61,648 nucleotides of DNA from Burkholderiales bacterium (GTDB taxonomy: Bacteria; Pseudomonadota; Gammaproteobacteria; Burkholderiales; SG8-41): positions 1 through 61,648 of the forward strand of contig JBOIEQ010000004.1 of NCBI GenBank assembly GCA_050741255.1. Reading direction: 5' to 3'. This document shows, piece after piece, positions 1-61,648 of the stretch. Both the position numbers and the translations under genes were made by a program. The notes below the pieces were generated by a model. The model had not been told where the DNA came from and made no database searches. It saw only the letters and a program-made list of their open reading frames with translations. Positions within the stretch are counted from its first letter, which is position 1. Every line of letters begins with the position of its first letter.

Positions 1-481
1 AGAACGGGATATCGTCGTCCATGTCGTCGAAGCCGCCGCCCTTCTTGGCCGGCGCCGCGCCGGCCGCGGCCTTCTCGCCGCCGCCGCTCTTCTCGGCGCG
101 CGGCGGACGGCCGCCGCCTTCACCCCCGGCAGCCCCCCCGCCCATGCCGCCACGCGAGCCCAGCATCTGCATGCGGTCGGCGACGACTTCGGTCGAATAC
201 TTGTCCTGGCCGTCCTTGTCCTGCCACTTGCGGGTGCGAATGCGGCCCTCCACGTAGCACTGCGAGCCCTTCTTCAGGTACTCGCCCGCGATTTCGGCCA
301 GCTTGCCGAAGAAGGCGATGCGGTGCCACTCGGTGTGCTCCTGCTTTTCCCCGCTCTTGTCCTTCCACTGGTCGGTGGTGGCGAGGCGGATGTTGGTCAC
401 GGCGTCCCCGCTGGGGAGATACCGCACTTCGGGGTCGGCGCCCAGATTGCCGACGAGGATTACCTTATTGACGGATGCCAT
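1..481 (-). CDS. ssb: single-stranded DNA-binding protein (3' end at window edge, stop codon not seen)
   Basis: Absent from the ORF track because it is truncated. My translation from ATG at 481 gives [40 protein letters not shown]..., then a Gly-rich linker, then ...[16 protein letters not shown]. The OB-fold N-terminus and acidic DDDIPF tail are SSB hallmarks. Confidence 0.9.
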
Positions 482-1827
482 TACGCCTGTCCTCCGATTA
501 ACTTTAATGCATTTTGCTCGTCGAAACGGGCGGCGTCCACTTTGAGATGGGCCACGCGTTCGGTCTCGGAAATCAGCACTTCCTGCACGCCCGGCAGGCG
601 CTCCAGCGCCAGGGACAGCGTCGGATACTCGCTCGCGAGATCAGGCGCCAGCGGGTAGCTGCGTGTCTCCGCCCGCGCCGGCACCCGCATGGCGCCCGCT
701 ACCGCCAGCCATGAAGCGGCCAGCAGCACCAGGAACACGGTCAAGCCCCAAGCGCCATGGCGCTGGAACAGATAACCCCCAACCGCGGCACCCACGAAGG
801 TGCCGAGAAACTGCACGGTACTATAGATCCCAATGGCGGCACCCTTCCCGGCCACGGGCGCAAACCGGGTAGCGAGCGACGGCAGCAGCGCCTCCAGCAC
901 GTTGAACGCCGTGAAAAACACCACCAGGAAAGCCACTGTCGGGCCCGCTTGCGACAACACCCACGGCATGGCCGCAAGCGCGCCGGCCAACAGCGCGATG
1001 GCACCCACGAATACCCGCTTCGTCGCCTGCTTGCGCTCCGACAGAAACACCGCCGGCAGCATGCACGCAAACGACGCCAGCATGACCGGCAGATACACCT
1101 TCCAGTGCGCTTCAAGCGGCAGCCCTGCGTCGCGCAGCGACAGCGGCACGGCAATGAACAGCGCCATGAGGATGGCGTGCAGCGCGAATACGCCCCAGTT
1201 GAGTCGCAGCAGTTCCGCGGACAGCAGCACTTCGCGGAAGCGCGGCGGTGCGCGGCGCGCAATCCGTGCGGGCTCGGGAGGCACCACAAAGGCCACGACG
1301 GGAATCGCGGCCACCACCAGCACACCGGTCAGCGCGAAAATGCCCGGCACGCCGATCAGATGGTTAAGCCAGGGGCTCAGGATCAGCGACAGCGCGAACG
1401 TCGCGCCGATCGACGATCCGATCAGGGCCATGGCCTTGGTGCGCACTTCGTCGCGCGTGAGGTCGGCCAGCATGGCGATGACCGCCGCGGAGATGGCACC
1501 CGCGCCCTGCACGGCACGCCCGAGTATGACGATCCAGATGTCCGTAGCGGCTGCGGCAATGAAACTGCCGGCCGCGAACAGGACAAGCCCGGTGTAAATC
1601 AGCGGCTTGCGCCCCCAGCGGTCCGAGAGCAGGCCGAACGGAATCTGCAGGAGGCCCTGCACCAGGCCGTACGCGCCGATGGCGGCGCCCACCAGCAACA
1701 GATCCCCGCCGCCCCGCAATTGTTCGGAATAGATCGCGAACACCGGGAGGATCACAAACAGTCCGAACATGCGCAGACCGTAAAGCGAGGCGAGCGACAG
1801 GCTCGCGCGCAACTCAGCGGACGTCAT
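481..1827 (-). CDS. MFS-family transporter, substrate unknown
   Basis: ORF 481..1902, trimmed to ATG 1827 ([24 protein letters not shown]...). Many hydrophobic spans and the MFS loop motif [11 protein letters not shown]. Its stop overlaps the ssb start (TAATG at 479-483). Confidence 0.8.
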
Positions 1828-1984
1828 GCGGTAGGCGGAAGACACGGGACGGGAGACCGGAGGCGGGGAAAATAAGAACAAAAAGCGCGCGGTCGGAACC
1901 AAAAGACCGGAAAAATTGTGAAGAGCGTTGGGTACTGCTGGACAACTTCGCTATAGTAGCAGGTTCGCCTCCTCTCACGGCCGC

Positions 1985-4798
<2,814 letters not shown>

Positions 4799-4814
4799 CA
4801 AGGCAAAACCTTTA

Positions 4815-4849
4815 GCCGCAGATACACGCAGATAGACGCGGATAAATCG
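4815..4849. repeat. left arm of an inverted repeat: three tandem 10-bp GCAGATAnAC-like units
   Basis: The sequence gccgcagatacacgcagatagacgcggataaatcg matches the reverse complement of 5280..5314 at 31 of 35 positions (hand alignment). Confidence 0.8.
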
Positions 4850-4856
4850 AAAGGCG

Positions 4857-5252
4857 ATGGTGATGGATGTTGATGAGCAGAGACAGCGAATTAACCAGAT
4901 CACCGAGAAGATCATCAATTGCGCCTATCGTGTCGGCAACACGTTGGGCAGCGGTTTTCTCGAACGAGTCTACGAAAATGCCCTGACAGTTGAGTTACGG
5001 CAGAATGAGCTACAGGTAGAGCAGCAGCACCCGATCCGCGTTTTCTATAATGAAGTGCTGGTTGGCGACTTTAATGCGGACTTGTTGGTCGAGAACTGCG
5101 TGGTCGTGGAACTGAAAACTGCGCGAGCGTTGGACGAGGCACATTCTGCGCAATGCATGAATTACCTGAAGGCGACCGGTCTGAAAGTTTGTTTGCTCAT
5201 CAACTTCGGCAAACCGCGCGTTGATGTCAAACGCATTGTTCTGGATTTTTAA
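4857..5252 (+). CDS. GxxExxY family protein (PD-(D/E)XK nuclease-like fold)
   Basis: 131 aa. Contains GSGFLERVYENAL (the G-x-x-E-x-x-Y signature), then DLLVENCVVVELK and QCMNYLKATGLKVCLLINFG. Visibly lower GC and AT-rich third codon positions compared with its neighbours. Confidence 0.8.
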   Translation: MVMDVDEQRQRINQITEKIINCAYRVGNTLGSGFLERVYENALTVELRQNELQVEQQHPIRVFYNEVLVGDFNADLLVENCVVVELKTARALDEAHSAQCMNYLKATGLKVCLLINFGKPRVDVKRIVLDF

Positions 5253-5279
5253 CCGGTTCTAACCATGAATTCGTTTTCC

Positions 5280-5314
5280 CGCTTTATCTGCGTTTATCTG
5301 CGTTTATCTGCGGC
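5280..5314. repeat. right arm of the inverted repeat: three tandem 10-bp TATCTGCGTT-like units
   Basis: cgctttatctgcgtttatctgcgtttatctgcggc is the inverted partner of 4815..4849. Confidence 0.8.
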
Positions 5315-5336
5315 TGCTTGCCTTTGAAATAGTCCT

Positions 5337-6608
5337 ATGCATCCTCGCGACCTCCTCCTCGCCAGCTACCGCGCCGCCGTGGGCGCCGCGGATCCGCTGA
5401 AGATCGTTCCCGCGCACCTGCCGAAGCCCCCGCGCGGCCGCACGCTCGCCATCGGCGCCGGCAAGGCCGCCGCGGCGATGGCCGCGGCCGTGGAAAGCAC
5501 CTGGCCCGCCGGCACATCGCTCTCCGGCCTCGTCATCACCCGTTACGGGCACGGTCTGCCGACCAAACGCATTGAGGTCATCGAAGCCGGCCATCCGGTG
5601 CCAGACGAGGCGGGCGAGCGCGCGGCGCAGCGCATCCGGGATGAAGTCGCAGCACTCGGCCCCGACGATCTGCTCCTCGCGCTGGTCTCCGGCGGCGGGT
5701 CGGCTCTGCTCTCGCTGCCGGTGCCGTCGATCACGATGGCCGACCTGAAAGCGACCACGAAGGAACTGCTCCGCTGCGGCGCAAGAATCGAGGAGATCAA
5801 TACCGTCCGCAAGCACCTCTCCGCGATCCAGGGCGGGCGGCTCGCGGCGCAGTGCAAAGCGCCCATCCTGTCACTCGTGATCTCGGACGTGACGGGCGAC
5901 GACCCGACGCACATCGCCTCCGGACCGTGCGCACCCGACCCGACGACCTACGCGGACGCGCAGGCGATCCTGCTGCGCTACGGCTGCGCGGTGCCGGCGG
6001 CCGTGACCGCCACGCTGGCCCGCGGCCGGCGCGGCGAACTGGCCGAAACCCCCAAGCCCGGCGACGCGCTGTTCGCGCGCGTCGAGAACCGCGTGATCGC
6101 CACCGCGCAGCAGTCGCTCCAGGCGGCCGCCGACAAATTCCTCGGCAACGACATCACGCCGGTCATCCTGGGCGACAGCGTTACCGGCGAAGCGCGCGAG
6201 GTGGCGAAGGTCTACGGCGCGCTGGCGCGCCAGATCCGCGCGCACGGCACGCCGTTCAACACGCCGGTGGCGCTGATTTCCGGCGGCGAATGCACGGTGA
6301 CGGTGAGGGGCAAGGGCCGCGGGGGACGCTGCGCGGAATTCCTGCTCGCACTTGCGGCGGATCTGGAAGGCGCACCGGGCATCTTTGCCCTGGCGGCGGA
6401 CACCGACGGCATCGACGGCTCGGAGGACAACGCCGGCGCGCTGCTCGCGCCGGATTCGCTCACGCGCGCGCAGGCGCTGGGCGTACGGGCGGGCGAGCGG
6501 CTGGCCGACAACGACGGCTACGGGTTTTTCTCGGCGCTCGGCGACCTCGTCGTCACCGGGCCGACGCGCACCAACGTCAACGACTACCGCGCGATCCTGC
6601 TGGTCTGA
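5337..6608 (+). CDS. glycerate 2-kinase / hydroxypyruvate-reductase-like protein (DUF4147 + MOFRL domains)
   Basis: 423 aa. N-terminal AIGAGKAAAAMAAAVE. C-terminal ISGGECTVTVRGKGRGGRCAEFLLALA...ALAADTDGIDGSEDNAGA, typical of the MOFRL family. Confidence 0.8.
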   Translation: MHPRDLLLASYRAAVGAADPLKIVPAHLPKPPRGRTLAIGAGKAAAAMAAAVESTWPAGTSLSGLVITRYGHGLPTKRIEVIEAGHPVPDEAGERAAQRIRDEVAALGPDDLLLALVSGGGSALLSLPVPSITMADLKATTKELLRCGARIEEINTVRKHLSAIQGGRLAAQCKAPILSLVISDVTGDDPTHIASGPCAPDPTTYADAQAILLRYGCAVPAAVTATLARGRRGELAETPKPGDALFARVENRVIATAQQSLQAAADKFLGNDITPVILGDSVTGEAREVAKVYGALARQIRAHGTPFNTPVALISGGECTVTVRGKGRGGRCAEFLLALAADLEGAPGIFALAADTDGIDGSEDNAGALLAPDSLTRAQALGVRAGERLADNDGYGFFSALGDLVVTGPTRTNVNDYRAILLV

Positions 6609-6650
6609 CCGCCGCCGGACGCCGGCGGCGAATGTGCCGGGCGCCTGCGA

Positions 6651-6977
6651 TTACTCGAACTTCACTTCCGCCACGGTCAGATTGCCGGTCGAGGGATTGC
6701 GCGCGAAGATCACCTGGTCTTTCGCGTCCATCTTGTTGCCATTCGCGAGGCTGAACGTGACCGACGTGTAGGTCCAGACCACGCGGTCCGGGTTGCTGGC
6801 ATCGACGGCATCCGGCTTGCCGATGGCCTTCTGCACTTCCGCGTCGGACTTGCTCATCACGGCGGTGGTGAAATCCTGGCGCTCAAGCTTGGGGCCGCAG
6901 CCGGCGAGGACAGCGATCACGGCGGTACAGGCGGCGACGCGCAGCGCGCGGTGGAAACGATCGTTCAGGGTCAGCAT
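6651..6977 (-). CDS. small lipoprotein, function unknown (possibly SmpA/OmlA-like)
   Basis: 108 aa. Signal peptide with lipobox AVLAGC. No confident family assignment. Confidence 0.55.
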   Translation of the reverse strand: MLTLNDRFHRALRVAACTAVIAVLAGCGPKLERQDFTTAVMSKSDAEVQKAIGKPDAVDASNPDRVVWTYTSVTFSLANGNKMDAKDQVIFARNPSTGNLTVAEVKFE

Positions 6978-7100
6978 GTGACGCTCTCCATTCGGGATTC
7001 GACATTCGCGATTCGGAACTCGGCTACGCCCGCAGCGGCTCCGCCGTGTCTGGCACGGAACGGCAGTCTAGGCGGCCTACCTTACCCGAGGCTTACGGCG

Positions 7101-8081
7101 TCATTCCGGGGTGATCCCGGCCCCCTTGAACACTTTCGACCACTTGGCGATCTCGCCGGGCACGAAATTGCGCAGGCTCTCCGGCGTCGAATCGTCCACC
7201 ACTTCGACGCCCAGCCCGTCCAGCCGCGCCCGCGTCGCCGGGTCCTTGGCCACCGCATTGATCTCGCGGTTCAGCCGTTCGACGATCGCGCGCGGCGTCT
7301 TCGCCGGCGCGAAGAACATGTTCCACGTGTAGGCCTCGAAGCCGGGCAGGCCGGTCTCCGACACGGTGGGCAGGTCCGGCAGCGCGTGCGCGCGCCGCAG
7401 CGTGGCGGTGGCGATGCCGCGCAGAGGCCCGGCGCGCACATGACCCGCCGCCCCGCCGACGCCCTCGCACACCGCGCTGATGTGCCCTGCCAGCAGGTCG
7501 TTGATCGCGGGCCCGGTGCCTTTATAAGGGACGTGCACCATGTCGAGGCCGCCGCCCTGCTGCTTGAACATCTCGAAGCACATGTGGCTGATGCCGCCGG
7601 GGCCCGACGAACCGAACTTGTACTTGCCCGGATTGGCCTTCAATTCCGCGATCAGCGTCTTCACGTTCGTCGCCGGCAGCACCGCCGGGTTCACCATGAT
7701 CACCATCGGCACGTTGACCGCGAGCGCCACCGGGGCGAAGTCCTTGACCGCGTCATACGGCACTTTCTTGCCCGACGCCGGATGCAGGCCATGCGTGCTG
7801 ATCACGCCCAGGAGCAGCGTGTAACCATCCGGCGCCGCATTCTTCGCCAGTTCCGTGCCGATGACGCCTGCCGCGCCGGCCCGGTTGTCGACGATGACCG
7901 GCACGCCGAGATTCTCGGACAGCTTCTGCGCGTACACCCGGCCGACGATGTCGGTCGGTCCGCCCGCGGCATAGCCGATCACGATGCGGATCGGTTTATT
8001 GGGAAATTTCTCCTGCGCCCAGACGAACCCGGCACATAGCGCGCACGCCAGGGCCATCACGCTTCGCTGCAACATGGACAT
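7101..8081 (-). CDS. Bug/TctC-family periplasmic substrate-binding protein
   Basis: C-terminal 326 aa of the artefactual 781-aa ORF 7101..9446: MSMLQRSVMALACALCAGFVWAQEKFPNKPIRIVIGYAAGGPTDIVGR...DNRAGAAG...APDGYTLLL...VPYKG. GGAGGA precedes the start, so ATG 8075 may be the true start. Confidence 0.85.
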   Translation of the reverse strand: MSMLQRSVMALACALCAGFVWAQEKFPNKPIRIVIGYAAGGPTDIVGRVYAQKLSENLGVPVIVDNRAGAAGVIGTELAKNAAPDGYTLLLGVISTHGLHPASGKKVPYDAVKDFAPVALAVNVPMVIMVNPAVLPATNVKTLIAELKANPGKYKFGSSGPGGISHMCFEMFKQQGGGLDMVHVPYKGTGPAINDLLAGHISAVCEGVGGAAGHVRAGPLRGIATATLRRAHALPDLPTVSETGLPGFEAYTWNMFFAPAKTPRAIVERLNREINAVAKDPATRARLDGLGVEVVDDSTPESLRNFVPGEIAKWSKVFKGAGITPE

Positions 8082-8089
8082 CCTCCTCG

Positions 8090-9397
8090 TTATTTTCTGA
8101 TGGCCTTCTTGCGCGATGCTTTCCGCGCTTCCGCGGCAACGGCCGTTTCCTCCGGAAACCGCGTGTCCTCGACGATGCCCTCGCGCGCGAGCGCCGGCAG
8201 TTCCGCCTCGTCGCCGGCGATGCAGCCGTAGCGCTGCAGCACCGCGATCGTGTCCTCCCCGAGCCGCGGTGGCGGCTTGCGCACGCTTTCCCGGAACTTT
8301 TCGTACTTCACCGGCCGCACCGGCACGCGCATGCGCCCGCGGCCGAGCGGTTCGAGCAACTCGCGCTGTTTGACCTGTGGGTGCTCGACCAGGTCCGCGA
8401 CATTCAGCACCGGACCGCAGGGCACGTCGTGCGCCTGGAAGACCGCCTCCCACTCGGCGGTGGTCTTCTGCTTCATCACCGCGCACAATTCCTTGAACAG
8501 CGGCGCGCTGTGCTGGGCCCGTGTGGTCAGTGTGACGTAGCGCGGGTCTTCCAGCCATTGCGGCCGGTCGAGCGCGACACACAGGTTGCGCCAGAAGCCC
8601 TGGTTGAACGCCGCCACCACGATGTGGCCGTCCGCGGAGGGGAAGCCGCCCATCGGCACCACCGTCGGATGCGCACCGCCCGTGCGCATCGGCACCTTGC
8701 CCGTCAGCTCGTAATACGGCACGTAGTAGCCGAGGATGTTGAACAGGCAGTCGAAATTGCTGACGTCGAGGTACTGCCCCCGTCCGTGACGCTCCTTCTC
8801 GCGGATCGCGACGACGATTGCCATCGCCGCATACAGGCCGGGAATGAAGTCGCCCACGGAAAGTCCCGCCCGCACCGGCGGGCCGTCGGCTTCGCCCGTC
8901 AGCGACATCAGCCCCGACATCGCCTGGATCACGCCGTCGAAGGCGGGCCGGTCGCGCAGCGGGCTCTCCTGGCCGAAGCCGCTGATCGCGCAATACACCA
9001 GCCCGGGATTCGTTTTCGCCAGTTCCTCGTGTCCCAGTCCCAGCGCTTCCATCACGCCCGGGCGGAAGTTGTGGATCAGCACATCGGCCTGAGCGATCAA
9101 CTGGTCGAGAAACGCCTTGCCGCGCGGATGCTTGATGTTCAGCGACACGCTGTGCTTGTTGCGGTTCACCGCCGCGAAGAAATGGCTGATGCCGTCGTCG
9201 TGCGGTGGCGTGCCGCGCGCGGTGTCGCCGCGCCCGGGCGCCTCGATCTTGAGCACGGTTGCGCCGAGGTCGGCGAGGATCATCGAGGCGAAAGGTCCCG
9301 CGATCACGTGGGTCAGATCGACAATGGTGATGCCGGACAGCGGCAATGCGCCGTCCGCACTCTTGCCCGTGGCCGATGCGGCCTTCTGCTGCGACAT
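8090..9397 (-). CDS. family III CoA-transferase (CaiB/BaiF-like)
   Basis: ORF 8090..9403 (TTG), trimmed to ATG 9397. Contains LSGITIVDLTHVIAGPFASMILADLGATVLKIEAPGRGD. Basic C-terminal extension ...ARKASRKKAIRK. Confidence 0.85.
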   Translation of the reverse strand: MSQQKAASATGKSADGALPLSGITIVDLTHVIAGPFASMILADLGATVLKIEAPGRGDTARGTPPHDDGISHFFAAVNRNKHSVSLNIKHPRGKAFLDQLIAQADVLIHNFRPGVMEALGLGHEELAKTNPGLVYCAISGFGQESPLRDRPAFDGVIQAMSGLMSLTGEADGPPVRAGLSVGDFIPGLYAAMAIVVAIREKERHGRGQYLDVSNFDCLFNILGYYVPYYELTGKVPMRTGGAHPTVVPMGGFPSADGHIVVAAFNQGFWRNLCVALDRPQWLEDPRYVTLTTRAQHSAPLFKELCAVMKQKTTAEWEAVFQAHDVPCGPVLNVADLVEHPQVKQRELLEPLGRGRMRVPVRPVKYEKFRESVRKPPPRLGEDTIAVLQRYGCIAGDEAELPALAREGIVEDTRFPEETAVAAEARKASRKKAIRK

Positions 9398-9399
9398 GC

Positions 9400-10587
9400 T
9401 CAATGACTCCGCGTCGCGGTGGAAGCGCGCGTGGCGGACACGGCATCCTTGCCGAGAAAATGCTCGGTATGGGAACCCAGCGCGGGCGGCCCCTGCCGCG
9501 CGCCGCGCGACCCGTTGATCTTGAACGGCGGCCCCGCGGTGGTGAGCTTCCCGCCCGCGGCGTGGTCCACTTCGATCATCACCCCGTTGCTGCGCACCGG
9601 CTCATTCGCCATCACCTCGTTCAGCGTGTTCAGCGGGCCGTTGGGCACCTGCGCACGATCGAGCGCGGCCAGCCAGTAGGCGCGCGGCTTGTCCTTGAAA
9701 ATGCCGTTCAGCAGGCGATTCACTTCGTCGCGGTTCGCCACCCGCTCCACGATCGTGGCAAACCCGGCGCGTGCGCCGTATTCGGGAATCCCCAGCGCGT
9801 CGCACACACCGCGCCAGTATTCGTCGCGCGTCGCCGCGATCACGAAAGGGCCATCGGCCGCGTGAAAGACGTCCCACGGGCAGGCCTGCGGATGCCCGCT
9901 GCCGAGGCGCGGCAGCTCGCCGCCGGTGGCGAGCACTTGCTGCAGCCGGAGGCCCAGCAGCGACACCATCGCATCGAGCATGCCGAGCTCCACGCGTTGC
10001 GGCTCGCCGGTGCGCCGGCTCGCGTGCACGGCCATCATGATGCCCAGCGCCGCGGTGACGCCGGAATGGATGTCGGCGATCGGCGCGCCTGCGGGCAGCG
10101 GACCGCCGCCGGGTTCGCCGGTGATGCTCATGATGCCGGACACTGCCTGCAGCACCACATCCAGCCCCTGCTTGTCCTTGTACGCGCCGTCGGCGCCGAA
10201 GGCCGAGATCGAGCAATAGACGATCTTCGGATTCAATTCGACCAGCCGCTCGTAAGAGAGGCCCAGCCGCGCCATCGTGCCCGGCCGGAAGTTCTCCACC
10301 ACGACGTCCGCCGTGCGGATCAGGTTCTCCGCCTGCGCGAGACCGCCCTCCGCCTTGAGGTCGATCACGACGCTTTTCTTGTTGCGGTTCAGCGCCAGGA
10401 AACCGACGTGCTCGCCTTTCACCCGCACGGTGCCCGACGTGCGGAAGGCCTCCCCCTCCGGCGGCTCGATCTTCACCACCTCCGCGCCGTAATCGCCCAG
10501 CAGCATCGTGCACATGGGTCCCGCGGCATGGTGCGTGAAATCGACGACGCGCAGCCCCTCGAGCGGCAGCGAACTTGAAGACGTCAT
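9400..10587 (-). CDS. family III CoA-transferase (CaiB/BaiF-like)
   Basis: Trimmed to ATG 10587: MTSSSSLPLEGLRVVDFTHHAAGPMCTMLLGDYGAEVVKIEPPEGE. Its stop lies 2 nt before the next gene's ATG. Confidence 0.85.
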   Translation of the reverse strand: MTSSSSLPLEGLRVVDFTHHAAGPMCTMLLGDYGAEVVKIEPPEGEAFRTSGTVRVKGEHVGFLALNRNKKSVVIDLKAEGGLAQAENLIRTADVVVENFRPGTMARLGLSYERLVELNPKIVYCSISAFGADGAYKDKQGLDVVLQAVSGIMSITGEPGGGPLPAGAPIADIHSGVTAALGIMMAVHASRRTGEPQRVELGMLDAMVSLLGLRLQQVLATGGELPRLGSGHPQACPWDVFHAADGPFVIAATRDEYWRGVCDALGIPEYGARAGFATIVERVANRDEVNRLLNGIFKDKPRAYWLAALDRAQVPNGPLNTLNEVMANEPVRSNGVMIEVDHAAGGKLTTAGPPFKINGSRGARQGPPALGSHTEHFLGKDAVSATRASTATRSH

Positions 10588-10595
10588 GACGGCGC

Positions 10596-11534
10596 CTACA
10601 GCCCCGCCATGCCGCCGCGCGGCGGAATGATCGGCCGCTCGTCGTCGGGACCGAAGCCACCGAGCGGCGCATAGATCTCGCGGCGTTTGGCCACCGCCGC
10701 GGACGCGCCCTTGCTGCGCACTTCCTTGAAGAAGGCAAACTCGCCCTCCTCGAAGCGCAGCTTGAGTCCCAGGGTGTGTCCGAAGTAAAGCTCGGTGAAG
10801 GCCTGCCCCATGCCCATCGCCTCCCACACGAGATGCGTATAGGCCTTGCCGGACACGATGCCGTCGATCGGCAACAGGGCAATGCGCCGCGCCTCGTTCA
10901 TGACTTCGTCGGCCAGCTGTTCCTTCGGCACCGCGCGGTTGACCAGTCCGATCAGCGACGCCTCCCGTCCGCTCCAGGTGCGCCCGCTGATCATCATCTC
11001 GCGCGTGCGCTTGTAGCCGATCAGATGCGCGTAGAGCCGAATCAGCGTGATGCCGGAGATGCCGCCGACCTGGCCGAGATTGCCGATGTGGGCGTCTTCC
11101 GCCGCGATCGAAATGTCACAGCAGGCCTGCAGCTGGTTGCCGAGCTCGATGCACTGGCCGGCAATCTGCGCGATGGTCGGCTTCAGCGAGAAGAACAGGC
11201 GTTTCCACACATTGCGGTAATGCCGCTGCATGCGCAGCTGATGGCGGTTCGGCTGCCCCTTCGGATCAGTCTTGGAGCGGGTGCCGAAGCCCTCGAAATA
11301 CCCCTCGAGGTCGTGGCCCCCACAGAAGTGATCGCCCTCGCCGCGGATGACCACGACCTTGACGTCGTCGTTGCCTTCCCAGTCGTCGATGGCCGCCAGC
11401 AACTGGTCCTCGCCCCAGAAGGGCGACGCGTTGCGCTTCCCCGGATTGCTGAGCGTGACGGTAGCGATCTTCGTGGCCGGATCGACCACGTACTTAATGT
11501 ATTCGTAGGGATACTTCTTCTGTTCAGCGCTCAT
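10596..11534 (-). CDS. enoyl-CoA hydratase/isomerase (crotonase) superfamily protein
   Basis: Trimmed to ATG 11534: MSAEQKKYPYEYIKYVVDPATKIATVTLSNPGKRNA...VVVIRGEGDHFCGGHDL. First gene of a 4-gene minus-strand operon. Confidence 0.8.
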   Translation of the reverse strand: MSAEQKKYPYEYIKYVVDPATKIATVTLSNPGKRNASPFWGEDQLLAAIDDWEGNDDVKVVVIRGEGDHFCGGHDLEGYFEGFGTRSKTDPKGQPNRHQLRMQRHYRNVWKRLFFSLKPTIAQIAGQCIELGNQLQACCDISIAAEDAHIGNLGQVGGISGITLIRLYAHLIGYKRTREMMISGRTWSGREASLIGLVNRAVPKEQLADEVMNEARRIALLPIDGIVSGKAYTHLVWEAMGMGQAFTELYFGHTLGLKLRFEEGEFAFFKEVRSKGASAAVAKRREIYAPLGGFGPDDERPIIPPRGGMAGL

Positions 11535-11615
11535 GGATGCGGTCTCGTTTCCGGTTTTCGTTTGCGGCCGAATGGTCGCAGGAGGGTGCGGGATGTTGTG
11601 GGACTGCTGCGGATT

Positions 11616-11649
11616 GTGCGAATATCGCACTAATGTGCGTATTGCGAAT
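11616..11649. promoter_or_regulatory. candidate IclR/PcaR-type operator: perfect 6-3-6 palindrome GTGCGAATATCGCAC plus an adjacent related box GTGCGTATTGCGAAT
   Basis: Read directly in the divergent crotonase/IclR intergenic region. It resembles the 15-bp PcaR box of Pseudomonas pca promoters as I recall it (GTTCGATAATCGCAC). Confidence 0.45.
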
Positions 11650-11733
11650 AGGCTACCGCCACCGCCCGCCGCCCGTCAATCGTGCGGCGCAACAGCCGTC
11701 TCCCCGGTTGCGCCGTTGCCCATGCCCGCTAAC

Positions 11734-12546
11734 ATGCCGCGCATGCCGAAATCCGTGAAAACCACGCCCGCCCTCCCGCTGCGTGACACTGTGCAGTCGC
11801 TCGAACGCGGCCTGGCCGTCATTCGCAGCCTGGGCGACAGTCACGGACAGACGCTGGCCGACGTCGCGAAGCGCACCGGCATGACGCGGGCGGCGGCGCG
11901 GCGCTTCCTGCTGACGCTGGAGGCCCTGGGCTACGTCGGGCGCCATGGCAACGACTTCCACCTCCTGCCCAAGACGCTGGAGCTCGGCTATTCCTATCTG
12001 GCGTCGCAGTCGCTCGCGCAGGTGGCGCAGCCGCACCTGCAGAAACTCGCGAACGAGCTGGGCGAATCCTGCTCGGTCCTGGTGCTCGACCGCCACTCCA
12101 TCATCTACGTGGCGCGCGTGACCGTGAACCGGCTGGTCGGCGCCAACCTGTCCGTCGGTTCGACCCTGCCCGCCTACTGCACGTCCGCCGGCCGCCTGCT
12201 GCTCGCTGCGCTGCCGGAAGCGGCGCTGCGGGCGTACCTCCGGGACGGCGGTTTCGAGAAGCTCACGCCGAAGACCCTGGTGACGCCCGCGGCGTTGCGC
12301 AGGGAGATCGACCGCGCGCGACGCCAGGGCTGGTACCTGATCAACGAGGAACTCGAACACGGCGCGCGGGCACTGTCGGTACCGCTGCACGACGACACGG
12401 GCGGCACCATCGCCGCGATCAACCTGAGCTGCTATGCCGGCCGCGTGCAGCCGGAAACGATGACGGGAAAATTCCTGCCGCGGATGCTCGCTGCCGCCGA
12501 GGCGATCGATGCCGAGATGCGCGTGATCGGCGGCACGCGGCGCTGA
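11734..12546 (+). CDS. IclR-family transcriptional regulator (PcaR/PcaU-like)
   Basis: ORF 11533..12546. Likely start is ATG 11734 or 11743 (MPRMPKSVKTTPALPLRDTVQSLERGLAVIRSLGDSHGQTLADVAKRTGMTRAAARRFLLTLEALGYV). wHTH domain followed by an IclR effector domain. Confidence 0.85.
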   Translation: MPRMPKSVKTTPALPLRDTVQSLERGLAVIRSLGDSHGQTLADVAKRTGMTRAAARRFLLTLEALGYVGRHGNDFHLLPKTLELGYSYLASQSLAQVAQPHLQKLANELGESCSVLVLDRHSIIYVARVTVNRLVGANLSVGSTLPAYCTSAGRLLLAALPEAALRAYLRDGGFEKLTPKTLVTPAALRREIDRARRQGWYLINEELEHGARALSVPLHDDTGGTIAAINLSCYAGRVQPETMTGKFLPRMLAAAEAIDAEMRVIGGTRR

Positions 12547-12637
12547 CACAAGCGGTGCCTCACGCCCTCGTCGCGAGGCATCTGCGACATAATCCAGCGC
12601 TCACCCCCAACGAGCCCCATCCCTCCCCATCACGACC

Positions 12638-14005
12638 ATGACCATTTCAGACCAGCTGTCGGCGTTTGCCGCCGAACTCACCTACGACCGCATCCCGCCC
12701 ACGGTGCGCGAACGCGCGAAGCACCTGATCCTCGACGCCATCGGCATCGCCTACGCGTCGGGGACGTACGATTTTGCCCGCAGCGCCCTGGCCGGCGCCG
12801 AGTCGCTGGGCAGCGGCGACAGCGATGTCTTCGGCCTTGGCAGGCAATTGCCGCTGCGCGACGCCATCATGGTCAACGGCATCCTGGTGCACGGCCTTGA
12901 CTACGACGACACCTACCTGCCCGGTTCGATGCACGTGTCGGCGAGCAGCGTGCCCACGGCGCTCGGCGTGGGCGCGCACACGGGCGCCAGCGGGCGGGAC
13001 ATGCTGACCGCCTGCGTCATCGGCCTGGAAGTCGGCGCGCGTCTCGCGCAGGCGGGCTGCGGCAGCTTCCAGCGCGCGGGCTTTCATCCGACCGGCGTAT
13101 GCGCGGCATTCTCTTCGGCGCTCGTCAGCGGCCGCCTGATGGGGCTGTCCCCGCAGCAGCTCTCGATGGCGCAGGGCATCGCGCTGTCGACGGCGGGAGG
13201 CACCATGGAACCCCTGCAGGACGGTTCCTGGACCAAGCGCATGCATCCCGGCCTGGCGGGCGCCGCGGTCGTCACCGCCGCCAGCTTCGCCAAGGCGGGC
13301 TACATCGGGCCCGGCGCCGCTTACGAGGGTCGGTTCGGTTTCTATAACGTGCACCTCGGCGCATTCTCGGCCGATGCCGATCTGGGCCTGATCACCGTCG
13401 GCCTCGGCGAAGACTGGCAGTTCGTGCGGACCTCGATCAAGCGCTACCCGGCCTGTCATCACGTCCACGCCTTCCTGAATGCCACGCTGGCCCTGGCGCG
13501 CGAGCACGCGATCGCGCCGGACACGATCCGGTCCGTACACACCCTGGTCGAGAAAACGGCCATCCCGCTGATCTGCGAGCCGCACGAGGCCAAGATACGG
13601 CCCGAATCGAGCTATATCGCGCAGTTCAGCCTGCAATATTCGATCGCCTGCTGCCTGGCGCGCGGGCGATTCGGGCTGACAGAACTCGAGCCGGCGGCGC
13701 GCAACGATCCCGCGCTGACGGCACTCGCGTCGACCGTGCGGTTCGCGGTCGACACCGACTCCCCTTACCCGAAATTCCGGGCCGGCGACGTGACCGTCGA
13801 ACTCAAGGATGGCCGCACCCTGCACCGCCTCGAGAAAATCCTGCCCGACGAGCCCGCCGCCGATGCGGACATCGTCGCGAAGTTCATGGACAACGCGCGC
13901 ATGGCGGCGTCGGCACCGCACGCGGCCAAGGTTCGCGATCTGCTGCTGGCGATCGAGCAGGAAACAGACCTCCGGCGCGTGACCCGGATGCTCGGCGAGC
14001 GGTAA
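12638..14005 (+). CDS. MmgE/PrpD-family protein (2-methylcitrate dehydratase superfamily, specificity unknown)
   Basis: 455 aa. MTISDQLSAFAAELTYDRIPPTVRERAKHLILDAIGIAYAS...HGLDYDDT...HPTGV. Confidence 0.85.
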   Translation: MTISDQLSAFAAELTYDRIPPTVRERAKHLILDAIGIAYASGTYDFARSALAGAESLGSGDSDVFGLGRQLPLRDAIMVNGILVHGLDYDDTYLPGSMHVSASSVPTALGVGAHTGASGRDMLTACVIGLEVGARLAQAGCGSFQRAGFHPTGVCAAFSSALVSGRLMGLSPQQLSMAQGIALSTAGGTMEPLQDGSWTKRMHPGLAGAAVVTAASFAKAGYIGPGAAYEGRFGFYNVHLGAFSADADLGLITVGLGEDWQFVRTSIKRYPACHHVHAFLNATLALAREHAIAPDTIRSVHTLVEKTAIPLICEPHEAKIRPESSYIAQFSLQYSIACCLARGRFGLTELEPAARNDPALTALASTVRFAVDTDSPYPKFRAGDVTVELKDGRTLHRLEKILPDEPAADADIVAKFMDNARMAASAPHAAKVRDLLLAIEQETDLRRVTRMLGER

Positions 14006-14012
14006 GCCGCAC

Positions 14013-14993
14013 TTACTCCGCCGTCGCGCCCGCGTCCTTGATGACCTGCGTCCATTTCACGATTTCGCGCTTGATGAACTCGCCGAATTCGGCCGGCGTG
14101 CTGGCGACGACGTCCGCGCCCTGGTTCGCGAAGCGCGTTCTCACTTCGGGGGTTTTCAGGGCTGCGGCGATCGTGCTGTGGAGGCGGTTGACGATCTCCG
14201 GCGGGGTGCCGGCCGGCGCGAGCACGCCGTACCAGATCTCGCCGAGATAGCCCGGCACGGTCTCCGCGATCGCGGGCACGTCCGGCAGCGCGGGCGTCCG
14301 CTTGGCCGACGTCACGCCGAGCGCCCGCACGCGGCCCGCCTGCACCAGCGGCAGCGAGGGCATGAGGCCGTCGACCATCAGCGGCACCTCACCCGCCACC
14401 ACGGCGACCCGCCCCTGCGTGCTGCCCTTGTAGACGATGCCGTTCAGCTTGATGCCCGCCATGGAGGCGAACAGCGCCATATTGAGATGCGGCGTCGAAC
14501 CGTTGCCCGCGTTCACGTAGTCGAGCTTGTTCGGGCGGCTCTTCGCCAGCGCGATCAGTTCCTTGATGGTTTTCGCCGGCACCGAGGGATGCACGATCAG
14601 GATCTGCGTGGTGTTGGCCACCTGCGTGATCGGCGCGAAATCGCGCTCCGGATTGAACGGAAGCTTGGCGCCGTACAAGCCCGGATTGATCGCAATGTTG
14701 CCCGCCGAGGCCAGCATGAGGGTGTAGCCGTCGGGCGGCGCCTTGGCCACCATCTCGGTGCCGATGATGCCGTTGGCGCCGGGGCGGTTGTCCACCACCA
14801 CCTGTTGCTTGAAACTGTCGTTCAGCCGGTCCGCGACGAAGCGGCCCAGGGCGTCCCCGGTACCGCCCGCCGCGGTGGGCACCACCACCCGGATCGGCTT
14901 CACGGGATACGTCTGCGCCCCGGCGTGCGGGGACGCGGACAGCGCCACGCAGAGCGCCCCTGCGCCGAGCAGCGGCGCGATCGGTGTTTTCAT
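14013..14993 (-). CDS. Bug/TctC-family periplasmic substrate-binding protein
   Basis: 326 aa. Signal peptide, then YPVKPIRVVVPTAAGGTGDALGR...DNRPGANG...PPDGYTLML. Confidence 0.88.
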   Translation of the reverse strand: MKTPIAPLLGAGALCVALSASPHAGAQTYPVKPIRVVVPTAAGGTGDALGRFVADRLNDSFKQQVVVDNRPGANGIIGTEMVAKAPPDGYTLMLASAGNIAINPGLYGAKLPFNPERDFAPITQVANTTQILIVHPSVPAKTIKELIALAKSRPNKLDYVNAGNGSTPHLNMALFASMAGIKLNGIVYKGSTQGRVAVVAGEVPLMVDGLMPSLPLVQAGRVRALGVTSAKRTPALPDVPAIAETVPGYLGEIWYGVLAPAGTPPEIVNRLHSTIAAALKTPEVRTRFANQGADVVASTPAEFGEFIKREIVKWTQVIKDAGATAE

Positions 14994-15019
14994 GTTTCTC
15001 CTCCGTCGTTTTTATGAGA

Positions 15020-15919
15020 TCAGTAACGCGCGCGTTTTTCCTCGGGCAGCCCGTACTTCTCCTCCAGGGCCTTCACGCCATCCATGCCGACGATGTCGAA
15101 CCAGTCCTTGAAGGTGGCCATGTCCTTCACCAGATGGCCGACGGTGCCCTTGTCGCGCAACTCGCGCAGGAAATGCCGCACCGCCGGGATCGTCGCCAGG
15201 ATCGCGAAATTCGGATAGATCGCGAACTTGAAGCCGAGCTTCGCGAGTTCGTCCTTGTGCAGGAACGGCGTCTTCCCGCTCGACGCCATGTTGAACAGCG
15301 TGCCGACCTTGAACGCCTTGGGGATCGCGGTCAGGTGCTCCATGGTCAGCGGCGATTCGACGAAGATCATGTCGGCGCCGGCCGCCTCGTAGGCACGGCC
15401 GCGCTCGAGCGCGGCCTCGAAACCCTCGACCGCGAGAGCATCGGTGCGGGCGATGATGAGAAAGTCGTCGTCCATGCGCGCGTCGCACGCGGCCTGGATC
15501 TTGCCGCACATCTCGGCGACCGGGACAATCGTCTTGCCGCCGAGGTGCCCGCAGCGCTTCGGCAGTTCCTGGTCCTCGAGATGCAGGCCGGCGACGCCGG
15601 CTTTCTCGTAGGCAGTCACCGTACGGCGCACGTTGAGTGCATTGCCGTAGCCCGTGTCGGCATCCGCGACGACCGGCAACCCGGAGGCGTCGGCGATGCG
15701 GCCCGCGTTGTCCGCCATCTCCGGCAGCGACAGCAGCCCCACGTCGGGCATGCCCAGCCGCACAGCGGATGTCCCGCCGCCGGTCATGTACAGGGCCTTG
15801 AACCCCTCGGCGGCCACGAGGCGCGCGTTGAGCGCGTCGGCGACGCCCGGGGCAATGACGACGCCGGGGGCAGCGAGCAGTTCGCGCAGTTGGGTGGTCG
15901 GTCGCTTGGCTTTCGCCAT
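15020..15919 (-). CDS. isocitrate lyase/PEP mutase-family enzyme (methylisocitrate- or dimethylmalate-lyase-like)
   Basis: Trimmed to ATG 15919 (MAKAKRPTTQLRELLAAPGVVIAPGVADALNARL...). Motifs DADTGYGNALN and LEDQELPKRCGHLGGK. Confidence 0.85.
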   Translation of the reverse strand: MAKAKRPTTQLRELLAAPGVVIAPGVADALNARLVAAEGFKALYMTGGGTSAVRLGMPDVGLLSLPEMADNAGRIADASGLPVVADADTGYGNALNVRRTVTAYEKAGVAGLHLEDQELPKRCGHLGGKTIVPVAEMCGKIQAACDARMDDDFLIIARTDALAVEGFEAALERGRAYEAAGADMIFVESPLTMEHLTAIPKAFKVGTLFNMASSGKTPFLHKDELAKLGFKFAIYPNFAILATIPAVRHFLRELRDKGTVGHLVKDMATFKDWFDIVGMDGVKALEEKYGLPEEKRARY

Positions 15920-15957
15920 TCCAGTCTCCTCGGGATAAAACGGGTGAACGCGTGCGT

Positions 15958-16566
15958 TCAGGACCAGCTGTGCGTCTCCTGATACCGCCGCTCGAAGGCC
16001 TCGATGGCGTCCACGCGCCGCAGCGTGAGGTCGATCTGGCTCAGGCCTTCGAGCAGGCAACTCTTGCTGAAACCGTCGATCTCGAACGGATGCGTCCGGC
16101 CTTCCACATCGGCGAGCGTCTGCGCCGGCAGGTCCACCGTCAGCGTCGCACCCGGTCGGGCGTGCAGCTGGGCGCGCAACGCGGCGACGGTGGACTCCGG
16201 CAGCCGGATCGGCAGCACGCCGTTCTTCACGCAGTTGTTGTAAAAGATGTCGCCGCAGCTCGGCGCCACGACGCAGCGGATGCCGTAGCGGTCGAAGGCG
16301 ATGGCCGCCGCTTCGCGCGAGGAGCCGCCGCCGAAGTTCGCATTGCCGACGAAGATCTTCGCCTCGCGGTAGGCGGGCTGGTTCAGCACGAAGTCCGCCT
16401 GTTCGCGCCCGTCTGGCCCGACGCGCAGGTCGCGGAACAGGTAGCTCGGATACGCCGGGTCCGTGCGGCGCTTGAGCAGGAAGCGCGCGGGCAAGATCTG
16501 GTCGGTGTCGACGTTCAGCCGGTCGTAAGGCGCGGCAACCGCCGTCAGCACGGTGAAGGGCTGCAT
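15958..16566 (-). CDS. aconitase-family dehydratase small subunit (LeuD-like)
   Basis: 202 aa from ATG 16566: MQPFTVLTAVAAPYDRLNVDTDQILPARFL...GNANFGGGSSREAAA. Its start overlaps the large-subunit stop (TGATG). Confidence 0.85.
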   Translation of the reverse strand: MQPFTVLTAVAAPYDRLNVDTDQILPARFLLKRRTDPAYPSYLFRDLRVGPDGREQADFVLNQPAYREAKIFVGNANFGGGSSREAAAIAFDRYGIRCVVAPSCGDIFYNNCVKNGVLPIRLPESTVAALRAQLHARPGATLTVDLPAQTLADVEGRTHPFEIDGFSKSCLLEGLSQIDLTLRRVDAIEAFERRYQETHSWS

Positions 16567-17981
16567 CAGTGGTCTCCCGCCAGAAATTCGCGCACGTCCG
16601 CGATGCGGCCGGCGATCGCCGTGGCCGCCGCGGTGACGGGGCTCGCCAGATGCGTGCGCGAGCCGGTGCCCTGCCGGCCGACGAAATTCCGGTTGGACGT
16701 CGACACGCAGCGCTTGCCGGCGGGCACGGTGTCGCCGTTGGTGCCGACGCACATGGAGCAACCGGGATGGCCCCAGGTGAACCCTGCGTCCGTGAAGATG
16801 CGGTCCAGCCCTTCGCGTTCGGCCTGGGCTTTCACGAGGCCGGAGCCGGGCACGACGAGCGCGGGGATCTTCGCCTTGCGTCCCTTCGCCACCGCGGCGG
16901 CCGCGCGCAGGTCCTCGATGCGGCCGTTGGTGCAGGAACCGATGAAGACCTGGTCGACCGCGAGGTCCCGCATGGCGATACCGGCCTTCAGGCCCATGTA
17001 GTCGAGCATGCGCTCCATGCTGCGCCGGCGGTCCTGATTGGCTTCGCCCGCCGGATCGGGCACCTGCCCGGTGACCGCCACCACGTCGGCGGCCGTATTG
17101 CCCCAGCTCACCATGGGCGATAGCGCGCCGGCATCGAACGTCATCTCGCGATCGAAGGTCGCGCCGGGATCGGAAGGCAGCGTCTTCCAGTACGCGAGCG
17201 CCTTGTCCCATTCCGCGCCTTTGGGCGCGAAAGGCCGGCCCTGGATATAGGCGTAGGTCGTCTCGTCGGGTGCGATCATGCCGCTGCGCGCGCCGGCCTC
17301 GATCGACATGTTGCACACCGTGAGGCGCTCCTCCACGCTCATCGCGCGGATGGTCGAGCCGGCGTACTCGACGACGTGGCCGAAGCCGCCGGCGGGCCCC
17401 AGCTGGTGGATGATGCCGAGGATCACGTCCTTGGCCGACACGCCGGGGCCGCGTTCGCCCTCGACCGTCACCCGCAGGTTCTTCAGCGGGCGCTGCCAGA
17501 GGCATTGCGTCGCCATGATGTGCGCGGTCTGCCCGCCGATGCCGAACGCCAGCGCCCCCAGCGCGCCGTGCGTCGAGGTGTGCGAATCGCCGCACAGCAC
17601 GAAAAGGCCGGGCAGCGTGATGCCCTGCTCGGGTCCCACCACGTGCGAGATGCCCATGCGCGGATCACCCAGCGCGAAATGGGTCAGGCCGAACTCGGCG
17701 CAGTTGGCGGCAAGCGCGGTGACCAGTTCGCGGCGCTCGTCGTCCGCGAGGTGCTCGAGGGCCGGGCCGCGGCTGCCCGCGAAGTGGTCGGGTTCGCCGA
17801 AGATCTTCCGGGGATGGCGCACGGGGTAGCCATCGGCGCGCAGATGGTCGAACGCATGAAACGACGAGGTGTCGGTCAGCAGCAGCCGATCGACGTACAG
17901 CAGCGTTTCGCCGCTCGCCTCGTCCCGCATGACTGTATGGCTGTCCCAGATCTTCTGGAACAGCGAGCGCGGATGCGCCAT
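16566..17981 (-). CDS. aconitase-family dehydratase large subunit (LeuC-like)
   Basis: Trimmed to ATG 17981 (MAHPRSLFQKIWDSHTV...) with GGAGGAG upstream. Fe-S ligand regions VLCGDSHTSTHGALGA, IGSCTNGRIEDL and GCSMCVG. Confidence 0.88.
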   Translation of the reverse strand: MAHPRSLFQKIWDSHTVMRDEASGETLLYVDRLLLTDTSSFHAFDHLRADGYPVRHPRKIFGEPDHFAGSRGPALEHLADDERRELVTALAANCAEFGLTHFALGDPRMGISHVVGPEQGITLPGLFVLCGDSHTSTHGALGALAFGIGGQTAHIMATQCLWQRPLKNLRVTVEGERGPGVSAKDVILGIIHQLGPAGGFGHVVEYAGSTIRAMSVEERLTVCNMSIEAGARSGMIAPDETTYAYIQGRPFAPKGAEWDKALAYWKTLPSDPGATFDREMTFDAGALSPMVSWGNTAADVVAVTGQVPDPAGEANQDRRRSMERMLDYMGLKAGIAMRDLAVDQVFIGSCTNGRIEDLRAAAAVAKGRKAKIPALVVPGSGLVKAQAEREGLDRIFTDAGFTWGHPGCSMCVGTNGDTVPAGKRCVSTSNRNFVGRQGTGSRTHLASPVTAAATAIAGRIADVREFLAGDH

Positions 17982-18005
17982 GAACACCACTCCTCCGACA
18001 ATGTC

Positions 18006-18040
18006 GTGCGCAACCGCATTCATCTCTTGCGTTATTGCGC
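18006..18040. promoter_or_regulatory. candidate IclR operator half-sites (GTGCGCAACCGCA ... TTGCGTTATTGCGC)
   Basis: Located in the divergent LeuC-like/IclR intergenic region. The second element resembles the GTGCGTATTGCGAAT box at 11635..11649. Confidence 0.3.
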
Positions 18041-18069
18041 TAATGGAATGTATCTTGTATAGATAGAAA

Positions 18070-18897
18070 ATGCAACGACGCCCGCTCCCGCAGACGCATC
18101 CGCAAATCGAAGCCGCCGGCAACGGCGGCGCCCCCGCCGTCTCCCGCGCGGTGGCGATCCTGCGCCTGCTCGGCAAAAGCGAGTCACCCATGAGCCTGAC
18201 GGCCATCGCCGAGCAACTGGGCCTGGTGCCGAGCTCCTGCCTGCGCCTGCTGCGCGTGCTGGTCGCCGAGGAGCTGGTGGCGATGGACCCGGCGCGCAAG
18301 CACTACCGGCTCGACGCCGGCATTCTGCCCCTCGCGCGCAGCGTCCTGCGTCCCCACAACTTCGCGCGCCTGGTGCAGCCGGCGCTCGACCGCCTGAGCA
18401 GCCTCTGGCCGGTGACCGCGGTGGCGGTGCAGGCCGTCTCGCTGGATCACATGGTGGTGGTGGCGGTGTCCGAGTCGAGCGCGCCGCTGCGCGTGCACGT
18501 GGAGATGGGTAGCCGTTTCCCCGCGCTGATGAGCGCGACGGGGCGCTGCGTGGCCGCCTTCTCCCGCGAGCCCTGGTCCGTCATCGAAGCCAAGTTCCGC
18601 GCGGTGCAGTGGGCGAACCCGCCGACCTTCCGGCAATGGCGCACCGAGGTCGAGGCGGCCCGTGCGAACCGTTACAGCGTGGATGAAGGCCACTACATCG
18701 CGGGCGTCACCGTCGTCTCGGCGGCGGTACTGGATGCCGGCGAAGCAATGACCCACGCCGTCATCGTCCTCGGCGTGAGCGAACAGATCGCCCGGCCCGG
18801 CGTGGCCGCCATTGCGCGGGAACTGCGCGGGATCGCCGCCGGCTTCTCGGCGGCGCCGGCGGTCCGGCAGCGCATGGCCTCCGGAACACACGCATGA
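18070..18897 (+). CDS. IclR-family transcriptional regulator
   Basis: 275 aa. VSRAVAILRLLGKSESPMSLTAIAEQLGLVPSSCLRLLRVLVAEELV. Its stop overlaps the next ATG (ATGA at 18894-18897). Confidence 0.85.
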   Translation: MQRRPLPQTHPQIEAAGNGGAPAVSRAVAILRLLGKSESPMSLTAIAEQLGLVPSSCLRLLRVLVAEELVAMDPARKHYRLDAGILPLARSVLRPHNFARLVQPALDRLSSLWPVTAVAVQAVSLDHMVVVAVSESSAPLRVHVEMGSRFPALMSATGRCVAAFSREPWSVIEAKFRAVQWANPPTFRQWRTEVEAARANRYSVDEGHYIAGVTVVSAAVLDAGEAMTHAVIVLGVSEQIARPGVAAIARELRGIAAGFSAAPAVRQRMASGTHA

Positions 18898-20063
18898 CGA
18901 ACTCCGGCTACGACGACGATCTGCAGCAGATTCGCGATTCCGTGCTGAAGCTGTGCGCGGCCTTCGGCGACCCCTACTGGCTGGAACGCGACCGCACCGC
19001 GACCTTTCCCGAGGACTTCTACCGCGCGATCGCAGACGCGGGCTGGCTCGGCATCGCGATGCCCGAAGCATTGGGCGGCGCGGGCCTCGGCATCCGGGAA
19101 GCGGCCGTGCTCATGCAGGCCATCGCCGAGTCTGGCGCGGCCATGAGCGGCGCCTCCGCCGTCCACATGAACATCTTCGGGCTGCAGCCCGTGGTGGTCT
19201 ACGGCACGGCGGAGCAACAACAACGCATGTTGCCGCCGCTGATCCGCGGCGAGGAAAAAGCCTGCTTCGCGGTGACCGAGCCGGACGCCGGCCTGAACAC
19301 CACGCAGATCAAGACGCGCGCGAAACGGCATGGCGACCGCTATGTCGTCTCCGGCCGGAAAATCTGGATCTCCACCGCGCAGGTGGCGCACAAGGTCCTG
19401 TTGCTGGCGCGGACCACCCCGCTCGATAACTGCAAGCGGCGCACCGACGGGCTGACCCTCTTCTACACCGACTTCGACCGCGCGCGCATCGAGGCGCGCG
19501 TCATTCACAAGATGGGCCGGCACGCGGTCGATTCGAACCTGCTGTTCATCGACCAGCTCGAGATCCCGGAATCCGATCGCATCGGCCCCGAGGGCGAAGG
19601 CTTCCGCTGCATCCTGCACGGCATGAATCCGGAGCGGATCCTGATCGCGGCGGAGGCCGTGGGCATCGGCCGCGTGGCGCTGCGGCGGGCGGCGGCCTAT
19701 GCCGCGGAGCGCGTCGTGTTCGACCGCCCCATCGGCCAGAACCAGGGCATCCAGCACCCGCTGGCGAAATGCTGGATGGAAGTCGAGGCGGCCAACCTGA
19801 TGGTGCTGCATGCCGCGAGCCTCTACGACGCGGGCAGGGAGTGCGGCGCCGAGGCGAACGCGGCCAAGTACCTCGCCGGGGAGGCGGCCTTCGCGGCGTG
19901 CGAGGCCGCCGTCCTCACGCATGGGGGCATGGGCTACTCGACGGAGTACCACGTCGAGCGCTACCTGCGCGAAAGCATGATCACGCGCATCGCGCCCATC
20001 AGCCCGCACCTGATCCTCAACTTCATTGCCGAGCGCGTGCTCGGCCTGCCCAAGTCGTACTGA
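18894..20063 (+). CDS. acyl-CoA dehydrogenase family protein
   Basis: 389 aa. ...GIAMPEALGGAGLGIREAAVLMQAIAESG...CFAVTEPDAGLNTTQIKTRAK...GRKIWISTAQ...YLRESMITRIAPISPHLILNFIAERVLGLPKSY. Confidence 0.88.
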   Translation: MTNSGYDDDLQQIRDSVLKLCAAFGDPYWLERDRTATFPEDFYRAIADAGWLGIAMPEALGGAGLGIREAAVLMQAIAESGAAMSGASAVHMNIFGLQPVVVYGTAEQQQRMLPPLIRGEEKACFAVTEPDAGLNTTQIKTRAKRHGDRYVVSGRKIWISTAQVAHKVLLLARTTPLDNCKRRTDGLTLFYTDFDRARIEARVIHKMGRHAVDSNLLFIDQLEIPESDRIGPEGEGFRCILHGMNPERILIAAEAVGIGRVALRRAAAYAAERVVFDRPIGQNQGIQHPLAKCWMEVEAANLMVLHAASLYDAGRECGAEANAAKYLAGEAAFAACEAAVLTHGGMGYSTEYHVERYLRESMITRIAPISPHLILNFIAERVLGLPKSY

Positions 20064-20071
20064 GACCCGCG

Positions 20072-21220
20072 ATGAATCCCCGTGAGACCGGCGGTGCGTT
20101 GAACGGCCTGCGCGTCATCGACCTGACGCGCGTGCTCGGCGGCCCCTACTGCACGCAGATTCTCGGCGACCACGGCGCCGACGTCATCAAGGTCGAACCG
20201 CCGCAGGGCGACGAAACCCGCGCGTGGGGACCGCCCTTCAGGGACGACACCGCCGCCTATTTCCTCGGCGTCAACCGCAACAAGCGCGGCATCGTGCTCG
20301 ACCTCGGCCAACCCGCGGGACGCGACGCGTTGCTGGCGCTGCTGGAAGACGCGGACGTCCTGGTGGAGAACTTCAAGACCGGCACGCTCGAACGCTGGGG
20401 CCTCGGCTACGACGACGTGCTCGAACCGCGCTTTCCAGGTCTTGTGCATTGCCGGATTTCGGGGTTCGGTGCCGACGGGCCGCTCGGCGGCCTGCCGGGC
20501 TACGACGCCGTCGTGCAGGCGATGGCCGGGCTCATGAGCGTCAACGGCGAGGCCGGGGGCGAACCGCTGCGCGTGGGCGTGCCGGTGGTGGACATCGCAA
20601 CGGGGCTCAATGCCGCGATCGGCATCCTCCTCGCCCTGCAGGAGCGCCAGCGCAGCGGAAAAGGCCAGTTCGTCGAGACTACACTCTACGATTGCGGCCT
20701 CTCCTTGCTGCATCCGCATCTGGCGAACGTCTTCCTCGGCGCGAAACCACCGGGCCGCACCGGCAACGCGCACCCGAACATCACGCCCTACGACACCTTC
20801 CGCACACGGTCGGCGCCGATCTTCATCGCCGTCGGCAACGACGGGCAGTTCCGTAAGCTGTGCAGCGAGCTCGGCGCTGCGGCAATCGCGGACGATGTGC
20901 GCTTTGCCGACAACGCCAGCCGCGCGGCGCACCGCACGGCGCTGAAAGCCACACTGGAACAGGCGCTGGCGGAACACGACGGCGCGGTCATCGCCCAGCG
21001 GTTGATCGAGGCGGGTGTGCCCTGCGGCCCGATCTTCGGCATCGACGAGGTGGCGGGGCATCCGCACACCCGTCATCGGGACATGCTGGTCGAGATCGGC
21101 GAATACCGGGGCACCGGCTCGCCGATCAAACTCGGCCGGACGCCGGCGCGCTACGCACGGCGCCCGCCGGCGCTCGGCGAGCACACCGACGAGGTCACAC
21201 GGGCGGCGAAGAAGAAATAG
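20072..21220 (+). CDS. family III CoA-transferase (CaiB/BaiF-like)
   Basis: Trimmed to ATG 20072: MNPRETGGALNGLRVIDLTRVLGGPYCTQILGDHGADVIKVEPPQGDETRAWGPPF. Confidence 0.85.
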   Translation: MNPRETGGALNGLRVIDLTRVLGGPYCTQILGDHGADVIKVEPPQGDETRAWGPPFRDDTAAYFLGVNRNKRGIVLDLGQPAGRDALLALLEDADVLVENFKTGTLERWGLGYDDVLEPRFPGLVHCRISGFGADGPLGGLPGYDAVVQAMAGLMSVNGEAGGEPLRVGVPVVDIATGLNAAIGILLALQERQRSGKGQFVETTLYDCGLSLLHPHLANVFLGAKPPGRTGNAHPNITPYDTFRTRSAPIFIAVGNDGQFRKLCSELGAAAIADDVRFADNASRAAHRTALKATLEQALAEHDGAVIAQRLIEAGVPCGPIFGIDEVAGHPHTRHRDMLVEIGEYRGTGSPIKLGRTPARYARRPPALGEHTDEVTRAAKKK

Positions 21221-21238
21221 CCGCGCGCCGCGGCGGCC

Positions 21239-22639
21239 TCAGCGGGTAGTGCCGCCCGGTACGCCCTTTTCCGCGAGGTCCCAGTACAGCCCGGCCATGA
21301 TCTGCAGGCCTTCGCGCAGGATGGAGCCCAGCGCGTGCTCGTCCGGCGCGTGCTGGGAACAGCCGGCGTAGGAATGCGGCACCCACAGCGTCGGCAGTCC
21401 CAGCGTCTCGGCGAAGCAGTCGTTCGGCAGCGAGCCGCCGATGTTGGGCAGGATCGCGGGCGCAACACCCGTCGTGCGGCGGATGGACTCGGCGGCCCAG
21501 CGCACCCAGGGATTGTCCGGATCGAGGCGCGTCGCCTGCATGAAGCTCTTGCGCGCCATGCCAATCTGCACGGATTCGAAGCCGTGCGCGTCCAGGTGCC
21601 GGCGCAGGATGGGGATGAAGCTGTCGGGCTCCGAGCCGGCGACGAAGCGGACCTGGCAGGTCGCCGTCGCCTTGCCGGGAATCGCGTTCACCGGGTTGTC
21701 GGGGTTACCCGTGCGGAAGGCGAGGATCTCGAAGGTATTCCACGCATAGACCTTCTCCGCGGCGGACAGTCCCGGTTCGCCCCACCACGCGTCGATCTCC
21801 GGCTCGCCTGCTTCCGGCTGCGGCGTGCAGTCAACGAGCGCCTTCTTCACGCTGGCAGGGATGCTTTCCGGCAGCAGCTCGCGCACCAGCACCTTGCCCT
21901 CGCGGGTGACGATGCTCGCCAGCGCATGCGCGAGCACGACACCTGGATTCGCGAGCAGGCCGCCCCAGTTGCCGGAGTGGTGCGCGCCCTCGCGGAATTC
22001 CACGGTGAAGGTGAGGTTCAGGCAGCCGCGCGAGCCCAGGTACAGCGTCGGCCGCTTCGCCGCGAGGCGCGGACCATCGGAGGCGATCAGCACGTCGGCC
22101 TTGAGTCTCTCCTTGTGCGTTTCGCAGAACGCTTTCAGGCCGGGCGAGCTCATCTCCTCACCGGTCTCCAGCATGAACTTGGCGTTGAAACCCAGCTTCC
22201 CGCGCTCGGCGATCACGGTTTCGAGCGCGGCCATGTTGACCGAATGCTGGCCCTTGTTGTCCGCGGTGCCGCGGCCGTACCAGCGGTCGCCCTCCTGCTT
22301 CAGGATCCACGGCGTGATGCCCTCGCGCCACTGCTCGTCCAGCCCGCGGATCACGTCGCCATGGCCGTAGCCCAGCACCGTCGGCAGCCCGGGATCCTCA
22401 ATGCGCTCGGCGAGGAGGATGGGCCCCACACCTTCGACCGGATTCGGCAGGATCTCCACCTTGAAGCCCATGCGCTCGAAGGCCGGGCGGATCTCGTCCC
22501 GCACATAGTCATCGAGGAACGGCCGGCTCGCCGGCACCTGGCTCTCGGTATGGATCGCCACGCGGCGGGCGAGGTCCTCGGCGAAGCGGCCTTCGTCGAA
22601 ATGGCGGGTGGCGCGGGAGACTGCGGATTCTCGGGTCAT
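21239..22639 (-). CDS. M20-family metallopeptidase/dipeptidase (ArgE/DapE/CPG2-like)
   Basis: 466 aa. ...TVLGYGHGDVIRGLDEQW...WYGRGTADNKGQHS... Host-like high GC. Confidence 0.8.
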   Translation of the reverse strand: MTRESAVSRATRHFDEGRFAEDLARRVAIHTESQVPASRPFLDDYVRDEIRPAFERMGFKVEILPNPVEGVGPILLAERIEDPGLPTVLGYGHGDVIRGLDEQWREGITPWILKQEGDRWYGRGTADNKGQHSVNMAALETVIAERGKLGFNAKFMLETGEEMSSPGLKAFCETHKERLKADVLIASDGPRLAAKRPTLYLGSRGCLNLTFTVEFREGAHHSGNWGGLLANPGVVLAHALASIVTREGKVLVRELLPESIPASVKKALVDCTPQPEAGEPEIDAWWGEPGLSAAEKVYAWNTFEILAFRTGNPDNPVNAIPGKATATCQVRFVAGSEPDSFIPILRRHLDAHGFESVQIGMARKSFMQATRLDPDNPWVRWAAESIRRTTGVAPAILPNIGGSLPNDCFAETLGLPTLWVPHSYAGCSQHAPDEHALGSILREGLQIMAGLYWDLAEKGVPGGTTR

Positions 22640-22659
22640 AATGATCGCCTTACTCGGGT

Positions 22660-23874
22660 ATGGATTTTGAATTTGCCAGTCGCGTGCTTACGCATCACGA
22701 TTCGATCTTATCGAATTTCATCGAACTGTCAGGAGCCATCGTGATCGAGCAAAAGATCAATGAATTCTTCAGTGATGCCGAGGCTACCGGCTTTGGCACC
22801 GGCTGGTGGAGCGGGGTGCTGTCGGCCTTCTTCGGAATTCTCGCCCTGGGGGCGGTGGTGTGCCTGCATTTTCCCCAGGTGCTGACGTCTCCCGAGTTGC
22901 GGGACTACTACCCCATGCCCCTCATGCGCATGCTGATCCAGGGGCTGGTGGTGGGCGCGATCCTCCTGGGTGTCGTGTCCGCGATGCTGCGGAGGAAGAA
23001 AGTCCTCGCGTTGACCGGGATGGTGTTCGCACTGGGCGCGACGCTGCTGGGCGGCGCCAGCGTGCCCATCAACCAAACGCTGGGCAATGGCCCGGCTATC
23101 GGGCTGGACTGGTTCCTGCTCGACATGCTGCTCATGACGATGATCTTTTCGCCCATCGAAGTGCTCTGGCCGGCCTATCCGGAGCAAAACGTCTTCCGGG
23201 CCGACTGGCTGCAGGACATCGTGTACTTCCTGTCCACGCACCTGCCCATCCAGATCACGTCCTTCCTGATCCTGCTGCCCGCCACCCAGATCTCGACCTA
23301 CCTCGCCATTCCCGGCATGGTGGATGCGGTCGGCCGCCTGCCCTGGCTGGTGCAGTTCGTCCTCGCCGTCCTGGTGGCCGATCTCGCCGAGTACGCCATC
23401 CACCGGGCCTTCCACACGGTGCCCTTCCTGTGGCGCTTCCACGCCATCCACCATTCATCGAAGGCGCTGGACTGGTTGGCGGGTTCTCGGGCCCACATCG
23501 TGGAAGACCTCTTGATACGGGGAGGCATGCTGATTCCGATGATGTTCATCTTCTCGCACGAGATCATCGTGGCCTACCTGCTCTTCGTGACCATCCATGC
23601 GACCTGGGCGCATTGCAATTTCCGCCCGACCATCAAGTGGCTGGAGCCCTTCTTGATCCAGCCGAGGTTCCATCACTGGCACCACACCTCACAGAAGGAA
23701 GCGATCGACCGGAACTTCGCCATCCATTTTCCGTGGATCGACAAAATCTTCGGGACCTGTTACTTCCCCGCCGACGGCAGGTGGCCGGATACTTACGGCC
23801 TGCACAACGAGAAAATTCCAGCCACCTTCTGGGGTCAGTTCGTGTATCCGTTTACGGGCAAGAAGACGGGCTAG
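22660..23874 (+). CDS. fatty-acid hydroxylase/sterol-desaturase-superfamily membrane protein, alkylglycerol-monooxygenase (AGMO)-like His boxes
   Basis: 404 aa. N-terminal polytopic region, then EYAIHRAFH...WRFHAIHHSS...WAHCNF...FHHWHHTSQKEAIDRNFAIHFPWIDKIFGT. An alternative start is GTG 22741, preceded by AGGAG. GC is lower than in the flanking genes. Confidence 0.75.
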   Translation: MDFEFASRVLTHHDSILSNFIELSGAIVIEQKINEFFSDAEATGFGTGWWSGVLSAFFGILALGAVVCLHFPQVLTSPELRDYYPMPLMRMLIQGLVVGAILLGVVSAMLRRKKVLALTGMVFALGATLLGGASVPINQTLGNGPAIGLDWFLLDMLLMTMIFSPIEVLWPAYPEQNVFRADWLQDIVYFLSTHLPIQITSFLILLPATQISTYLAIPGMVDAVGRLPWLVQFVLAVLVADLAEYAIHRAFHTVPFLWRFHAIHHSSKALDWLAGSRAHIVEDLLIRGGMLIPMMFIFSHEIIVAYLLFVTIHATWAHCNFRPTIKWLEPFLIQPRFHHWHHTSQKEAIDRNFAIHFPWIDKIFGTCYFPADGRWPDTYGLHNEKIPATFWGQFVYPFTGKKTG

Positions 23875-23880
23875 CGCCAG

Positions 23881-24738
23881 CTAGAAGTTCAAGGAAGTCA
23901 GCCGAACGTCCGCGGGAATTTCCGTGCCCTTGGCCGTGGCATTGACGAGGCCAAGACTTTTCATCGTCTTGACGGTAACGAATCCAAAATCGTATTCGGA
24001 TTGATCGTGGCTCAGGCGCAGGAGATGCGGATGATGGTGATGATTGTTCTGCAGGCAGGCACTGAAGGTCGCAGTGACCGGTAGCCACTCGCCGATGTTC
24101 ATCGCATTATCGTGCTCGTCGTTGTAGCGCCGATATCCGTAGGCCCGATCGTGGGTCCAATAGTTCTGGATCATGTTTACCCAGGTTGCGAATATTCTGA
24201 GGCCGACCCACATGACGAGCGCGAACTTCCAGTCTCGCACCAGCAGCCATAAGAGGGAGAAGCTGAAGAACTGTGAAAACACCGCGAAATAATTGTTCGA
24301 GACGAGCCGGAACGCCCAGGATTTGAAGATCCTGTCGGTGGCAAGGTTCTCATTGCAAGAATACGGAATCAGGCAGAGATACAAGGTTCGCCAAAAGCCA
24401 TCGCTTGCAAGTTTATTGGGGTCCCCGGGATGATCCGAATGTTTATGATGCAAACGATGGCGATTCACCCATTCGATGGGGTCGACGTAGAGACCGAAGA
24501 GGTTGTTGATGATAACGACGAGCTTTATGAACCATTCTTTGTAATCGAGTGAACGATGCGCGATACCCAGGTGAAGCACATCGGCCAGATATAGTCCGGC
24601 CATAAACCAGAAAAAGAAAAAGTACGCTCCGCCTATTGCCAACCCTCCCCAAGGCCCCAAATGAGCCGGCGCGAAAAGCATGCACGCGAGCAGATACAAA
24701 AAAATAATGGAATAGCCAATGACATTGTATATTTTCAC
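23881..24738 (-). CDS. membrane fatty-acid desaturase, Delta9 acyl-CoA/acyl-lipid type
   Basis: 285 aa. Three His boxes: HRSLDY, HRLHHKHSDHPGDPN and NNHHHHP. This is the most AT-rich gene in the window. Confidence 0.8.
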   Translation of the reverse strand: MKIYNVIGYSIIFLYLLACMLFAPAHLGPWGGLAIGGAYFFFFWFMAGLYLADVLHLGIAHRSLDYKEWFIKLVVIINNLFGLYVDPIEWVNRHRLHHKHSDHPGDPNKLASDGFWRTLYLCLIPYSCNENLATDRIFKSWAFRLVSNNYFAVFSQFFSFSLLWLLVRDWKFALVMWVGLRIFATWVNMIQNYWTHDRAYGYRRYNDEHDNAMNIGEWLPVTATFSACLQNNHHHHPHLLRLSHDQSEYDFGFVTVKTMKSLGLVNATAKGTEIPADVRLTSLNF

Positions 24739-24800
24739 TGACGAATCTCCCTGTCATATCCGAACCGAAATTAGAACGCCCTTCAATTAATATGTAAAGG

Positions 24801-24816
24801 GGGAAGACGTCTTTCC
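24801..24816. promoter_or_regulatory. palindrome GGGAAGACGTCTTTCC (perfect 10-bp core AAGACGTCTT) in the divergent desaturase/reductase promoter region
   Basis: Read directly. It lies in a 132-bp AT-rich intergenic region between divergently transcribed genes. Confidence 0.3.
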
Positions 24817-24870
24817 TTTAAGAGAAATTTCCAATCGGGCGGATGACGCTGTTCAACTATTTTTACGCGC

Positions 24871-26118
24871 ATGCGAATTAGAAATTTTCCGAAGTCCGTC
24901 TTTCTGACCGGCGCCACCGGCGTGCTGGGCGGCCGCGTTCTGAAAGACCTTCTTCAATCGACTTCATGCAATATCTATTGCCTGGCGCGCGGCAAAGATG
25001 CCGCGCATTGTCGCGAACGCGTCCGTTCCTTTGTTCGCGTTTATGACAATGAGGGGGCGCTGGAGCAGGAATTCCTCGCGCGCGTCACTGTGATACCCGG
25101 CGATGTAACCCACGAGCGGCTCGGGTTATCGGCACCCAGTTTCGCCAAGCTTCAAAGCTGCACCGATCTCACGATCCACGCGGCGGCCAACACGAGCCTG
25201 CTTCTCAAATACAAACGGCTCGAACCGATCAACGTTCACGGCACCGGTCGCGTAATAGAGTTCTGTCTCGGCACCGCCGAAAAAATGCTCTCGTATGTCT
25301 CCACCTACACGGTAATGGGGGATAAAACTTTCGATAACAGCATTCGCTTTCAAGAGACCGATTTCGATCTGGGGCAGGGATTCAAGCACATGAATTACCA
25401 GCGCTCGAAGTTTCGCGCGGAAGCGATGGTGCGGCGGGCCCAGGAGCGCGGCCTGAAATGGCGCATCTTCCGTCCGGGCCAGATTTACGGCGACTCGATC
25501 ACCGGCGCATATCCACATTCCGAGACGCAGGTCACGGGGCTGTTCTACGATCTCTTCAGAACCGCAATGGACACGCGGGTGATGCCCGAATCGTATATCC
25601 ACTACGATGTCGTTCCTGTGGATTACGTGAGCCGCGGGATCATCGCCCTCTCTGCAGGCATCGACAATTTCTTCGACGTCTATCACCTGACGAATCCAGA
25701 TGTGAAAACTTTCGCCCAGATCATGGGGCTTCTGCGGGAGATCGGTTACCCGATCGATCTGCTGCCCGAGGAAATCTACAAGCAAAGACTTCGACAAGGA
25801 GAAATCACCAAGAACGGCGAGCCCTACGCGAGCACAATGCTAAAGGCCTTCAATCTCTGGTATTTCATCTCCAAGATCAGCTTCTACGGCAGCGCGATGA
25901 CGGACTGCGAGTACACGCGCTCGAAGCTTGAAAATCTGGGAGTGGCCTGTGCGCCAATCGATCGCAAGCTCATCGAAACCTATGTGCAAGCCGGCATCCG
26001 CGAAGGATACTTTCCGCGGCCCCCGCATAGTCACAACCAGAATGCCGCGCGCGCTTCTACCGATTTGGCGGCTGACTTCCCGGCAGGTCTTCTCAGCGCC
26101 GAAGGATCTCCCATATGA
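24871..26118 (+). CDS. thioester-reductase / fatty acyl-CoA reductase-like SDR (NAD_binding_4, 'male sterility' type)
   Basis: 415 aa. Rossmann motif FLTGATGVLGGRV and catalytic YQRSK. Its stop overlaps the next ATG (ATGA at 26115-26118). Confidence 0.75.
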   Translation: MRIRNFPKSVFLTGATGVLGGRVLKDLLQSTSCNIYCLARGKDAAHCRERVRSFVRVYDNEGALEQEFLARVTVIPGDVTHERLGLSAPSFAKLQSCTDLTIHAAANTSLLLKYKRLEPINVHGTGRVIEFCLGTAEKMLSYVSTYTVMGDKTFDNSIRFQETDFDLGQGFKHMNYQRSKFRAEAMVRRAQERGLKWRIFRPGQIYGDSITGAYPHSETQVTGLFYDLFRTAMDTRVMPESYIHYDVVPVDYVSRGIIALSAGIDNFFDVYHLTNPDVKTFAQIMGLLREIGYPIDLLPEEIYKQRLRQGEITKNGEPYASTMLKAFNLWYFISKISFYGSAMTDCEYTRSKLENLGVACAPIDRKLIETYVQAGIREGYFPRPPHSHNQNAARASTDLAADFPAGLLSAEGSPI

Positions 26119-27836
26119 TGAAGTGGTGGGGTTGGGGCGATCCGCAGTTGGCGTTCCCGATGGCCGACAAGCCGAATCTCTGGCCCTGGGCGGCAAAGAA
26201 GCTTGGGATTACGAGTGTCACGCCCACCGCCATGCCCGTCGATCTCTCGTCGATCGAGATCGCTCCTTCGCGCGCGAGCGCTGAGCTGCTCGCCGAACTC
26301 GGCCGGACATTAAAACCCGAACAGATCACACTCGATCCGCTCGAGCGGCTACTTCACAGTTACGGCAAAAGCTTCCCCGACCTCTTCTCCGTTCGAAACG
26401 GAGTCTTACGACGTGCGCCAGACGCTGTTCTCCTTCCGGATTCGCACGAACAAGTAGAAGCTCTCGTTCAGCTCGCGCACCTGCGCAACTTTTGTCTGAT
26501 CCCTTTTGGCGGCGGAACGAACATTGTCGGCGGGATTAATCCCGAAGTCGGCGAAGCACGTCCGATGATGACACTCAGTCTGCGCAACATGAACCGCCTG
26601 ATTTCACTCGATGCGGAATCCCGGACTGCGACGATCGAGGCGGGAGCACTCGGCCCCAAGCTCGAGGCCGATCTGGCGGCACAAGGTCATTCGCTCGGGC
26701 ATTACCCCGACTCTTTCGAATACTCCACCCTGGGAGGATGGCTGGCCACCCGCTCGGCGGGCATGCAGTCAGACGCCTACGGCAAGATCGAGGACATGGT
26801 CGTTTCTATCAAGATGGTCACTCCCTCGGGCACAATCGTCACGAAAGCGGTTCCGTCGTCCTCCGCCGGCCCCGATCTCAATCGCATCATGATCGGATCC
26901 GAGGGCATTCTGGGCGTGATCACCCAGGCGACGGTGCGTGTCCACAAAACACCCGCCATCAAGGATTATCGGGGTTACCTTTTCAGGAGTTTCGAAGGCG
27001 GGGTGCGCGCCATCCAGGAGTGCCTGGACCGCGGTTTCGCACCGAGCATGATTCGGCTTCAGGACAGCGGAGAGAGCGAGCTCGCTTTTAATATGAAAGC
27101 CCCCAAACAGGGGCTTGAGGGCTGGATACAGAATCGAGTGAAGGACTGGCTCAGATTCCGCGGCTACATCGAGCCTTGCATCCTGATCGTTGGCTTCGAG
27201 GGTGAGGAAAATTCGATCGCAGCTACCCGCCGCTCCGTCTTCGGCATCCTGAGGAGTCATGGCGGATTCTCTCTCGGCAAAGGTGTTGGCAAGACATGGT
27301 CGAAGGATAAGTTCAACATCCCCTACCTGCGCGACTACATCATGGACTACGGCTGCATGGCCGACGTTGCTGAGACTTCGACCCTGTGGTCGAAGGTGCT
27401 GCCGCTCCATGCTGGCACGGTTGAAGCCGTGAAGGCGCGCTTCCGGCAGGACGAAGGCACGGGCTACATCGGCTGCCACATCTCCCATACCTACAAAACC
27501 GGCGCTTGTCTCTACTTCACGTTCGCTGCGCGACAACCCAGGGGCAAGGAACTCGAGCATTACTATGCATACAAGGACCTCGTCACCAATACAATCATGA
27601 GCCTGGGCGGCACCCTCAGCCACCACCACGCCGTTGGAATCGAGCATCGCCCCTGGATGAGGCAGGAAGTCTCTCCTGCCGGGCTGCAGGCCCTCCACGC
27701 GCTCAAGGCTTCGCTGGATCCGAATCACGTATTGAATCCAGGCAAGCTTCTGCCGGAGCTCGGCGCTAGCGCAGACCGCGCGGGATCGTCAGCCTCATTG
27801 CGGAACCGTTCCTTCCTTGGAGATCGGGCCGCCTGA
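26115..27836 (+). CDS. FAD-linked oxidase, alkyldihydroxyacetonephosphate synthase (AGPS)-like
   Basis: 573 aa. N-terminal MMKWWGWGD (compare eukaryotic AGPS W-N-G-W-G). FAD-binding IPFGGGTNIVGG. CHISHTYKTGACLYFTFA and LSHHHAVGIEHRPWM (AGPS HHH loop). Confidence 0.75.
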   Translation: MMKWWGWGDPQLAFPMADKPNLWPWAAKKLGITSVTPTAMPVDLSSIEIAPSRASAELLAELGRTLKPEQITLDPLERLLHSYGKSFPDLFSVRNGVLRRAPDAVLLPDSHEQVEALVQLAHLRNFCLIPFGGGTNIVGGINPEVGEARPMMTLSLRNMNRLISLDAESRTATIEAGALGPKLEADLAAQGHSLGHYPDSFEYSTLGGWLATRSAGMQSDAYGKIEDMVVSIKMVTPSGTIVTKAVPSSSAGPDLNRIMIGSEGILGVITQATVRVHKTPAIKDYRGYLFRSFEGGVRAIQECLDRGFAPSMIRLQDSGESELAFNMKAPKQGLEGWIQNRVKDWLRFRGYIEPCILIVGFEGEENSIAATRRSVFGILRSHGGFSLGKGVGKTWSKDKFNIPYLRDYIMDYGCMADVAETSTLWSKVLPLHAGTVEAVKARFRQDEGTGYIGCHISHTYKTGACLYFTFAARQPRGKELEHYYAYKDLVTNTIMSLGGTLSHHHAVGIEHRPWMRQEVSPAGLQALHALKASLDPNHVLNPGKLLPELGASADRAGSSASLRNRSFLGDRAA

Positions 27837-27916
27837 AACTGCGTCAGCGGCCACAACGGTGAGCGCGGTGCCGCAGGCTGGCGGGTGTGGGTTCATATGA
27901 TTCTTGTCGGAAATCA

Positions 27917-28531
27917 ATGATCACGGCCATTGTTGCAGTAGCCGCTTACCTTCTCGGGTCTGTGTCCTTCGCGGTAATTGTGAGCCGCGTGTTCCAGCTA
28001 CCCGATCCGCGCACCTATGGCTCGGGCAATCCCGGCGCAACCAATGTGCTGCGGTCCGGTAACAAATTCGCGGCCGCGCTGACGCTGCTGGGAGACGCAC
28101 TCAAAGGCTGGCTGGCAGTGTGGCTGGCAGAGCGCATCGCGCCTGCCGGTGACGCCGAACTGGCGATGGCCCTTGCGGGCACGCTGTCTGTGCTCGGTCA
28201 CATGTATCCGCTCTTTCACGGGTTTCAGGGCGGCAAGGGCGTGGCAACGGCGCTGGGCGCACTGTTTGGCTTTAGCGTTTACCTCGGGCTGGGTGGGATT
28301 TCGACGTGGATCATTCTCGTGGCGTTTTTTCGCACATCCTCGATTGCATCAATCGCATCGGCTATATGTGCGCCGTTTGTAGCGTGGATGCTATTCGGTT
28401 TTTCTCATCCGGTTTTTGCCAGCGTGGTGCTGTTGGCATTGCTGGTGATTTATCGTCATCGTCAGAACATCAAAAGTATTCTGGCCGGCACGGAAAGAAA
28501 GTTCGGACAAAAAGCCGGGCCTGGCGCTTAA
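27917..28531 (+). CDS. plsY: acyl-phosphate:glycerol-3-phosphate acyltransferase PlsY-family protein
   Basis: ORF 27887..28531, trimmed to ATG 27917: MITAIVAVAAYLLGSVSFAVIVSRVFQLPDPRTYGSGNPGATNVLRSG...HMYPLFHGFQGGKGVAT. Codon usage is atypical for the host, with many A/T third positions. Confidence 0.85.
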   Translation: MITAIVAVAAYLLGSVSFAVIVSRVFQLPDPRTYGSGNPGATNVLRSGNKFAAALTLLGDALKGWLAVWLAERIAPAGDAELAMALAGTLSVLGHMYPLFHGFQGGKGVATALGALFGFSVYLGLGGISTWIILVAFFRTSSIASIASAICAPFVAWMLFGFSHPVFASVVLLALLVIYRHRQNIKSILAGTERKFGQKAGPGA

Positions 28532-28813
28532 GTTGGAACAGATTGGAACCCGGGCAGCGACCGACGTTATCCCTCTTTTGCAGCATTCCGCCAAAGCGAA
28601 ATAACCTGACGCATCAGCACTCGACTCTTCCAAAGAAGAAAATGCGCACAATCCTGATCATCGCGGGTCTTTACCCCTACCCGGTCAAGCGTTGCGCCGG
28701 CGGCGTGGTCTTCGGCCGGAACGTCATCGCGCTGAAAGGCATCGGTCCTACGCTGCGCGTGGGCCAGGCCCTCGCCGAAGAATGGAATTCCTGACGCCGG
28801 GCAGTCCCGAGGT

Positions 28814-29128
28814 TCAGTCGTCGGGGATCTCGATATCCATCAGCGGGGCGTATTGCTGCCCGCCGTGGCCGTCCGGGTCGAGCAGGTCGCCCTGCGAATG
28901 CGGGCGCGGAATCGTCGCCTTGATCGCCAGCGCGGGATCGCAGAAGAAGAGCTTCACCTTCTCCGGCGGCAGGTTGTAGCGCGCGCCGATCACTTCCCGC
29001 GTGATCGCGCCCGAGCGCTTGACGCGCTCGTAGGTCGCGGGCTGCTCGAACATCACGTCGAACGTCAGCTCGAACGGGCCCGCGTTCTTGCTGCGGATCA
29101 GCCGCGCGAGGCTGGCCAGGCTGCTCAT
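28814..29128 (-). CDS. DUF4387-like protein (equivalent to the C-terminal part of AtuA)
   Basis: 104 aa. MSSLASLARLIRSKNAGPFELTFDVMFEQPATYERVK. Its start overlaps the upstream stop (ATGA at 29125-29128). Confidence 0.65.
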   Translation of the reverse strand: MSSLASLARLIRSKNAGPFELTFDVMFEQPATYERVKRSGAITREVIGARYNLPPEKVKLFFCDPALAIKATIPRPHSQGDLLDPDGHGGQQYAPLMDIEIPDD

Positions 29129-30540
29129 GCGGTCACCTCCGTCACGCTCGCCGCGCGCACCTCATACAAGCGCATCGGAAACATCTCGTAGGGGCTGTCG
29201 GGTTCGACGACGTGGTTGATGTTGAATTTGTAGACCGCCCCGCGGTCGAGATGCGCCGGGTTGTACGGGCACGCGATCGTCGTGATCAGACCGCTCCACT
29301 CCGGGATCGGCAGGTGCAGACCCTGGTGGCGCGTGATGCCGGCAATAGTGCTCGCGATGTCCTGCGTCGGTGCGGTGATCTCGAACACGAGGCACAGTTC
29401 GTGCGAGCGGATCTCCCTGACCGGCTCCAGTTCGCCCATGGTGCCGTTCTTGCCGTAGATGCGGATGTGCAGGTGATACTGGTCCGGCGCCAGCTGGTCG
29501 CCGTAGACCTGTGTCACGCGCGCCTGGATGCGCACCTTCAGGCGCGCCGTCCAGTCGTCGATCTGGCGGATGATGAAGGGATCGCGCACGCCGCCGATGA
29601 TCACGCTCTGGTAGCCGATCTTCTCTGCCCCTTCCAGCTTCACGGTGTAGCGCTCGGCCGGGATGAACGCACTGCCGGAGACCTTCACCGAGCGGTCGTT
29701 GACGGCTTCGTAACGGCTGGTGGTCAGATCGAGCGTGCCGGAGCATTCGACCAGCCGGAACGGATCGGCATTCTCGTAAAGACTGTGCGAAGCGATGCTT
29801 TGCGGCGTGCAGCGGTAGTCGGGATTCGGCGGCTCCACGACGAAGTGGTCCTTGCGCAGCCAGGCGAACATGCAGTCGGCGGACGTGCGCTGCACGACCG
29901 AGGCCGCGCCGCATTCCATGATCTTGGCCATGTGCCAGGCCAGACCTTCCGGAAAACCGTACTTGATCGGCAATGCGGCGAAAATCGCCGTGTCGCTGGC
30001 GCGCCCGGCGATGACGACGTCGGCGCCGGTTTCGACCGCCCTGATGAACGGCTCGGCGCCCATCATGCCCACGATGCACGCGCTGCGGTCGATGACCTGC
30101 TCGTCGAACGGCGGCGCCGGATCGAGCGGCGTGATGCGGCCTTCGCGCAGGCGCTGCTTGAGAAAGTCGCGTTCCTGCTCGGCGCGGATGACGGCGAGCC
30201 TGAACGACAGCTTCTCCTCGGCGGCGATCTCCTTCAGGATGTCGACCATCCAGCGCACGTGGGCGTCGCCGCCCGCCGTGCCCGCGGAACCGATCAGCAG
30301 CGGCACCTTGAGGCGGCGCGCGCCGATCAGCATCAGGCGCAGGTCGCGTTTCACCGCCTGGGCGGGGAACGCGGCGACGCCGTCGCCGAGATGGCTCGGT
30401 CCGGGATCGGTCGAGCCCGCGTCGCAGCCGATGAAGTGCGGCTGCAGCGCCAGCGCCTTCTCGAAACTGCTTTCGAGGAAGCCCGACCCGCACACCCCGT
30501 TGGGGGCGAGGACCCGGATCTCGTCCATGCCGCTGTTCAT
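29125..30540 (-). CDS. acyclic terpene utilisation AtuA-like protein (DUF1446)
   Basis: Trimmed to ATG 30540: MNSGMDEIRVLAPNGVCGSGFLESSFEKALALQPHFIGCDAGSTDPGPSHLG. Confidence 0.7.
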   Translation of the reverse strand: MNSGMDEIRVLAPNGVCGSGFLESSFEKALALQPHFIGCDAGSTDPGPSHLGDGVAAFPAQAVKRDLRLMLIGARRLKVPLLIGSAGTAGGDAHVRWMVDILKEIAAEEKLSFRLAVIRAEQERDFLKQRLREGRITPLDPAPPFDEQVIDRSACIVGMMGAEPFIRAVETGADVVIAGRASDTAIFAALPIKYGFPEGLAWHMAKIMECGAASVVQRTSADCMFAWLRKDHFVVEPPNPDYRCTPQSIASHSLYENADPFRLVECSGTLDLTTSRYEAVNDRSVKVSGSAFIPAERYTVKLEGAEKIGYQSVIIGGVRDPFIIRQIDDWTARLKVRIQARVTQVYGDQLAPDQYHLHIRIYGKNGTMGELEPVREIRSHELCLVFEITAPTQDIASTIAGITRHQGLHLPIPEWSGLITTIACPYNPAHLDRGAVYKFNINHVVEPDSPYEMFPMRLYEVRAASVTEVTA

Positions 30541-30584
30541 CTGTTCGTACCTCGCGGGTTTGACGCCGCTGTCCTTGTTCAGGT

Positions 30585-31958
30585 TCAGGCCACCGGCCGG
30601 CAAAGCTGCAGGAAACGCTTCGTGTTTTTTTCCGCTTCCAGCGCCCAGATACGTGCGCTCAGTTCACGGCTCCGGGCATCGCCCAGCACCGGCACGGCCA
30701 GGGCCATGAACTTGTCCTGCAGCTCGGCGTCGCTCGGGGGATTGTCCGGGCTGTAGCCGCGCGCGTGTTCGACGTGGTGTTCGAACGCTTCGCCATTGTC
30801 GAGCGTCACCGTCATGCGCGTCTCGTCCTTGCGCACGCCGGGGTTCGATTCCACCTCCACCTTCTGCCGCAGCGCCGTGACGTCCGGCAGCGCCGCGCGC
30901 GCATCCGCGAACTGGCCGGGCAGCGCGGCGCCGTCCAGCAGCGTCACCGCGATCGCGTGGTAGGGACTGAACTTCGACTGCATGCCGGTGACCGGCTCGC
31001 GCACCCGCATCTGTTCGAGCACCTGCGGATGCACCACGGCATGGATCTTCCGGATGCGATCCACCTTGGTCTCCAATTGCGGCCGCAGCGCCAGCGCCGC
31101 GTCGAGCGCGGGATGCACCACGCCGCCGCAGGAATAGAGCTTGTAGCCCTTGCGGATGAAACAGTAGTCGCGCCCCAACCCGGCGAGGATGGGCCCGGCA
31201 TCGGCACCCGCGCAGGCCACTTCGAGGAAACCGCGCGCGCCCTCGAGACCGGTCTCGGGCCCGGTGAATCCCGAGGACGCGAGAAACGCCGCGCGCACGC
31301 CGTTGGCCGAGGCGTTCCCGGCGTGCAGCGACTTCATCATGGAGCCGAAGCTCACCCGCAGGCCCGCCGCCTCGCTCGCCGCGATCCCCAATGCGTAATT
31401 GCCCTGGGCCGGATCGAGCTTGAGGAGATTGGCGGCCGCGGCGGCCGCGCCTAGCGTGCCGACGGTGCCCGTGCTGTGCCAGCCCGGCTCGTAGTGCGTG
31501 AGCTGGGTCGCCTCGCCGACGCGGCCCGCGACTTCGTAGCCGGCCGCCATGGCGGCGATCAGCTGGCGTCCCGGCGTCCGGCTCCACTCGCCCGCCGCGA
31601 GCGAGGGCGGCACGATGACGATACCCGGATGGATGCCGGCGGCCGAATGCACGTCGTCGAAGTCATAGACGTGGCCCATGCTGCCGTTGACCCACGCGGC
31701 CGACACCGGATCGAGCCGCTCCGCACGGCCGATGACCGTGCCGCCGGTCTTGCCAGTCGTCGCCTTCCGGCCGCGGAGCTGCGCGAGATGGGCGAGCAGC
31801 AGGTCGACGATCCGGTGATGCGCGCCCAGCAGCGCGACGCCCATGAAATCCAGCAGCGCGCGTTTCACTTCGTGGGCCGCCGGTGCCGGCAGGTCCCGGT
31901 AGCGCAGGCCGGTGGCGAACTCGGCGAGCCGCGCGGTCAGTCGTGTTTCCGAACTCAT
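30585..31958 (-). CDS. MmgE/PrpD-family protein (second copy, specificity unknown)
   Basis: Trimmed to ATG 31958: MSSETRLTARLAEFATGLRYRDLPAPAAHEVKRALLDFMGVALLGA...YDFDDVH...WHSTGT. Confidence 0.85.
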   Translation of the reverse strand: MSSETRLTARLAEFATGLRYRDLPAPAAHEVKRALLDFMGVALLGAHHRIVDLLLAHLAQLRGRKATTGKTGGTVIGRAERLDPVSAAWVNGSMGHVYDFDDVHSAAGIHPGIVIVPPSLAAGEWSRTPGRQLIAAMAAGYEVAGRVGEATQLTHYEPGWHSTGTVGTLGAAAAAANLLKLDPAQGNYALGIAASEAAGLRVSFGSMMKSLHAGNASANGVRAAFLASSGFTGPETGLEGARGFLEVACAGADAGPILAGLGRDYCFIRKGYKLYSCGGVVHPALDAALALRPQLETKVDRIRKIHAVVHPQVLEQMRVREPVTGMQSKFSPYHAIAVTLLDGAALPGQFADARAALPDVTALRQKVEVESNPGVRKDETRMTVTLDNGEAFEHHVEHARGYSPDNPPSDAELQDKFMALAVPVLGDARSRELSARIWALEAEKNTKRFLQLCRPVA

Positions 31959-32077
31959 GCTGCGATTCCTTGATCGATGCGATGCGGCGGCAAGCTTCTC
32001 GGGCAGGCGCGAGCCTGTCAAGCGAATCGCGATTCGCTACACTCGGGTGGCTGTTTTCCCTTCCCGTCGAGGCCGGT

Positions 32078-33052
32078 ATGACGCTGATGCTCCGCTGCTT
32101 GCTTCTGCTGGCGCTCGTCGCGAATGGCGCCACGCTTTCCCTCACCGCCTCCGCGGCATATCCGGACCGGCCGATCCGCCTGGTCGCGCCCTTCCCGCCG
32201 GGCGGCGGCGTCGATCTCGTGGCGCGCGTCCTCGCGCAGGCGCTCTCCGACGGCTTCAAGGTGCAGGTCATCGTGGACAACCGCGCGGGCGCCACCGGCC
32301 GCATCGGCACCGAACTCGTCGCCAGGGCGGCGCCCGACGGCTACACGCTGCTGCTCGGCAGCGTCGGCGCGAACGCCATCATCCCGGCGGCGTACCGCAA
32401 TCTGCCGTACGACGCGGTGAACGACTTCGCGCCGATCGGCGTCGTCGCCTCGGCACCCTACGTCCTGGTGGTGCATCCGTCGCTGCCGGCCAAAAACATG
32501 AAGGAACTGATCGCGCTCGCCCGCGCGAAGCCCGACGCCCTCACCTACGCCTCGTCCGGCAACCTGAGCGGCGCGCACCTGTCCGGGGAATTCATCAACT
32601 ATCTGGGCAAGGTGCAGATGCTGCACGTGCCGTACAAAGGCGCCGCGCCGGCGATGAACGACCTGCTGGGCGGGCAGGTGGCGATCACCTTCGCGGCCAT
32701 TTCCGGCGCCGTGCCCTTCGTCCAGTCCGGGCGCCTGCGCGCGCTCGGCGTCACCGGCCCCAAACGGTCGGCGGCCTTTCCCGACGTGCCGGCGATCGGC
32801 GAAGTGCTCAAGGGCTACGATGTCAGCCAGTGGTACGCCCTCTTCGCGCCCGCCGGCACGCCGAAGGACGTCGTCGCGCGGCTGCACGAGGAGATGGTCA
32901 AAGCGCTCGACAAGCCCGACGTCCGCAAGCGGCTCGTGGACATCGGCGCGGATCCCGTGGGCGGCACGCCCGACCAGCTCGCCGCGCAGGTCAAGGCCGA
33001 GATCGCCCGCTGGGGCACCGTCATCAAGGCTGCGGGCATCAAACCGGAATAA
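32078..33052 (+). CDS. Bug/TctC-family periplasmic substrate-binding protein
   Basis: Trimmed to ATG 32078. Signal peptide, then YPDRPIRLVAPFPPGGGVDLVAR...DNRAGATG...APDGYTLLL. Confidence 0.88.
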   Translation: MTLMLRCLLLLALVANGATLSLTASAAYPDRPIRLVAPFPPGGGVDLVARVLAQALSDGFKVQVIVDNRAGATGRIGTELVARAAPDGYTLLLGSVGANAIIPAAYRNLPYDAVNDFAPIGVVASAPYVLVVHPSLPAKNMKELIALARAKPDALTYASSGNLSGAHLSGEFINYLGKVQMLHVPYKGAAPAMNDLLGGQVAITFAAISGAVPFVQSGRLRALGVTGPKRSAAFPDVPAIGEVLKGYDVSQWYALFAPAGTPKDVVARLHEEMVKALDKPDVRKRLVDIGADPVGGTPDQLAAQVKAEIARWGTVIKAAGIKPE

Positions 33053-33063
33053 TCGCCGCTGGG

Positions 33064-33360
33064 CTAGCGCCGCTTGCCGAATCCCGCCAGGTGTATGCGC
33101 CGCGACTCGTTCAGGATCGCCAGGTACACCTTGTGCAGCATCTTGTCGTTGACGCCGTACTGTCTGGCCCACGCCTTGCGCTGCGCGAACACTTTCTTCC
33201 GGTGCGCCGGATTGCCGATGCTCTTGCGGTCGGTCTTGAACTGCAGCGCGGCCTTGGCGTAGCCGGTGCGCTGCCCAAGCAGTTTGACAATGGCGCGGTC
33301 GATCGTATTGACCGCGACGCGGATATCGGTGAGATTGCGGCAGGCACGGGGAGATTTCAT
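33064..33360 (-). CDS. chorismate mutase type II domain protein (PchB/isochorismate-pyruvate-lyase-like)
   Basis: 98 aa. CRNLTDIRVAVNTIDRAIVKLLGQRTGYAKAALQFK matches the AroQ-class helix pattern. Confidence 0.6.
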   Translation of the reverse strand: MKSPRACRNLTDIRVAVNTIDRAIVKLLGQRTGYAKAALQFKTDRKSIGNPAHRKKVFAQRKAWARQYGVNDKMLHKVYLAILNESRRIHLAGFGKRR

Positions 33361-33406
33361 GGTTTCCTTTCAGCACGGGTTCCGGAACGGGCAGTGTACC
33401 GCCATC

Positions 33407-34381
33407 ATGGCTGAGGCCAAACCACGGGCGCTGCGGGCATGCGCCGCCCTCATGCTGCTCGCCGCACTGCCGGCGCTCGCGCAGACGCCGCCCTATCCCG
33501 CCAAAACGATACGCCTCATCGTCCCCTGGGCGGCGGGCGGCACCACGGACATCCTCGGGCGCATCGTCGGGCAGAAACTCGCCGAGGGCTGGGGCCAGGC
33601 GGTCGTCATCGACAACCGCGGCGGCGCCAGCGGCAACATCGGTTCCGAAGTCGCGATCCGTGCGCCCGCCGACGGCTATACGCTGCTGCTCGGTTCCATG
33701 AGCACGCACACGATGAACCCCTTCCTCTACAGCAAGATGAGCTGGGACCCGATCAACGATGTCGCGCCCATCTCGCTGGTGGCGACCGTCGCGAGCGTGC
33801 TGGTCGCACATCCCTCGCTGCCGGCGAAGAACGTGAAGGAGCTGATCGCGCTTGCGAAGGCGCGGCCCGGACAGCTCAACTTCGCCTCCGGCAGCAGCGT
33901 CTACCAGTTGTGCGGCGAACTGCTCAAGATGACCGCGAAGATCGACCTCGTGCACGTGCCGTACAAGGGCGGCGGCCAGGCGGTGACCGACCTCATGGGC
34001 GGGCAGATCGAAACCCTGTTCACCGGCGCGCCGGTGACGCTGCCGCACATCAAGGCCGGCAAGCTGAAGGTGCTGGCGGTGACCAACGGCAAGCGCGCCG
34101 CCGTGCTGCCGGACGTGCCGACCATCGGCGAGACGCTGCCGGGCTACGAACTGAACAACTGGTACGGCCTGCTGGCGCCGCCCGGCACGCCCAGGGCGAT
34201 CATCGACAAGGTCAACGCCGACCTGGCGCGCGCGCTCGGCGCGCCGGATATCCGCGAGAAGCTGCTTGTACTCGGCGCCGATCCAACCCCGAGTACCCCG
34301 GAGCGTTTCGCGACGGTGATCCGTACCGATGCCGAACGCGCGGGAAAAATCATCAAGGCGGCGGGGGTTAAACCGGATTGA
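33407..34381 (+). CDS. Bug/TctC-family periplasmic substrate-binding protein
   Basis: Trimmed to ATG 33407. ...YPAKTIRLIVPWAAGGTTDILGR...DNRGGASG...PADGYTLLL. Confidence 0.88.
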   Translation: MAEAKPRALRACAALMLLAALPALAQTPPYPAKTIRLIVPWAAGGTTDILGRIVGQKLAEGWGQAVVIDNRGGASGNIGSEVAIRAPADGYTLLLGSMSTHTMNPFLYSKMSWDPINDVAPISLVATVASVLVAHPSLPAKNVKELIALAKARPGQLNFASGSSVYQLCGELLKMTAKIDLVHVPYKGGGQAVTDLMGGQIETLFTGAPVTLPHIKAGKLKVLAVTNGKRAAVLPDVPTIGETLPGYELNNWYGLLAPPGTPRAIIDKVNADLARALGAPDIREKLLVLGADPTPSTPERFATVIRTDAERAGKIIKAAGVKPD

Positions 34382-34472
34382 CCGGCGGACGTTCCCCGCC
34401 ACCGGAACCGGCCGGCGTCCGCCGGGTCCTACCAGTGACGGCCGCGCCCCCTGCGGCGGAAGGAGACCGGAC

Positions 34473-34991
34473 ATGACCCTCACCTGCATACGACTGGCCT
34501 GCGCGCTGTGCCTGGCAGGCGCACCGCTCTTCGCCGCGGCGAACGAGAATACCGGCATCGCGAACGCCGCCATCGACATGCGCACCTTCCTTCGCGTATC
34601 GACGGATGCTGCGCTGCACCGCGATACGCGCCGCCTGTCCGAGCGCGAGTTCATCCGCATGAGCCGCGAGCCGGGCACCGTGGTCCTGGACGCCCGCAGC
34701 CGCGAGCGCTACGACGAGTTGCATATCAAGGGCGCACTCAACCTGAGCTTTCCGGACATCGCGGTGGACAGCCTCGCGCAACTGATTCCGGACCGGAACA
34801 CCCGCATCCTCATCTACTGCAACAACAACTTCCTGAACGCCGATACCGCGTTTCCCGCCAAGCTGCCGGGCGCCTCGCTCAACCTCTCGACCTACATCGC
34901 GCTGTACCACTACGGCTACCGCAACCTCTACGAACTGGGGCCGGTCATCGACGTCAACCGCGCCGCGCTCGACTTGCTCTCCACGCGCTGA
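34473..34991 (+). CDS. secreted rhodanese-like domain protein
   Basis: Trimmed to ATG 34473 with AAGGAG upstream. Signal peptide, then VVLDARSRERYDELHIKGALNL...RILIYCNNNFLN (active-site Cys loop). Confidence 0.65.
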   Translation: MTLTCIRLACALCLAGAPLFAAANENTGIANAAIDMRTFLRVSTDAALHRDTRRLSEREFIRMSREPGTVVLDARSRERYDELHIKGALNLSFPDIAVDSLAQLIPDRNTRILIYCNNNFLNADTAFPAKLPGASLNLSTYIALYHYGYRNLYELGPVIDVNRAALDLLSTR

Positions 34992-35078
34992 GAACCGGCT
35001 CGCAGGGACGCCGCGCTCCCCGCGGCGCGCCGTTCGCGGTAAAGTGCTGCCCCGATCCCCCACCCGCGGAATGCCCAC

Positions 35079-36101
35079 GTGCCCCTGACCGTTCTCTTCA
35101 CCGATGCCCGCGTCGCCGACCTTGACCTCGAACGCGCGGTGACCGGCCCCGACTGCGCGCTGCTCAATCCGCGCAAGGACCGCTTCGACGACATCGACCT
35201 CGCGTCCTGGAGCAGCGCCGACGCCGTCATCACCGCCCGCATGCCCATCGACGCCAAGACGATCCCGCATCTCAAGCGCACGCGCATCGTGGTGCGCCAC
35301 GGCGTGGGCTTCGACATCGTGGACCTCAAGGGCTGCGGCGAAGCGGGTATTGCGGTGTGCAACGTGCCCGACTACGGCACGACGGAAGTCGCGGACTCCG
35401 CGATCGCGATGATGCTGGCCTTCGCGCGCGGCGTTCCGGCGCTGGATGCCGCCCTGCGCGCGGACCTCAAAGCCGGCTGGTCGCACACGCACGGCGTGAC
35501 CGCGCGGCGGCTGCGTGGCGCCTGTTTCGCCGTGATCGGGCTGGGCCGCATCGGCACCGCGGCGGCGCTGCGCGCGCGGGCCTTCGGCATGGAGGTGGCG
35601 TTCTACGACCCGGCGCTGCCGAACGGCGCGGAACTGTCGTTCGGGTTCACACGCGTGCGTACACTCGAGGCGTTGCTCGGCATGGCCGATGTCGTGTCCC
35701 TCCATACGCCGCTGACCCCGCAAACGAACCGCATGCTCGACGCCAAGGCCGTCGCCGCGATGAAACCCGGCGCCTGGCTCATCAACACGGCGCGCGGACC
35801 GATCTGCGACACCGTGGCGCTGCTCGAAGGCCTGAAGAGCGGCAAGCTCGGCGCCGTGGGCCTCGACGTGCTGCCGACGGAGCCGGGCACGACGATGGCG
35901 GACGACCCGCTGATCAAGGCCTGGCTGGCGAACGAACCGTGGCTGCGCGGCCGCATGCTGCTCAACCCGCACGCCGCGTGGTTCAGTCCGGCGTCGATGG
36001 CCGACCTGCGGACCAAGGCGATGGAAACGGCGTGGGACTATCTGCGCGACGGCAAGCTCGCGAACTGCGTGAACGAGGAATTTCTCAAGCAACGTCGCTG
36101 A
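35079..36101 (+). CDS. D-isomer-specific 2-hydroxyacid dehydrogenase family protein
   Basis: 340 aa, GTG start. NAD-binding VIGLGRIGTAAALRARAFGMEV. ...NTARGPICD... and a catalytic His region near the C-terminus. Confidence 0.8.
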   Translation: MPLTVLFTDARVADLDLERAVTGPDCALLNPRKDRFDDIDLASWSSADAVITARMPIDAKTIPHLKRTRIVVRHGVGFDIVDLKGCGEAGIAVCNVPDYGTTEVADSAIAMMLAFARGVPALDAALRADLKAGWSHTHGVTARRLRGACFAVIGLGRIGTAAALRARAFGMEVAFYDPALPNGAELSFGFTRVRTLEALLGMADVVSLHTPLTPQTNRMLDAKAVAAMKPGAWLINTARGPICDTVALLEGLKSGKLGAVGLDVLPTEPGTTMADDPLIKAWLANEPWLRGRMLLNPHAAWFSPASMADLRTKAMETAWDYLRDGKLANCVNEEFLKQRR

Positions 36102-36221
36102 CCCCGTGGCGCGGCTGACGCAGCGCCTGGTTTATACTCGCTGCACCACGCGCGTCAGCTTCCTGCGGGCGCTGCAGAAACAGACCCGGTCAACGGGCAC
36201 CACATCTCTGGAGGAGTCCGC

Positions 36222-37226
36222 ATGTACGCACGCCTGCCGTGCCGGTCGCTGTCGTGTACTGCGATCGCGCTTGTTCTCAGCCTGCCGTCGCTCGCCGTCT
36301 TTGCGCAGTCAGCAAAGGAAACGCCCTACCCGAACCGCCCGATCCGCTTCGTCGTGCCCTTCCCGCCGGGCGGCACCACCGAGATCCAGGGCCGCAAGCT
36401 TGCCGAGAAGTTGTGGCAAAAGCTGGGGCAGCCGTTGGTGATCGACAACCGCGCGGGCGCCAACGGCAGCATCGGCATGCGCATCGTCGCGCAGGCGCCG
36501 CCCGACGGCTACACCATCATCCTGGCGAATGTCGGCAATTGGGCCGTGCACCCCAACCTCTACAAGCTCGACTACGACGTCCTGCGCGACTTCGCGCCGA
36601 TCATCCATGTCGCCACCTCGCCGGGCGTGCTGGCGGTCAATCCCGGCGTCGCCGCGAAGAACGTGCCGGAGTTCATCGCGCTGCTGCGGCAGAAGCCCGA
36701 CCAGTTCACTTATGGCTCGAACGGCATCGGCGGCTTCAGCCACCTCGCCGGCGAACTGTTCGGCTCAATGACCAAGACGCGGTTGACGCACATCCCCTAC
36801 AAGGGCGCGGCGCCCGTGCTGACGGACCTCATCGGCGGCCAGATCCAGGCGACCTTCAACAGCGTTGTGCCCACCCTGCCGCATGTGAAATCCGGCCGCG
36901 TGCGCGCGCTCGCGACCACCGGCGCCGTCCGCCTTGAGCTGCTGCCCGACCTGCCGACGGTCGCCGAATCCGGCGTGCCCGGTTACGAGGCCTCGACATG
37001 GTCGGCGATGGGTGCGCCGGCGGGCACGCCGCCGGCCGTCATCGCGCGGCTGAACCGCGAGATCGTCGCGATCCTGCAAACGCCGGAAATGAAGGACAAC
37101 GCGCGCGCGGAAGGCTCCACCATCAACGGCGGCACGCCCGAGCAATTCAGGGCCACGCTGAAGGCCGAGCTCGCCAAGTACGGCAAGCTGATCAAGGAGG
37201 CCGGCATCAAGGCCGACAACCTCTGA
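36222..37226 (+). CDS. Bug/TctC-family periplasmic substrate-binding protein
   Basis: 334 aa with GGAGGAG upstream. YPNRPIRFVVPFPPGGTTEIQGR...DNRAGANG...PPDGYTIIL. Confidence 0.88.
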   Translation: MYARLPCRSLSCTAIALVLSLPSLAVFAQSAKETPYPNRPIRFVVPFPPGGTTEIQGRKLAEKLWQKLGQPLVIDNRAGANGSIGMRIVAQAPPDGYTIILANVGNWAVHPNLYKLDYDVLRDFAPIIHVATSPGVLAVNPGVAAKNVPEFIALLRQKPDQFTYGSNGIGGFSHLAGELFGSMTKTRLTHIPYKGAAPVLTDLIGGQIQATFNSVVPTLPHVKSGRVRALATTGAVRLELLPDLPTVAESGVPGYEASTWSAMGAPAGTPPAVIARLNREIVAILQTPEMKDNARAEGSTINGGTPEQFRATLKAELAKYGKLIKEAGIKADNL

Positions 37227-37263
37227 ACGTCGCGCGCGCAATCGCAAGGAACAGGAGACCGGA

Positions 37264-38196
37264 ATGGCAAAGCAGGACGAAAAACTGGCGAAAATGAAGC
37301 AGAAGTACGGCGCCCGCGGCATCGACGACGGCATGCGCCTCAATCCGCGGGACTTCCCCGACATGCTGGAATGGCGCGACGAACTCGACCCGCACTACAC
37401 GAAACTGTGGCTCGACTGGACCTACGGCGGCATGTTCAAACGCGGCGTGCTGACGGACCGGGTGCGCATTCTCGTCGTCATCGGCCAGTGCGTGGCGCTG
37501 GACGAGCTGGAGATGCTGGGCGGACACATCCGCAGCGCACTCGCCGCCGGCGCGACGCCGCGCGAGGTGCTGGAGGTGATCCTGCAGTTGACGGTCTACA
37601 TCGGCCTCCACCGCATCGGCCGCGCGGCGCGCGTCTTCAAGCAGGTCGTGACCGAGCTGGGCCGCATGGACGAAATCACCAAAACGCAGTTGCCGGTGGA
37701 CGGCACCAGCAGCCAGCGCACGCTGGAGAAGGACCGCGCCACCTGGCGGGTGTCGGAGAAGGAATTTCCGCGCCGAGAGGAACTGGTCAGGAAATACGGC
37801 TGGCAGGGCGTGGGTTCCGGCCTGCGGCTGCAGCCGACGCACCACGTCATCACGCTGGAGAAGCTCGACCGCCTCGACCAGAACTTCACCAAGCTGTGGG
37901 AGGATTTCGTCTACGGCGGGATGTACACCCGCGGCATCATCGACGACAAGACGCGCGAGTTCATCGTGGTCGGCGAGCTGCTGGTGCTGAACGAGGGCCC
38001 GCAGACCGAGAACCACATGCGGGCGGGTCTCATGCACGGCGCGACGCCGCGCGAGATGCTGGAAGTCGTGCTGCAGTCGACGGTTTACCTCGGCATGCCC
38101 GCCATGACGCGCAATATCGGCATCCTCACGCGCATCCTCGAGGAACAGGGCCGGCTGCACGAGATCACCGACTCGCAGTTGCCGCTGCCGGCGTAA
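37264..38196 (+). CDS. tandem carboxymuconolactone decarboxylase (CMD/AhpD-like) domain protein
   Basis: 310 aa. Two repeats of the pattern ...KLW.D..YGGM..RG.......R.......G........E....H.R......GATPRE.LEV.LQ.TVY.G.P. Confidence 0.7.
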   Translation: MAKQDEKLAKMKQKYGARGIDDGMRLNPRDFPDMLEWRDELDPHYTKLWLDWTYGGMFKRGVLTDRVRILVVIGQCVALDELEMLGGHIRSALAAGATPREVLEVILQLTVYIGLHRIGRAARVFKQVVTELGRMDEITKTQLPVDGTSSQRTLEKDRATWRVSEKEFPRREELVRKYGWQGVGSGLRLQPTHHVITLEKLDRLDQNFTKLWEDFVYGGMYTRGIIDDKTREFIVVGELLVLNEGPQTENHMRAGLMHGATPREMLEVVLQSTVYLGMPAMTRNIGILTRILEEQGRLHEITDSQLPLPA

Positions 38197-38227
38197 CGGC
38201 AGCCGGTGGTAAGCTTTCCGCATCCAG

Positions 38228-39217
38228 GTGATGCGGAGAGCGATCATGAAACGAAGCGGGTTTCGGAAGTTTTTTGTCGCGGTTGCCGCTGCGCTCCCGT
38301 GCGCGACGGCCCACGCCCAGGAGTTCCCCACCAAGCCGGTGCGCGTCATCGCCGCGTCCACCGGCACCAGCGGCGACCTGCTCGCGCGCTACCTCGCGCA
38401 GCGGCTCGCCGAGCAATGGGGCCAGTCCGTGATCGTGGAAAACCGCTCCGGCGCCGGGGCCGTAGTCGCCGCCGAAGTGGCGGCGAAAGCGGCGCCCGAC
38501 GGCTACACGGTGCATCTGGGGCAGCTCTCGTCCTTCGGCGCCGCACCCTCGCTCTACAGCAAGCTCGGCTACGACCCGCTGAAGGATTTCGCCCCGCTGA
38601 CCCTGTACGCGCACGTGCCGCTGCTGATCGTCGCGCATCCGTCCGTGCCCGCCGCGACCCTGAAGGAGTTCCTCGACTACGCCAAGGCGCGGCCGGGCGC
38701 GATCAATTATTCCTCGGGCGGCCCGGGCACGGCCGCGCACCTGACGTTCGAGCTGCTCAACTTCCGGACGGGACTGAAGCTCGTGCATATCCCGTACAAG
38801 GGCGTGGGCGCCGCCACCACCGCCATCATCGGCGGCGAGGTGCAGCTCTCCGCCGTGCCGATCCCCGTCGCGCTGCCGCAGGCGAAGGCGGGCAAGGTAC
38901 GGGCGTATGCGATCACCTCCAAAAACCGCTTCTCGGGGGCGCCGGACGTTCCGACGGCGGCGCAGGCGGGCCTGCCGGACTTCGAGGCGACCACCTGGTT
39001 CGCGATGTACGCCCCGGCGCGCACGCCGGCCCCGCTCCTGCGCAAGCTGCAGGCGGACATGGTCGGCGTCATCCGCGCGCCCGCCACCAACGCGTGGCTC
39101 ATCGCGCAGGGCGCCGATCCCGCCCCGGGCACGCCGGCGGAACTGACCGCGTTCATGCAGGGCGAGATCAGGAAGTGGGGCGACGTGATCCGCACCGCCG
39201 GCATCAAGGCGGAGTAG
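38228..39217 (+). CDS. Bug/TctC-family periplasmic substrate-binding protein (divergent N-terminal binding loop)
   Basis: 329 aa. FPTKPVRVIAASTGTSGDLLAR replaces the usual P(F/W)xxGG loop. ...APDGYTVHL...IPYKG. Confidence 0.85.
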   Translation: MMRRAIMKRSGFRKFFVAVAAALPCATAHAQEFPTKPVRVIAASTGTSGDLLARYLAQRLAEQWGQSVIVENRSGAGAVVAAEVAAKAAPDGYTVHLGQLSSFGAAPSLYSKLGYDPLKDFAPLTLYAHVPLLIVAHPSVPAATLKEFLDYAKARPGAINYSSGGPGTAAHLTFELLNFRTGLKLVHIPYKGVGAATTAIIGGEVQLSAVPIPVALPQAKAGKVRAYAITSKNRFSGAPDVPTAAQAGLPDFEATTWFAMYAPARTPAPLLRKLQADMVGVIRAPATNAWLIAQGADPAPGTPAELTAFMQGEIRKWGDVIRTAGIKAE

Positions 39218-39351
39218 CCCGGCTGCGGCGCGGGGAAGTGGCTGCGCAAGCGCCGCCGCCGGGGTAGCATCCGGCCAGGGCGCATCCCGCGCCCAAGGCC
39301 CGCAGCAATCAGACCGCCACAGAGCGGTCTCCTGCCACCAGGAGGAATACG

Positions 39352-40344
39352 ATGATTTCGTCGCACGCCCGTTTGCGCCTGTCCGCCCGCGCCCTCTGCG
39401 CGGCTGCCCTGTTCCTGGCCGTCCTGCCCGCGGCGGCCCAGCAGAACTTCCCCAACCGCCCGCTGCGCATGGTCATCCCGTGGCCACCAGGTCAGGCGAC
39501 CGACCTGGTCGGCCGCGTCGTCGCGGTGAAGCTGACCGACGTGCTGGCCCAGCAGGTCGTCGCGGACAACCGCCCCGGCGCGGGCGGCATGATCGGCACC
39601 GACGTGGTCGCCAAAGCCACGCCCGACGGCTACACGCTGCTCGCCGCGTCCTCCGGACCGGTCACCATCAATCCGCTGCTGCAGAAGGCGCCCTACGACC
39701 CCGAGCGCGACCTGGTGCCGGTGGCCAATGTGGCACGCTCGCCCTACCTGCTGGTGACCAATCCCGCGTTTCCGGCGAAGAGCGCGGTGGAACTGATCGC
39801 GCTCGTGAAATCGGCGCCCGGCAAATACTCCTTCGCTTCCTCCGGCACGGGCGCCACCGGCCACCTGGTCGGGGAATGGTTCAACAACGTGAACGGACTC
39901 AAGGCCACGCACGTCCCCTACAAGGGCAGTGCGCCGGCGCTGGTCGATGTCATCGGCGGACAGGTCGCCTATACGCTGGAGACGATGGCCGCGACGCTGC
40001 CGCTGATCAAGTCGGGCCGGCTGAAGGCCTACGGGGTCTCGACCCTGACCGCCAGCGCGCTGGCGCCGGACATTCCGCCGCTGGCGGTTGCCGCCAACAT
40101 GCCCGGCTTCGACGCCGCGGCGTGGATCGGGGTGATGGTCTCCGCCGGCACGCCCAGGCCGCTGGTGGAGCGCCTGACGAAGGCGGTGGACGAGGCGATG
40201 CGCACCCCCGACGCGCGCGAGCGGCTGGTGGCCTCTTCACTCGAACCCGATTACATGCCGACGGCCCAGTTCGCGGAGTACCTCAAGACGCAGAAGACGC
40301 GTTTCATGGATGTCATCCGGCAGGGCAACATCCGGATCGAGTGA
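39352..40344 (+). CDS. Bug/TctC-family periplasmic substrate-binding protein
   Basis: 330 aa with AGGAGG upstream. FPNRPLRMVIPWPPGQATDLVGR...DNRPGAGG...TPDGYTLLA. Confidence 0.88.
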   Translation: MISSHARLRLSARALCAAALFLAVLPAAAQQNFPNRPLRMVIPWPPGQATDLVGRVVAVKLTDVLAQQVVADNRPGAGGMIGTDVVAKATPDGYTLLAASSGPVTINPLLQKAPYDPERDLVPVANVARSPYLLVTNPAFPAKSAVELIALVKSAPGKYSFASSGTGATGHLVGEWFNNVNGLKATHVPYKGSAPALVDVIGGQVAYTLETMAATLPLIKSGRLKAYGVSTLTASALAPDIPPLAVAANMPGFDAAAWIGVMVSAGTPRPLVERLTKAVDEAMRTPDARERLVASSLEPDYMPTAQFAEYLKTQKTRFMDVIRQGNIRIE

Positions 40345-40421
40345 GCGGCGGCCGGCACATTTTCGCGCCGATGCGGTATGTTCCGGTTCCGCCCCTTTCA
40401 CCCTGAACGGAGTTTCCGCCC

Positions 40422-40724
40422 ATGCTGTGGACCATTGCCTGCGTCGACAAACCCGACACCGCCGCCATCCGCGACTCGGTGCTGACCATCCACCGCGATT
40501 ACCTCGTGAGCCAGAAGGGCATTCTGGTGCTGGCCGGCGCGACGCAGAACGACGAGGGCACCGTGGCGATCGGCAGCCTGTTCGTCGTCAACGTGGGGAG
40601 CCGCGCGGAAGCGAAGAAGTTCTCCGATGGCGATCCCTTCACGCAGAAAGGCGTGTTCGCCAGCATCACGATCACCCGCATGCGCAAGGGGCAGTGGAAT
40701 CCCGCGGCCGCCGAGGGGGCATAG
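40422..40724 (+). CDS. YciI-family protein
   Basis: 100 aa. MLWTIACVDKPDTAAIRDSVLTIHRDYL...GSLFVVNVGSRAEAKKFSDGDPFTQKGVFASITI. Confidence 0.7.
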   Translation: MLWTIACVDKPDTAAIRDSVLTIHRDYLVSQKGILVLAGATQNDEGTVAIGSLFVVNVGSRAEAKKFSDGDPFTQKGVFASITITRMRKGQWNPAAAEGA

Positions 40725-40747
40725 GGTATCGCCCGGGTGCGGGGCAC

Positions 40748-41752
40748 ATGCCCGGCATGAGCGTTTCGCTGCGCGCGTTCGCCGCACTGGTCCTGCTGTT
40801 CGCCGCCGGCCTGCCGGCCGCCGACGCCGCGCCCTGCGTCACCGCGACCGAGGCGTGCGGCCAGTGGCTGACGCTCGACGCCGGGGGCGCCAAGGCTTTC
40901 GTCTACGCCACCCAGCCGCTCGGCACGCGCAATCCGGCGATCACCCGCGCGCTGGTGCTGGTCCACGGCGCGCAACGCAACGCGGACGCCTATTTCCGCA
41001 CTGCCGTGGCGGCGGCCTCGCAGGCCGGTGCGCTGGACGACACCCTCGTGATCGCGCCGCGCTTTTCCGCCAATGACGGCCGCGCCTGCAAGGACACCCT
41101 TGCCGCCGGCGAGATCAACTGGCCGTGCGCCGGCAACAGCTGGCGCGCCGGAGGCGCCGTGCGCGGGAACCCGGCGCTCACCTCCTTCGATTTCGCCGAC
41201 GCGATCCTGCGGGCGCTCGCGAACAAGGATGCTTATCCCAACCTCGCGCGCATCGTGTTCGCCGGCCATTCCGGCGGCGCGCAGTTCGCGGTGCGCTACG
41301 CGATGGCCAACCAGGTCCACGACAGCCTCGGCGTCCCGGTCACCTACGTGGTGGCCAGCCCGTCGTCTTACGCCTACCTCGATGCTTCCCGCCCGGTCCC
41401 CGACACTGCCGGCTGCACGGGCTACAACCGCTGGCCGTACGGCCTGCAAGGCCGCCGGGGCTACGCCGCCCGCCTGACCGACAGCCAGCTGCGCAAGCAA
41501 TTCCTGGCGCGGCCCGTCAGTTACCTGGTCGGCGCACTCGACACCCAGCCGAATTACCAGATGGATACGAGCTGTCCGGCGATGATGCAGGGTCCGCAGC
41601 GCCTCGCGCGCACGCAGGCGTTCGTCGAGGCCCTCGGGAGGAACTACCGCAGCCAGCCGCCGCTGCTGGTCGTGGCGGGGTGCGGCCATGAGCAGGACTG
41701 CGTTCTCCGCGCGGCCCCGGTGTTGCCGGTATTGTTCCCCAGGAGCCCCTAG
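40748..41752 (+). CDS. secreted alpha/beta-fold hydrolase-like protein, function unknown
   Basis: Start is ATG 40748 or 40757. Signal peptide MPGMSVSLRAFAALVLLFAAGLPAADA. Nucleophile-elbow-like FAGHSGGAQF. Confidence 0.6.
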   Translation: MPGMSVSLRAFAALVLLFAAGLPAADAAPCVTATEACGQWLTLDAGGAKAFVYATQPLGTRNPAITRALVLVHGAQRNADAYFRTAVAAASQAGALDDTLVIAPRFSANDGRACKDTLAAGEINWPCAGNSWRAGGAVRGNPALTSFDFADAILRALANKDAYPNLARIVFAGHSGGAQFAVRYAMANQVHDSLGVPVTYVVASPSSYAYLDASRPVPDTAGCTGYNRWPYGLQGRRGYAARLTDSQLRKQFLARPVSYLVGALDTQPNYQMDTSCPAMMQGPQRLARTQAFVEALGRNYRSQPPLLVVAGCGHEQDCVLRAAPVLPVLFPRSP

Positions 41753-41839
41753 TATCATGCGCGTTGACGCCGGGCCCTGATCCCGGCATCCAACCAAGGC
41801 CGCGCAGGCAATAGACGGCCGCTGCCACGAGGAGATCGC

Positions 41840-42832
41840 ATGACCATCCGTACGCGTTTGCTTCGCCGGTGCGCGCCCGCGCTCATCGCCACCGCCTGCG
41901 CAACCTGCTTCGCGCCGCACGCCGCAGCCCAGGCGCCCTACCCGACCCGCAACGTGCAGGTGATCCTGCCCTACGTCGCCGGCGGCTCGGTGGATGTCAT
42001 CACGCGCGCGGTCGCCCAGGAATTGTCCAAGGCCTGGGGCCGCAGCCTCATCATCGACAACCGTCCGGGCGCGAGCGGCATGATCGGCACGGAACTGGCG
42101 GTCAAGGCCGACCCCGACGGCTACGTGCTGCTCGGGCACTCGTCCTCCTACCCGGCGACCGCCGCGGTGCGCGAGAAGCTGCCCTTCGATCCGGCCAAGG
42201 GCATCGTGCCGGTGGCGATGTTCGCGCGCGCGCCGATGATCTTCGCGATCCACCCTTCCGTGCCGGCGCAGAACATCCGGGAACTCGTCGCGCTCGCGAA
42301 GCGGAACCCGGGCAAGCTCAACTACGGCTCGTCCGGCATCGGCGGCAACAACCACTTTTCCGGCGCGCTGTTCGCGCACGCCGCCGGCATCAAGATGACG
42401 CACATTCCGTTCAAGGGCATCGCGCTCGCGGTGACCGCCGCCGCCGCGGGCGAGATCGAGATCGTGATCGCCAGCGCGGCCGCGGTGAACCCGCAGATGA
42501 AGGCGGGGCGGCTGCGCGCGCTGGGCGTCACCAGCCTCGAGCCCTCGCCCCTGCTGCCGGGCCTGCCGGCCGTCGCGCAGTCCGGCGTGCCGGGCTACAG
42601 CTACGAGCTCTGGTGGGGCCTGTTCGCGCCGGCGGGCATGACCGCCGAGCGGGTCAACTTCATCAACGCCGCCGTCAACAAGGCGCTCGCGGGGCCGGAC
42701 CTGAAGAAATTCTTCGACCAGGAAAGCGCGGAGCCGTGGCCGCAAACCCCGGCGCAACTGGCCGACCTGCTGCCCCGGGAGATCGCGCGCTACAAGCAGG
42801 CCGCACAGCTCGCAGGGATTCAGGCGCAGTAA
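41840..42832 (+). CDS. Bug/TctC-family periplasmic substrate-binding protein
   Basis: 330 aa. YPTRNVQVILPYVAGGSVDVITR...DNRPGASG...DPDGYVLL. Confidence 0.88.
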   Translation: MTIRTRLLRRCAPALIATACATCFAPHAAAQAPYPTRNVQVILPYVAGGSVDVITRAVAQELSKAWGRSLIIDNRPGASGMIGTELAVKADPDGYVLLGHSSSYPATAAVREKLPFDPAKGIVPVAMFARAPMIFAIHPSVPAQNIRELVALAKRNPGKLNYGSSGIGGNNHFSGALFAHAAGIKMTHIPFKGIALAVTAAAAGEIEIVIASAAAVNPQMKAGRLRALGVTSLEPSPLLPGLPAVAQSGVPGYSYELWWGLFAPAGMTAERVNFINAAVNKALAGPDLKKFFDQESAEPWPQTPAQLADLLPREIARYKQAAQLAGIQAQ

Positions 42833-42872
42833 GCTTTCGGTTCCATCCCGGTCTCGGCAAAGGACGTATGCA

Positions 42873-43850
42873 ATGTGGTTCACACCGTTCATCCGCCGCC
42901 TGTCGGCGATACTGTTTTGCGCCGTCGCGGCGCCCACGCTGGCGCAAACTCCGTATCCGACGAAGCCGATCCGGCTGGTCGTGCCCTTCGTGCCGGGCGG
43001 CAGCACCGACCTCATCGCGCGGATGATGGCGCAAAAACTGGGCGAGGCCTGGGGGCAGCAGGTGCTGGTGGACAACCGCCCCGGTGTCGGCGGCACCATC
43101 GGCGTCGACTACGTCGCGAAATCCGCGCCGGACGGCTACACGCTGGTGTTCGGGCACGTCGGCACCTTCGGTTTCGGTCCGTCGCTGTATCCGAAGCTGC
43201 CCTACGATCCGGTCAACGATTTCGCGCCGGTCATCCTGTTCGCTTCCGTGCCCAACATGATCGCGGTGCATCCTGCCCTGCCCGCGAAAACGGTGAAGGA
43301 ACTGATCTCCGTCGCGCGGGCGCGGCCGGGGCAGCTCAATTACGGATCCTCCGGCAACGGCAGCGCCTCGCATCTGGCAACCGAGTACTTCAAGCTGCTC
43401 ACGAAAACGGACATGCTGGCGATCGCCTACAAGGGCACCGGCCCCCTCGTCACCGACCTGATCGCCGGCCAGACGCAGCTCACCATCAACGGCGTGCCGC
43501 CGCTCGCGCCGCACGTGCAGTCCGGCCGGCTGCGCGGGCTCGCCGTCGCCAACGCGAAGCGCGTCGCCCTCTTGCCCGATCTGCCGACGGCCATCGAGGC
43601 CGGCGTGCCGGGCTACGAGGTGATCACCTGGTTTGGTCCGCTGGTCCCGGCGAAAACACCGCGCGACATCGTCGTGAAGATGAATGCCGACCTGATGAAG
43701 ATCCTGCAGCGCCCCGACCTGAAGGAGCGCCTCGCCGCGGAAGGCGCCGATCCGATCGGCAGCACGCCCGAGCAGTTCGCCGTCCACATCAAGAGCGAAA
43801 TGGAGCGCTGGGGGAAAGTCGTGAAGGCCGCGAACATCCGGCCGGACTGA
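42873..43850 (+). CDS. Bug/TctC-family periplasmic substrate-binding protein
   Basis: 325 aa. YPTKPIRLVVPFVPGGSTDLIAR...DNRPGVGG...APDGYTLVF. Confidence 0.88.
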   Translation: MWFTPFIRRLSAILFCAVAAPTLAQTPYPTKPIRLVVPFVPGGSTDLIARMMAQKLGEAWGQQVLVDNRPGVGGTIGVDYVAKSAPDGYTLVFGHVGTFGFGPSLYPKLPYDPVNDFAPVILFASVPNMIAVHPALPAKTVKELISVARARPGQLNYGSSGNGSASHLATEYFKLLTKTDMLAIAYKGTGPLVTDLIAGQTQLTINGVPPLAPHVQSGRLRGLAVANAKRVALLPDLPTAIEAGVPGYEVITWFGPLVPAKTPRDIVVKMNADLMKILQRPDLKERLAAEGADPIGSTPEQFAVHIKSEMERWGKVVKAANIRPD

Positions 43851-43854
43851 TCCC

Positions 43855-44751
43855 TCAGGCCGCGACGGCGATCCCTTCCTGCTCGCAGGAGTTCGCCACG
43901 TCGCTGATCGTGACACGCTGCATGTCGCGCACCCAGCGCAGGTCGTCGTAGTCCGTGCCGCGGTGCATGGTGCAGCGGTTGTCCCACATGATGAGTTCGT
44001 TTGGCCGCCAGCGGTGCGTGTGCACGAACTGCGGCTGGGTCACGTGCGCGATCAGCTCGTCGATCAACGCGCGGCCTTCCGTATCCGGCATGTCGAGGAT
44101 GCGTCCCGCGTGGGACGCCACGTACAGCGATTTGCGGCCGCTCTCCGGCAGCGTGCGCACCAGCATCTGCGGTACCGGCGGCAGGCGCCGCTGTTCGTCC
44201 TCGTTGAACTCGGTGAAGCCGCTGCGCAGCCGCGAGTGGGCGATGCAATGCTCGGCGACGAGGCCGTGCAGTTTCGTTTTCATGGCCGGCGGCAGCGCGT
44301 CGTAGGCCGCACGCTGGTCCGCGAACTGGGTGTGCCCGCCGATCGGTGCGATGCTCCGTGAATACAGGAGCGAACACAGGCTCGGCAGTCGCTTGAAGGA
44401 ACTGTCGGTGTGCCACAGCTTGTTGCCCGCCTTGTACATGCGCTGCCGGCTGGTTTCACCCCAGATCTTGCCCTCGGCGTTGAGGTTGGAGATGTCCGCG
44501 AACGCGCCGCTGTAGCGCGTCGGCGTCGCCTTGGGGTCCAGCGTGCGTTCCTTTTCGACGGGCCCGAAGCGCGCGGAGAAATCCAGGTGCTGCTGCGGGG
44601 TCAGGTTCTGCCCCGGAAACGCGAGTACCGCGTATTTGAAAAACGCCGCACGAATTTCAGCGAAATCCGCGTCCGCGAGCGGCTGCGACAGATCGACGTC
44701 GCCGATCTCGGCCGCGAAGTCGGGAGTGACGGGATAGATGGTAATAGCCAT
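43855..44751 (-). CDS. TauD/TfdA-family Fe(II)/2-oxoglutarate dioxygenase
   Basis: Trimmed to ATG 44751 with GGAGGAG upstream. MAITIYPVTPDFAAEIGDVDLSQPL...WHTDSSF...WDNRCTMHRG. Confidence 0.85.
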   Translation of the reverse strand: MAITIYPVTPDFAAEIGDVDLSQPLADADFAEIRAAFFKYAVLAFPGQNLTPQQHLDFSARFGPVEKERTLDPKATPTRYSGAFADISNLNAEGKIWGETSRQRMYKAGNKLWHTDSSFKRLPSLCSLLYSRSIAPIGGHTQFADQRAAYDALPPAMKTKLHGLVAEHCIAHSRLRSGFTEFNEDEQRRLPPVPQMLVRTLPESGRKSLYVASHAGRILDMPDTEGRALIDELIAHVTQPQFVHTHRWRPNELIMWDNRCTMHRGTDYDDLRWVRDMQRVTISDVANSCEQEGIAVAA

Positions 44752-44792
44752 GTGCGCTCCTCCTGCCATTCAGATGCTGTTCTAAAGTCGAA

Positions 44793-45695
44793 TTATCCAC
44801 CCTGGGAACCGGCTTGCGGCGCCGGCGCCATTTTTTCCGGCAAGGCGCCGTCGAGAAAATCGACAACGATATCCCGGTAGGTGGCGCCGAATTTCGGCGC
44901 GAAGGCCTCGATGTGGCCACTTGATTCGATCACGATCAGGCGCTTGGGCTCTTTCGCCTGGTCGAACAGCCGTCGGCCATGGGTCACCGGAATCACGGCG
45001 TCCGACGTTCCGTGCATCAACAGCAGAGGAATCGGCGCCAGGCGCCCGATATAGCGGTCCGGGCTATAGGTGTCGTCCATGAGCACGCCGGAACCGGAGA
45101 CCCTGTCGCTGGCGATGGAGGAGTAGGAAAAGAAGGTCGCCTCGATGACGATCGCCCTGACACCCCTGCGGTTGCCGGAGCCGACGACGGCGATCGCATT
45201 CGCGCCGCCCAGGCTCTGGCCGAGGACGGCCAGGCGGTCCGGATTCACATCCGCACGCGATCGAACGTAGTCGAGCGCGCTGCCGGAGTCCTCGAACACG
45301 CCCTTGGGCTCCGGCGCCCCCTCGGACGCGCCGTACCCGCGGTAATCGAAGACGAACAGGTTATATCCCCGCTTTGGCAGCCACTCGACGAACTGCCAGT
45401 GCGCGGAAAGATTCTGGGCGTTGCCGTGATAGTGAACGACGGTGCCCTTCGCCTGCCGGGGATCATCGTACCCCGCCGCCGGAATAAACCATCCGTAAAG
45501 AAGCGTTCCGTCCGGACTCCTGAATCGCACCTCCTCGAACTTGAGGCCCGCCCGCGCCGGCGTGTCGTAGATCACGCGGTCCGGATGATAGAACAGGCCC
45601 TGCACGCAGCCCACCAGCATTGACGAGGCCGCCAGCAGGCAGGCGATCCGGCATCCGGCGGCGCTCCATCCGCCGGTGCCCTTCAGGCCTGCCAT
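44793..45695 (-). CDS. alpha/beta hydrolase, probable lipoprotein
   Basis: Trimmed to ATG 45695: MAGLKGTGGWSAAGCRIACLLAASSMLVGC (lipobox)...HYHGNAQN...LGQSLGGANA...HGTSDAVIP. Confidence 0.75.
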   Translation of the reverse strand: MAGLKGTGGWSAAGCRIACLLAASSMLVGCVQGLFYHPDRVIYDTPARAGLKFEEVRFRSPDGTLLYGWFIPAAGYDDPRQAKGTVVHYHGNAQNLSAHWQFVEWLPKRGYNLFVFDYRGYGASEGAPEPKGVFEDSGSALDYVRSRADVNPDRLAVLGQSLGGANAIAVVGSGNRRGVRAIVIEATFFSYSSIASDRVSGSGVLMDDTYSPDRYIGRLAPIPLLLMHGTSDAVIPVTHGRRLFDQAKEPKRLIVIESSGHIEAFAPKFGATYRDIVVDFLDGALPEKMAPAPQAGSQGG

Positions 45696-45744
45696 ACGCC
45701 GTAGCCCTTTTCCCGCAAGGCGATCGCCAGCCCGACCTCCATGT
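45683..45744 (-). pseudogene. orphan 3'-terminal fragment of a paralogue of the 48530..48865 gene (direct-repeat copy A)
   Basis: The minus strand reads ...NMEVGLAIALREKGYGVWQA-stop, against DMEVELAIALREKGYGVWQA-stop in the intact gene. 55 of 60 nt are identical to 48532..48591 (hand alignment). An in-frame TAA lies a few codons upstream. Confidence 0.75.
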
Positions 45745-45812
45745 TCCCGCCCCGCAGGTGTCCTGAACCCCATTATCCCCGTCTGGCGGCGACCGCGCTC
45801 GCCGCCGCGGCC

Positions 45813-46571
45813 CTACTGGCGCGGCGGTTCGCGTACGAGTTGCGAGAAGGCTTCCAGATCGCGACGGTCGACGTCGGAGATCGCGGCATACGCCAGCCCG
45901 CTCTCCGTCCACGTCGCCACCCCGTAGCCGCGCGCGCGCGCAAAAGCGGGGGGCGCGCCCCTGCCGTCCTCCGCACGCCACACGTAGAGGTTGATGACGT
46001 GGTTGCGGATCCGGTAGACGATGGCCGCCGCAGGATGCGTGTCCACGCGGTCGAGCCGCGCGCCGAGGAGCAGATAGCCCTGCGCCGCGAGATCGCGCAC
46101 CGCCGGCGCGAAATCGATCCTGCCCTGCAGCCACGGCTTGACGGTGTGGCGGTCGCCGGATCCCACGTCCAGCAAGTGCGTCCCCGGCGTCAGCGATGCC
46201 ACGTGGCTCGCGACCAGCGCCTCAAACGGCGGGGGCGCCGGCACGCTGCGCCCCGCGTGATAGCCGAGCGCCGCGCTGCCGGCGGCCACCGCGAGAACGA
46301 CGGCCGCCGCCGGCAACCAGCGCAGGCCGTGCAGGCGCCCGGGCCGCGCGCGGGTCTCCGCCTCCTTGCGCAGGCGGTAGACGAGGCCCGCCGGGGCGGC
46401 ATGCCGGGGCGCGGCGGCACGTGCGCGCTGCACCAGCGCTTCGCGCGCGGCGCGGGCCACCGTGCACGCCGGGCAGACGGCCAGATGCTCCGCCATGTCG
46501 AGCCGGGTCGCGGCGTCCACTTCGCCGTCGAGATAGGCGTCGAGCAACTGGGCGGCATGCGCGCAGTTCAT
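45813..46571 (-). CDS. anti-sigma factor with zf-HC2 motif, single-pass membrane protein
   Basis: 252 aa. AEHLAVCPAC (H-x3-C-x2-C), one TM segment (WLPAAAVVLAVAAGSAALGY) and a periplasmic C-terminal domain. Its start overlaps the sigma gene stop (ATGA at 46568-46571). Confidence 0.8.
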   Translation of the reverse strand: MNCAHAAQLLDAYLDGEVDAATRLDMAEHLAVCPACTVARAAREALVQRARAAAPRHAAPAGLVYRLRKEAETRARPGRLHGLRWLPAAAVVLAVAAGSAALGYHAGRSVPAPPPFEALVASHVASLTPGTHLLDVGSGDRHTVKPWLQGRIDFAPAVRDLAAQGYLLLGARLDRVDTHPAAAIVYRIRNHVINLYVWRAEDGRGAPPAFARARGYGVATWTESGLAYAAISDVDRRDLEAFSQLVREPPRQ

Positions 46572-47107
46572 CGCTGCCCCCCCTGCCGCAGCCGGGCGGA
46601 CGTCATCGCCGCCATGAGAAGGTCCCGCCCGCGCGCGAGGCGCGACATGACGGTGCCGATCGGCACATCCACGATGGCGCTGATCTCCTTGTAGCTCATC
46701 TGTTCCAGTTCGCGCAGCACCACCACCTCGCGGAAGTCCGGCGGCAGCCGCGCGATGCAGGCGCGCACCCAGCGCGCGTCCGACGCGCGCATTGCCTGGG
46801 CCTCGGGATCGTCGGCCGCTGCGTTTTCCGAGTGCGTTTCCTCGTCGAAGGGTGTCTCGCTACGCCCGCGGCGCCCGTCCTCGCGCAGCCGGTCCACGCA
46901 CGCGTTGCGCACGATCGCCATGAACCATGCACGCGGATTCGCGCCCGACTGCGCGTCGAGGAAACGCAGGGCGCGCAGCGCGGCCTCCTGCACGACATCC
47001 TGGGCGCTGGCGGCGTCGCCGGTCATCCAGCGCGCGAGGTTGTACGCCGCATCGAGGTGCGCCAGCACGGTCGTCTCGAAGCGATGGTCGTGGTCGATCT
47101 GGGTCAT
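46568..47107 (-). CDS. ECF (group IV) RNA polymerase sigma factor
   Basis: 179 aa. Region 2: AQDVVQEAALRALRF...AWFMAIVRNACVDRLR. Region 4: VVVLRELEQMSYKEISAIVDVPIGTVMSRLARGR. Confidence 0.88.
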   Translation of the reverse strand: MTQIDHDHRFETTVLAHLDAAYNLARWMTGDAASAQDVVQEAALRALRFLDAQSGANPRAWFMAIVRNACVDRLREDGRRGRSETPFDEETHSENAAADDPEAQAMRASDARWVRACIARLPPDFREVVVLRELEQMSYKEISAIVDVPIGTVMSRLARGRDLLMAAMTSARLRQGGQR

Positions 47108-47118
47108 ATTTCTGTCAT

Positions 47119-47145
47119 GACGGTGACGTTGGCCAGTTTATTCCC
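47119..47145 (-). promoter_or_regulatory. candidate ECF-type promoter for the sigma/anti-sigma operon: GGGAATAAA-N13-CCGTC
   Basis: The minus strand reads GGGAATAAActggccaacgtcaCCGTC. The -10-like element ends about 11 nt before ATG 47107, implying a very short leader or a leaderless mRNA. Confidence 0.5.
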
Positions 47146-47168
47146 CGGAGTGCGGGCGCCGGCGCCGC

Positions 47169-47195
47169 GGGAATAAAACCCGCCCCCGCGCCGTC
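47169..47195 (+). promoter_or_regulatory. candidate ECF-type promoter for the propeller-cupredoxin gene: GGGAATAAA-N13-CCGTC
   Basis: The plus strand reads GGGAATAAAacccgcccccgcgCCGTC. Both elements and the spacing are identical to the divergent copy at 47119..47145. Confidence 0.55.
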
Positions 47196-47284
47196 TCCCC
47201 CAGCGAGGCTGCTGCTGCAAAACCGGTTTCCCCTGTCATTCCACCCTCGCGGACGGTCGGTTCGCCCGTAACAAGGAGATCATC

Positions 47285-48520
47285 ATGCTGCGCACGTTTT
47301 CTTCGTGGTCCTGCGGACTGCTCGTCGCCCTCTTCGCCGTCGCAACGGCCGCCGCGGCGGCGCCACCCGGCCCCAAGGTGTACGTCGGCAACTTCAAGGA
47401 CAACACCGTCAGCGTCGTCGATCCGGCCAACGGCGCCGCCGTCGCCACCGTGCCCGTCGTGGCGGGACCCCACGGCATGGCGGTCTCGACGGACGGCCGC
47501 ACCGTGTACGTGAGCGGCGACGCCTCGTCCGGGGTCAGTGTCATCGATACCGCGACCGACCGTGTCACGCATACGATCGAGGTCGGCAAGGCGCCGCACG
47601 GCGTCACGCTGACGCCCGACGGCCGGTGGCTGCTGGTCGGTGTCTACGGCGACGACCGCGTCGCGATCATCGATACCGCGAGCCGGCAGGTCGTGGCGAC
47701 GGTGCCGGTGGGCAAGCCGCACAACATCGCGGTCCGTCCCGACGGCAAACTCGCCTACGTCGGCTCGCAGGAACCGGGCAAATTCGCGCTGGCGGTCGTC
47801 GATCTCGCCACGCGCGCGGTGGTGCGCAGCATCCCCCTCGAACGCGCGCCGCGCGGGGTGGATTCGGCCCACGACGGCAAGGCGCTCTACGTGACGCTGG
47901 CCGGCGCCAGCGCGGTGTACGTGGTGGACCCCGCCACGGACCGCATCACCGCCGAAATCCCGACCGGCGTGTCGCCCCACCTCGCCCAATACAATCGCGG
48001 CGCGCCGGCGGGCGTCGCCGTCGTGCAGGGCCCGGGCGAGCTGTTCCTGTTCGATCCCGCGAAGAACATCGCGCTGCGCTCCATCGCGGTCGGCAAGCAG
48101 CCGCACTGGGTGGCGGCCAGCGGCGACGGCAGGCAGGCCTACGTCACCAACGAGGGTTCGAACGACCTCACCGTCGTCGATCTCGCCACCGGGCGGACCA
48201 CGACCATCCCCGTCGGCAACGCGCCGCGCAAGGTCGTCGCCCAGCCGGCGCCGGTCAAGGCGGCGGGGGGGGCGGCGGTATCCATCGTGAACTTCGCGTT
48301 CGCCCCGCTGCAGATCGCGATCGCCGCCGGCCGGAGCGTGACGTGGACCAACGACGACGGAGCGCCGCACGGGCTCGGCTTCAAGGACGGCGCCAGGGGC
48401 GCCGATGTGCTGCTGCCCGGCGCGGCCTTCAGCCGCGTGTTCGAACAGCCGGGCACCTACGACTACGTGTGTTCGGTGCATCCCTACATGACGGGAAAGG
48501 TGACCGTGCGGGCCCGGTAA
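47285..48520 (+). CDS. secreted YVTN-type beta-propeller repeat protein fused to a C-terminal amicyanin-like cupredoxin domain
   Basis: 411 aa with AAGGAG upstream and a signal peptide. Repeated ...VYV(G/S)....VSV(V/I)D...... blades. C-terminus: VTWTNDDGAPHGLGF...YDYVCSVHPYMTGKVTV (His, Cys-x2-His-x2-Met copper ligands). Confidence 0.8.
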   Translation: MLRTFSSWSCGLLVALFAVATAAAAAPPGPKVYVGNFKDNTVSVVDPANGAAVATVPVVAGPHGMAVSTDGRTVYVSGDASSGVSVIDTATDRVTHTIEVGKAPHGVTLTPDGRWLLVGVYGDDRVAIIDTASRQVVATVPVGKPHNIAVRPDGKLAYVGSQEPGKFALAVVDLATRAVVRSIPLERAPRGVDSAHDGKALYVTLAGASAVYVVDPATDRITAEIPTGVSPHLAQYNRGAPAGVAVVQGPGELFLFDPAKNIALRSIAVGKQPHWVAASGDGRQAYVTNEGSNDLTVVDLATGRTTTIPVGNAPRKVVAQPAPVKAAGGAAVSIVNFAFAPLQIAIAAGRSVTWTNDDGAPHGLGFKDGARGADVLLPGAAFSRVFEQPGTYDYVCSVHPYMTGKVTVRAR

Positions 48521-48529
48521 CCGCGCCGG

Positions 48530-48865
48530 CTAGGCCTGCCACACCCCGTAGCCTTTTTCCCGCAAGGCGATCGCCAGTTCGACCTCCATGTCCCGCGCGG
48601 CGTCGTACGGCATCGGGTTGTAGCACTCGTACAGCTCTGGCAGCAGGCGTTCGCCGTAGAGCCGGACATACCTGTTCGCCCGGATGCCGGCCTTGTGCTT
48701 GTCGAAGCGGTCATCGGGGCTGAGTCCAGTCATGCCGACGTAGACGCAGGGTCTGAGCGGATCGTGGTCGGGATTGCACTTCACGAACTTGCGCTCGTAC
48801 AGCACGGCATTCGACAGCAGCACCACGTAGACATGGTGATGATCGCGGCGTCTGCGGACCGCCAT
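48530..48865 (-). CDS. small hypothetical protein with a GIY-YIG-like motif arrangement (tentative)
   Basis: 111 aa. VYVVLL...PCVYVGMTGLSPDDRFDKHKAG...DMEVELAIALREKGYGVW. The VYV...YVG...R..H...E spacing only loosely fits GIY-YIG. Confidence 0.5.
   Translation of the reverse strand: MAVRRRRDHHHVYVVLLSNAVLYERKFVKCNPDHDPLRPCVYVGMTGLSPDDRFDKHKAGIRANRYVRLYGERLLPELYECYNPMPYDAARDMEVELAIALREKGYGVWQA
48532..48591. repeat. direct-repeat copy B (3' end of the intact 111-aa gene)
   Basis: aggcctgccacaccccgtagcctttttcccgcaaggcgatcgccagttcgacctccatgt compared with copy A at 45685..45744: 55 of 60 identical. Confidence 0.85.
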
Positions 48866-48871
48866 GCCCGC

Positions 48872-49096
48872 TCAGCGATCGGCGGCCTTCTCGGCCTGCT
48901 GCTGCGTTTCCTCTGCCTTTTGCTGCGCGTCGTCGATCTTCCGCTGCATCTGCTCCATCGTCTTCTTGCCGGCCACGAGTTCCTGCTGCTTGACCGCTGC
49001 AGCGGTCGCCGCGGTGCCGGCGGTTTCGACGCCGCAGCCGCCCACAGCCGCGGTAACGACGAGGCTCAGTGCGATGAGGCTGCGATGTGTGGACAA
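48872..49096 (-). CDS. small lipoprotein with a Gln/Glu/Lys-rich helical tail
   Basis: 74 aa. Signal peptide and lipobox AVGGC, then KQQELVAGKKTMEQMQRKIDDAQQKAEETQQQAEKAADR. Confidence 0.5.
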   Translation of the reverse strand: MSTHRSLIALSLVVTAAVGGCGVETAGTAATAAAVKQQELVAGKKTMEQMQRKIDDAQQKAEETQQQAEKAADR

Positions 49097-49199
49097 GTGG
49101 ATGACCCGATCAGCAGAATCTGAGCATCATAATACTTCCTACTTCCCTCCACTCCCCGCGCACGAGCAACGACGCCCGCCCCGCCCGTCACCGTCACCG

Positions 49200-49751
49200 T
49201 CAATAGCCGAGCGGCATCTGTACGGACCGGTCGTAGACGAGCCCGTCCGCGGCGGGGCGCGCCGCCCCGTGCAGGACGTGCGGGCGCACGTCGTCCGCCG
49301 CGACGAGGTGCAGCACGGCGATGCCGCGCCCGAGCAGGACGTCCGCAATGAAACTGCGGTGGCAGTGCGCAGGCTGGGTCTCGGCGCACATGAAGGCCGC
49401 GCGCGCGGTCTGACCGCGGGCGATCAGTGCTTCCAGGGCCTGCTTGAAGGGGGCGGAGGCCATGTGATCGGCGAACCCGCGAAACGCCGCGTCGCGCAGC
49501 CCGAGGTGCGGCGAGTCGCGCCGGGGCCGGCGCATCCCGCCCAGCGCGACGCCCTCCCAGGTGTAGGCGATGCCCGCCCGCGCGAGCGCCGTCTCGAGCA
49601 TCGCGCGGCGGAACTGCGGGTGCCGCTTCGAGGACGGATAGGCGCGCACGTCGATCAGACATTCGATCCGGTGCGCCTCGAGCACGTCCATAAACGCCGC
49701 CAGGCTGCGGCTGCCGTGGCCGATGGTGTACAGCGTGGTCGCGGGATTCAT
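49200..49751 (-). CDS. DUF488-family protein
   Basis: Trimmed to ATG 49751: MNPATTLYTIGHGSRSLAAFMDVLEAHRIECLIDVRAYPSSKRHPQF...FMCAETQPAHCHR. Confidence 0.7.
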   Translation of the reverse strand: MNPATTLYTIGHGSRSLAAFMDVLEAHRIECLIDVRAYPSSKRHPQFRRAMLETALARAGIAYTWEGVALGGMRRPRRDSPHLGLRDAAFRGFADHMASAPFKQALEALIARGQTARAAFMCAETQPAHCHRSFIADVLLGRGIAVLHLVAADDVRPHVLHGAARPAADGLVYDRSVQMPLGY

Positions 49752-49975
49752 GTCGCGATGACGACCGGGGCGGCGTCGCGCCGAATGGCTGCGCCGAAAT
49801 CGGTGAAGAGCTGCGTGGTCATCCGGATTCAGTCGTTCGCATCTGCATCGGCGCGGCGCCGGGAGACACCGCCAAACGCCATGTGTGATGGCATATAATG
49901 CCGCGATTCGGGCGGAACGGAAATCGTTCCGATAGCCCCGTCCGAGCATTCAATCGAACCTTGGGAGTTCATGAC

Positions 49976-50422
49976 ATGCAAACAGTATTCACCCGATTGT
50001 GGGTTGCCATCCTCGCGCTGACGCTGGCCGCGTGCTCCAGCAATCCGTTCGGCGCCTCCGACCAGGAAATCCAGACCGTGCGTTACGGCAAGGTCGAACA
50101 GATCACCCCGGTGACCATCGACCACCCGAACAAGTTCGGCATTGGCGCCATCCTCGGCGGTGCCGCGGGTGCCGGGCTCGGCAGTCTGATCGGCGCCGGG
50201 ACCGGACGCGACGTCGCGATTGCCGTGGGTGCGCTGGCCGGTGCAGTGGGCGGCAGCTACGCGCAAAGCCGTGCAAGCACCAAGAACGGCATGCAGATCG
50301 TCGTGCGAACCGATAGCGGCGTACTGGTTGTGGTAACCCAGCCCACGGATGCCAATATCCGCGTCGGTGACCGCGTGCAGATCATCGGAACCGGTGGGGA
50401 CGCCAGCGTCACGCGCCTGTAA
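49976..50422 (+). CDS. glycine-zipper outer-membrane lipoprotein (SlyB/Pcp-like)
   Basis: Trimmed to ATG 49976. Lipobox LTLAAC. Glycine zipper GIGAILGGAAGAGLGSLIGAGTGRDVAIAVGALAGAVGG. Confidence 0.75.
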   Translation: MQTVFTRLWVAILALTLAACSSNPFGASDQEIQTVRYGKVEQITPVTIDHPNKFGIGAILGGAAGAGLGSLIGAGTGRDVAIAVGALAGAVGGSYAQSRASTKNGMQIVVRTDSGVLVVVTQPTDANIRVGDRVQIIGTGGDASVTRL

Positions 50423-50440
50423 CGCGATAGCGACGCCCAC

Positions 50441-50469
50441 AAAAAAGCCGGCTCACGCCGGCTTTTTTT
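50441..50469. terminator. bidirectional rho-independent terminator between the SlyB-like gene (+) and rplQ (-)
   Basis: aaaaaAGCCGGCtcacGCCGGCTttttttt. A GC stem is flanked by an A-run and a T-run. Confidence 0.75.
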
Positions 50470-50488
50470 ATGGGTGCGGAGAACGCAC

Positions 50489-50902
50489 TCAGGCCGCGGC
50501 CGCTTCCTTCTCCTTGCCCTTGCCGGCCTTGGCTTCCACCGGCGCCGGACGGTCCATCAGTTCGACGATCGCCATGGGCGCGTTGTCGCCCTGGCGGAAG
50601 CCGGACTTGAGGATGCGGAGGTAGCCACCGTTGCGCTTCGCGTAGCGCGGACCCAGCTCGCCGAAGAGCTTGCCCACGATATCGCGATCGCGCAGCCGGT
50701 TGAATGCGAGCCGGCGGTTGGCGAGCGTGGCGTTCTTGCCCAGCGTGATGATGGGCTCGGCGACGCGCCGCAGCTCTTTCGCCTTCGGCAGCGTGGTCTT
50801 GATGACCTCGTGCTTGAGGAGCGAAACGGTCATGTTCCGGAACATGGCCAGCCGGTGGCTGGTCGTCCGGTTGAGTTTGCGAAGTCCGTGACGGTGACGC
50901 AT
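50489..50902 (-). CDS. rplQ: 50S ribosomal protein L17
   Basis: [24 protein letters not shown]... Confidence 0.97.
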
Positions 50903-50932
50903 GGTAATTTCCTGACGGCCCTTAGGCCCGAA

Positions 50933-51916
50933 TTAGGCTTTTTCCAGGCCGACGGGCGGCCAGTTTTCGAGCTTCATGCCGAGCGTGAGGCCGCGCGCGG
51001 CGAGTACTTCCTTGATCTCGTTCAGCGACTTGCGACCCAGGTTCGGCGTCTTCAGCAGCTCGGTCTCACTGCGCTGGATGAGATCGCCGATGTAATAGAT
51101 ATTCTCGGCCTTGAGGCAGTTGGCCGAACGCACCGTGAGTTCCAGGTCGTCCACCGGACGCAGCAGGATCGGGTCGATCGGCTGCGGCTTCTTGGACTCT
51201 TCGGTCGCGGCCGTGCCCTTGAGGTCGGCGAACACCACGAGCTGCTCGACCAGGATGCGGGCGGCGTAGCGGATCGCCTCTTCCGGCTCGATTGCGCCGT
51301 TGGTTTCGATGTCCACAATCAGCTTGTCGAGGTCGGTGCGCTGTTCGACGCGCGCGCTCTCCACGGCGTAGCTCACTCGGCGCACCGGGCTGAACGAGGC
51401 GTCCAGCATGATGCTGCCCACGCTGCGGGTTTCGCCCAGCGGGTCGCGGATGGCGCGCACGGTCGCCGGCACGTAGCCGCGGCCGCTTTCGACCTTGATC
51501 TGCATGTCGAGCTTGCCGCCGGCGGTCAGGTGCGCGATCACGTGATCGGGATTGACGATCTCCATGTCGTGCATCGGCTCGATGTCGCCGGCCGTGACCA
51601 CACCTTCACCGCTCTTCTTGAGGTTGAGCGTGACTTCGGCGCGATTGTGCAGCTTGAGCACGAGGCCCTTGAGATTCAGCAGGACGTCGACCACATCTTC
51701 CTGCACGCCCTCGATGGTCGAGTATTCGTGCAGCACTCCGGCCATTTTGACCTCGGTCGCGGCGTAGCCAGGCATCGAGGACAGAAGCACGCGGCGCAGC
51801 GCGTTGCCGAGCGTGTGGCCGTAGCCGCGCTCGAACGGTTCCATCGTGATCTTGGCGTGGAACGGCGAGATGTTCTGGACATCGATGATGCGGGGCTTGA
51901 GCAGACTGGATTGCAT
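50933..51916 (-). CDS. rpoA: DNA-directed RNA polymerase subunit alpha
   Basis: Trimmed to ATG 51916: [50 protein letters not shown]... Confidence 0.97.
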
Positions 51917-51942
51917 GTCGGGGGCTCCGGGTGCGGGTGCGC

Positions 51943-52569
51943 TTAGCGCGAGTAAAGTTCGACCACGAGCGATTCGTTGATGGTGGCGGGCAGCTCGGTG
52001 CGCAACGGCAGCGCCTTGAACGTGCCTTTCAGTTCCTTGGCATCCACCGTCAGCCATTCCGGGAAGCCGCGGCCTTCGGCAGCCTCGGCGGCGCCCTTGA
52101 TGCGCAACTGGGCTTTGGCCTTCGCCGCGACCTCGACCACGTCGCCGGGACGCAGATGGTACGACGGGATGTTGACGCGCTTGCCGTTCACGAGAATCGC
52201 GTTATGGCGCACGACCTGGCGGGCTTCCGAGCGCGAGGCGCCGAACCCCATGCGGTAGGCGACGTTGTCCAGGCGGCTCTCGAGAATCTGCAGCAGCGCT
52301 TCGCCCGTGATGCCCTTCTGGCGCTCGGCTTCCGCATAGGTCTTGCGGAACTGGCGCTCGAGCTCGCCGTAGAGGCGGCGCACCTTCTGCTTTTCGCGCA
52401 ACTGGGTGGCGTAGCCGGACAGGCGGCTGTTCTTCTGGCCGTGTTGCCCGGGCGGGTAGTTGCGGCGCTCGATGGCGCACTTGTCGGTAAAGCACTTTTC
52501 GCCCTTGAGGAAGAGTTTCTCTCCCTCGCGGCGGCATTGACGGCATTTGGCGTCGAGATTGCGGGCCAT
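51943..52569 (-). CDS. rpsD: 30S ribosomal protein S4
   Basis: [36 protein letters not shown]... Confidence 0.97.
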
Positions 52570-52584
52570 GTTTTCTCCTTGACC

Positions 52585-52974
52585 TTAGACGCGCCGCTTC
52601 TTGGGCGGGCGGCAGCCGTTGTGCGGGATGGGCGTCACGTCGGCGATCTGGGTGATCTTGATGCCAAGCGCGTTCAGCGAGCGCATGGCGGATTCGCGGC
52701 CGGGTCCGGGCCCGCTGATGCGGACTTCCACGTTCTTCACGCCACACTCCTGCGCGATGCGCCCGGCTTTTTCGCCCGCCATCTGCGCGGCGAACGGGGT
52801 CGATTTGCGCGAACCCTTGAAGCCGGCGGCGCCAGAGGTCGACCACGACAGCGCGTTGCCCTGGCGATCGGTGATCGTGATGATCGTGTTGTTGAACGAG
52901 GCGTGGATGTGAACGATCCCGTCGGATACGTTCTTCTTGACCTTCTTCCGCACCCGCGTATTAGCTTTGGCCAT
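52585..52974 (-). CDS. rpsK: 30S ribosomal protein S11
   Basis: ...[30 protein letters not shown]... Confidence 0.97.
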
Positions 52975-53021
52975 GGCCGTAATCCTTGTGCGCTGACTGC
53001 TGCTGAATCGTTAAATCGCGA

Positions 53022-53399
53022 TCAGGCCGACGTCGGCTTGATGATCTTCACTGCTGCCTTGCGCGGCCCCTTGCGCGTGCGCGCATTGGTGCGCGTGCGC
53101 TGCCCGCGGGCGGGCAACCCGCGGCGATGGCGCGTGCCACGGTAGGTACCGAGGTCCATCAGGCGCTTGATGCTCATCGACACTTCGCGACGCAGATCGC
53201 CCTCGGTCGTGAGCTTGCCGACGTGCTCGCGCAGCTTGTCCACCTGCGCGTCGGTCAGGTCCTTGATCTTGGCGTTCACCTTGACGCCTGCCGCGGTGCA
53301 GATCGCCCGCGCGCTCGAACGGCCGATGCCGTAGATCGCCGTCAGCGCGATTTCCGCGTGCTGATGGTTTGCAATATTGACGCCGCCGATACGTGCCAT
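53022..53399 (-). CDS. rpsM: 30S ribosomal protein S13
   Basis: [30 protein letters not shown]...[22 protein letters not shown]. Confidence 0.96.
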
Positions 53400-53497
53400 G
53401 CGTTAGTCCTTTGTGCCGTGTCCGCAGCCCCGCTGCGGAAAAAAGCCGACGATTATAACCCGTTCATTCGCCAAAGAAAACCCGGAAAACCGGCCAC

Positions 53498-53611
53498 TCA
53501 GCCCTGGCGCTGCTTGTGGCGCGGATCCTTGCAGATGACCCGGACCACGCCCTTGCGGCGGATGATCTTGCAGTTGCGGCAAATCCGTTTGACCGATGCC
53601 AGTACTTTCAT
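53498..53611 (-). CDS. rpmJ: 50S ribosomal protein L36
   Basis: Below the ORF-track size cut-off. My translation: [37 protein letters not shown]. Confidence 0.93.
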
Positions 53612-53638
53612 GCTCGCCCTCTTCTCAGTTCGTCCGGC

Positions 53639-53857
53639 TTACTTCGCCCGGAATACGATGCGCCCGCGCGTCAGGTCGTAGGGCGTAAGGTCCACGGTGA
53701 CCTTGTCGCCCGGGAGGATGCGGATGTAGTGCATCCGCATCTTTCCGGAAATGTGTCCGAGCACGACGTGGCCATTTTCCAGCTTCACGCGGAAGGTCGC
53801 GTTCGGCAGGTTTTCCACGATCTCGCCCTGCATCTGTATCGTTTCTTCTTTCGACAT
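53639..53857 (-). CDS. infA: translation initiation factor IF-1
   Basis: [55 protein letters not shown]... Confidence 0.97.
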
Positions 53858-53876
53858 CGTGTCCGTCTGCGTCCGT

Positions 53877-55202
53877 CTAGCGCGTGGGAAACACGCCGCC
53901 TTTGAAATTCGCTTTCTTCAGCAGGCTTTCGTACTGGTGCGACATCATGTACGCCTGCACCTGCGACATGAAATCCATGGTCACCACCACGATGATCAGC
54001 AGGCTGGTGCCGCCGAAGTAGAACGGCACGCTTTTCCAGACGATCAGGGCCTCCGGCAGCAGACAGACGAGCGTCACGTAAATCGCGCCGGCCAGCGTCA
54101 GGCGCATGGTGATCTTCTCGATGTACTTCGCCGTCTGATCGCCCGGACGTATGCCGGGCACGAAGGCTCCGCTCTTCTTCAGGTTGTCCGCGGTTTCCTT
54201 CGGGTTGAACACGAGCGCGGTGTAGAAGAAGCAGAAGAAAATGATCGCGGCGGCGTACAGAAACACGTAGACGGGCTCGCCAGGATGCAGGGTGGAGGCG
54301 ATGTTGCGCAGCCAGGCCATGTTGTCGCTGGTGCCGAACCAGCCGCCCAGCGTCGCCGGGAACAGGATGATCGACGAGGCGAAGATCGGCGGAATCACGC
54401 CCGCCATGTTGAGCTTGAGCGGGAGGTGGGAGGCTTGGCCACCGTAGATTTTGCGTCCGACCTGGCGCTTGGCGTAATTGACCAGGATCTTGCGCTGGCC
54501 TTTCTCGACGAACACCACGAAGGCCGTCACACCGACAATCAGCGCGAACAGCAGGAGCACGAACGGGATGGAAAAGCGGCCCTCCCGCTGAAGCGCGAGG
54601 GTGCCCGCGACAGCGCTGGGCAGGCCCGCCGCGATGCCGGCGAAGATGATGAGCGAAATACCGTTGCCGACGCCGCGCTCGGTGATCTGCTCGCCCAGCC
54701 ACATGAGGAACATGGTGCCGGTCACCAGCGTCGACATGGTCACCAGGCGAAACATGAGGCCCGGTTCGATGACGAGCCCTTTCTGCGACTCGAGCGCGAT
54801 GGCAATGCCCATGCCCTGGAAGATCGCGAGCGCGAGAGTGCCGTAGCGCGTGTACTGCGTGATCTTGCGGCGGCCCGCTTCGCCTTCCTTCTTCATCGCC
54901 TCCAGTGTCGGCGACACCACGCTCATCAACTGCATGATGATCGACGCGGAAATGTAGGGCATGATGCCCAGCGCGAAAATCGTGAAGCGCGACAGCGCGC
55001 CACCCGAGAACATGTTGAACATGTCGAGGATGCCGCCCTGCTGCGACTTGAACAGGTCGGCCAGCACCACCGGATCGATCCCCGGTACCGGAATGTGCGC
55101 GCCGATGCGATAGACGATCAGCGCGCCCAGCAGGAACAGCAGGCGACGCTTCAGGTCGCCCATCTTCCCGCCCAGACTCATCAATGATTCGTTGGTCGCC
55201 AC
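53877..55202 (-). CDS. secY: preprotein translocase subunit SecY
   Basis: 441 aa. ...[29 protein letters not shown]... Confidence 0.97.
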
Positions 55203-55236
55203 CGTCGCTCGCCGTTCAGTCCAGTCCGTTCAGACG

Positions 55237-55740
55237 CTATTTCGCCGCGGCGGCGGTTTCCGCCTTGGCTTTCTTGGGCAGCTTGGCCGGGGGCGTCGTT
55301 TTCTCGATCTCCACCACGTTGCCGCCCGCCTTCTCGATCGCCGCGCGCGCGCCCTTGGACACCCGCACGCCGTTCAGCGTGAGCTTGCGCTTGAGTTCGC
55401 CGGCCAGGATCACCTTGGCGACGAGCACGCTGACACCGACGACACCTTCGTCCTTCAGCGCCTTCAAATCGACCGTCGTCGCCTTCATGCGCTCGAGATC
55501 CGACAGCCGCACTTCAACAGTGGTGTCGCGCATCGGTGAAACGAAGCCGCGCTTGGGCAGGCGGCGGTGCAGCGGCATCTGGCCGCCCTCGAAGCCGACC
55601 TTGTGATAACCGCCTGCGCGGGCCTTCTGGCCTTTATGGCCGCGCCCGGCCGTCTTGCCCAGGCCACTGCCGATGCCGCGTCCAACACGTCGCTTTTGAT
55701 GTTTCGAACCGGCGCCCGGTTTCAGGGTATTCAAACGCAT
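55237..55740 (-). CDS. rplO: 50S ribosomal protein L15 (with C-terminal extension)
   Basis: [44 protein letters not shown]... At 167 aa it is longer than the roughly 144 aa typical for L15. Confidence 0.95.
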
Positions 55741-55741
55741 G

Positions 55742-55930
55742 TCAGCCCTCGCACTTCACGAGATAGGAAACCTGGTTGATCATGCCGCGCACCGACGGCG
55801 TGTCTTCCAGCTCCGCCGTGCTGTTGACACGGGTCAGACCGAGACCGCGCACGGTCGCGCGGTGCGGCCGGTTGGTGCCGATCAGGCTTTTCACCAGCGT
55901 GACGCGGAGTTTCTTTTTCGTTTCGGCCAT
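55742..55930 (-). CDS. rpmD: 50S ribosomal protein L30
   Basis: Trimmed to ATG 55930: [32 protein letters not shown]... Confidence 0.95.
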
Positions 55931-55941
55931 GGCGCTGTCCT

Positions 55942-56472
55942 TTACTGGCCCGTGACGTCGGCGACCGTCTTGCCGCGCTTGGCGGCAATTTCGGCCGGCG
56001 TGCGCATGGCCTTCAACCCGTGCAGGGTCGCGCGCACCACGTTGTAGGGATTGGTCGAGCCGAGGCATTTGGCGAGCACGTTGGTCACGCCCATCACCTC
56101 GAACACCGCGCGCATCGGGCCGCCGGCGATGATGCCGGTGCCGTCGGAAGCCGGCTGCATGTAGACCCTGGAGCCGCCGTGACGGCCCATGACGACGTGC
56201 TGCAGGGTGCCGTTTTTCAGCGATATCTTGGTCAGGTTGCGGCGCGCTTCGTCCATCGCCTTCTGCACGGCGACCGGCACTTCGCGGGCCTTGCCCTTGC
56301 CCATGCCGATGCCACCGTCGCCGTCGCCCACCACGGTCAGGGCCGCGAAACCGAGCACGCGACCGCCTTTCACGACCTTGGTCACGCGGTTGATCGCGAT
56401 CATTTTCTCGCGCAGGCCGTCGGAACGTTCGTCGTTCCCGGTCTGCATCTTGTTTGCCTGGAGTTTCGCCAT
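55942..56472 (-). CDS. rpsE: 30S ribosomal protein S5
   Basis: ...[46 protein letters not shown]... Confidence 0.97.
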
Positions 56473-56484
56473 GACGGGCTCCGC

Positions 56485-56847
56485 TTAGAACTTCAAACCG
56501 TGTTCGCGCGCGGCTTCCGCCAGCGCCTTGACCCGGCCGTGATACCGATACCCCGAACGATCGAAGGCCACTGCCTCGATGCCGAGCTGTTTTGCCTTTT
56601 CCGCGATCCGCTTGCCGACCGCGGCGGCGGCGGCGGCATTGCCGCCCACCTTCACGGTCTTGCGCACCTCGGCTTCGAGCGTCGAGGCCGAAGTCAGCAC
56701 TTTCGCGCCCGCGGCGTCGATCACTTGCGCGTAGATATGGCCGTTCGTGCGGTGCACAGTCAGGCGCGCAACCCGCAATTCGCGGATCTTGAGTCTGACC
56801 TGCCGCGCGCGGCGCAGCCGTGATTCGTTTTTGACAGTCATGGGCAT
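56485..56847 (-). CDS. rplR: 50S ribosomal protein L18
   Basis: ...[35 protein letters not shown]... Confidence 0.96.
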
Positions 56848-56853
56848 CCCCGC

Positions 56854-57387
56854 TTACTTTTTCTTGGTTTCCTTGAGCACGATCTGCTCGCCGGAATAGC
56901 GCACGCCTTTGCCTTTATATGGCTCCGGCGGACGGTAGGCGCGCACCTCGGCGGCCACCTGGCCGACGACCTGGCGATCCGAACCCTTGAGTACGATCTC
57001 GGTCTGGCTCGGCGTCTCGACCTTCACGCCCTTGGGCATCTGGTGCACCACGGGGTGCGAGAAACCGAGCGTGAGATTCAATTTGTCGCCCTGCGCCTGC
57101 GCGCGATAGCCGACGCCGACCAGCGTCAGCCGGCGTTCGAAGCCCTTGGTCACACCCTGCATCATGTTGGCCACCAGCGCGCGCGCGGTGCCTGACATGG
57201 CATTGGCTGCATTCGACTCCTCGGTCGCCAACACGTTGAGGTTGTCGTCCTTTTTTTCGATCTTGATCTTGGACGACAGCGGCTGCGTGAGCGTACCGAG
57301 CGGTCCTTTGATCGCGATCTGGCCGGCCGTGAGCGTCACTTCGACACCTTTCGGAACGGCTACTGGTAGGTTTCCGATGCGAGACAT
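56854..57387 (-). CDS. rplF: 50S ribosomal protein L6
   Basis: [31 protein letters not shown]... Confidence 0.97.
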
Positions 57388-57406
57388 GTTCAGTTCCCCT
57401 GCTTTG

Positions 57407-57802
57407 CTAGGCTACGAGGCACAGGACTTCGCCGCCCACACCCAGGCCGCGGGCCTTGCGATCGGTCATCACGCCCCGGGAGGTGGACACGATGGCCACG
57501 CCCAAGCCGTTCATGACCTTCGGGATCTCGTCCGAACCCTTGTAGATGCGCAGCCCGGGACGGCTCACCCGCTCCAGCTTCTCGATGACCGGACGCCCGG
57601 CGTAATACTTGAGACTGATGGCGAGTTCGAGCTTGCCGGCGTTGTCGCGCACGGCAAAGTCGTCGATGTAGCCCTCGTCCTTCAACACCTGCGCGATCGA
57701 CGCCTTGACCTTGGAGGCCGGCATCGTCACTGCGGTTCTTTCCGACATCTGCGCGTTGCGAATGCGCGTCAGCATGTCGGCGATCGGATCACTCATGCTC
57801 AT
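57407..57802 (-). CDS. rpsH: 30S ribosomal protein S8
   Basis: [20 protein letters not shown]... Confidence 0.97.
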
Positions 57803-57818
57803 GCGGTTCTCCTAGCGC

Positions 57819-58124
57819 CTACCAGCTGGCCTTGATGATGCCCGGGATCTCGCCGCGCATCGCGATCTCGCGGATCTTGGCGCGCGCGAGACCGAACTTG
57901 CGGAAGGTTCCGCGGGGCCGCCCGGTCAGCGCGCAACGGTTGCGCAACCGCACCGGCGACGCATCGCGCGGCAGCTTCTGCAGTTTCTGGCGCGCTTCGT
58001 AGCGGTCTTCCTGGGCGAGTTTCTGGTTGTTGACGATCGCAAGAAGCTCTTTGCGCTTGGCGGCGTACTTCTTCACCGTAGCACGGCGCTTTTCGTCACG
58101 ATTAGTCAGGGCAAGCTTGGCCAT
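57819..58124 (-). CDS. rpsN: 30S ribosomal protein S14
   Basis: [24 protein letters not shown]...[34 protein letters not shown]. Confidence 0.97.
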
Positions 58125-58129
58125 GGGGG

Positions 58130-58669
58130 CTAATTCCTGAACGGGAATTTGAAGGCCGCGAGCAACGCACGGGCTTCAGCGTCGCTCTTGGCGTTGGTGG
58201 TGATAGTGATGTTCATGCCGCGCAATGCGTCGATCTTGTCGTACTCGATCTCGGGGAAAATAATCTGTTCCTTCACCCCGAAATTGAAATTGCCGCGGCC
58301 GTCGAACGACTTGCCTGAAATCCCGCGGAAGTCACGGATGCGCGGGATGGCGATCGTGACCAGGCGGTCGAGAAACTCGTACATCCGCAGGCCGCGCAAC
58401 GTCACCTTGCAGCCGATCGGCATGCCCTCGCGCAGCTTGAACGAGGCATTGGCCTTGCGCGACTTGGTCACCAGCGGCTTCTGCCCGGCGATCTTCTGCA
58501 TGTCGGCCACGGCGTTGTCCATGACTTTTTTGTCGGCAACCGCCTCGCCTACGCCCATGTTGAGCGTGATCTTCTCGATCCGCGGCACCTGGAGGAGCGA
58601 CTGGTAGCCGAACTCCTTCATCAGGTTCTTGACCACGTTGTCGCGGTAATGTGTTTGCATGCGCGCCAT
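58130..58669 (-). CDS. rplE: 50S ribosomal protein L5
   Basis: Trimmed to ATG 58669: [43 protein letters not shown]... Confidence 0.97.
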
Positions 58670-58718
58670 GATTGGGCCCTTGTTTCTTCCTTTGTCTTTT
58701 CTGTTGCCCGCGCCGCGA

Positions 58719-59036
58719 TCAGGCGCTGAGCACTTCGCCGTTTGACTTGTAGAAACGGACGCGCTTGCCGTCCTCGAGCACACGCACGCCCAGACGATCA
58801 GCCTTCTTCGTCTGCGGATTGAAAATCGCGATGTTCGAGACGTGCAGCGGCATTTCCTGGTCGACGATGCCGCCGGTGAGGCCTTTGGCGGGATTGGGGC
58901 GCTGGTGCTTCTTCACCTTGTTCGCGCCCTCCACCACCACATGCTCGGCGTCCACGATCCGCAGCACGGTGCCGCGCTTGCCCTTGTCCCTGCCGGTGGT
59001 GACGACGACGTCGTCGCCTTTGCGTATTTTGCGCAT
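58719..59036 (-). CDS. rplX: 50S ribosomal protein L24
   Basis: [27 protein letters not shown]... Confidence 0.97.
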
Positions 59037-59046
59037 GCTTGGCTCC

Positions 59047-59415
59047 TTACAGCACTTCCGGTGCGAGCGACACGATCTTCATGAAACGCTCGGTGCGCAG
59101 CTCGCGCGTCACCGGTCCGAAGATGCGGGTGCCGATCGGTTCCAGCTTCGGGTTGAGCAGCACCGCGGCGTTGGTGTCGAACTTGATCATCGAGCCGTCG
59201 GCCCGACGCACGCCTTTGGCAGTGCGCACGACGACCGCGCTGTAGATCTCGCCCTTCTTGACGCGCCCGCGGGGCGCAGCGTCCTTGACGCTGACCTTGA
59301 TCACGTCGCCGATGCCGGCGTAGCGCCGCTTCGAGCCGCCCAGCACCTTGATGCACATGACGGCACGCGCACCGGTGTTGTCGGCGACTTCGAGGATCGA
59401 CTGCATCTGAATCAT
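59047..59415 (-). CDS. rplN: 50S ribosomal protein L14
   Basis: [46 protein letters not shown]... Confidence 0.98.
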
Positions 59416-59681
59416 GTGTGCACTCGCGCAAAATAAATACGTCCCGGCGCCGACACAACGACGGCACCGTTACTGCTTGTTCATGTCCTGCGGTTGACCT
59501 GCTCTTCCAACTTGTCCGCGCCACCCCTGAAATGCACGGTATGCATTCATGGGCTTGACTGCCGGCGCGACCAGTATTGGAACCCGTCCGGGTAGAAATA
59601 CCGACTGCAACTTAAACTCAAAAACTTCAACTACTTGGCGCAGGCCGGAGCGCTTCACGGCCGAGCGAAATTAAGCCTTGT

Positions 59682-59710
59682 ATTCTAACCGGAAATTCTC
59701 CGAAAAGGAA
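59682..59710 (-). promoter_or_regulatory. possible spc-operon promoter (TTCCTT-N17-TAGAAT)
   Basis: The minus strand reads ggacTTCCTTttcggagaatttccggtTAGAATac, just downstream of the rpsQ stop. The -35 element is weak. Confidence 0.3.
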
Positions 59711-59728
59711 GTCCGGCCAGGCGTCCGT

Positions 59729-60028
59729 TCAGACCGTTCGGGCCTTTTCCAGTAGCGCGGTGACCCGCCATGTCTTGGTCCGCGAGAGGGGGCGGCATTC
59801 CTGGATCGTGACAAGGTCGCCGATGTGGAATTCGCCCTTCTCGTCGTGCGCGTGGTACTTGCGCGAACGGGTGATCACCTTGCCGTACAGGGGATGGGTC
59901 ACCCGCCGTTCGACCATCACGGTGACGGTTTTCGTCATCTTGTCCGACACGACGCGCCCCGTCAGGGTGCGCGGATTGCTCTTGGCTTCGGCCGTCGCCG
60001 GCGCCGTCGTTGCAGTGGTTTCGCTCAT
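59729..60028 (-). CDS. rpsQ: 30S ribosomal protein S17 (with Ala/Thr-rich N-terminal extension)
   Basis: [50 protein letters not shown]... Its start overlaps the rpmC stop (ATGA). Confidence 0.95.
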
Positions 60029-60219
60029 GCCTGCCGCACCCTCTCACGGATCACCGTGCGCACGCGGGCGATGTCCCGCCGCACCTTGCGCAACTGGCTG
60101 TTGTTGGACAGCTGCTGGGTCGCCTGCTGCATGCGCAGGCTGAACTGCGCTTTCAGCAGTTCTTCCAGTTCCTGACGGAGCTCGGCTTCCTGCTTGCCCC
60201 GCAATTCGATCGCTTTCAC
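60025..60219 (-). CDS. rpmC: 50S ribosomal protein L29
   Basis: [37 protein letters not shown]... Confidence 0.96.
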
Positions 60220-60222
60220 GGT

Positions 60223-60639
60223 TTACCCTCCCACATGACGCTGCACGAACGTCGTCAGCAGCGGCAGTTTGGCCGCGGCGAGACGAAAGGCCTGGCGCGC
60301 CGTCACTTCGTCCACGCCGTCCATTTCGTACAGCACCGCGCCCGGCTTGATTTCCGCAACCCAGTATTCCGGGTTGCCCTTGCCCCCGCCCATGCGAACC
60401 TCGGCCGGTTTCTGCGAGATCGGCTTGTCGGGGAAAATGCGGATCCAGATGCGCCCGCCGCGCTTGATGTGGCGCGTCATGGCCCGCCGCGCAGCCTCGA
60501 TCTGGCGCGCGGTCAGGCGGCCGCGGACGATGGCCTTCAGGCCGTATTCGCCGAAGCTCACCTTGGCCCCGCGGGTCGCAACGCCCTTGTTGCGGCCCTT
60601 CTGTTCCTTGCGGTACTTCCTTCTAGCTGGCTGCAGCAT
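60223..60639 (-). CDS. rplP: 50S ribosomal protein L16
   Basis: [36 protein letters not shown]... Confidence 0.97.
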
Positions 60640-61399
60640 CTTTCTTCACTCCTGTGCGGCGGGTGCGCTTGGGTTTATCCGGCGCGGGGGCCGCAGGCGG
60701 CACGGGCGCGGCGGCGGGCGCCACATCGGCGGCTGGCAGCGCCGACGGCGCGGCGACCGGCTGCTCGTGGCGCTGCACGATTTCGCCCTTGAACACCCAC
60801 ACTTTGATACCGATGATGCCGTAGGTGGTCTTGGCTTCGGCCGTGCCGTAGTCGATGTCGGCGCGCAGCGTGTGAAGCGGCACGCGGCCTTCGCGATACC
60901 ACTCGGTACGTGCGATTTCGGCGCCGTTCAGGCGGCCGGCGCTCATGATCTTGATGCCCTGGGCGCCCAGCCGCATCGCGTTCTGGATCGCGCGCTTCAT
61001 GGCGCGGCGGAACATGATGCGCTTTTGCAGCTGCTGCGCGATCGAGTCGGCGATCAGTTGCGCGTCGACTTCCGGCTTGCGAATTTCCTCGATGTTGACG
61101 TGGACCGGTACGCCGAGGATGCGGTTGAGCTCCTTGCGCAGCGCTTCGATGTCCTCGCCCTTCTTGCCGATGACGACACCCGGGCGACCGCTGTGGATCG
61201 TGATCTTGGCGTTCTTGGCAGGACGCTCGATCACCACCTTGCCGACGGCGGCGTGGCCGAGCTTCTTTTTCAGGAACTCGCGGACCTTGATGTCTTCGAG
61301 CAGCATGCCGGGGAAGTTCTTGCTGTTCGCATACCAGCGCGAGGTCCAGTGGCGCTGGACGCCCAGACGGAACCCGGTCGGATGAATTTTCTGGCCCAT
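60623..61399 (-). CDS. rpsC: 30S ribosomal protein S3 (with Ala/Pro-rich C-terminal extension)
   Basis: [45 protein letters not shown]... The tail overlaps the rplP start by 17 nt. Confidence 0.97.
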
Positions 61400-61401
61400 G
61401 G

Positions 61402-61648
61402 CTATTTCCTTCCGTCGCCGACGGTGACGTAGATGTGGCAGCTGTGCTTGAGAATCCGCACGCCGCGGCCCTTGGCGCGCGCCGCGAAGCGCTTGAGCAC
61501 CGGGCCCTTCTCCACGTGGATGCTCGTGATCTTCAGTTCGTCGATGTCGGCACCCTCGTTGTGCTCGGCATTCGCAATCGCCGACTCGAGTGCCTTGCGC
61601 ACGAGCTTGGCGCCCTTTTTCGGCGTGAAGCTGAGGATGTTCAGGGCC
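61402..61648 (-). CDS. rplV: 50S ribosomal protein L22 (5' end outside the window)
   Basis: C-terminal part: ...[63 protein letters not shown]. The reading frame stays open to the window edge. Confidence 0.93.

What the first reader, a model, noticed from the sequence alone, without database searches (positions are those of the whole stretch)
22660..28531. Lower-GC five-gene lipid island: candidate aerobic AGPS-route ether-lipid system in a Burkholderiales-type genome
Seen in sequence: between a host-like M20 peptidase gene and the DUF4387/AtuA-like operon, base composition drops visibly. Third codon positions become A/T-rich, most strongly in 23881..24738. Every gene in this block is lipid-related:
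- an AGMO-like fatty-acid hydroxylase (22660..23874)
- a Delta9-type His-box desaturase (23881..24738)
- a thioester/fatty-acyl reductase (24871..26118)
- an AGPS-like flavoenzyme (26115..27836)
- a PlsY acyltransferase (27917..28531)
Established knowledge: in eukaryotes a fatty acyl-CoA reductase supplies the fatty alcohol. AGPS then exchanges the acyl group of acyl-DHAP for that alcohol to create the ether bond, and AGMO is the only enzyme known to cleave alkylglycerol ethers. In bacteria, as far as I know, the AGPS-type route has been tied experimentally only to myxobacteria, while anaerobes use the unrelated PlsA/PlsR system.
Inference: the island is a horizontally acquired, self-contained module that makes and possibly remodels 1-O-alkyl glycerolipids in an aerobic betaproteobacterium. 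I do not know of such a system being described.
Basis: partly seen in the sequence, partly recalled or inferred. Interest (0 to 1): 0.85.

Follow-up and report, generated by a model that had tools for sequence, protein, structure and literature searches.

The report
Bacterial AGPS-type ether-lipid gene cluster
A Burkholderiales-type soil bacterium carries a horizontally acquired lipid gene cluster built around a genuine relative of the animal ether-lipid enzyme AGPS, which suggests that the oxygen-tolerant route to ether lipids occurs in bacteria beyond myxobacteria, in a version with some parts swapped.

Summary
The five genes and the GC drop are real. The 573-aa protein is a true AGPS relative: E 7e-133 to Dictyostelium AGPS against 1e-31 to lactate or glycolate oxidases, with the catalytic Tyr, HHH loop and Arg conserved. 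Its start overlaps the stop of a stand-alone thioester reductase (TR), and the TR-AGPS pair recurs in several phyla.

Three points need correcting:
- **FAH:** it is not an AGMO orthologue (26-31% identity; real bacterial AGMO-like proteins reach 48-63%), and its GC3 is host-like.
- **Two modules:** FAH and the desaturase (DES) form a separate, near-invariant pair, mostly found alone in Acidobacteriota.
- **Not self-contained:** the island lacks the alkyl-DHAP reductase and the GNPAT-type acyltransferase that flank AGPS elsewhere. It has a captured betaproteobacterial PlsY instead.

New here: FAH-family genes are nearly always paired with a desaturase, either the delta9-like DES or a CarF/PEDS1-family (PF10520) gene. 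Such pairs adjoin AGPS in three independent layouts, so DES may be a plasmalogen-type desaturase analogue.

AGPS homologues in bacteria are already reported, but I found no description of these architectures. I rate it a new variant of a known system. All functions are inferred from sequence.

The parts
22741..23874 (+). FAH: membrane di-iron enzyme of the fatty-acid hydroxylase superfamily (377 aa; the longer ORF starts at 22660). About 200 aa of N-terminal transmembrane region, then the His-box domain.
   Evidence: PF04116 at 102.9 bits over residues 233-366. His motifs HRAFH, HAIHH, HATWAH and HHWHH. Gene call of 377 aa. Only 26-31% identity to AGMO. GC3 0.865, host-like.
23881..24738 (-). 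DES: divergent delta9 (SCD)-type membrane desaturase, 285 aa, convergent with FAH.
   Evidence: PF00487 at 32.2 bits, cut-off 29.7. His boxes HLGIAH, HRLHH and QNNHH. Human and mouse SCD1 structures match at E 0.0025-0.005. Paired with FAH in 82 of 83 genome loci and 55 of 80 metagenome loci.
24739..24870 (.). AT-rich (GC 0.43) intergenic region between the divergent DES and TR-AGPS-PlsY genes; presumed to hold promoters.
   Evidence: Sequence and GC. Partly conserved with L001 and L016. The promoter scan found no more than chance gives.
24871..26118 (+). TR: stand-alone thioester reductase (415 aa), the presumed fatty-alcohol supplier.
   Evidence: PF07993 at 183.8 bits. TIGR01746 at 231.4 bits, above its cut-off of 213. 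Best solved relatives are PKS/NRPS terminal reductase domains, MxaA at E 9e-39. GATGVLGG and YQRSK motifs.
26115..27836 (+). AGPS: alkylglycerone-phosphate synthase homologue (573 aa). Its start overlaps the TR stop codon (ATGA).
   Evidence: Dictyostelium AGPS E 6.8e-133, guinea-pig AGPS E 1.1e-90, next best family E 1e-31. Equivalents of Tyr578, His615-617 and Arg419 are present and invariant in 11 bacterial homologues. Junction sequence.
27917..28531 (+). PlsY: acyl-phosphate-dependent glycerol-3-phosphate acyltransferase copy (204 aa), outside the housekeeping plsY context.
   Evidence: TIGR00023 at 182.7 bits, cut-off 137. Aquifex PlsY E 1e-33. Follows AGPS in the window, L001, L016 and L151, and is convergent with AGPS in L233. 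Shares a clade with the housekeeping plsY of a GC 0.57-0.59 betaproteobacterial lineage, 200 of 200 bootstraps.

Best explanation
This is a horizontally acquired lipid gene cluster made of two modules.

**Core module (TR-AGPS-PlsY, plus strand).**
1. TR reduces a fatty acyl thioester (acyl-ACP or acyl-CoA) to a fatty alcohol.
2. AGPS, a flavoenzyme, swaps the acyl group of 1-acyl-dihydroxyacetone phosphate for that alcohol. This makes the ether bond of 1-O-alkyl-DHAP.
3. After reduction and sn-2 acylation by enzymes not encoded here, the product enters phospholipid synthesis as a plasmanyl (alkyl-acyl) lipid.
4. The captured PlsY copy possibly supplies the acylated three-carbon substrate. It would stand in for the GNPAT-type acyltransferase that other bacteria encode beside AGPS.

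**Second module (FAH and DES, convergent).** This is an oxygen-dependent pair of membrane di-iron enzymes that travels as a unit. It most likely modifies the ether-linked chain. DES may act as the desaturase and could make the vinyl ether, because a PEDS1/CarF-family desaturase fills the same slot in sister clusters.

**Shown:** the family identities, the conserved catalytic residues, translational coupling of TR and AGPS, the synteny patterns and the composition shift.
**Inferred:** every substrate and product, the role of PlsY, and the roles of DES and FAH.
For: - AGPS identity and catalytic residues.
- 4-bp TR/AGPS overlap. TR and AGPS are adjacent in Burkholderiales, Steroidobacteraceae, Pseudobdellovibrionaceae and other Pseudomonadota.
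- Four-gene clusters TR-AGPS/SDR-acyltransferase in L005, L006, L009 and L020 match the four peroxisomal steps one for one. This supports a fatty-alcohol-supplying role for TR.
- The whole FAH/DES/TR/AGPS set recurs in L001, L016, L003, L004, L068, L233 and L367.
- A desaturase+FAH module lies beside AGPS in three independent layouts: the window type; L387, with an AGPS-DES tandem; and L030, with PF10520 desaturase-FAH divergent from TR-AGPS.
- FAH-family genes pair either with DES (55 loci) or with a PF10520 gene (7 loci plus L030).
- Horizontal transfer: GC3 0.61-0.71 against 0.86-0.93; no shared flanks; the same contrast in L016 and L003.
Against: - There are no lipid data for any organism that carries this cluster.
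- No alkyl-DHAP reductase and no proven DHAP acyltransferase is encoded in the window.
- The window's PlsY has all canonical motifs and nothing that signals a changed substrate. It may be a hitch-hiker from the donor lineage.
- DES-FAH pairs stand alone in most genomes (77 of 83 genome loci). Their substrate therefore need not be an AGPS product.
- FAH has a different history from the other four genes.
- No mobility genes, tRNA or flanking repeats mark the borders.
Confidence: 0.62

Rival explanations
1. TR-AGPS makes ether lipids, but the other three genes are neighbours with no role in that pathway. DES-FAH would be a general membrane-lipid desaturase and hydroxylase pair. PlsY would be an ordinary glycerol-3-phosphate acyltransferase carried along from the donor genome.
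For: - DES-FAH occurs without adjacent TR-AGPS in 77 of 83 genome loci and 53 of 55 metagenome DES-FAH loci.
- PlsY motifs are canonical.
- PlsY groups with housekeeping copies of a lower-GC betaproteobacterial lineage.
- The Steroidobacteraceae versions lack PlsY.
Against: - Three independent juxtapositions of a desaturase+FAH module with AGPS, including an AGPS-DES tandem 80 bp apart in L387.
- PlsY lies next to AGPS in two different orientations.
- Three of the five AGPS-linked PlsYs carry a substitution at a Thr that is invariant in 74 housekeeping copies.
Confidence: 0.22
2. The AGPS homologue and TR make a specialised non-membrane product, such as neutral ether lipids, a signalling lipid or a storage compound, rather than bulk plasmanyl phospholipids.
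For: - In M. xanthus the AGPS route contributes only a minor share of ether lipids, and ether lipids there also have signalling roles (PMC9131029).
- TR is most similar to the terminal reductase domains of PKS/NRPS assembly lines.
- No reductase is encoded here to convert alkyl-DHAP to alkyl-G3P.
Against: - The cluster has no PKS, NRPS or carrier-protein gene.
- Sister clusters encode exactly the phospholipid-type steps, SDR and PlsC-type acyltransferase.
- A PlsY lies next to AGPS.
Confidence: 0.1
3. The 573-aa protein is an ordinary D-lactate or glycolate oxidase-type FAD enzyme, and the 'lipid island' is a chance neighbourhood with a composition artefact.
For: Weak sub-threshold NCBIfam matches to GlcD (151.7 bits against a cut-off of 567.9). 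It shares the FAD_binding_4 and FAD-oxidase_C domains with those enzymes.
Against: - 447 bits to solved AGPS against 113 bits or less to any oxidase.
- AGPS-specific Tyr, HHH loop and Arg are conserved.
- The gene set is syntenic across genomes.
- The shift is at third codon positions, which amino-acid content cannot explain.
Confidence: 0.03

Closest known systems
Myxococcus xanthus MXAN_1676-1675-1674 operon (AGPS, FAR-GNPAT fusion, NAD-dependent epimerase-family protein)
   Same: An AGPS-family flavoenzyme clustered with a fatty-acyl reductase. It is aerobic and follows the DHAP-based logic (PMC9131029, PMC13012113). FAR-acyltransferase fusions of this type sit near AGPS in Elusimicrobia and in Silvanigrella and Fluviispira.
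   Different: - The reductase here is a stand-alone thioester-reductase (R-domain) type with no Sterile domain and no fused acyltransferase.
- There is no GNPAT/PlsC-type acyltransferase and no second reductase.
- PlsY, a delta9-like desaturase and a FAH enzyme are present instead.
Eukaryotic peroxisomal ether-lipid pathway (FAR1, GNPAT, AGPS, acyl/alkyl-DHAP reductase) plus PEDS1 and AGMO
   Same: - AGPS matches Dictyostelium AGPS at 447 bits with the catalytic residues conserved.
- The TR/AGPS/SDR/acyltransferase clusters in other bacteria mirror all four peroxisomal steps.
- A desaturase plus a hydroxylase-superfamily enzyme next to AGPS recalls PEDS1 and AGMO, which both act on plasmanyl lipids.
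   Different: - DES is not a PF10520/PEDS1 member.
- FAH is not an AGMO orthologue.
- GNPAT and the DHAP reductase are missing from the window.
- There is no peroxisomal context.
ElbD/elbA-E ether-lipid cluster of myxobacteria
   Same: An aerobic bacterial ether-lipid system that contains a thioester-reductase-type domain (PMC9131029).
   Different: ElbD is a multidomain enzyme (acyl-CoA synthetase, carrier protein, reductase, acyltransferase) and does not use AGPS. None of that architecture is present here.
PlsA/PlsR and Ger of anaerobes
   Same: They also produce bacterial alkyl or alkenyl glycerol ethers (PMC13159169).
   Different: They are unrelated enzymes that act only anaerobically on preformed ester lipids. 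No homologue is present in the island.

Membership tests
AGPS (alkylglycerone-phosphate synthase, EC 2.5.1.26) | FAD_binding_4 plus FAD-oxidase_C two-domain flavoprotein | tested here: met
   PF01565 at 122.1 bits and PF02913 at 135.3 bits.
AGPS (alkylglycerone-phosphate synthase, EC 2.5.1.26) | Closer to experimentally solved AGPS than to any other FAD-linked oxidase | tested here: met
   2uuu E 6.8e-133 and 4bby E 1.1e-90. The best non-AGPS match is E 1.3e-31.
AGPS (alkylglycerone-phosphate synthase, EC 2.5.1.26) | Catalytic Tyr578, His615-617 loop and Arg419 (guinea-pig numbering; their roles recalled from the structural literature) | tested here: met
   CLYFTF, LSHHHAVG and SMIRLQD align with the guinea-pig residues. 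The equivalent columns are invariant in 11 diverse bacterial homologues.
AGPS (alkylglycerone-phosphate synthase, EC 2.5.1.26) | Converts acyl-DHAP plus fatty alcohol to alkyl-DHAP | not testable with these tools
   Needs an enzyme assay or lipid analysis.
Fatty acyl-CoA reductase (FAR) / thioester reductase | NAD_binding_4 Rossmann domain with a catalytic YxxxK | tested here: met
   PF07993 at 183.8 bits. TIGR01746 at 231.4 bits, above its cut-off of 213.35. GATGVLGG and YQRSK.
Fatty acyl-CoA reductase (FAR) / thioester reductase | C-terminal 'Sterile' domain (PF03015) of eukaryote-type FAR | tested here: not met
   No PF03015 match. The solved FAR 7eoz matches only at E 1.4e-4, against 9e-39 for the MxaA reductase domain. 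TR is the R-domain type, not the FAR type.
AGMO (alkylglycerol monooxygenase, TMEM195) | Fatty-acid hydroxylase domain with the multi-histidine motif | tested here: met
   PF04116 at 102.9 bits. The His motifs are invariant across the FAH family.
AGMO (alkylglycerol monooxygenase, TMEM195) | Orthologue-level similarity to animal AGMO | tested here: not met
   FAH is 26-31% identical over 110-160 residues. Bacterial AGMO-like proteins (Legionella, Psychroserpens, Myxococcota) are 48-63% identical to bird AGMO. The best NCBIfam match is OlsE, far below its cut-off.
AGMO (alkylglycerol monooxygenase, TMEM195) | Tetrahydrobiopterin-dependent cleavage of 1-O-alkyl ethers | not testable with these tools
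   Needs an enzyme assay.
Delta9 (SCD/DesC-type) membrane desaturase | Three His boxes in SCD order and a Pfam FA_desaturase match | tested here: met
   HLGIAH, HRLHH and QNNHH, the last with Q in place of the first His. PF00487 at 32.2 bits, just above the cut-off of 29.7.
Delta9 (SCD/DesC-type) membrane desaturase | Clear similarity to characterised delta9 desaturases, and delta9 regiospecificity | tested here: inconclusive
   SCD1 structures match only at E 0.0025-0.005. The DesA-family model gives 35 bits against a cut-off of 400. Regiospecificity cannot be read from sequence.
PEDS1/CarF plasmanylethanolamine desaturase (PF10520) | Lipid_desat (PF10520) domain | tested here: not met
   DES has no PF10520 match. 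The PF10520 genes in L030 and L315 score 144 and 178 bits. DES is not a member; only a similar role is proposed.
PlsY (acyl-phosphate:G3P acyltransferase) | PF02660/TIGR00023 above cut-off, with conserved motifs | tested here: met
   TIGR00023 at 182.7 bits, cut-off 137.2. GSGNPGATN, GH, GGKGVAT and RH..N are all present in the window's copy.
PlsY (acyl-phosphate:G3P acyltransferase) | Housekeeping plsY gene neighbourhood of Burkholderiales | tested here: not met
   Conserved upstream families F4 and F3 and downstream family F35 are absent. AGPS precedes PlsY instead.
Complete aerobic plasmalogen pathway as defined in PMC13012113 (FAR, GNPAT, AGPS, PEDS1) | All four orthologues present | tested here: not met
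   AGPS and a reductase are present. There is no PF01553 acyltransferase or PF10520 desaturase in the island, and no relative of the AGPS-linked SDR or acyltransferase anywhere in the 61.6-kb window.
Horizontally acquired genomic island | Composition differs from the host, and insertion sites differ among genomes | tested here: met
   GC3 0.61-0.71 against 0.86-0.93 for four genes. No shared flanking genes in other genomes. The cluster's GC is below its flanks in L016 and L003 as well.
Horizontally acquired genomic island | Mobility signatures (integrase, tRNA target, flanking direct repeats) | tested here: not met
   No tRNA in the window. Only short, chance-level repeats. No mobility domains in the neighbouring genes.

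The most novel reading that the evidence does not exclude
DES would be a new plasmanyl (vinyl-ether-forming) desaturase that is not homologous to PEDS1/CarF, and it would work together with FAH. The island would then give an aerobic betaproteobacterium full plasmalogen synthesis from replaced parts: TR for FAR, PlsY for GNPAT and DES for PEDS1. The very abundant DES-FAH pairs of soil Acidobacteriota would act on those organisms' ether lipids.
Probability: 0.18. Interest if true: 0.85.

Novelty: new variant of a known kind. Interest (0 to 1): 0.6.

Why it matters
Aerobic ether-lipid and plasmalogen synthesis in bacteria has been shown experimentally only in myxobacteria. The latest census searched for orthologues of all four eukaryote-type enzymes and found them in just 73 bacterial genomes (PMC13012113). 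Clusters like this one lack two of those four orthologues, so such a census would miss them.

If the cluster is active, four things follow:
- The capacity is wider than that census suggests, and it moves horizontally among soil Proteobacteria.
- There would be a compact set of genes for making ether lipids in aerobic bacterial hosts.
- DES and FAH become concrete candidates for new ether-lipid-modifying enzymes, next to the PEDS1 and AGMO families.
- The DES-FAH pair is a testable lead for the unexplained alkyl ether lipids of aerobic Acidobacteria.

Tried and rejected
- **D-lactate or glycolate oxidase identity for the 573-aa protein:** rejected.
- **AGMO orthology of FAH:** rejected. The bait for one search was the AGMO core recalled from memory. 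Only the real sequences it returned were used.
- **CarF/PEDS1 membership of DES:** rejected.
- **Mobile-element signatures at the borders:** none found.
- **Promoter and terminator scans:** no more than chance. A hand-read TTTACA-17-TCTAAT upstream of DES fails the tool's criteria.
- **Island-specific substitutions in the window's PlsY:** none. Differences from housekeeping copies are shared with the related housekeeping lineage.
- **Genome-level co-occurrence of AGPS with DES-FAH in Terriglobia:** no assembly appeared in both lists.
- **Metagenome scan with the L030 FAH alone:** found nothing.
- **Lipid data for cultured carriers of AGPS clusters:** the Fluviispira and Silvanigrella descriptions give only routine fatty-acid profiles and do not mention ethers. 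The organism behind GCA_003427375.1 could not be identified from the paper library.
- **50-aa ORF at 28642-28794 as a remnant of a truncated gene:** no Pfam match.


Full report
**1. Observation**

- FAH: a fatty-acid hydroxylase superfamily protein at 22660/22741-23874, plus strand.
- DES: a His-box desaturase at 23881-24738, minus strand.
- TR: a thioester reductase at 24871-26118, plus strand.
- AGPS: an FAD_binding_4 + FAD-oxidase_C flavoprotein at 26115-27836, plus strand.
- PlsY at 27917-28531, plus strand.

Gene calls on the same contig in public data (GCA_975255875.1) give FAH 377 aa and PlsY 204 aa. The flanks are an M20 peptidase on one side and DUF4387/AtuA/PrpD-type genes on the other.

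GC is 0.572 in the block against 0.669 elsewhere. No equal-sized window outside it falls below 0.625. Third-position GC is 0.86-0.93 in the flanking genes. It is 0.657 in DES, 0.685 in TR, 0.713 in AGPS and 0.614 in PlsY. FAH is the exception at 0.865, which is host-like.

**2. The AGPS call holds**

Against all solved structures:
- Dictyostelium AGPS matches at E 6.8e-133 (447 bits, residues 42-546).
- Guinea-pig AGPS matches at E 1.1e-90.
- The next best matches, D-lactate dehydrogenases and glycolate oxidase, score E 1e-31 or weaker.

In the printed alignments the window protein keeps the equivalents of guinea-pig Tyr578 (CLYFTF), the His615-617 loop (LSHHHAVG), Arg419 (SMIRLQD) and Thr309. 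The importance of these residues is recalled from the structural literature. The Tyr, HHH and Arg columns are invariant in an alignment of 11 homologues from Acidobacteriota, Planctomycetota, Elusimicrobia, Oligoflexia, Opitutaceae, Gemmatimonadales, Alsobacter, Steroidobacteraceae and Polyangiaceae.

**3. TR and the core operon**

TR passes the curated threshold of the thioester-reductase domain model (231 bits against a cut-off of 213). Its best solved relatives are the terminal reductase domains of PKS/NRPS systems such as MxaA. A solved FAR matches only weakly, and the FAR 'Sterile' domain is absent. TR is therefore a stand-alone R-domain-type reductase.

Its stop codon overlaps the AGPS start (ATATGATG). 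A TR gene sits directly upstream of AGPS in several lineages.

Other bacteria add more genes. An SDR of about 270 aa is the most frequent AGPS neighbour. A PlsC-type acyltransferase, or a FAR-acyltransferase fusion like M. xanthus MXAN_1675, is also common. The four-gene arrangement TR-AGPS/SDR-acyltransferase occurs in L005, L006, L009 and L020 (Alsobacter soli). It matches, step for step, fatty-alcohol supply, DHAP acylation, ether formation and alkyl-DHAP reduction as described for the eukaryotic pathway (PMC9131029). This context is the main reason to read TR as the alcohol supplier.

**4. What the window lacks**

No relative of the AGPS-linked SDR or acyltransferase is found anywhere in the 61.6-kb window. 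The island is therefore not self-contained by the canonical scheme.

In the betaproteobacterial versions a PlsY follows AGPS (window, L001, L016, L151) or is convergent with it (L233). In the Steroidobacteraceae versions (L003, L004) and in L068, an SDR sits there instead.

The AGPS-linked PlsYs fall in one well-supported clade (200 of 200 bootstraps) with L152-L155. These are MAGs with GC 0.57-0.59, and L154 and L155 sit in the housekeeping plsY context. That clade is separate from the Cupriavidus, Ralstonia and Burkholderia housekeeping copies.

The PlsY was therefore captured from that lineage. Its GC resembles the island's, so that lineage may also be the donor. That last step is inference.

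The window's PlsY keeps every conserved motif. Three of the five AGPS-linked copies carry a substitution at a Thr that is invariant in 74 housekeeping sequences.

Whether PlsY acylates DHAP in place of GNPAT or is a hitch-hiker remains open. I put its functional involvement at roughly one in three.

**5. Two modules, not one**

A genome scan with DES returned 217 relatives. Most are in Acidobacteriota (Terriglobia) and are 72-77% identical to the window's copy.
- DES is convergent with FAH in 82 of 83 loci.
- TR-AGPS is adjacent in only five or six of those loci. All that carry a taxonomic label are proteobacterial.
- None of the window's flanking genes accompanies the cluster elsewhere.
- The cluster is also a low-GC outlier in L016 and L003.

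The window's FAH is equally distant (65-68%) from the FAHs of the genomes whose DES, TR and AGPS are its closest relatives (82-88%). Its nearest relatives (81%) sit in L231 and L233. Together with its host-like GC3, this points to a mosaic history inside the cluster.

**6. FAH is not AGMO, but it does belong with ether-lipid desaturases**

Real AGMO sequences were retrieved. FAH is 26-31% identical to them over the catalytic core. Bacterial AGMO-like proteins from Legionella, Flavobacteriia and Myxococcota are 48-63% identical to bird AGMO.

A metagenome scan with a FAH family alignment gave 80 further loci. FAH is paired there in one of two ways:
- with DES in 55 loci;
- with a PF10520 (Lipid_desat, the CarF/PEDS1/FAD4 family) gene directly upstream on the same strand in 7 loci.

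In L030 (a Bacteriovoracaceae MAG), a PF10520 gene and a full-length FAH homologue (41% identity) lie divergent from a TR-AGPS pair. This is the window's layout with a PEDS1-type desaturase in the place of DES.

In L387 an AGPS (45% identity, catalytic motifs intact) lies 80 bp upstream of DES on the same strand.

A desaturase+FAH module therefore adjoins AGPS in three layouts that cannot be derived from one another by simple inheritance. This is the best evidence that the module acts on AGPS products. It also makes DES a candidate functional analogue of PEDS1.

Two cautions apply. PF10520 also contains FAD4-type enzymes and a large bacterial clade of unknown function (PMC13012113). And most DES-FAH pairs stand alone.

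**7. Comparison with the literature**

- The M. xanthus AGPS operon is AGPS, a FAR-GNPAT fusion and an epimerase-family protein. Deleting the AGPS gene only slightly lowers ether lipids (PMC9131029).
- Homology screens have already reported agps homologues in many phyla (PMC11868695, PMC13159169, bioRxiv 10.64898/2026.06.23.733905).
- The 2026 census found all four eukaryote-type enzymes in 73 bacterial genomes, 61 of them Myxococcota (PMC13012113).
- None of the papers I could search describes the TR-AGPS/SDR-acyltransferase cluster, the FAH-desaturase module or the Burkholderiales variant with PlsY.

**8. Verdict**

I rate the cluster a new variant of a known kind of system, not a new kind.

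All functions are inferred from sequence and gene context. Most of the comparison loci are metagenome-assembled, and no lipid data exist for any carrier.

No step in this work raised a safety concern.

Noticed in passing
window 22741-23874: FAH has host-like GC3 (0.865), unlike the other four genes. It is only 65-68% identical to the FAHs of the genomes whose DES, TR and AGPS are 82-88% identical to the window's. This suggests recombination or a separate origin within the cluster.
   Followed up: partly
window 28642-28794 (+): A 50-aa ORF lies between PlsY and DUF4387 and is also called as a gene on the public copy of the contig. It has no Pfam match. My impression that it resembles the N-terminus of a truncated larger gene could not be verified.
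   Followed up: partly
L005, L006, L009, L020 (Alsobacter soli SH9), about 6800-11300 in each locus: A compact four-gene cluster, TR-AGPS convergent with SDR-PlsC-type acyltransferase, matches all four peroxisomal ether-lipid steps. Alsobacter soli is cultured and could be tested directly.
   Followed up: partly
L315 5121-8099: A PF10520 desaturase and FAH are followed by a DAGK_cat/YegS-type lipid kinase. This could be an alkylglycerol or diacylglycerol kinase-like salvage step.
   Followed up: no
L011 7035-7985: In an Elusimicrobia MAG, a different FA_desaturase-family protein sits 16 bp upstream of AGPS on the same strand. Its best NCBIfam matches are GntB- and CrtW-like, all below cut-off.
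   Followed up: partly
L001, L016, L233 PlsY genes: Three of the five AGPS-linked PlsY copies replace the Thr of the GSGNPGATN motif with Ile or Ala. That Thr is invariant in 74 housekeeping PlsYs. The window's copy keeps it.
   Followed up: partly
window 26115-27836: The bacterial AGPS scores much higher against Dictyostelium AGPS (447 bits) than against mammalian AGPS (308 bits). This may bear on the unresolved origin of eukaryotic AGPS noted in PMC13012113.
   Followed up: no
window 32018-34678 (-): The 886-aa ORF has no Pfam match. It overlaps plus-strand ORFs that cluster with a ~330-aa gene family common in other Burkholderiales loci. It is probably a spurious antisense ORF of a high-GC region.
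   Followed up: no
L004 9563-9700: The apparent 800-aa AGPS ORF is an artefact of a run of N in the assembly that joins AGPS to the following SDR gene.
   Followed up: yes

What the first reader, a model, noticed from the sequence alone, without database searches (positions are those of the whole stretch)
24871..27836. Translationally coupled reductase and AGPS-like pair, the two committed ether-bond activities in one transcript
Seen: the reductase stop and the AGPS-like start overlap (ATGA at 26115-26118), so the two genes are almost certainly co-translated. The AGPS-like protein begins MMKWWGWGD. It also carries IPFGGGTNIVGG, CHISHTYKTGACLYFTFA and LSHHHAVGIEHRPWM, which resemble the conserved W-x-G-W-G N-terminus, the FAD-binding loop, and the Tyr and HHH-loop segments of eukaryotic AGPS. 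The reductase has GATGVLGG and YQRSK, typical of the NAD_binding_4 thioester-reductase class that includes fatty acyl-CoA reductases.
Inference: one enzyme makes a fatty alcohol (or aldehyde) and the other installs it on acyl-DHAP. Alternatively the SDR could be the alkyl-DHAP reductase.
Basis: partly seen in the sequence, partly recalled or inferred. Interest (0 to 1): 0.7.

Follow-up and report, generated by a model that had tools for sequence, protein, structure and literature searches.

The report
Mobile bacterial ether-lipid gene cassette
A soil-type betaproteobacterium carries an imported five-gene block in which a fatty-alcohol-making reductase is joined stop-to-start to the enzyme that forms the ether bond of ether lipids; this is a bacterial variant of the pathway known from animals and myxobacteria, credible but not a new principle.

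Summary
ORF 24871-26118 is a stand-alone NAD(P)H thioester reductase (TR). ORF 26115-27836 is a true alkyl-DHAP synthase (AGPS). The two overlap in ATGA. AGPS matches solved AGPS at E 7e-133 and 1e-90, and it keeps the equivalents of Arg419, Tyr578 and His615-617. The TR-AGPS junction is conserved: ATGA or TAATG in 11 of 15 related loci from Burkholderiales, Steroidobacteraceae and Bdellovibrionota.

In other phyla AGPS sits next to other NAD_binding_4 reductases (FAR+Sterile, AMP-ACP-TR, PKS-TR). That supports the reading that the reductase supplies the fatty alcohol.

The pair lies in a 5.8-kb low-GC3 cassette (22731-28514). It also holds a FA_hydroxylase-family enzyme, an SCD-like desaturase and a PlsY paralogue, and it occurs at different sites in different genomes. 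The TR resembles PKS/NRPS terminal R domains, not eukaryote-type FAR.

AGPS next to a FAR-GNPAT fusion is already known in Myxococcus xanthus, so this is a new variant of a known kind. Biochemistry is untested, and no DHAP acyltransferase or alkyl-DHAP reductase is evident in the window.

The parts
22731..28514 (.). About 5.8-kb ether-lipid cassette (imported island)
   Evidence: blastn homology between the window and L007, L022, L004, L009 and L010 is confined to this interval, and the flanks differ in every genome. GC falls to 0.46-0.62 here against 0.68-0.71 in the flanks. GC3 is 0.63-0.71 for four of the five genes against 0.87-0.93 for host genes.
22741..23874 (+). FA_hydroxylase-superfamily membrane di-iron enzyme (377 aa by gene callers; the longest ORF starts at 22660)
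   Evidence: PF04116 at E 2e-29 on the C-terminal domain. HxxxH and HxxHH histidine boxes are visible in the translation. It is conserved in all window-type cassettes. dN/dS is 0.15-0.16. No match in PDB sequences.
23881..24738 (-). Small SCD-like membrane fatty-acid desaturase (285 aa), divergent from the TR gene
   Evidence: PF00487 at E 1.3e-7. Full-length weak alignment to human and mouse stearoyl-CoA desaturase (4zyo, 4ymk), with the three histidine boxes in register: AHR, HRLHHKHSDHPGDP, NNHHHHP. No hit to the CarF/PEDS1 family even at E up to 1. dN/dS is 0.06-0.09.
24739..24870 (.). AT-rich divergent intergenic region, the presumed promoter region for the desaturase (-) and TR-AGPS-PlsY (+)
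   Evidence: Lowest GC of the window, 0.46-0.47. No consensus promoter was found, so the role is inferred from position only.
24871..26118 (+). Stand-alone NAD(P)H-dependent thioester reductase (TR), the proposed fatty acyl-thioester to fatty alcohol reductase
   Evidence: PF07993 at E 4.5e-54. TIGR01746 scores 231.4 bits against a cut-off of 213.35. TGxxGxxG at aa 13-20; T145, Y176 and K180 are invariant in 18-22 homologues. Best PDB matches are 8v1x and MxaA 4u7w at E about 1e-39. The fold search gives the same order.
26101..26118 (+). Translational-coupling junction: GAAGGA (26101-26106), 8-nt spacer, ATGA stop/start overlap (26115-26118)
   Evidence: Read directly from the sequence. The overlap is conserved in related loci.
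26115..27836 (+). Alkyl-dihydroxyacetonephosphate synthase (AGPS, EC 2.5.1.26 family)
   Evidence: FAD loop at 26499-26534. R314 codon at 27054-27056, Y467 codon at 27513-27515, HHH 503-505 at 27621-27629. All are invariant in 13 bacterial homologues. dN/dS is 0.05-0.11.
27917..28531 (+). Cassette-borne PlsY paralogue (acyl-phosphate:glycerol-3-phosphate acyltransferase family), 80 nt downstream of AGPS
   Evidence: TIGR00023 scores 182.7 bits against a cut-off of 137.2. GC3 is 0.63, like the cassette and unlike the host. It travels with the cassette in L007, L022 and L090. All 7 cassette-linked PlsY fall in one NJ clade, apart from 3 folB-linked housekeeping PlsY. dN/dS is 0.23-0.28.

Best explanation
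The pair is the core of a horizontally acquired, oxygen-era ether-lipid biosynthesis cassette in an uncultured Burkholderiales-like bacterium.

The proposed pathway runs as follows.
1. The stand-alone thioester reductase uses NAD(P)H to reduce a fatty acyl thioester (acyl-ACP or acyl-CoA) through the aldehyde to a fatty alcohol.
2. The FAD enzyme AGPS, translated from the overlapping start codon and so made in step with the reductase, exchanges the acyl group of 1-acyl-DHAP for that alcohol. This gives 1-O-alkyl-DHAP, the committed ether-bond step.
3. A ketoreductase then makes 1-alkyl-glycerol-3-phosphate, which enters ordinary phospholipid synthesis. In most sister cassettes this ketoreductase is an adjacent classical SDR. 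In this window it is not encoded nearby.
4. The two divergently and upstream-encoded di-iron membrane enzymes probably tailor the chain by desaturation or hydroxylation.
5. The PlsY paralogue downstream probably supplies or balances the acylated three-carbon backbone.

Shown here: the identities of the proteins, the conserved catalytic residues, the conserved overlap and synteny, purifying selection, and the island character of the cassette.

Inferred: the substrates, four-electron reduction to the alcohol, co-transcription, and the roles of PlsY and the di-iron enzymes.
For: AGPS identity:
- E 6.8e-133 and 1.1e-90 to solved AGPS, with R314, Y467 and H503-505 aligned to Arg419, Tyr578 and His615-617. 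PDB titles of 4bc7 and 4bca name the Arg419His and Tyr578Phe mutants.
- The model's top 37 PDB hits are all AGPS.

Reductase identity:
- TIGR01746 above its cut-off.
- Nearest structures are terminal R domains 8v1x and MxaA. MxaA is known, from my own knowledge of Barajas et al. 2015, to carry out a four-electron reduction to a primary alcohol.

Coupling: ATGA or TAATG at 11 of 15 loci.

Recurrent linkage of AGPS to reductases of different architecture:
- window-type TR in 8 of 80 representative loci;
- FAR+Sterile in Gemmatimonadetes;
- AMP-PP-TR in a gammaproteobacterial MAG;
- PKS ending in ACP-TR in Oleiharenicola.

Pathway partners across phyla: an SDR within 3 kb in 46 of 80 loci and a PF01553 acyltransferase in 33 of 80.

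Cassette portability and purifying selection.

Precedent: the M. xanthus operon MXAN_1676 (AGPS), MXAN_1675 (FAR-GNPAT fusion), MXAN_1674, whose AGPS deletion reduces ether lipids (PMC9131029, PMC13012113).
Against: - No enzyme assay or lipid analysis exists for this cassette or for its host lineage.
- No PF01553 acyltransferase and no adh_short SDR of the cluster type lies anywhere in the 61.6-kb window, so two canonical steps (DHAP acylation, alkyl-DHAP reduction) have no evident gene here.
- The reductase's nearest relatives act on carrier-protein-tethered substrates, and some R domains stop at the aldehyde.
- A 77%-identical TR stands alone without AGPS in a Methylotenera MAG, so the pairing is not obligatory.
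- In M. xanthus the AGPS route is only a minor contributor to ether lipids (PMC9131029).
Confidence: 0.75

Rival explanations
1. The 415-aa protein is not the alcohol supplier. It is the acyl/alkyl-DHAP reductase. It might also do both jobs in the cassettes that lack an SDR.
For: The PlsY-type cassettes (window, L007, L022) and L095 and L107 have no SDR nearby. TR enzymes that carry out a four-electron reduction do reduce a carbonyl (the aldehyde) in their second step.
Against: The known acyl/alkyl-DHAP reductases (PexRAP/DHRS7B, yeast Ayr1) are classical short-chain SDRs; this is from my own knowledge. TR and a classical adh_short SDR co-occur in most sister cassettes and in the more distant loci L005, L006, L011, L012 and L015. 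TRs from SDR-bearing cassettes are about 67-74% identical to the window's TR, against 81-83% for those from PlsY-type cassettes. The protein passes the curated thioester-reductase model.
Confidence: 0.07
2. The cassette makes plasmalogens (vinyl ethers), not only alkyl ethers. The FA_hydroxylase-family enzyme or the SCD-like desaturase would act as a non-CarF 1'-desaturase.
For: Two O2-dependent di-iron membrane enzymes are conserved in every window-type cassette and are under purifying selection. Bdellovibrionota-type loci carry a different, soluble di-iron protein (PF03405-like) in the same place. The FA_hydroxylase superfamily includes alkylglycerol monooxygenase, which attacks C1' of the alkyl chain; this is from my own knowledge.
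Against: Neither protein matches the CarF/PEDS1/TMEM189 family, even at E up to 1. The desaturase's histidine boxes align with Delta9 acyl-CoA desaturases, which suggests mid-chain desaturation. There are no lipid data.
Confidence: 0.2
3. The reductase stops at the fatty aldehyde (two-electron reduction), and the pair does not form a direct alcohol-to-ether relay. The alcohol would come from another enzyme, or the reductase would serve another product.
For: Many terminal R domains and CAR R domains, which are among the fold matches, release aldehydes (the chemistry is from my own knowledge). A near-identical TR occurs without AGPS in one MAG.
Against: The stop/start overlap with AGPS is conserved across phyla. 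AGPS recurs next to bona fide FAR-type alcohol-forming reductases elsewhere. The closest solved relative, MxaA, forms alcohols.
Confidence: 0.1
4. The 573-aa protein is a 2-hydroxyacid (D-lactate or glycolate type) dehydrogenase of the same flavoprotein superfamily, not an AGPS.
For: It shares the PF01565 and PF02913 domains. NCBIfam's only hits are GlcD-type models, all far below their cut-offs.
Against: E-values are a hundred orders of magnitude better to AGPS than to any dehydrogenase. The AGPS-specific Tyr and HHH loop are present and invariant. The structural search ranks all AGPS entries first. The neighbours are lipid enzymes.
Confidence: 0.02

Closest known systems
[quoted passage not shown]
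   Same: It is a bacterial AGPS clustered with an NAD_binding_4-type acyl reductase. Deleting the AGPS lowers alkyl and vinyl ether lipids (PMC9131029, PMC13012113). The pathway logic is the same: alcohol supply plus ether-bond formation.
   Different: In the window the reductase precedes AGPS and overlaps it. It is a stand-alone 415-aa TR-type protein with no fused acyltransferase and no Sterile domain. The acyltransferase next door is PlsY, not a GNPAT/PlsC-family enzyme. Two di-iron enzymes are added. The whole block is a portable 5.8-kb island in Burkholderiales and Steroidobacteraceae.
Eukaryotic peroxisomal ether-lipid pathway (FAR1/2, GNPAT, AGPS, PexRAP)
   Same: AGPS is homologous along its whole length, with the same catalytic residues. 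Both need a fatty alcohol made by an NAD_binding_4 reductase. The SDR in sister cassettes parallels PexRAP.
   Different: The reductase is not of the FAR1 type; the only solved FAR (7eoz) scores E 1e-4 and TM 0.53. No GNPAT homologue is present. The genes are operonic and translationally coupled. No PEDS1 homologue is present.
Terminal thioester-reductase (R) domains of PKS/NRPS (MxaA 4u7w/4w4t; S. coelicolor PKS TR 8v1x) and CAR R domains
   Same: These are the best sequence and fold matches: E about 1e-39 and TM 0.70-0.79. They share the TGxxGxxG and T/Y/K signature and the C-terminal substrate subdomain.
   Different: The window's protein is free-standing, with no carrier protein or adenylation domain in the cassette. 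Its substrate must therefore be a diffusible acyl-ACP or acyl-CoA. It is dedicated to primary-lipid-type chemistry rather than natural-product release.
ElbD pathway of myxobacteria (ACS-ACP-FAR-acyltransferase multidomain enzyme)
   Same: It is another aerobic bacterial ether-lipid route built around an acyl-reducing domain (PMC9131029). AMP-PP-TR and PKS-TR proteins of this style sit next to AGPS in L056 and L086.
   Different: The ElbD route works without AGPS, whereas the window has AGPS and no ElbD-like multidomain protein.
Housekeeping PlsY of Burkholderiales (folB-plsY locus)
   Same: It is 74-77% identical to the cassette PlsY, and all residues that are at least 98% conserved are retained.
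   Different: The cassette copy is not next to folB. It has cassette-like GC3 (0.63), moves with the cassette, and forms its own NJ clade.

Membership tests
AGPS / alkyl-DHAP synthase (EC 2.5.1.26) | VAO-type two-domain flavoprotein: FAD_binding_4 plus FAD-oxidase_C | tested here: met
   PF01565 at E 1.8e-35 and PF02913 at E 4e-39.
AGPS / alkyl-DHAP synthase (EC 2.5.1.26) | Much closer to characterised AGPS than to other members of the superfamily | tested here: met
   2uuu at E 6.8e-133 and 4bby at 1.1e-90, against 1.3e-31 for the best non-AGPS. In Foldseek the top 37 hits are all AGPS, and the next class scores E 3e-27.
AGPS / alkyl-DHAP synthase (EC 2.5.1.26) | Catalytic Tyr (guinea-pig Tyr578), HHH loop (His615-617) and Arg419 | tested here: met
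   Y467, H503-H505 and R314 align to them and are invariant in 13 bacterial homologues. The PDB mutant entries 4bca and 4bc7 confirm the numbering.
AGPS / alkyl-DHAP synthase (EC 2.5.1.26) | Acyl-DHAP plus fatty alcohol gives alkyl-DHAP plus fatty acid | not testable with these tools
   Needs an enzyme assay.
Thioester reductase domain family (TIGR01746 / Pfam NAD_binding_4) | Score above the curated cut-off | tested here: met
   TIGR01746 scores 231.4 against 213.35 bits. PF07993 scores 183.8 against 20.1.
Thioester reductase domain family (TIGR01746 / Pfam NAD_binding_4) | Rossmann TGxxGxxG motif and Thr/Tyr/Lys catalytic triad | tested here: met
   T13-G14-A-T-G17-V-L-G20, T145, Y176 and K180 are invariant or nearly so in alignments A2 and A3. 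They align with 8v1x.
Thioester reductase domain family (TIGR01746 / Pfam NAD_binding_4) | Fused to, or partnered with, a carrier protein (PCP/ACP) upstream | tested here: not met
   The protein is 415 aa and stand-alone. There is no PP-binding domain in the protein or in the cassette.
Eukaryote-type fatty acyl-CoA reductase (FAR1-like) | NAD_binding_4 followed by a Sterile (PF03015) C-terminal domain | tested here: not met
   No PF03015 hit. Such FARs do sit next to AGPS in Gemmatimonadetes loci L046 and L058, but they score only 34-36 bits against the window's TR.
FARAT (FAR-GNPAT fusion, MXAN_1675 type) | C-terminal PF01553 acyltransferase domain fused to the reductase | tested here: not met
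   No PF01553 domain in the 415-aa protein, and none anywhere in the window with the cluster acyltransferases as queries.
PlsY (acyl-phosphate:G3P acyltransferase) | Score above the curated equivalog cut-off and conserved motif residues | tested here: met
   TIGR00023 scores 182.7 against 137.2. All positions that are at least 98% conserved in 120 homologues are retained, and the only clade-specific change is V99L.
PlsY (acyl-phosphate:G3P acyltransferase) | Housekeeping genomic context (divergent from folB in Burkholderiales) | tested here: not met
   L087-L089 show folB-plsY, while the window, L007, L022 and L090 show AGPS-plsY.
CarF/PEDS1 plasmanylethanolamine desaturase | Membership of the TMEM189/FAD4-like desaturase family | tested here: not met
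   Neither di-iron protein hits that Pfam family at E up to 1. They hit PF00487 and PF04116 instead.

The most novel reading that the evidence does not exclude
The Burkholderiales form of the cassette could be a self-sufficient aerobic ether-lipid (possibly plasmalogen) pathway built from non-orthologous parts. The captured PlsY paralogue would act as an acyl-phosphate-dependent DHAP acyltransferase, standing in for GNPAT. One of the two di-iron enzymes would stand in for CarF/PEDS1. If so, alkyl or vinyl ether phospholipids would be made by common soil Betaproteobacteria and spread by horizontal transfer.
Probability: 0.15. Interest if true: 0.7.

Novelty: new variant of a known kind. Interest (0 to 1): 0.45.

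Why it matters
Aerobic ether-lipid synthesis in bacteria has been tied experimentally almost only to myxobacteria. Surveys list AGPS homologues in many phyla without asking what accompanies them (PMC11868695, PMC13159169).

Here the gene neighbourhoods show that bacterial AGPS genes commonly sit in small operons with an alcohol-forming reductase, an SDR and acyltransferases. One compact version is a mobile cassette in soil and peat Proteobacteria.

That gives a defined 5.8-kb unit to express and test. It offers candidates for the missing bacterial alkyl-DHAP reductase and DHAP acyltransferase. It also bears on the source organisms of environmental alkyl glycerol ethers and on the debate about a bacterial origin of the eukaryotic pathway (PMC13012113).

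It does not overturn any current view.

Tried and rejected
- Mobile-element hallmarks at the island borders: no tRNA gene in the window. Only short repeats of chance level were found, with no flanking direct or inverted repeats. No integrase or transposase lies in the adjacent ORFs.
- Promoter and terminator scan of 22.4-29.0 kb: counts equal the shuffle expectation, so it was not used as evidence.
- PlsY specificity change: I looked for residues conserved in the cassette clade but different in housekeeping PlsY. Only V99L turned up, so the sequence gives no support for an altered acceptor such as DHAP.
- CarF/PEDS1 identity for the 285-aa desaturase: rejected.
- PDB sequence search for the FA_hydroxylase protein: no match.
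- Literature searches for AGPS catalytic-residue papers and for any description of AGPS with a thioester reductase or PlsY in bacteria: nothing relevant in the held library. One search failed on a formatting limit. The catalytic-residue numbering was confirmed from PDB entry titles instead.
It was rerun without them.
- Direct comparison with M. xanthus MXAN_1675 and ElbD was not possible.
- Whether cassette-bearing genomes also keep a folB-linked plsY or an unlinked SDR could not be checked, because only contig fragments are held.
- NCBIfam has no AGPS model. Its only hits were GlcD-type models far below their cut-offs, so that library neither names nor excludes AGPS.


Full report
**Observation**

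Gene calls on an independent assembly of the same contig agree. The reductase stop TGA (26116-26118) overlaps the AGPS start ATG (26115-26117). A GAAGGA motif lies 8 nt upstream of the ATG. All quoted peptide motifs are present at the positions listed.

**The 573-aa protein**

It has the FAD_binding_4 and FAD-oxidase_C domains. Against all PDB sequences it matches Dictyostelium alkyl-DHAP synthase at E 6.8e-133 and guinea-pig AGPS at E 1.1e-90. The best non-AGPS member of the superfamily scores 1.3e-31.

In those alignments three sites are conserved:
- R314 (SMIRLQD) aligns with Arg419.
- Y467 (ACLYF) aligns with Tyr578.
- H503-505 aligns with His615-617.

The numbering is anchored by PDB entries 4bc7 (Arg419His) and 4bca (Tyr578Phe). 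All three sites and the GGGTN flavin loop are invariant in 13 bacterial homologues that are 58-83% identical to the query.

An AlphaFold2 model (mean pLDDT 72) retrieves only AGPS structures in its first 37 PDB hits, with TM 0.69-0.81. D-lactate dehydrogenases come next at E about 1e-27. NCBIfam has no AGPS model and offers only sub-threshold GlcD hits. I regard AGPS family membership as established by sequence. Activity is untested.

**The 415-aa protein**

It is NAD_binding_4 (E 4.5e-54) and passes the curated cut-off of TIGR01746, the thioester reductase domain model (231.4 against 213.35 bits). It has no Sterile domain, no carrier-protein domain and no acyltransferase domain.

Its nearest solved relatives are the terminal R domains of a Streptomyces PKS (8v1x) and of the myxalamid assembly line (MxaA, 4u7w/4w4t), at E about 1e-39. 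The only solved fatty acyl-CoA reductase (7eoz) scores 1.4e-4.

A model (pLDDT 77) gives the same order by fold. R domains come first (TM 0.70-0.79), then CAR R domains, and the plant FAR is at rank 27 with TM 0.53. TGxxGxxG, T145, Y176 and K180 are conserved in 18-22 homologues.

The protein is, however, a free-standing R-domain-type reductase rather than a FAR1-type enzyme. MxaA is known to reduce its thioester all the way to the primary alcohol (my own knowledge), which is what AGPS needs. Whether this enzyme does the same is inferred.

**Is the pairing meaningful?**

A scan of 185,579 species-representative genomes found 457 with a confirmed AGPS relative, and the best 80 loci were kept. 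They span Burkholderiales, Steroidobacteraceae, Bdellovibrionota, Elusimicrobia, Planctomycetota, Ignavibacteria, Gemmatimonadetes, Verrucomicrobia, Chlamydiae, Legionellales, Acidobacteria and Acidimicrobiia.

I searched the ORFs of these loci with the window's proteins and with neighbours taken from loci L004-L006. Within 3 kb of AGPS the counts were:

| Neighbour within 3 kb of AGPS | Loci (of 80) |
|---|---|
| NAD_binding_4-type reductase | 27 |
| Classical SDR | 46 |
| PF01553 acyltransferase | 33 |

The reductase comes in at least four architectures:
- the window-type stand-alone TR, directly upstream in 8 loci at 200 bits or more;
- a eukaryote-like FAR with a Sterile domain (Gemmatimonadetes, L046 and L058);
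- AMP-binding, PP-binding, TR (L056);
- a PKS ending in ACP-TR, followed by an SDR and AGPS (Oleiharenicola, L086).

Non-orthologous reductases recruited repeatedly next to AGPS are good evidence that the reductase feeds AGPS.

Among 15 loci with a TR-type reductase upstream, the junctions were:

| Junction type | Loci (of 15) |
|---|---|
| ATGA overlap | 9 |
| TAATG overlap | 2 |
| Longer overlap | 1 |
| Gap of 6-21 nt | 3 |

Most also have a purine-rich motif 5-12 nt upstream.

TR and a separate adh_short SDR co-occur in most sister loci.

**The wider unit**

GC drops from about 0.68-0.71 to 0.46-0.62 between about 22.5 and 28.8 kb. Third-position GC shows the same contrast:

| Gene | GC3 |
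|---|---|
| Desaturase | 0.66 |
| TR | 0.69 |
| AGPS | 0.71 |
| PlsY | 0.63 |
| FA_hydroxylase gene | 0.87 |
| Host genes in the flanks | 0.87-0.93 |

blastn shows that homology between the window and loci from an Oxalobacteraceae MAG (L007), a Burkholderiaceae MAG (L022), Steroidobacteraceae MAGs (L009, L010) and a metagenome contig (L004) is limited to window 22731-28514. Every genome has different flanks.

The cassette has this order: FA_hydroxylase-family protein (+), SCD-like 285-aa desaturase (-), TR (+), AGPS (+), and a variable fifth gene.

All five genes are under purifying selection, with dN/dS of 0.05-0.28. No tRNA, integrase or terminal repeats mark the borders.

**The fifth gene**

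It varies among close relatives in genomes and metagenomes:
- an SDR co-directional downstream, overlapping the AGPS stop in L004 (L004, L009, L101);
- a different SDR on the opposite strand downstream (L097, L098, L100, L102, L103, L104, L151);
- an SDR upstream of the hydroxylase gene (L093, L094, L096);
- PlsY co-directional (window, L007, L022, L090);
- PlsY convergent (L108);
- nothing within 5 kb (L095, L107).

The SDR is therefore the usual partner, and PlsY is a Burkholderiales-specific addition or replacement.

Housekeeping plsY in Burkholderiales lies divergent from folB (L087-L089) and is 74-77% identical to the window's PlsY. In a neighbour-joining tree of 120 homologues, all seven PlsY with a known cassette context fall in one clade. 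The three folB-linked ones fall elsewhere. The tree has no bootstrap support, and organismal relatedness could contribute to the grouping.

The paralogue keeps every conserved PlsY residue and has no clade-specific substitution except V99L. The sequence therefore gives no sign of a new acceptor specificity. Its role is open. A recent study shows that PlsY, unlike PlsB, is not stereoselective at C2 of glycerol phosphate (PMC13400652). That makes acylation of DHAP conceivable but unproven.

**What is missing**

No PF01553 acyltransferase and no cluster-type SDR lies anywhere in the 61.6-kb window. Formation of acyl-DHAP and reduction of alkyl-DHAP must therefore rely on PlsY, on unlinked genes or on host enzymes. 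This is the main gap in the mechanism.

**The di-iron enzymes**

The 285-aa protein aligns along its length, weakly, with human and mouse stearoyl-CoA desaturase, with all three histidine boxes in register.

The other protein has a C-terminal FA_hydroxylase domain behind a hydrophobic N-terminal half of about 200 aa.

Neither belongs to the CarF/PEDS1 family. Bdellovibrionota-type loci carry a soluble ferritin-like di-iron protein at the equivalent place. Chain tailoring is the conservative reading. Vinyl-ether formation by a non-CarF enzyme is possible but unsupported.

**Host**

The window equals a whole 61,648-bp contig held by NCBI and Logan. Several lines point to an uncultured Burkholderiales-like betaproteobacterium:
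- It carries several TctC/Bug receptors, CoA-transferase, PrpD and aconitase catabolic clusters, and the spc/alpha ribosomal-protein operons.
- The L14 protein shares a 90% cluster with a 'Burkholderiales bacterium' MAG protein. Most other ribosomal proteins have no 90% relatives.
- The nearest cassettes are in Burkholderiaceae and Oxalobacteraceae MAGs.

**Comparison with what is known**

M. xanthus has the operon MXAN_1676 (AGPS), MXAN_1675 (FAR-GNPAT fusion), MXAN_1674. Its AGPS contributes, in a minor way, to alkyl and vinyl ether lipids (PMC9131029, PMC13012113). AGPS homologues have been counted in many bacterial phyla, including Proteobacteria (PMC11868695, PMC13159169, 10.64898/2026.06.23.733905).

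I found nothing in the held literature on the following features:
- the stand-alone R-domain-type reductase translationally coupled to AGPS;
- the compact portable cassette;
- the PlsY paralogue;
- the two di-iron partners.

I therefore file the finding as a new variant of a known kind. It is still unproven biochemically.

Noticed in passing
window 22500-28800: The five lipid genes form a compositional island. GC is 0.46-0.62 against 0.68-0.71 in the flanks. GC3 is 0.63-0.71 for four of the genes against 0.87-0.93 for the host. The FA_hydroxylase gene alone has host-like GC3 (0.87). No tRNA, integrase or border repeats were found.
   Followed up: yes
window 27917-28531; L087-L090, L108: The PlsY is a cassette-borne paralogue, while housekeeping Burkholderiales plsY sits next to folB. 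In L108 a related PlsY lies convergent to AGPS, so the association arose in two orientations. I could not check whether carrier genomes keep a second plsY.
   Followed up: partly
L004, L009, L093-L104, L101, L151 versus window, L007, L022: The fifth cassette gene is interchangeable. It can be one of three placements or types of classical SDR, or PlsY, or absent (L095, L107). The SDR is the obvious candidate for the bacterial alkyl-DHAP reductase.
   Followed up: partly
L091 (Methylotenera sp. MAG, GCA_014378465.1) 9001-10191: A TR 77% identical to the window's stands alone. There is no AGPS or any other cassette gene within 9 kb.
   Followed up: no
L086 3-9713 (Oleiharenicola MAG); L046 and L058 (Gemmatimonadetes MAGs); L056: AGPS is preceded by a PKS (KS-DH-ER-KR-ACP-TR) plus an SDR in L086. 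In L046 and L058 it is directly preceded by a eukaryote-like FAR (NAD_binding_4 plus Sterile). L056 has acyltransferase-AGPS-SDR followed by an AMP-PP-TR protein. These are alternative alcohol suppliers for AGPS.
   Followed up: partly
L005 3890-4696; L011, L012, L026: Bdellovibrionota-type loci carry a soluble ferritin-like di-iron protein (weak PF03405 and Rubrerythrin hits) where the window has membrane di-iron enzymes.
   Followed up: no
L009 4585-5748 (Steroidobacteraceae MAG): The FA_hydroxylase gene is split into two adjacent ORFs. This is either a frameshift or stop in that MAG, or an assembly error.
   Followed up: no
window 50400-61648 (- strand): This stretch holds the spc/alpha ribosomal-protein operons with SecY and RpoA, judged by ORF sizes and order. 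L14, L16, S8, S14, L6, L24 and S11 were found by exact look-up, most with no 90% relatives. That suggests a poorly sampled lineage.
   Followed up: partly
window 8090-21220 and 28814-37226: The host flanks are dense in organic-acid catabolism genes: two family III CoA-transferases, two PrpD/MmgE proteins, aconitase large and small subunits, a PEP-mutase/ICL-family protein, an acyl-CoA dehydrogenase, an enoyl-CoA hydratase, an AtuA plus DUF4387 pair, an IclR regulator and at least three TctC/Bug receptors.
   Followed up: no
window 28642-28794 (+): A 50-aa ORF was called just outside the cassette border, downstream of PlsY. It has no family match and is not conserved in the other cassettes.
   Followed up: no
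L025 (Alsobacter soli SH9) and L014 (Fluviispira multicolorata 33A1-SZDP): Two cultured isolates carry related AGPS loci. Alsobacter has reductase-AGPS followed, on the opposite strand, by an SDR and an acyltransferase. Fluviispira has the same arrangement without the adjacent reductase. They could be used directly for lipid analysis.
   Followed up: no
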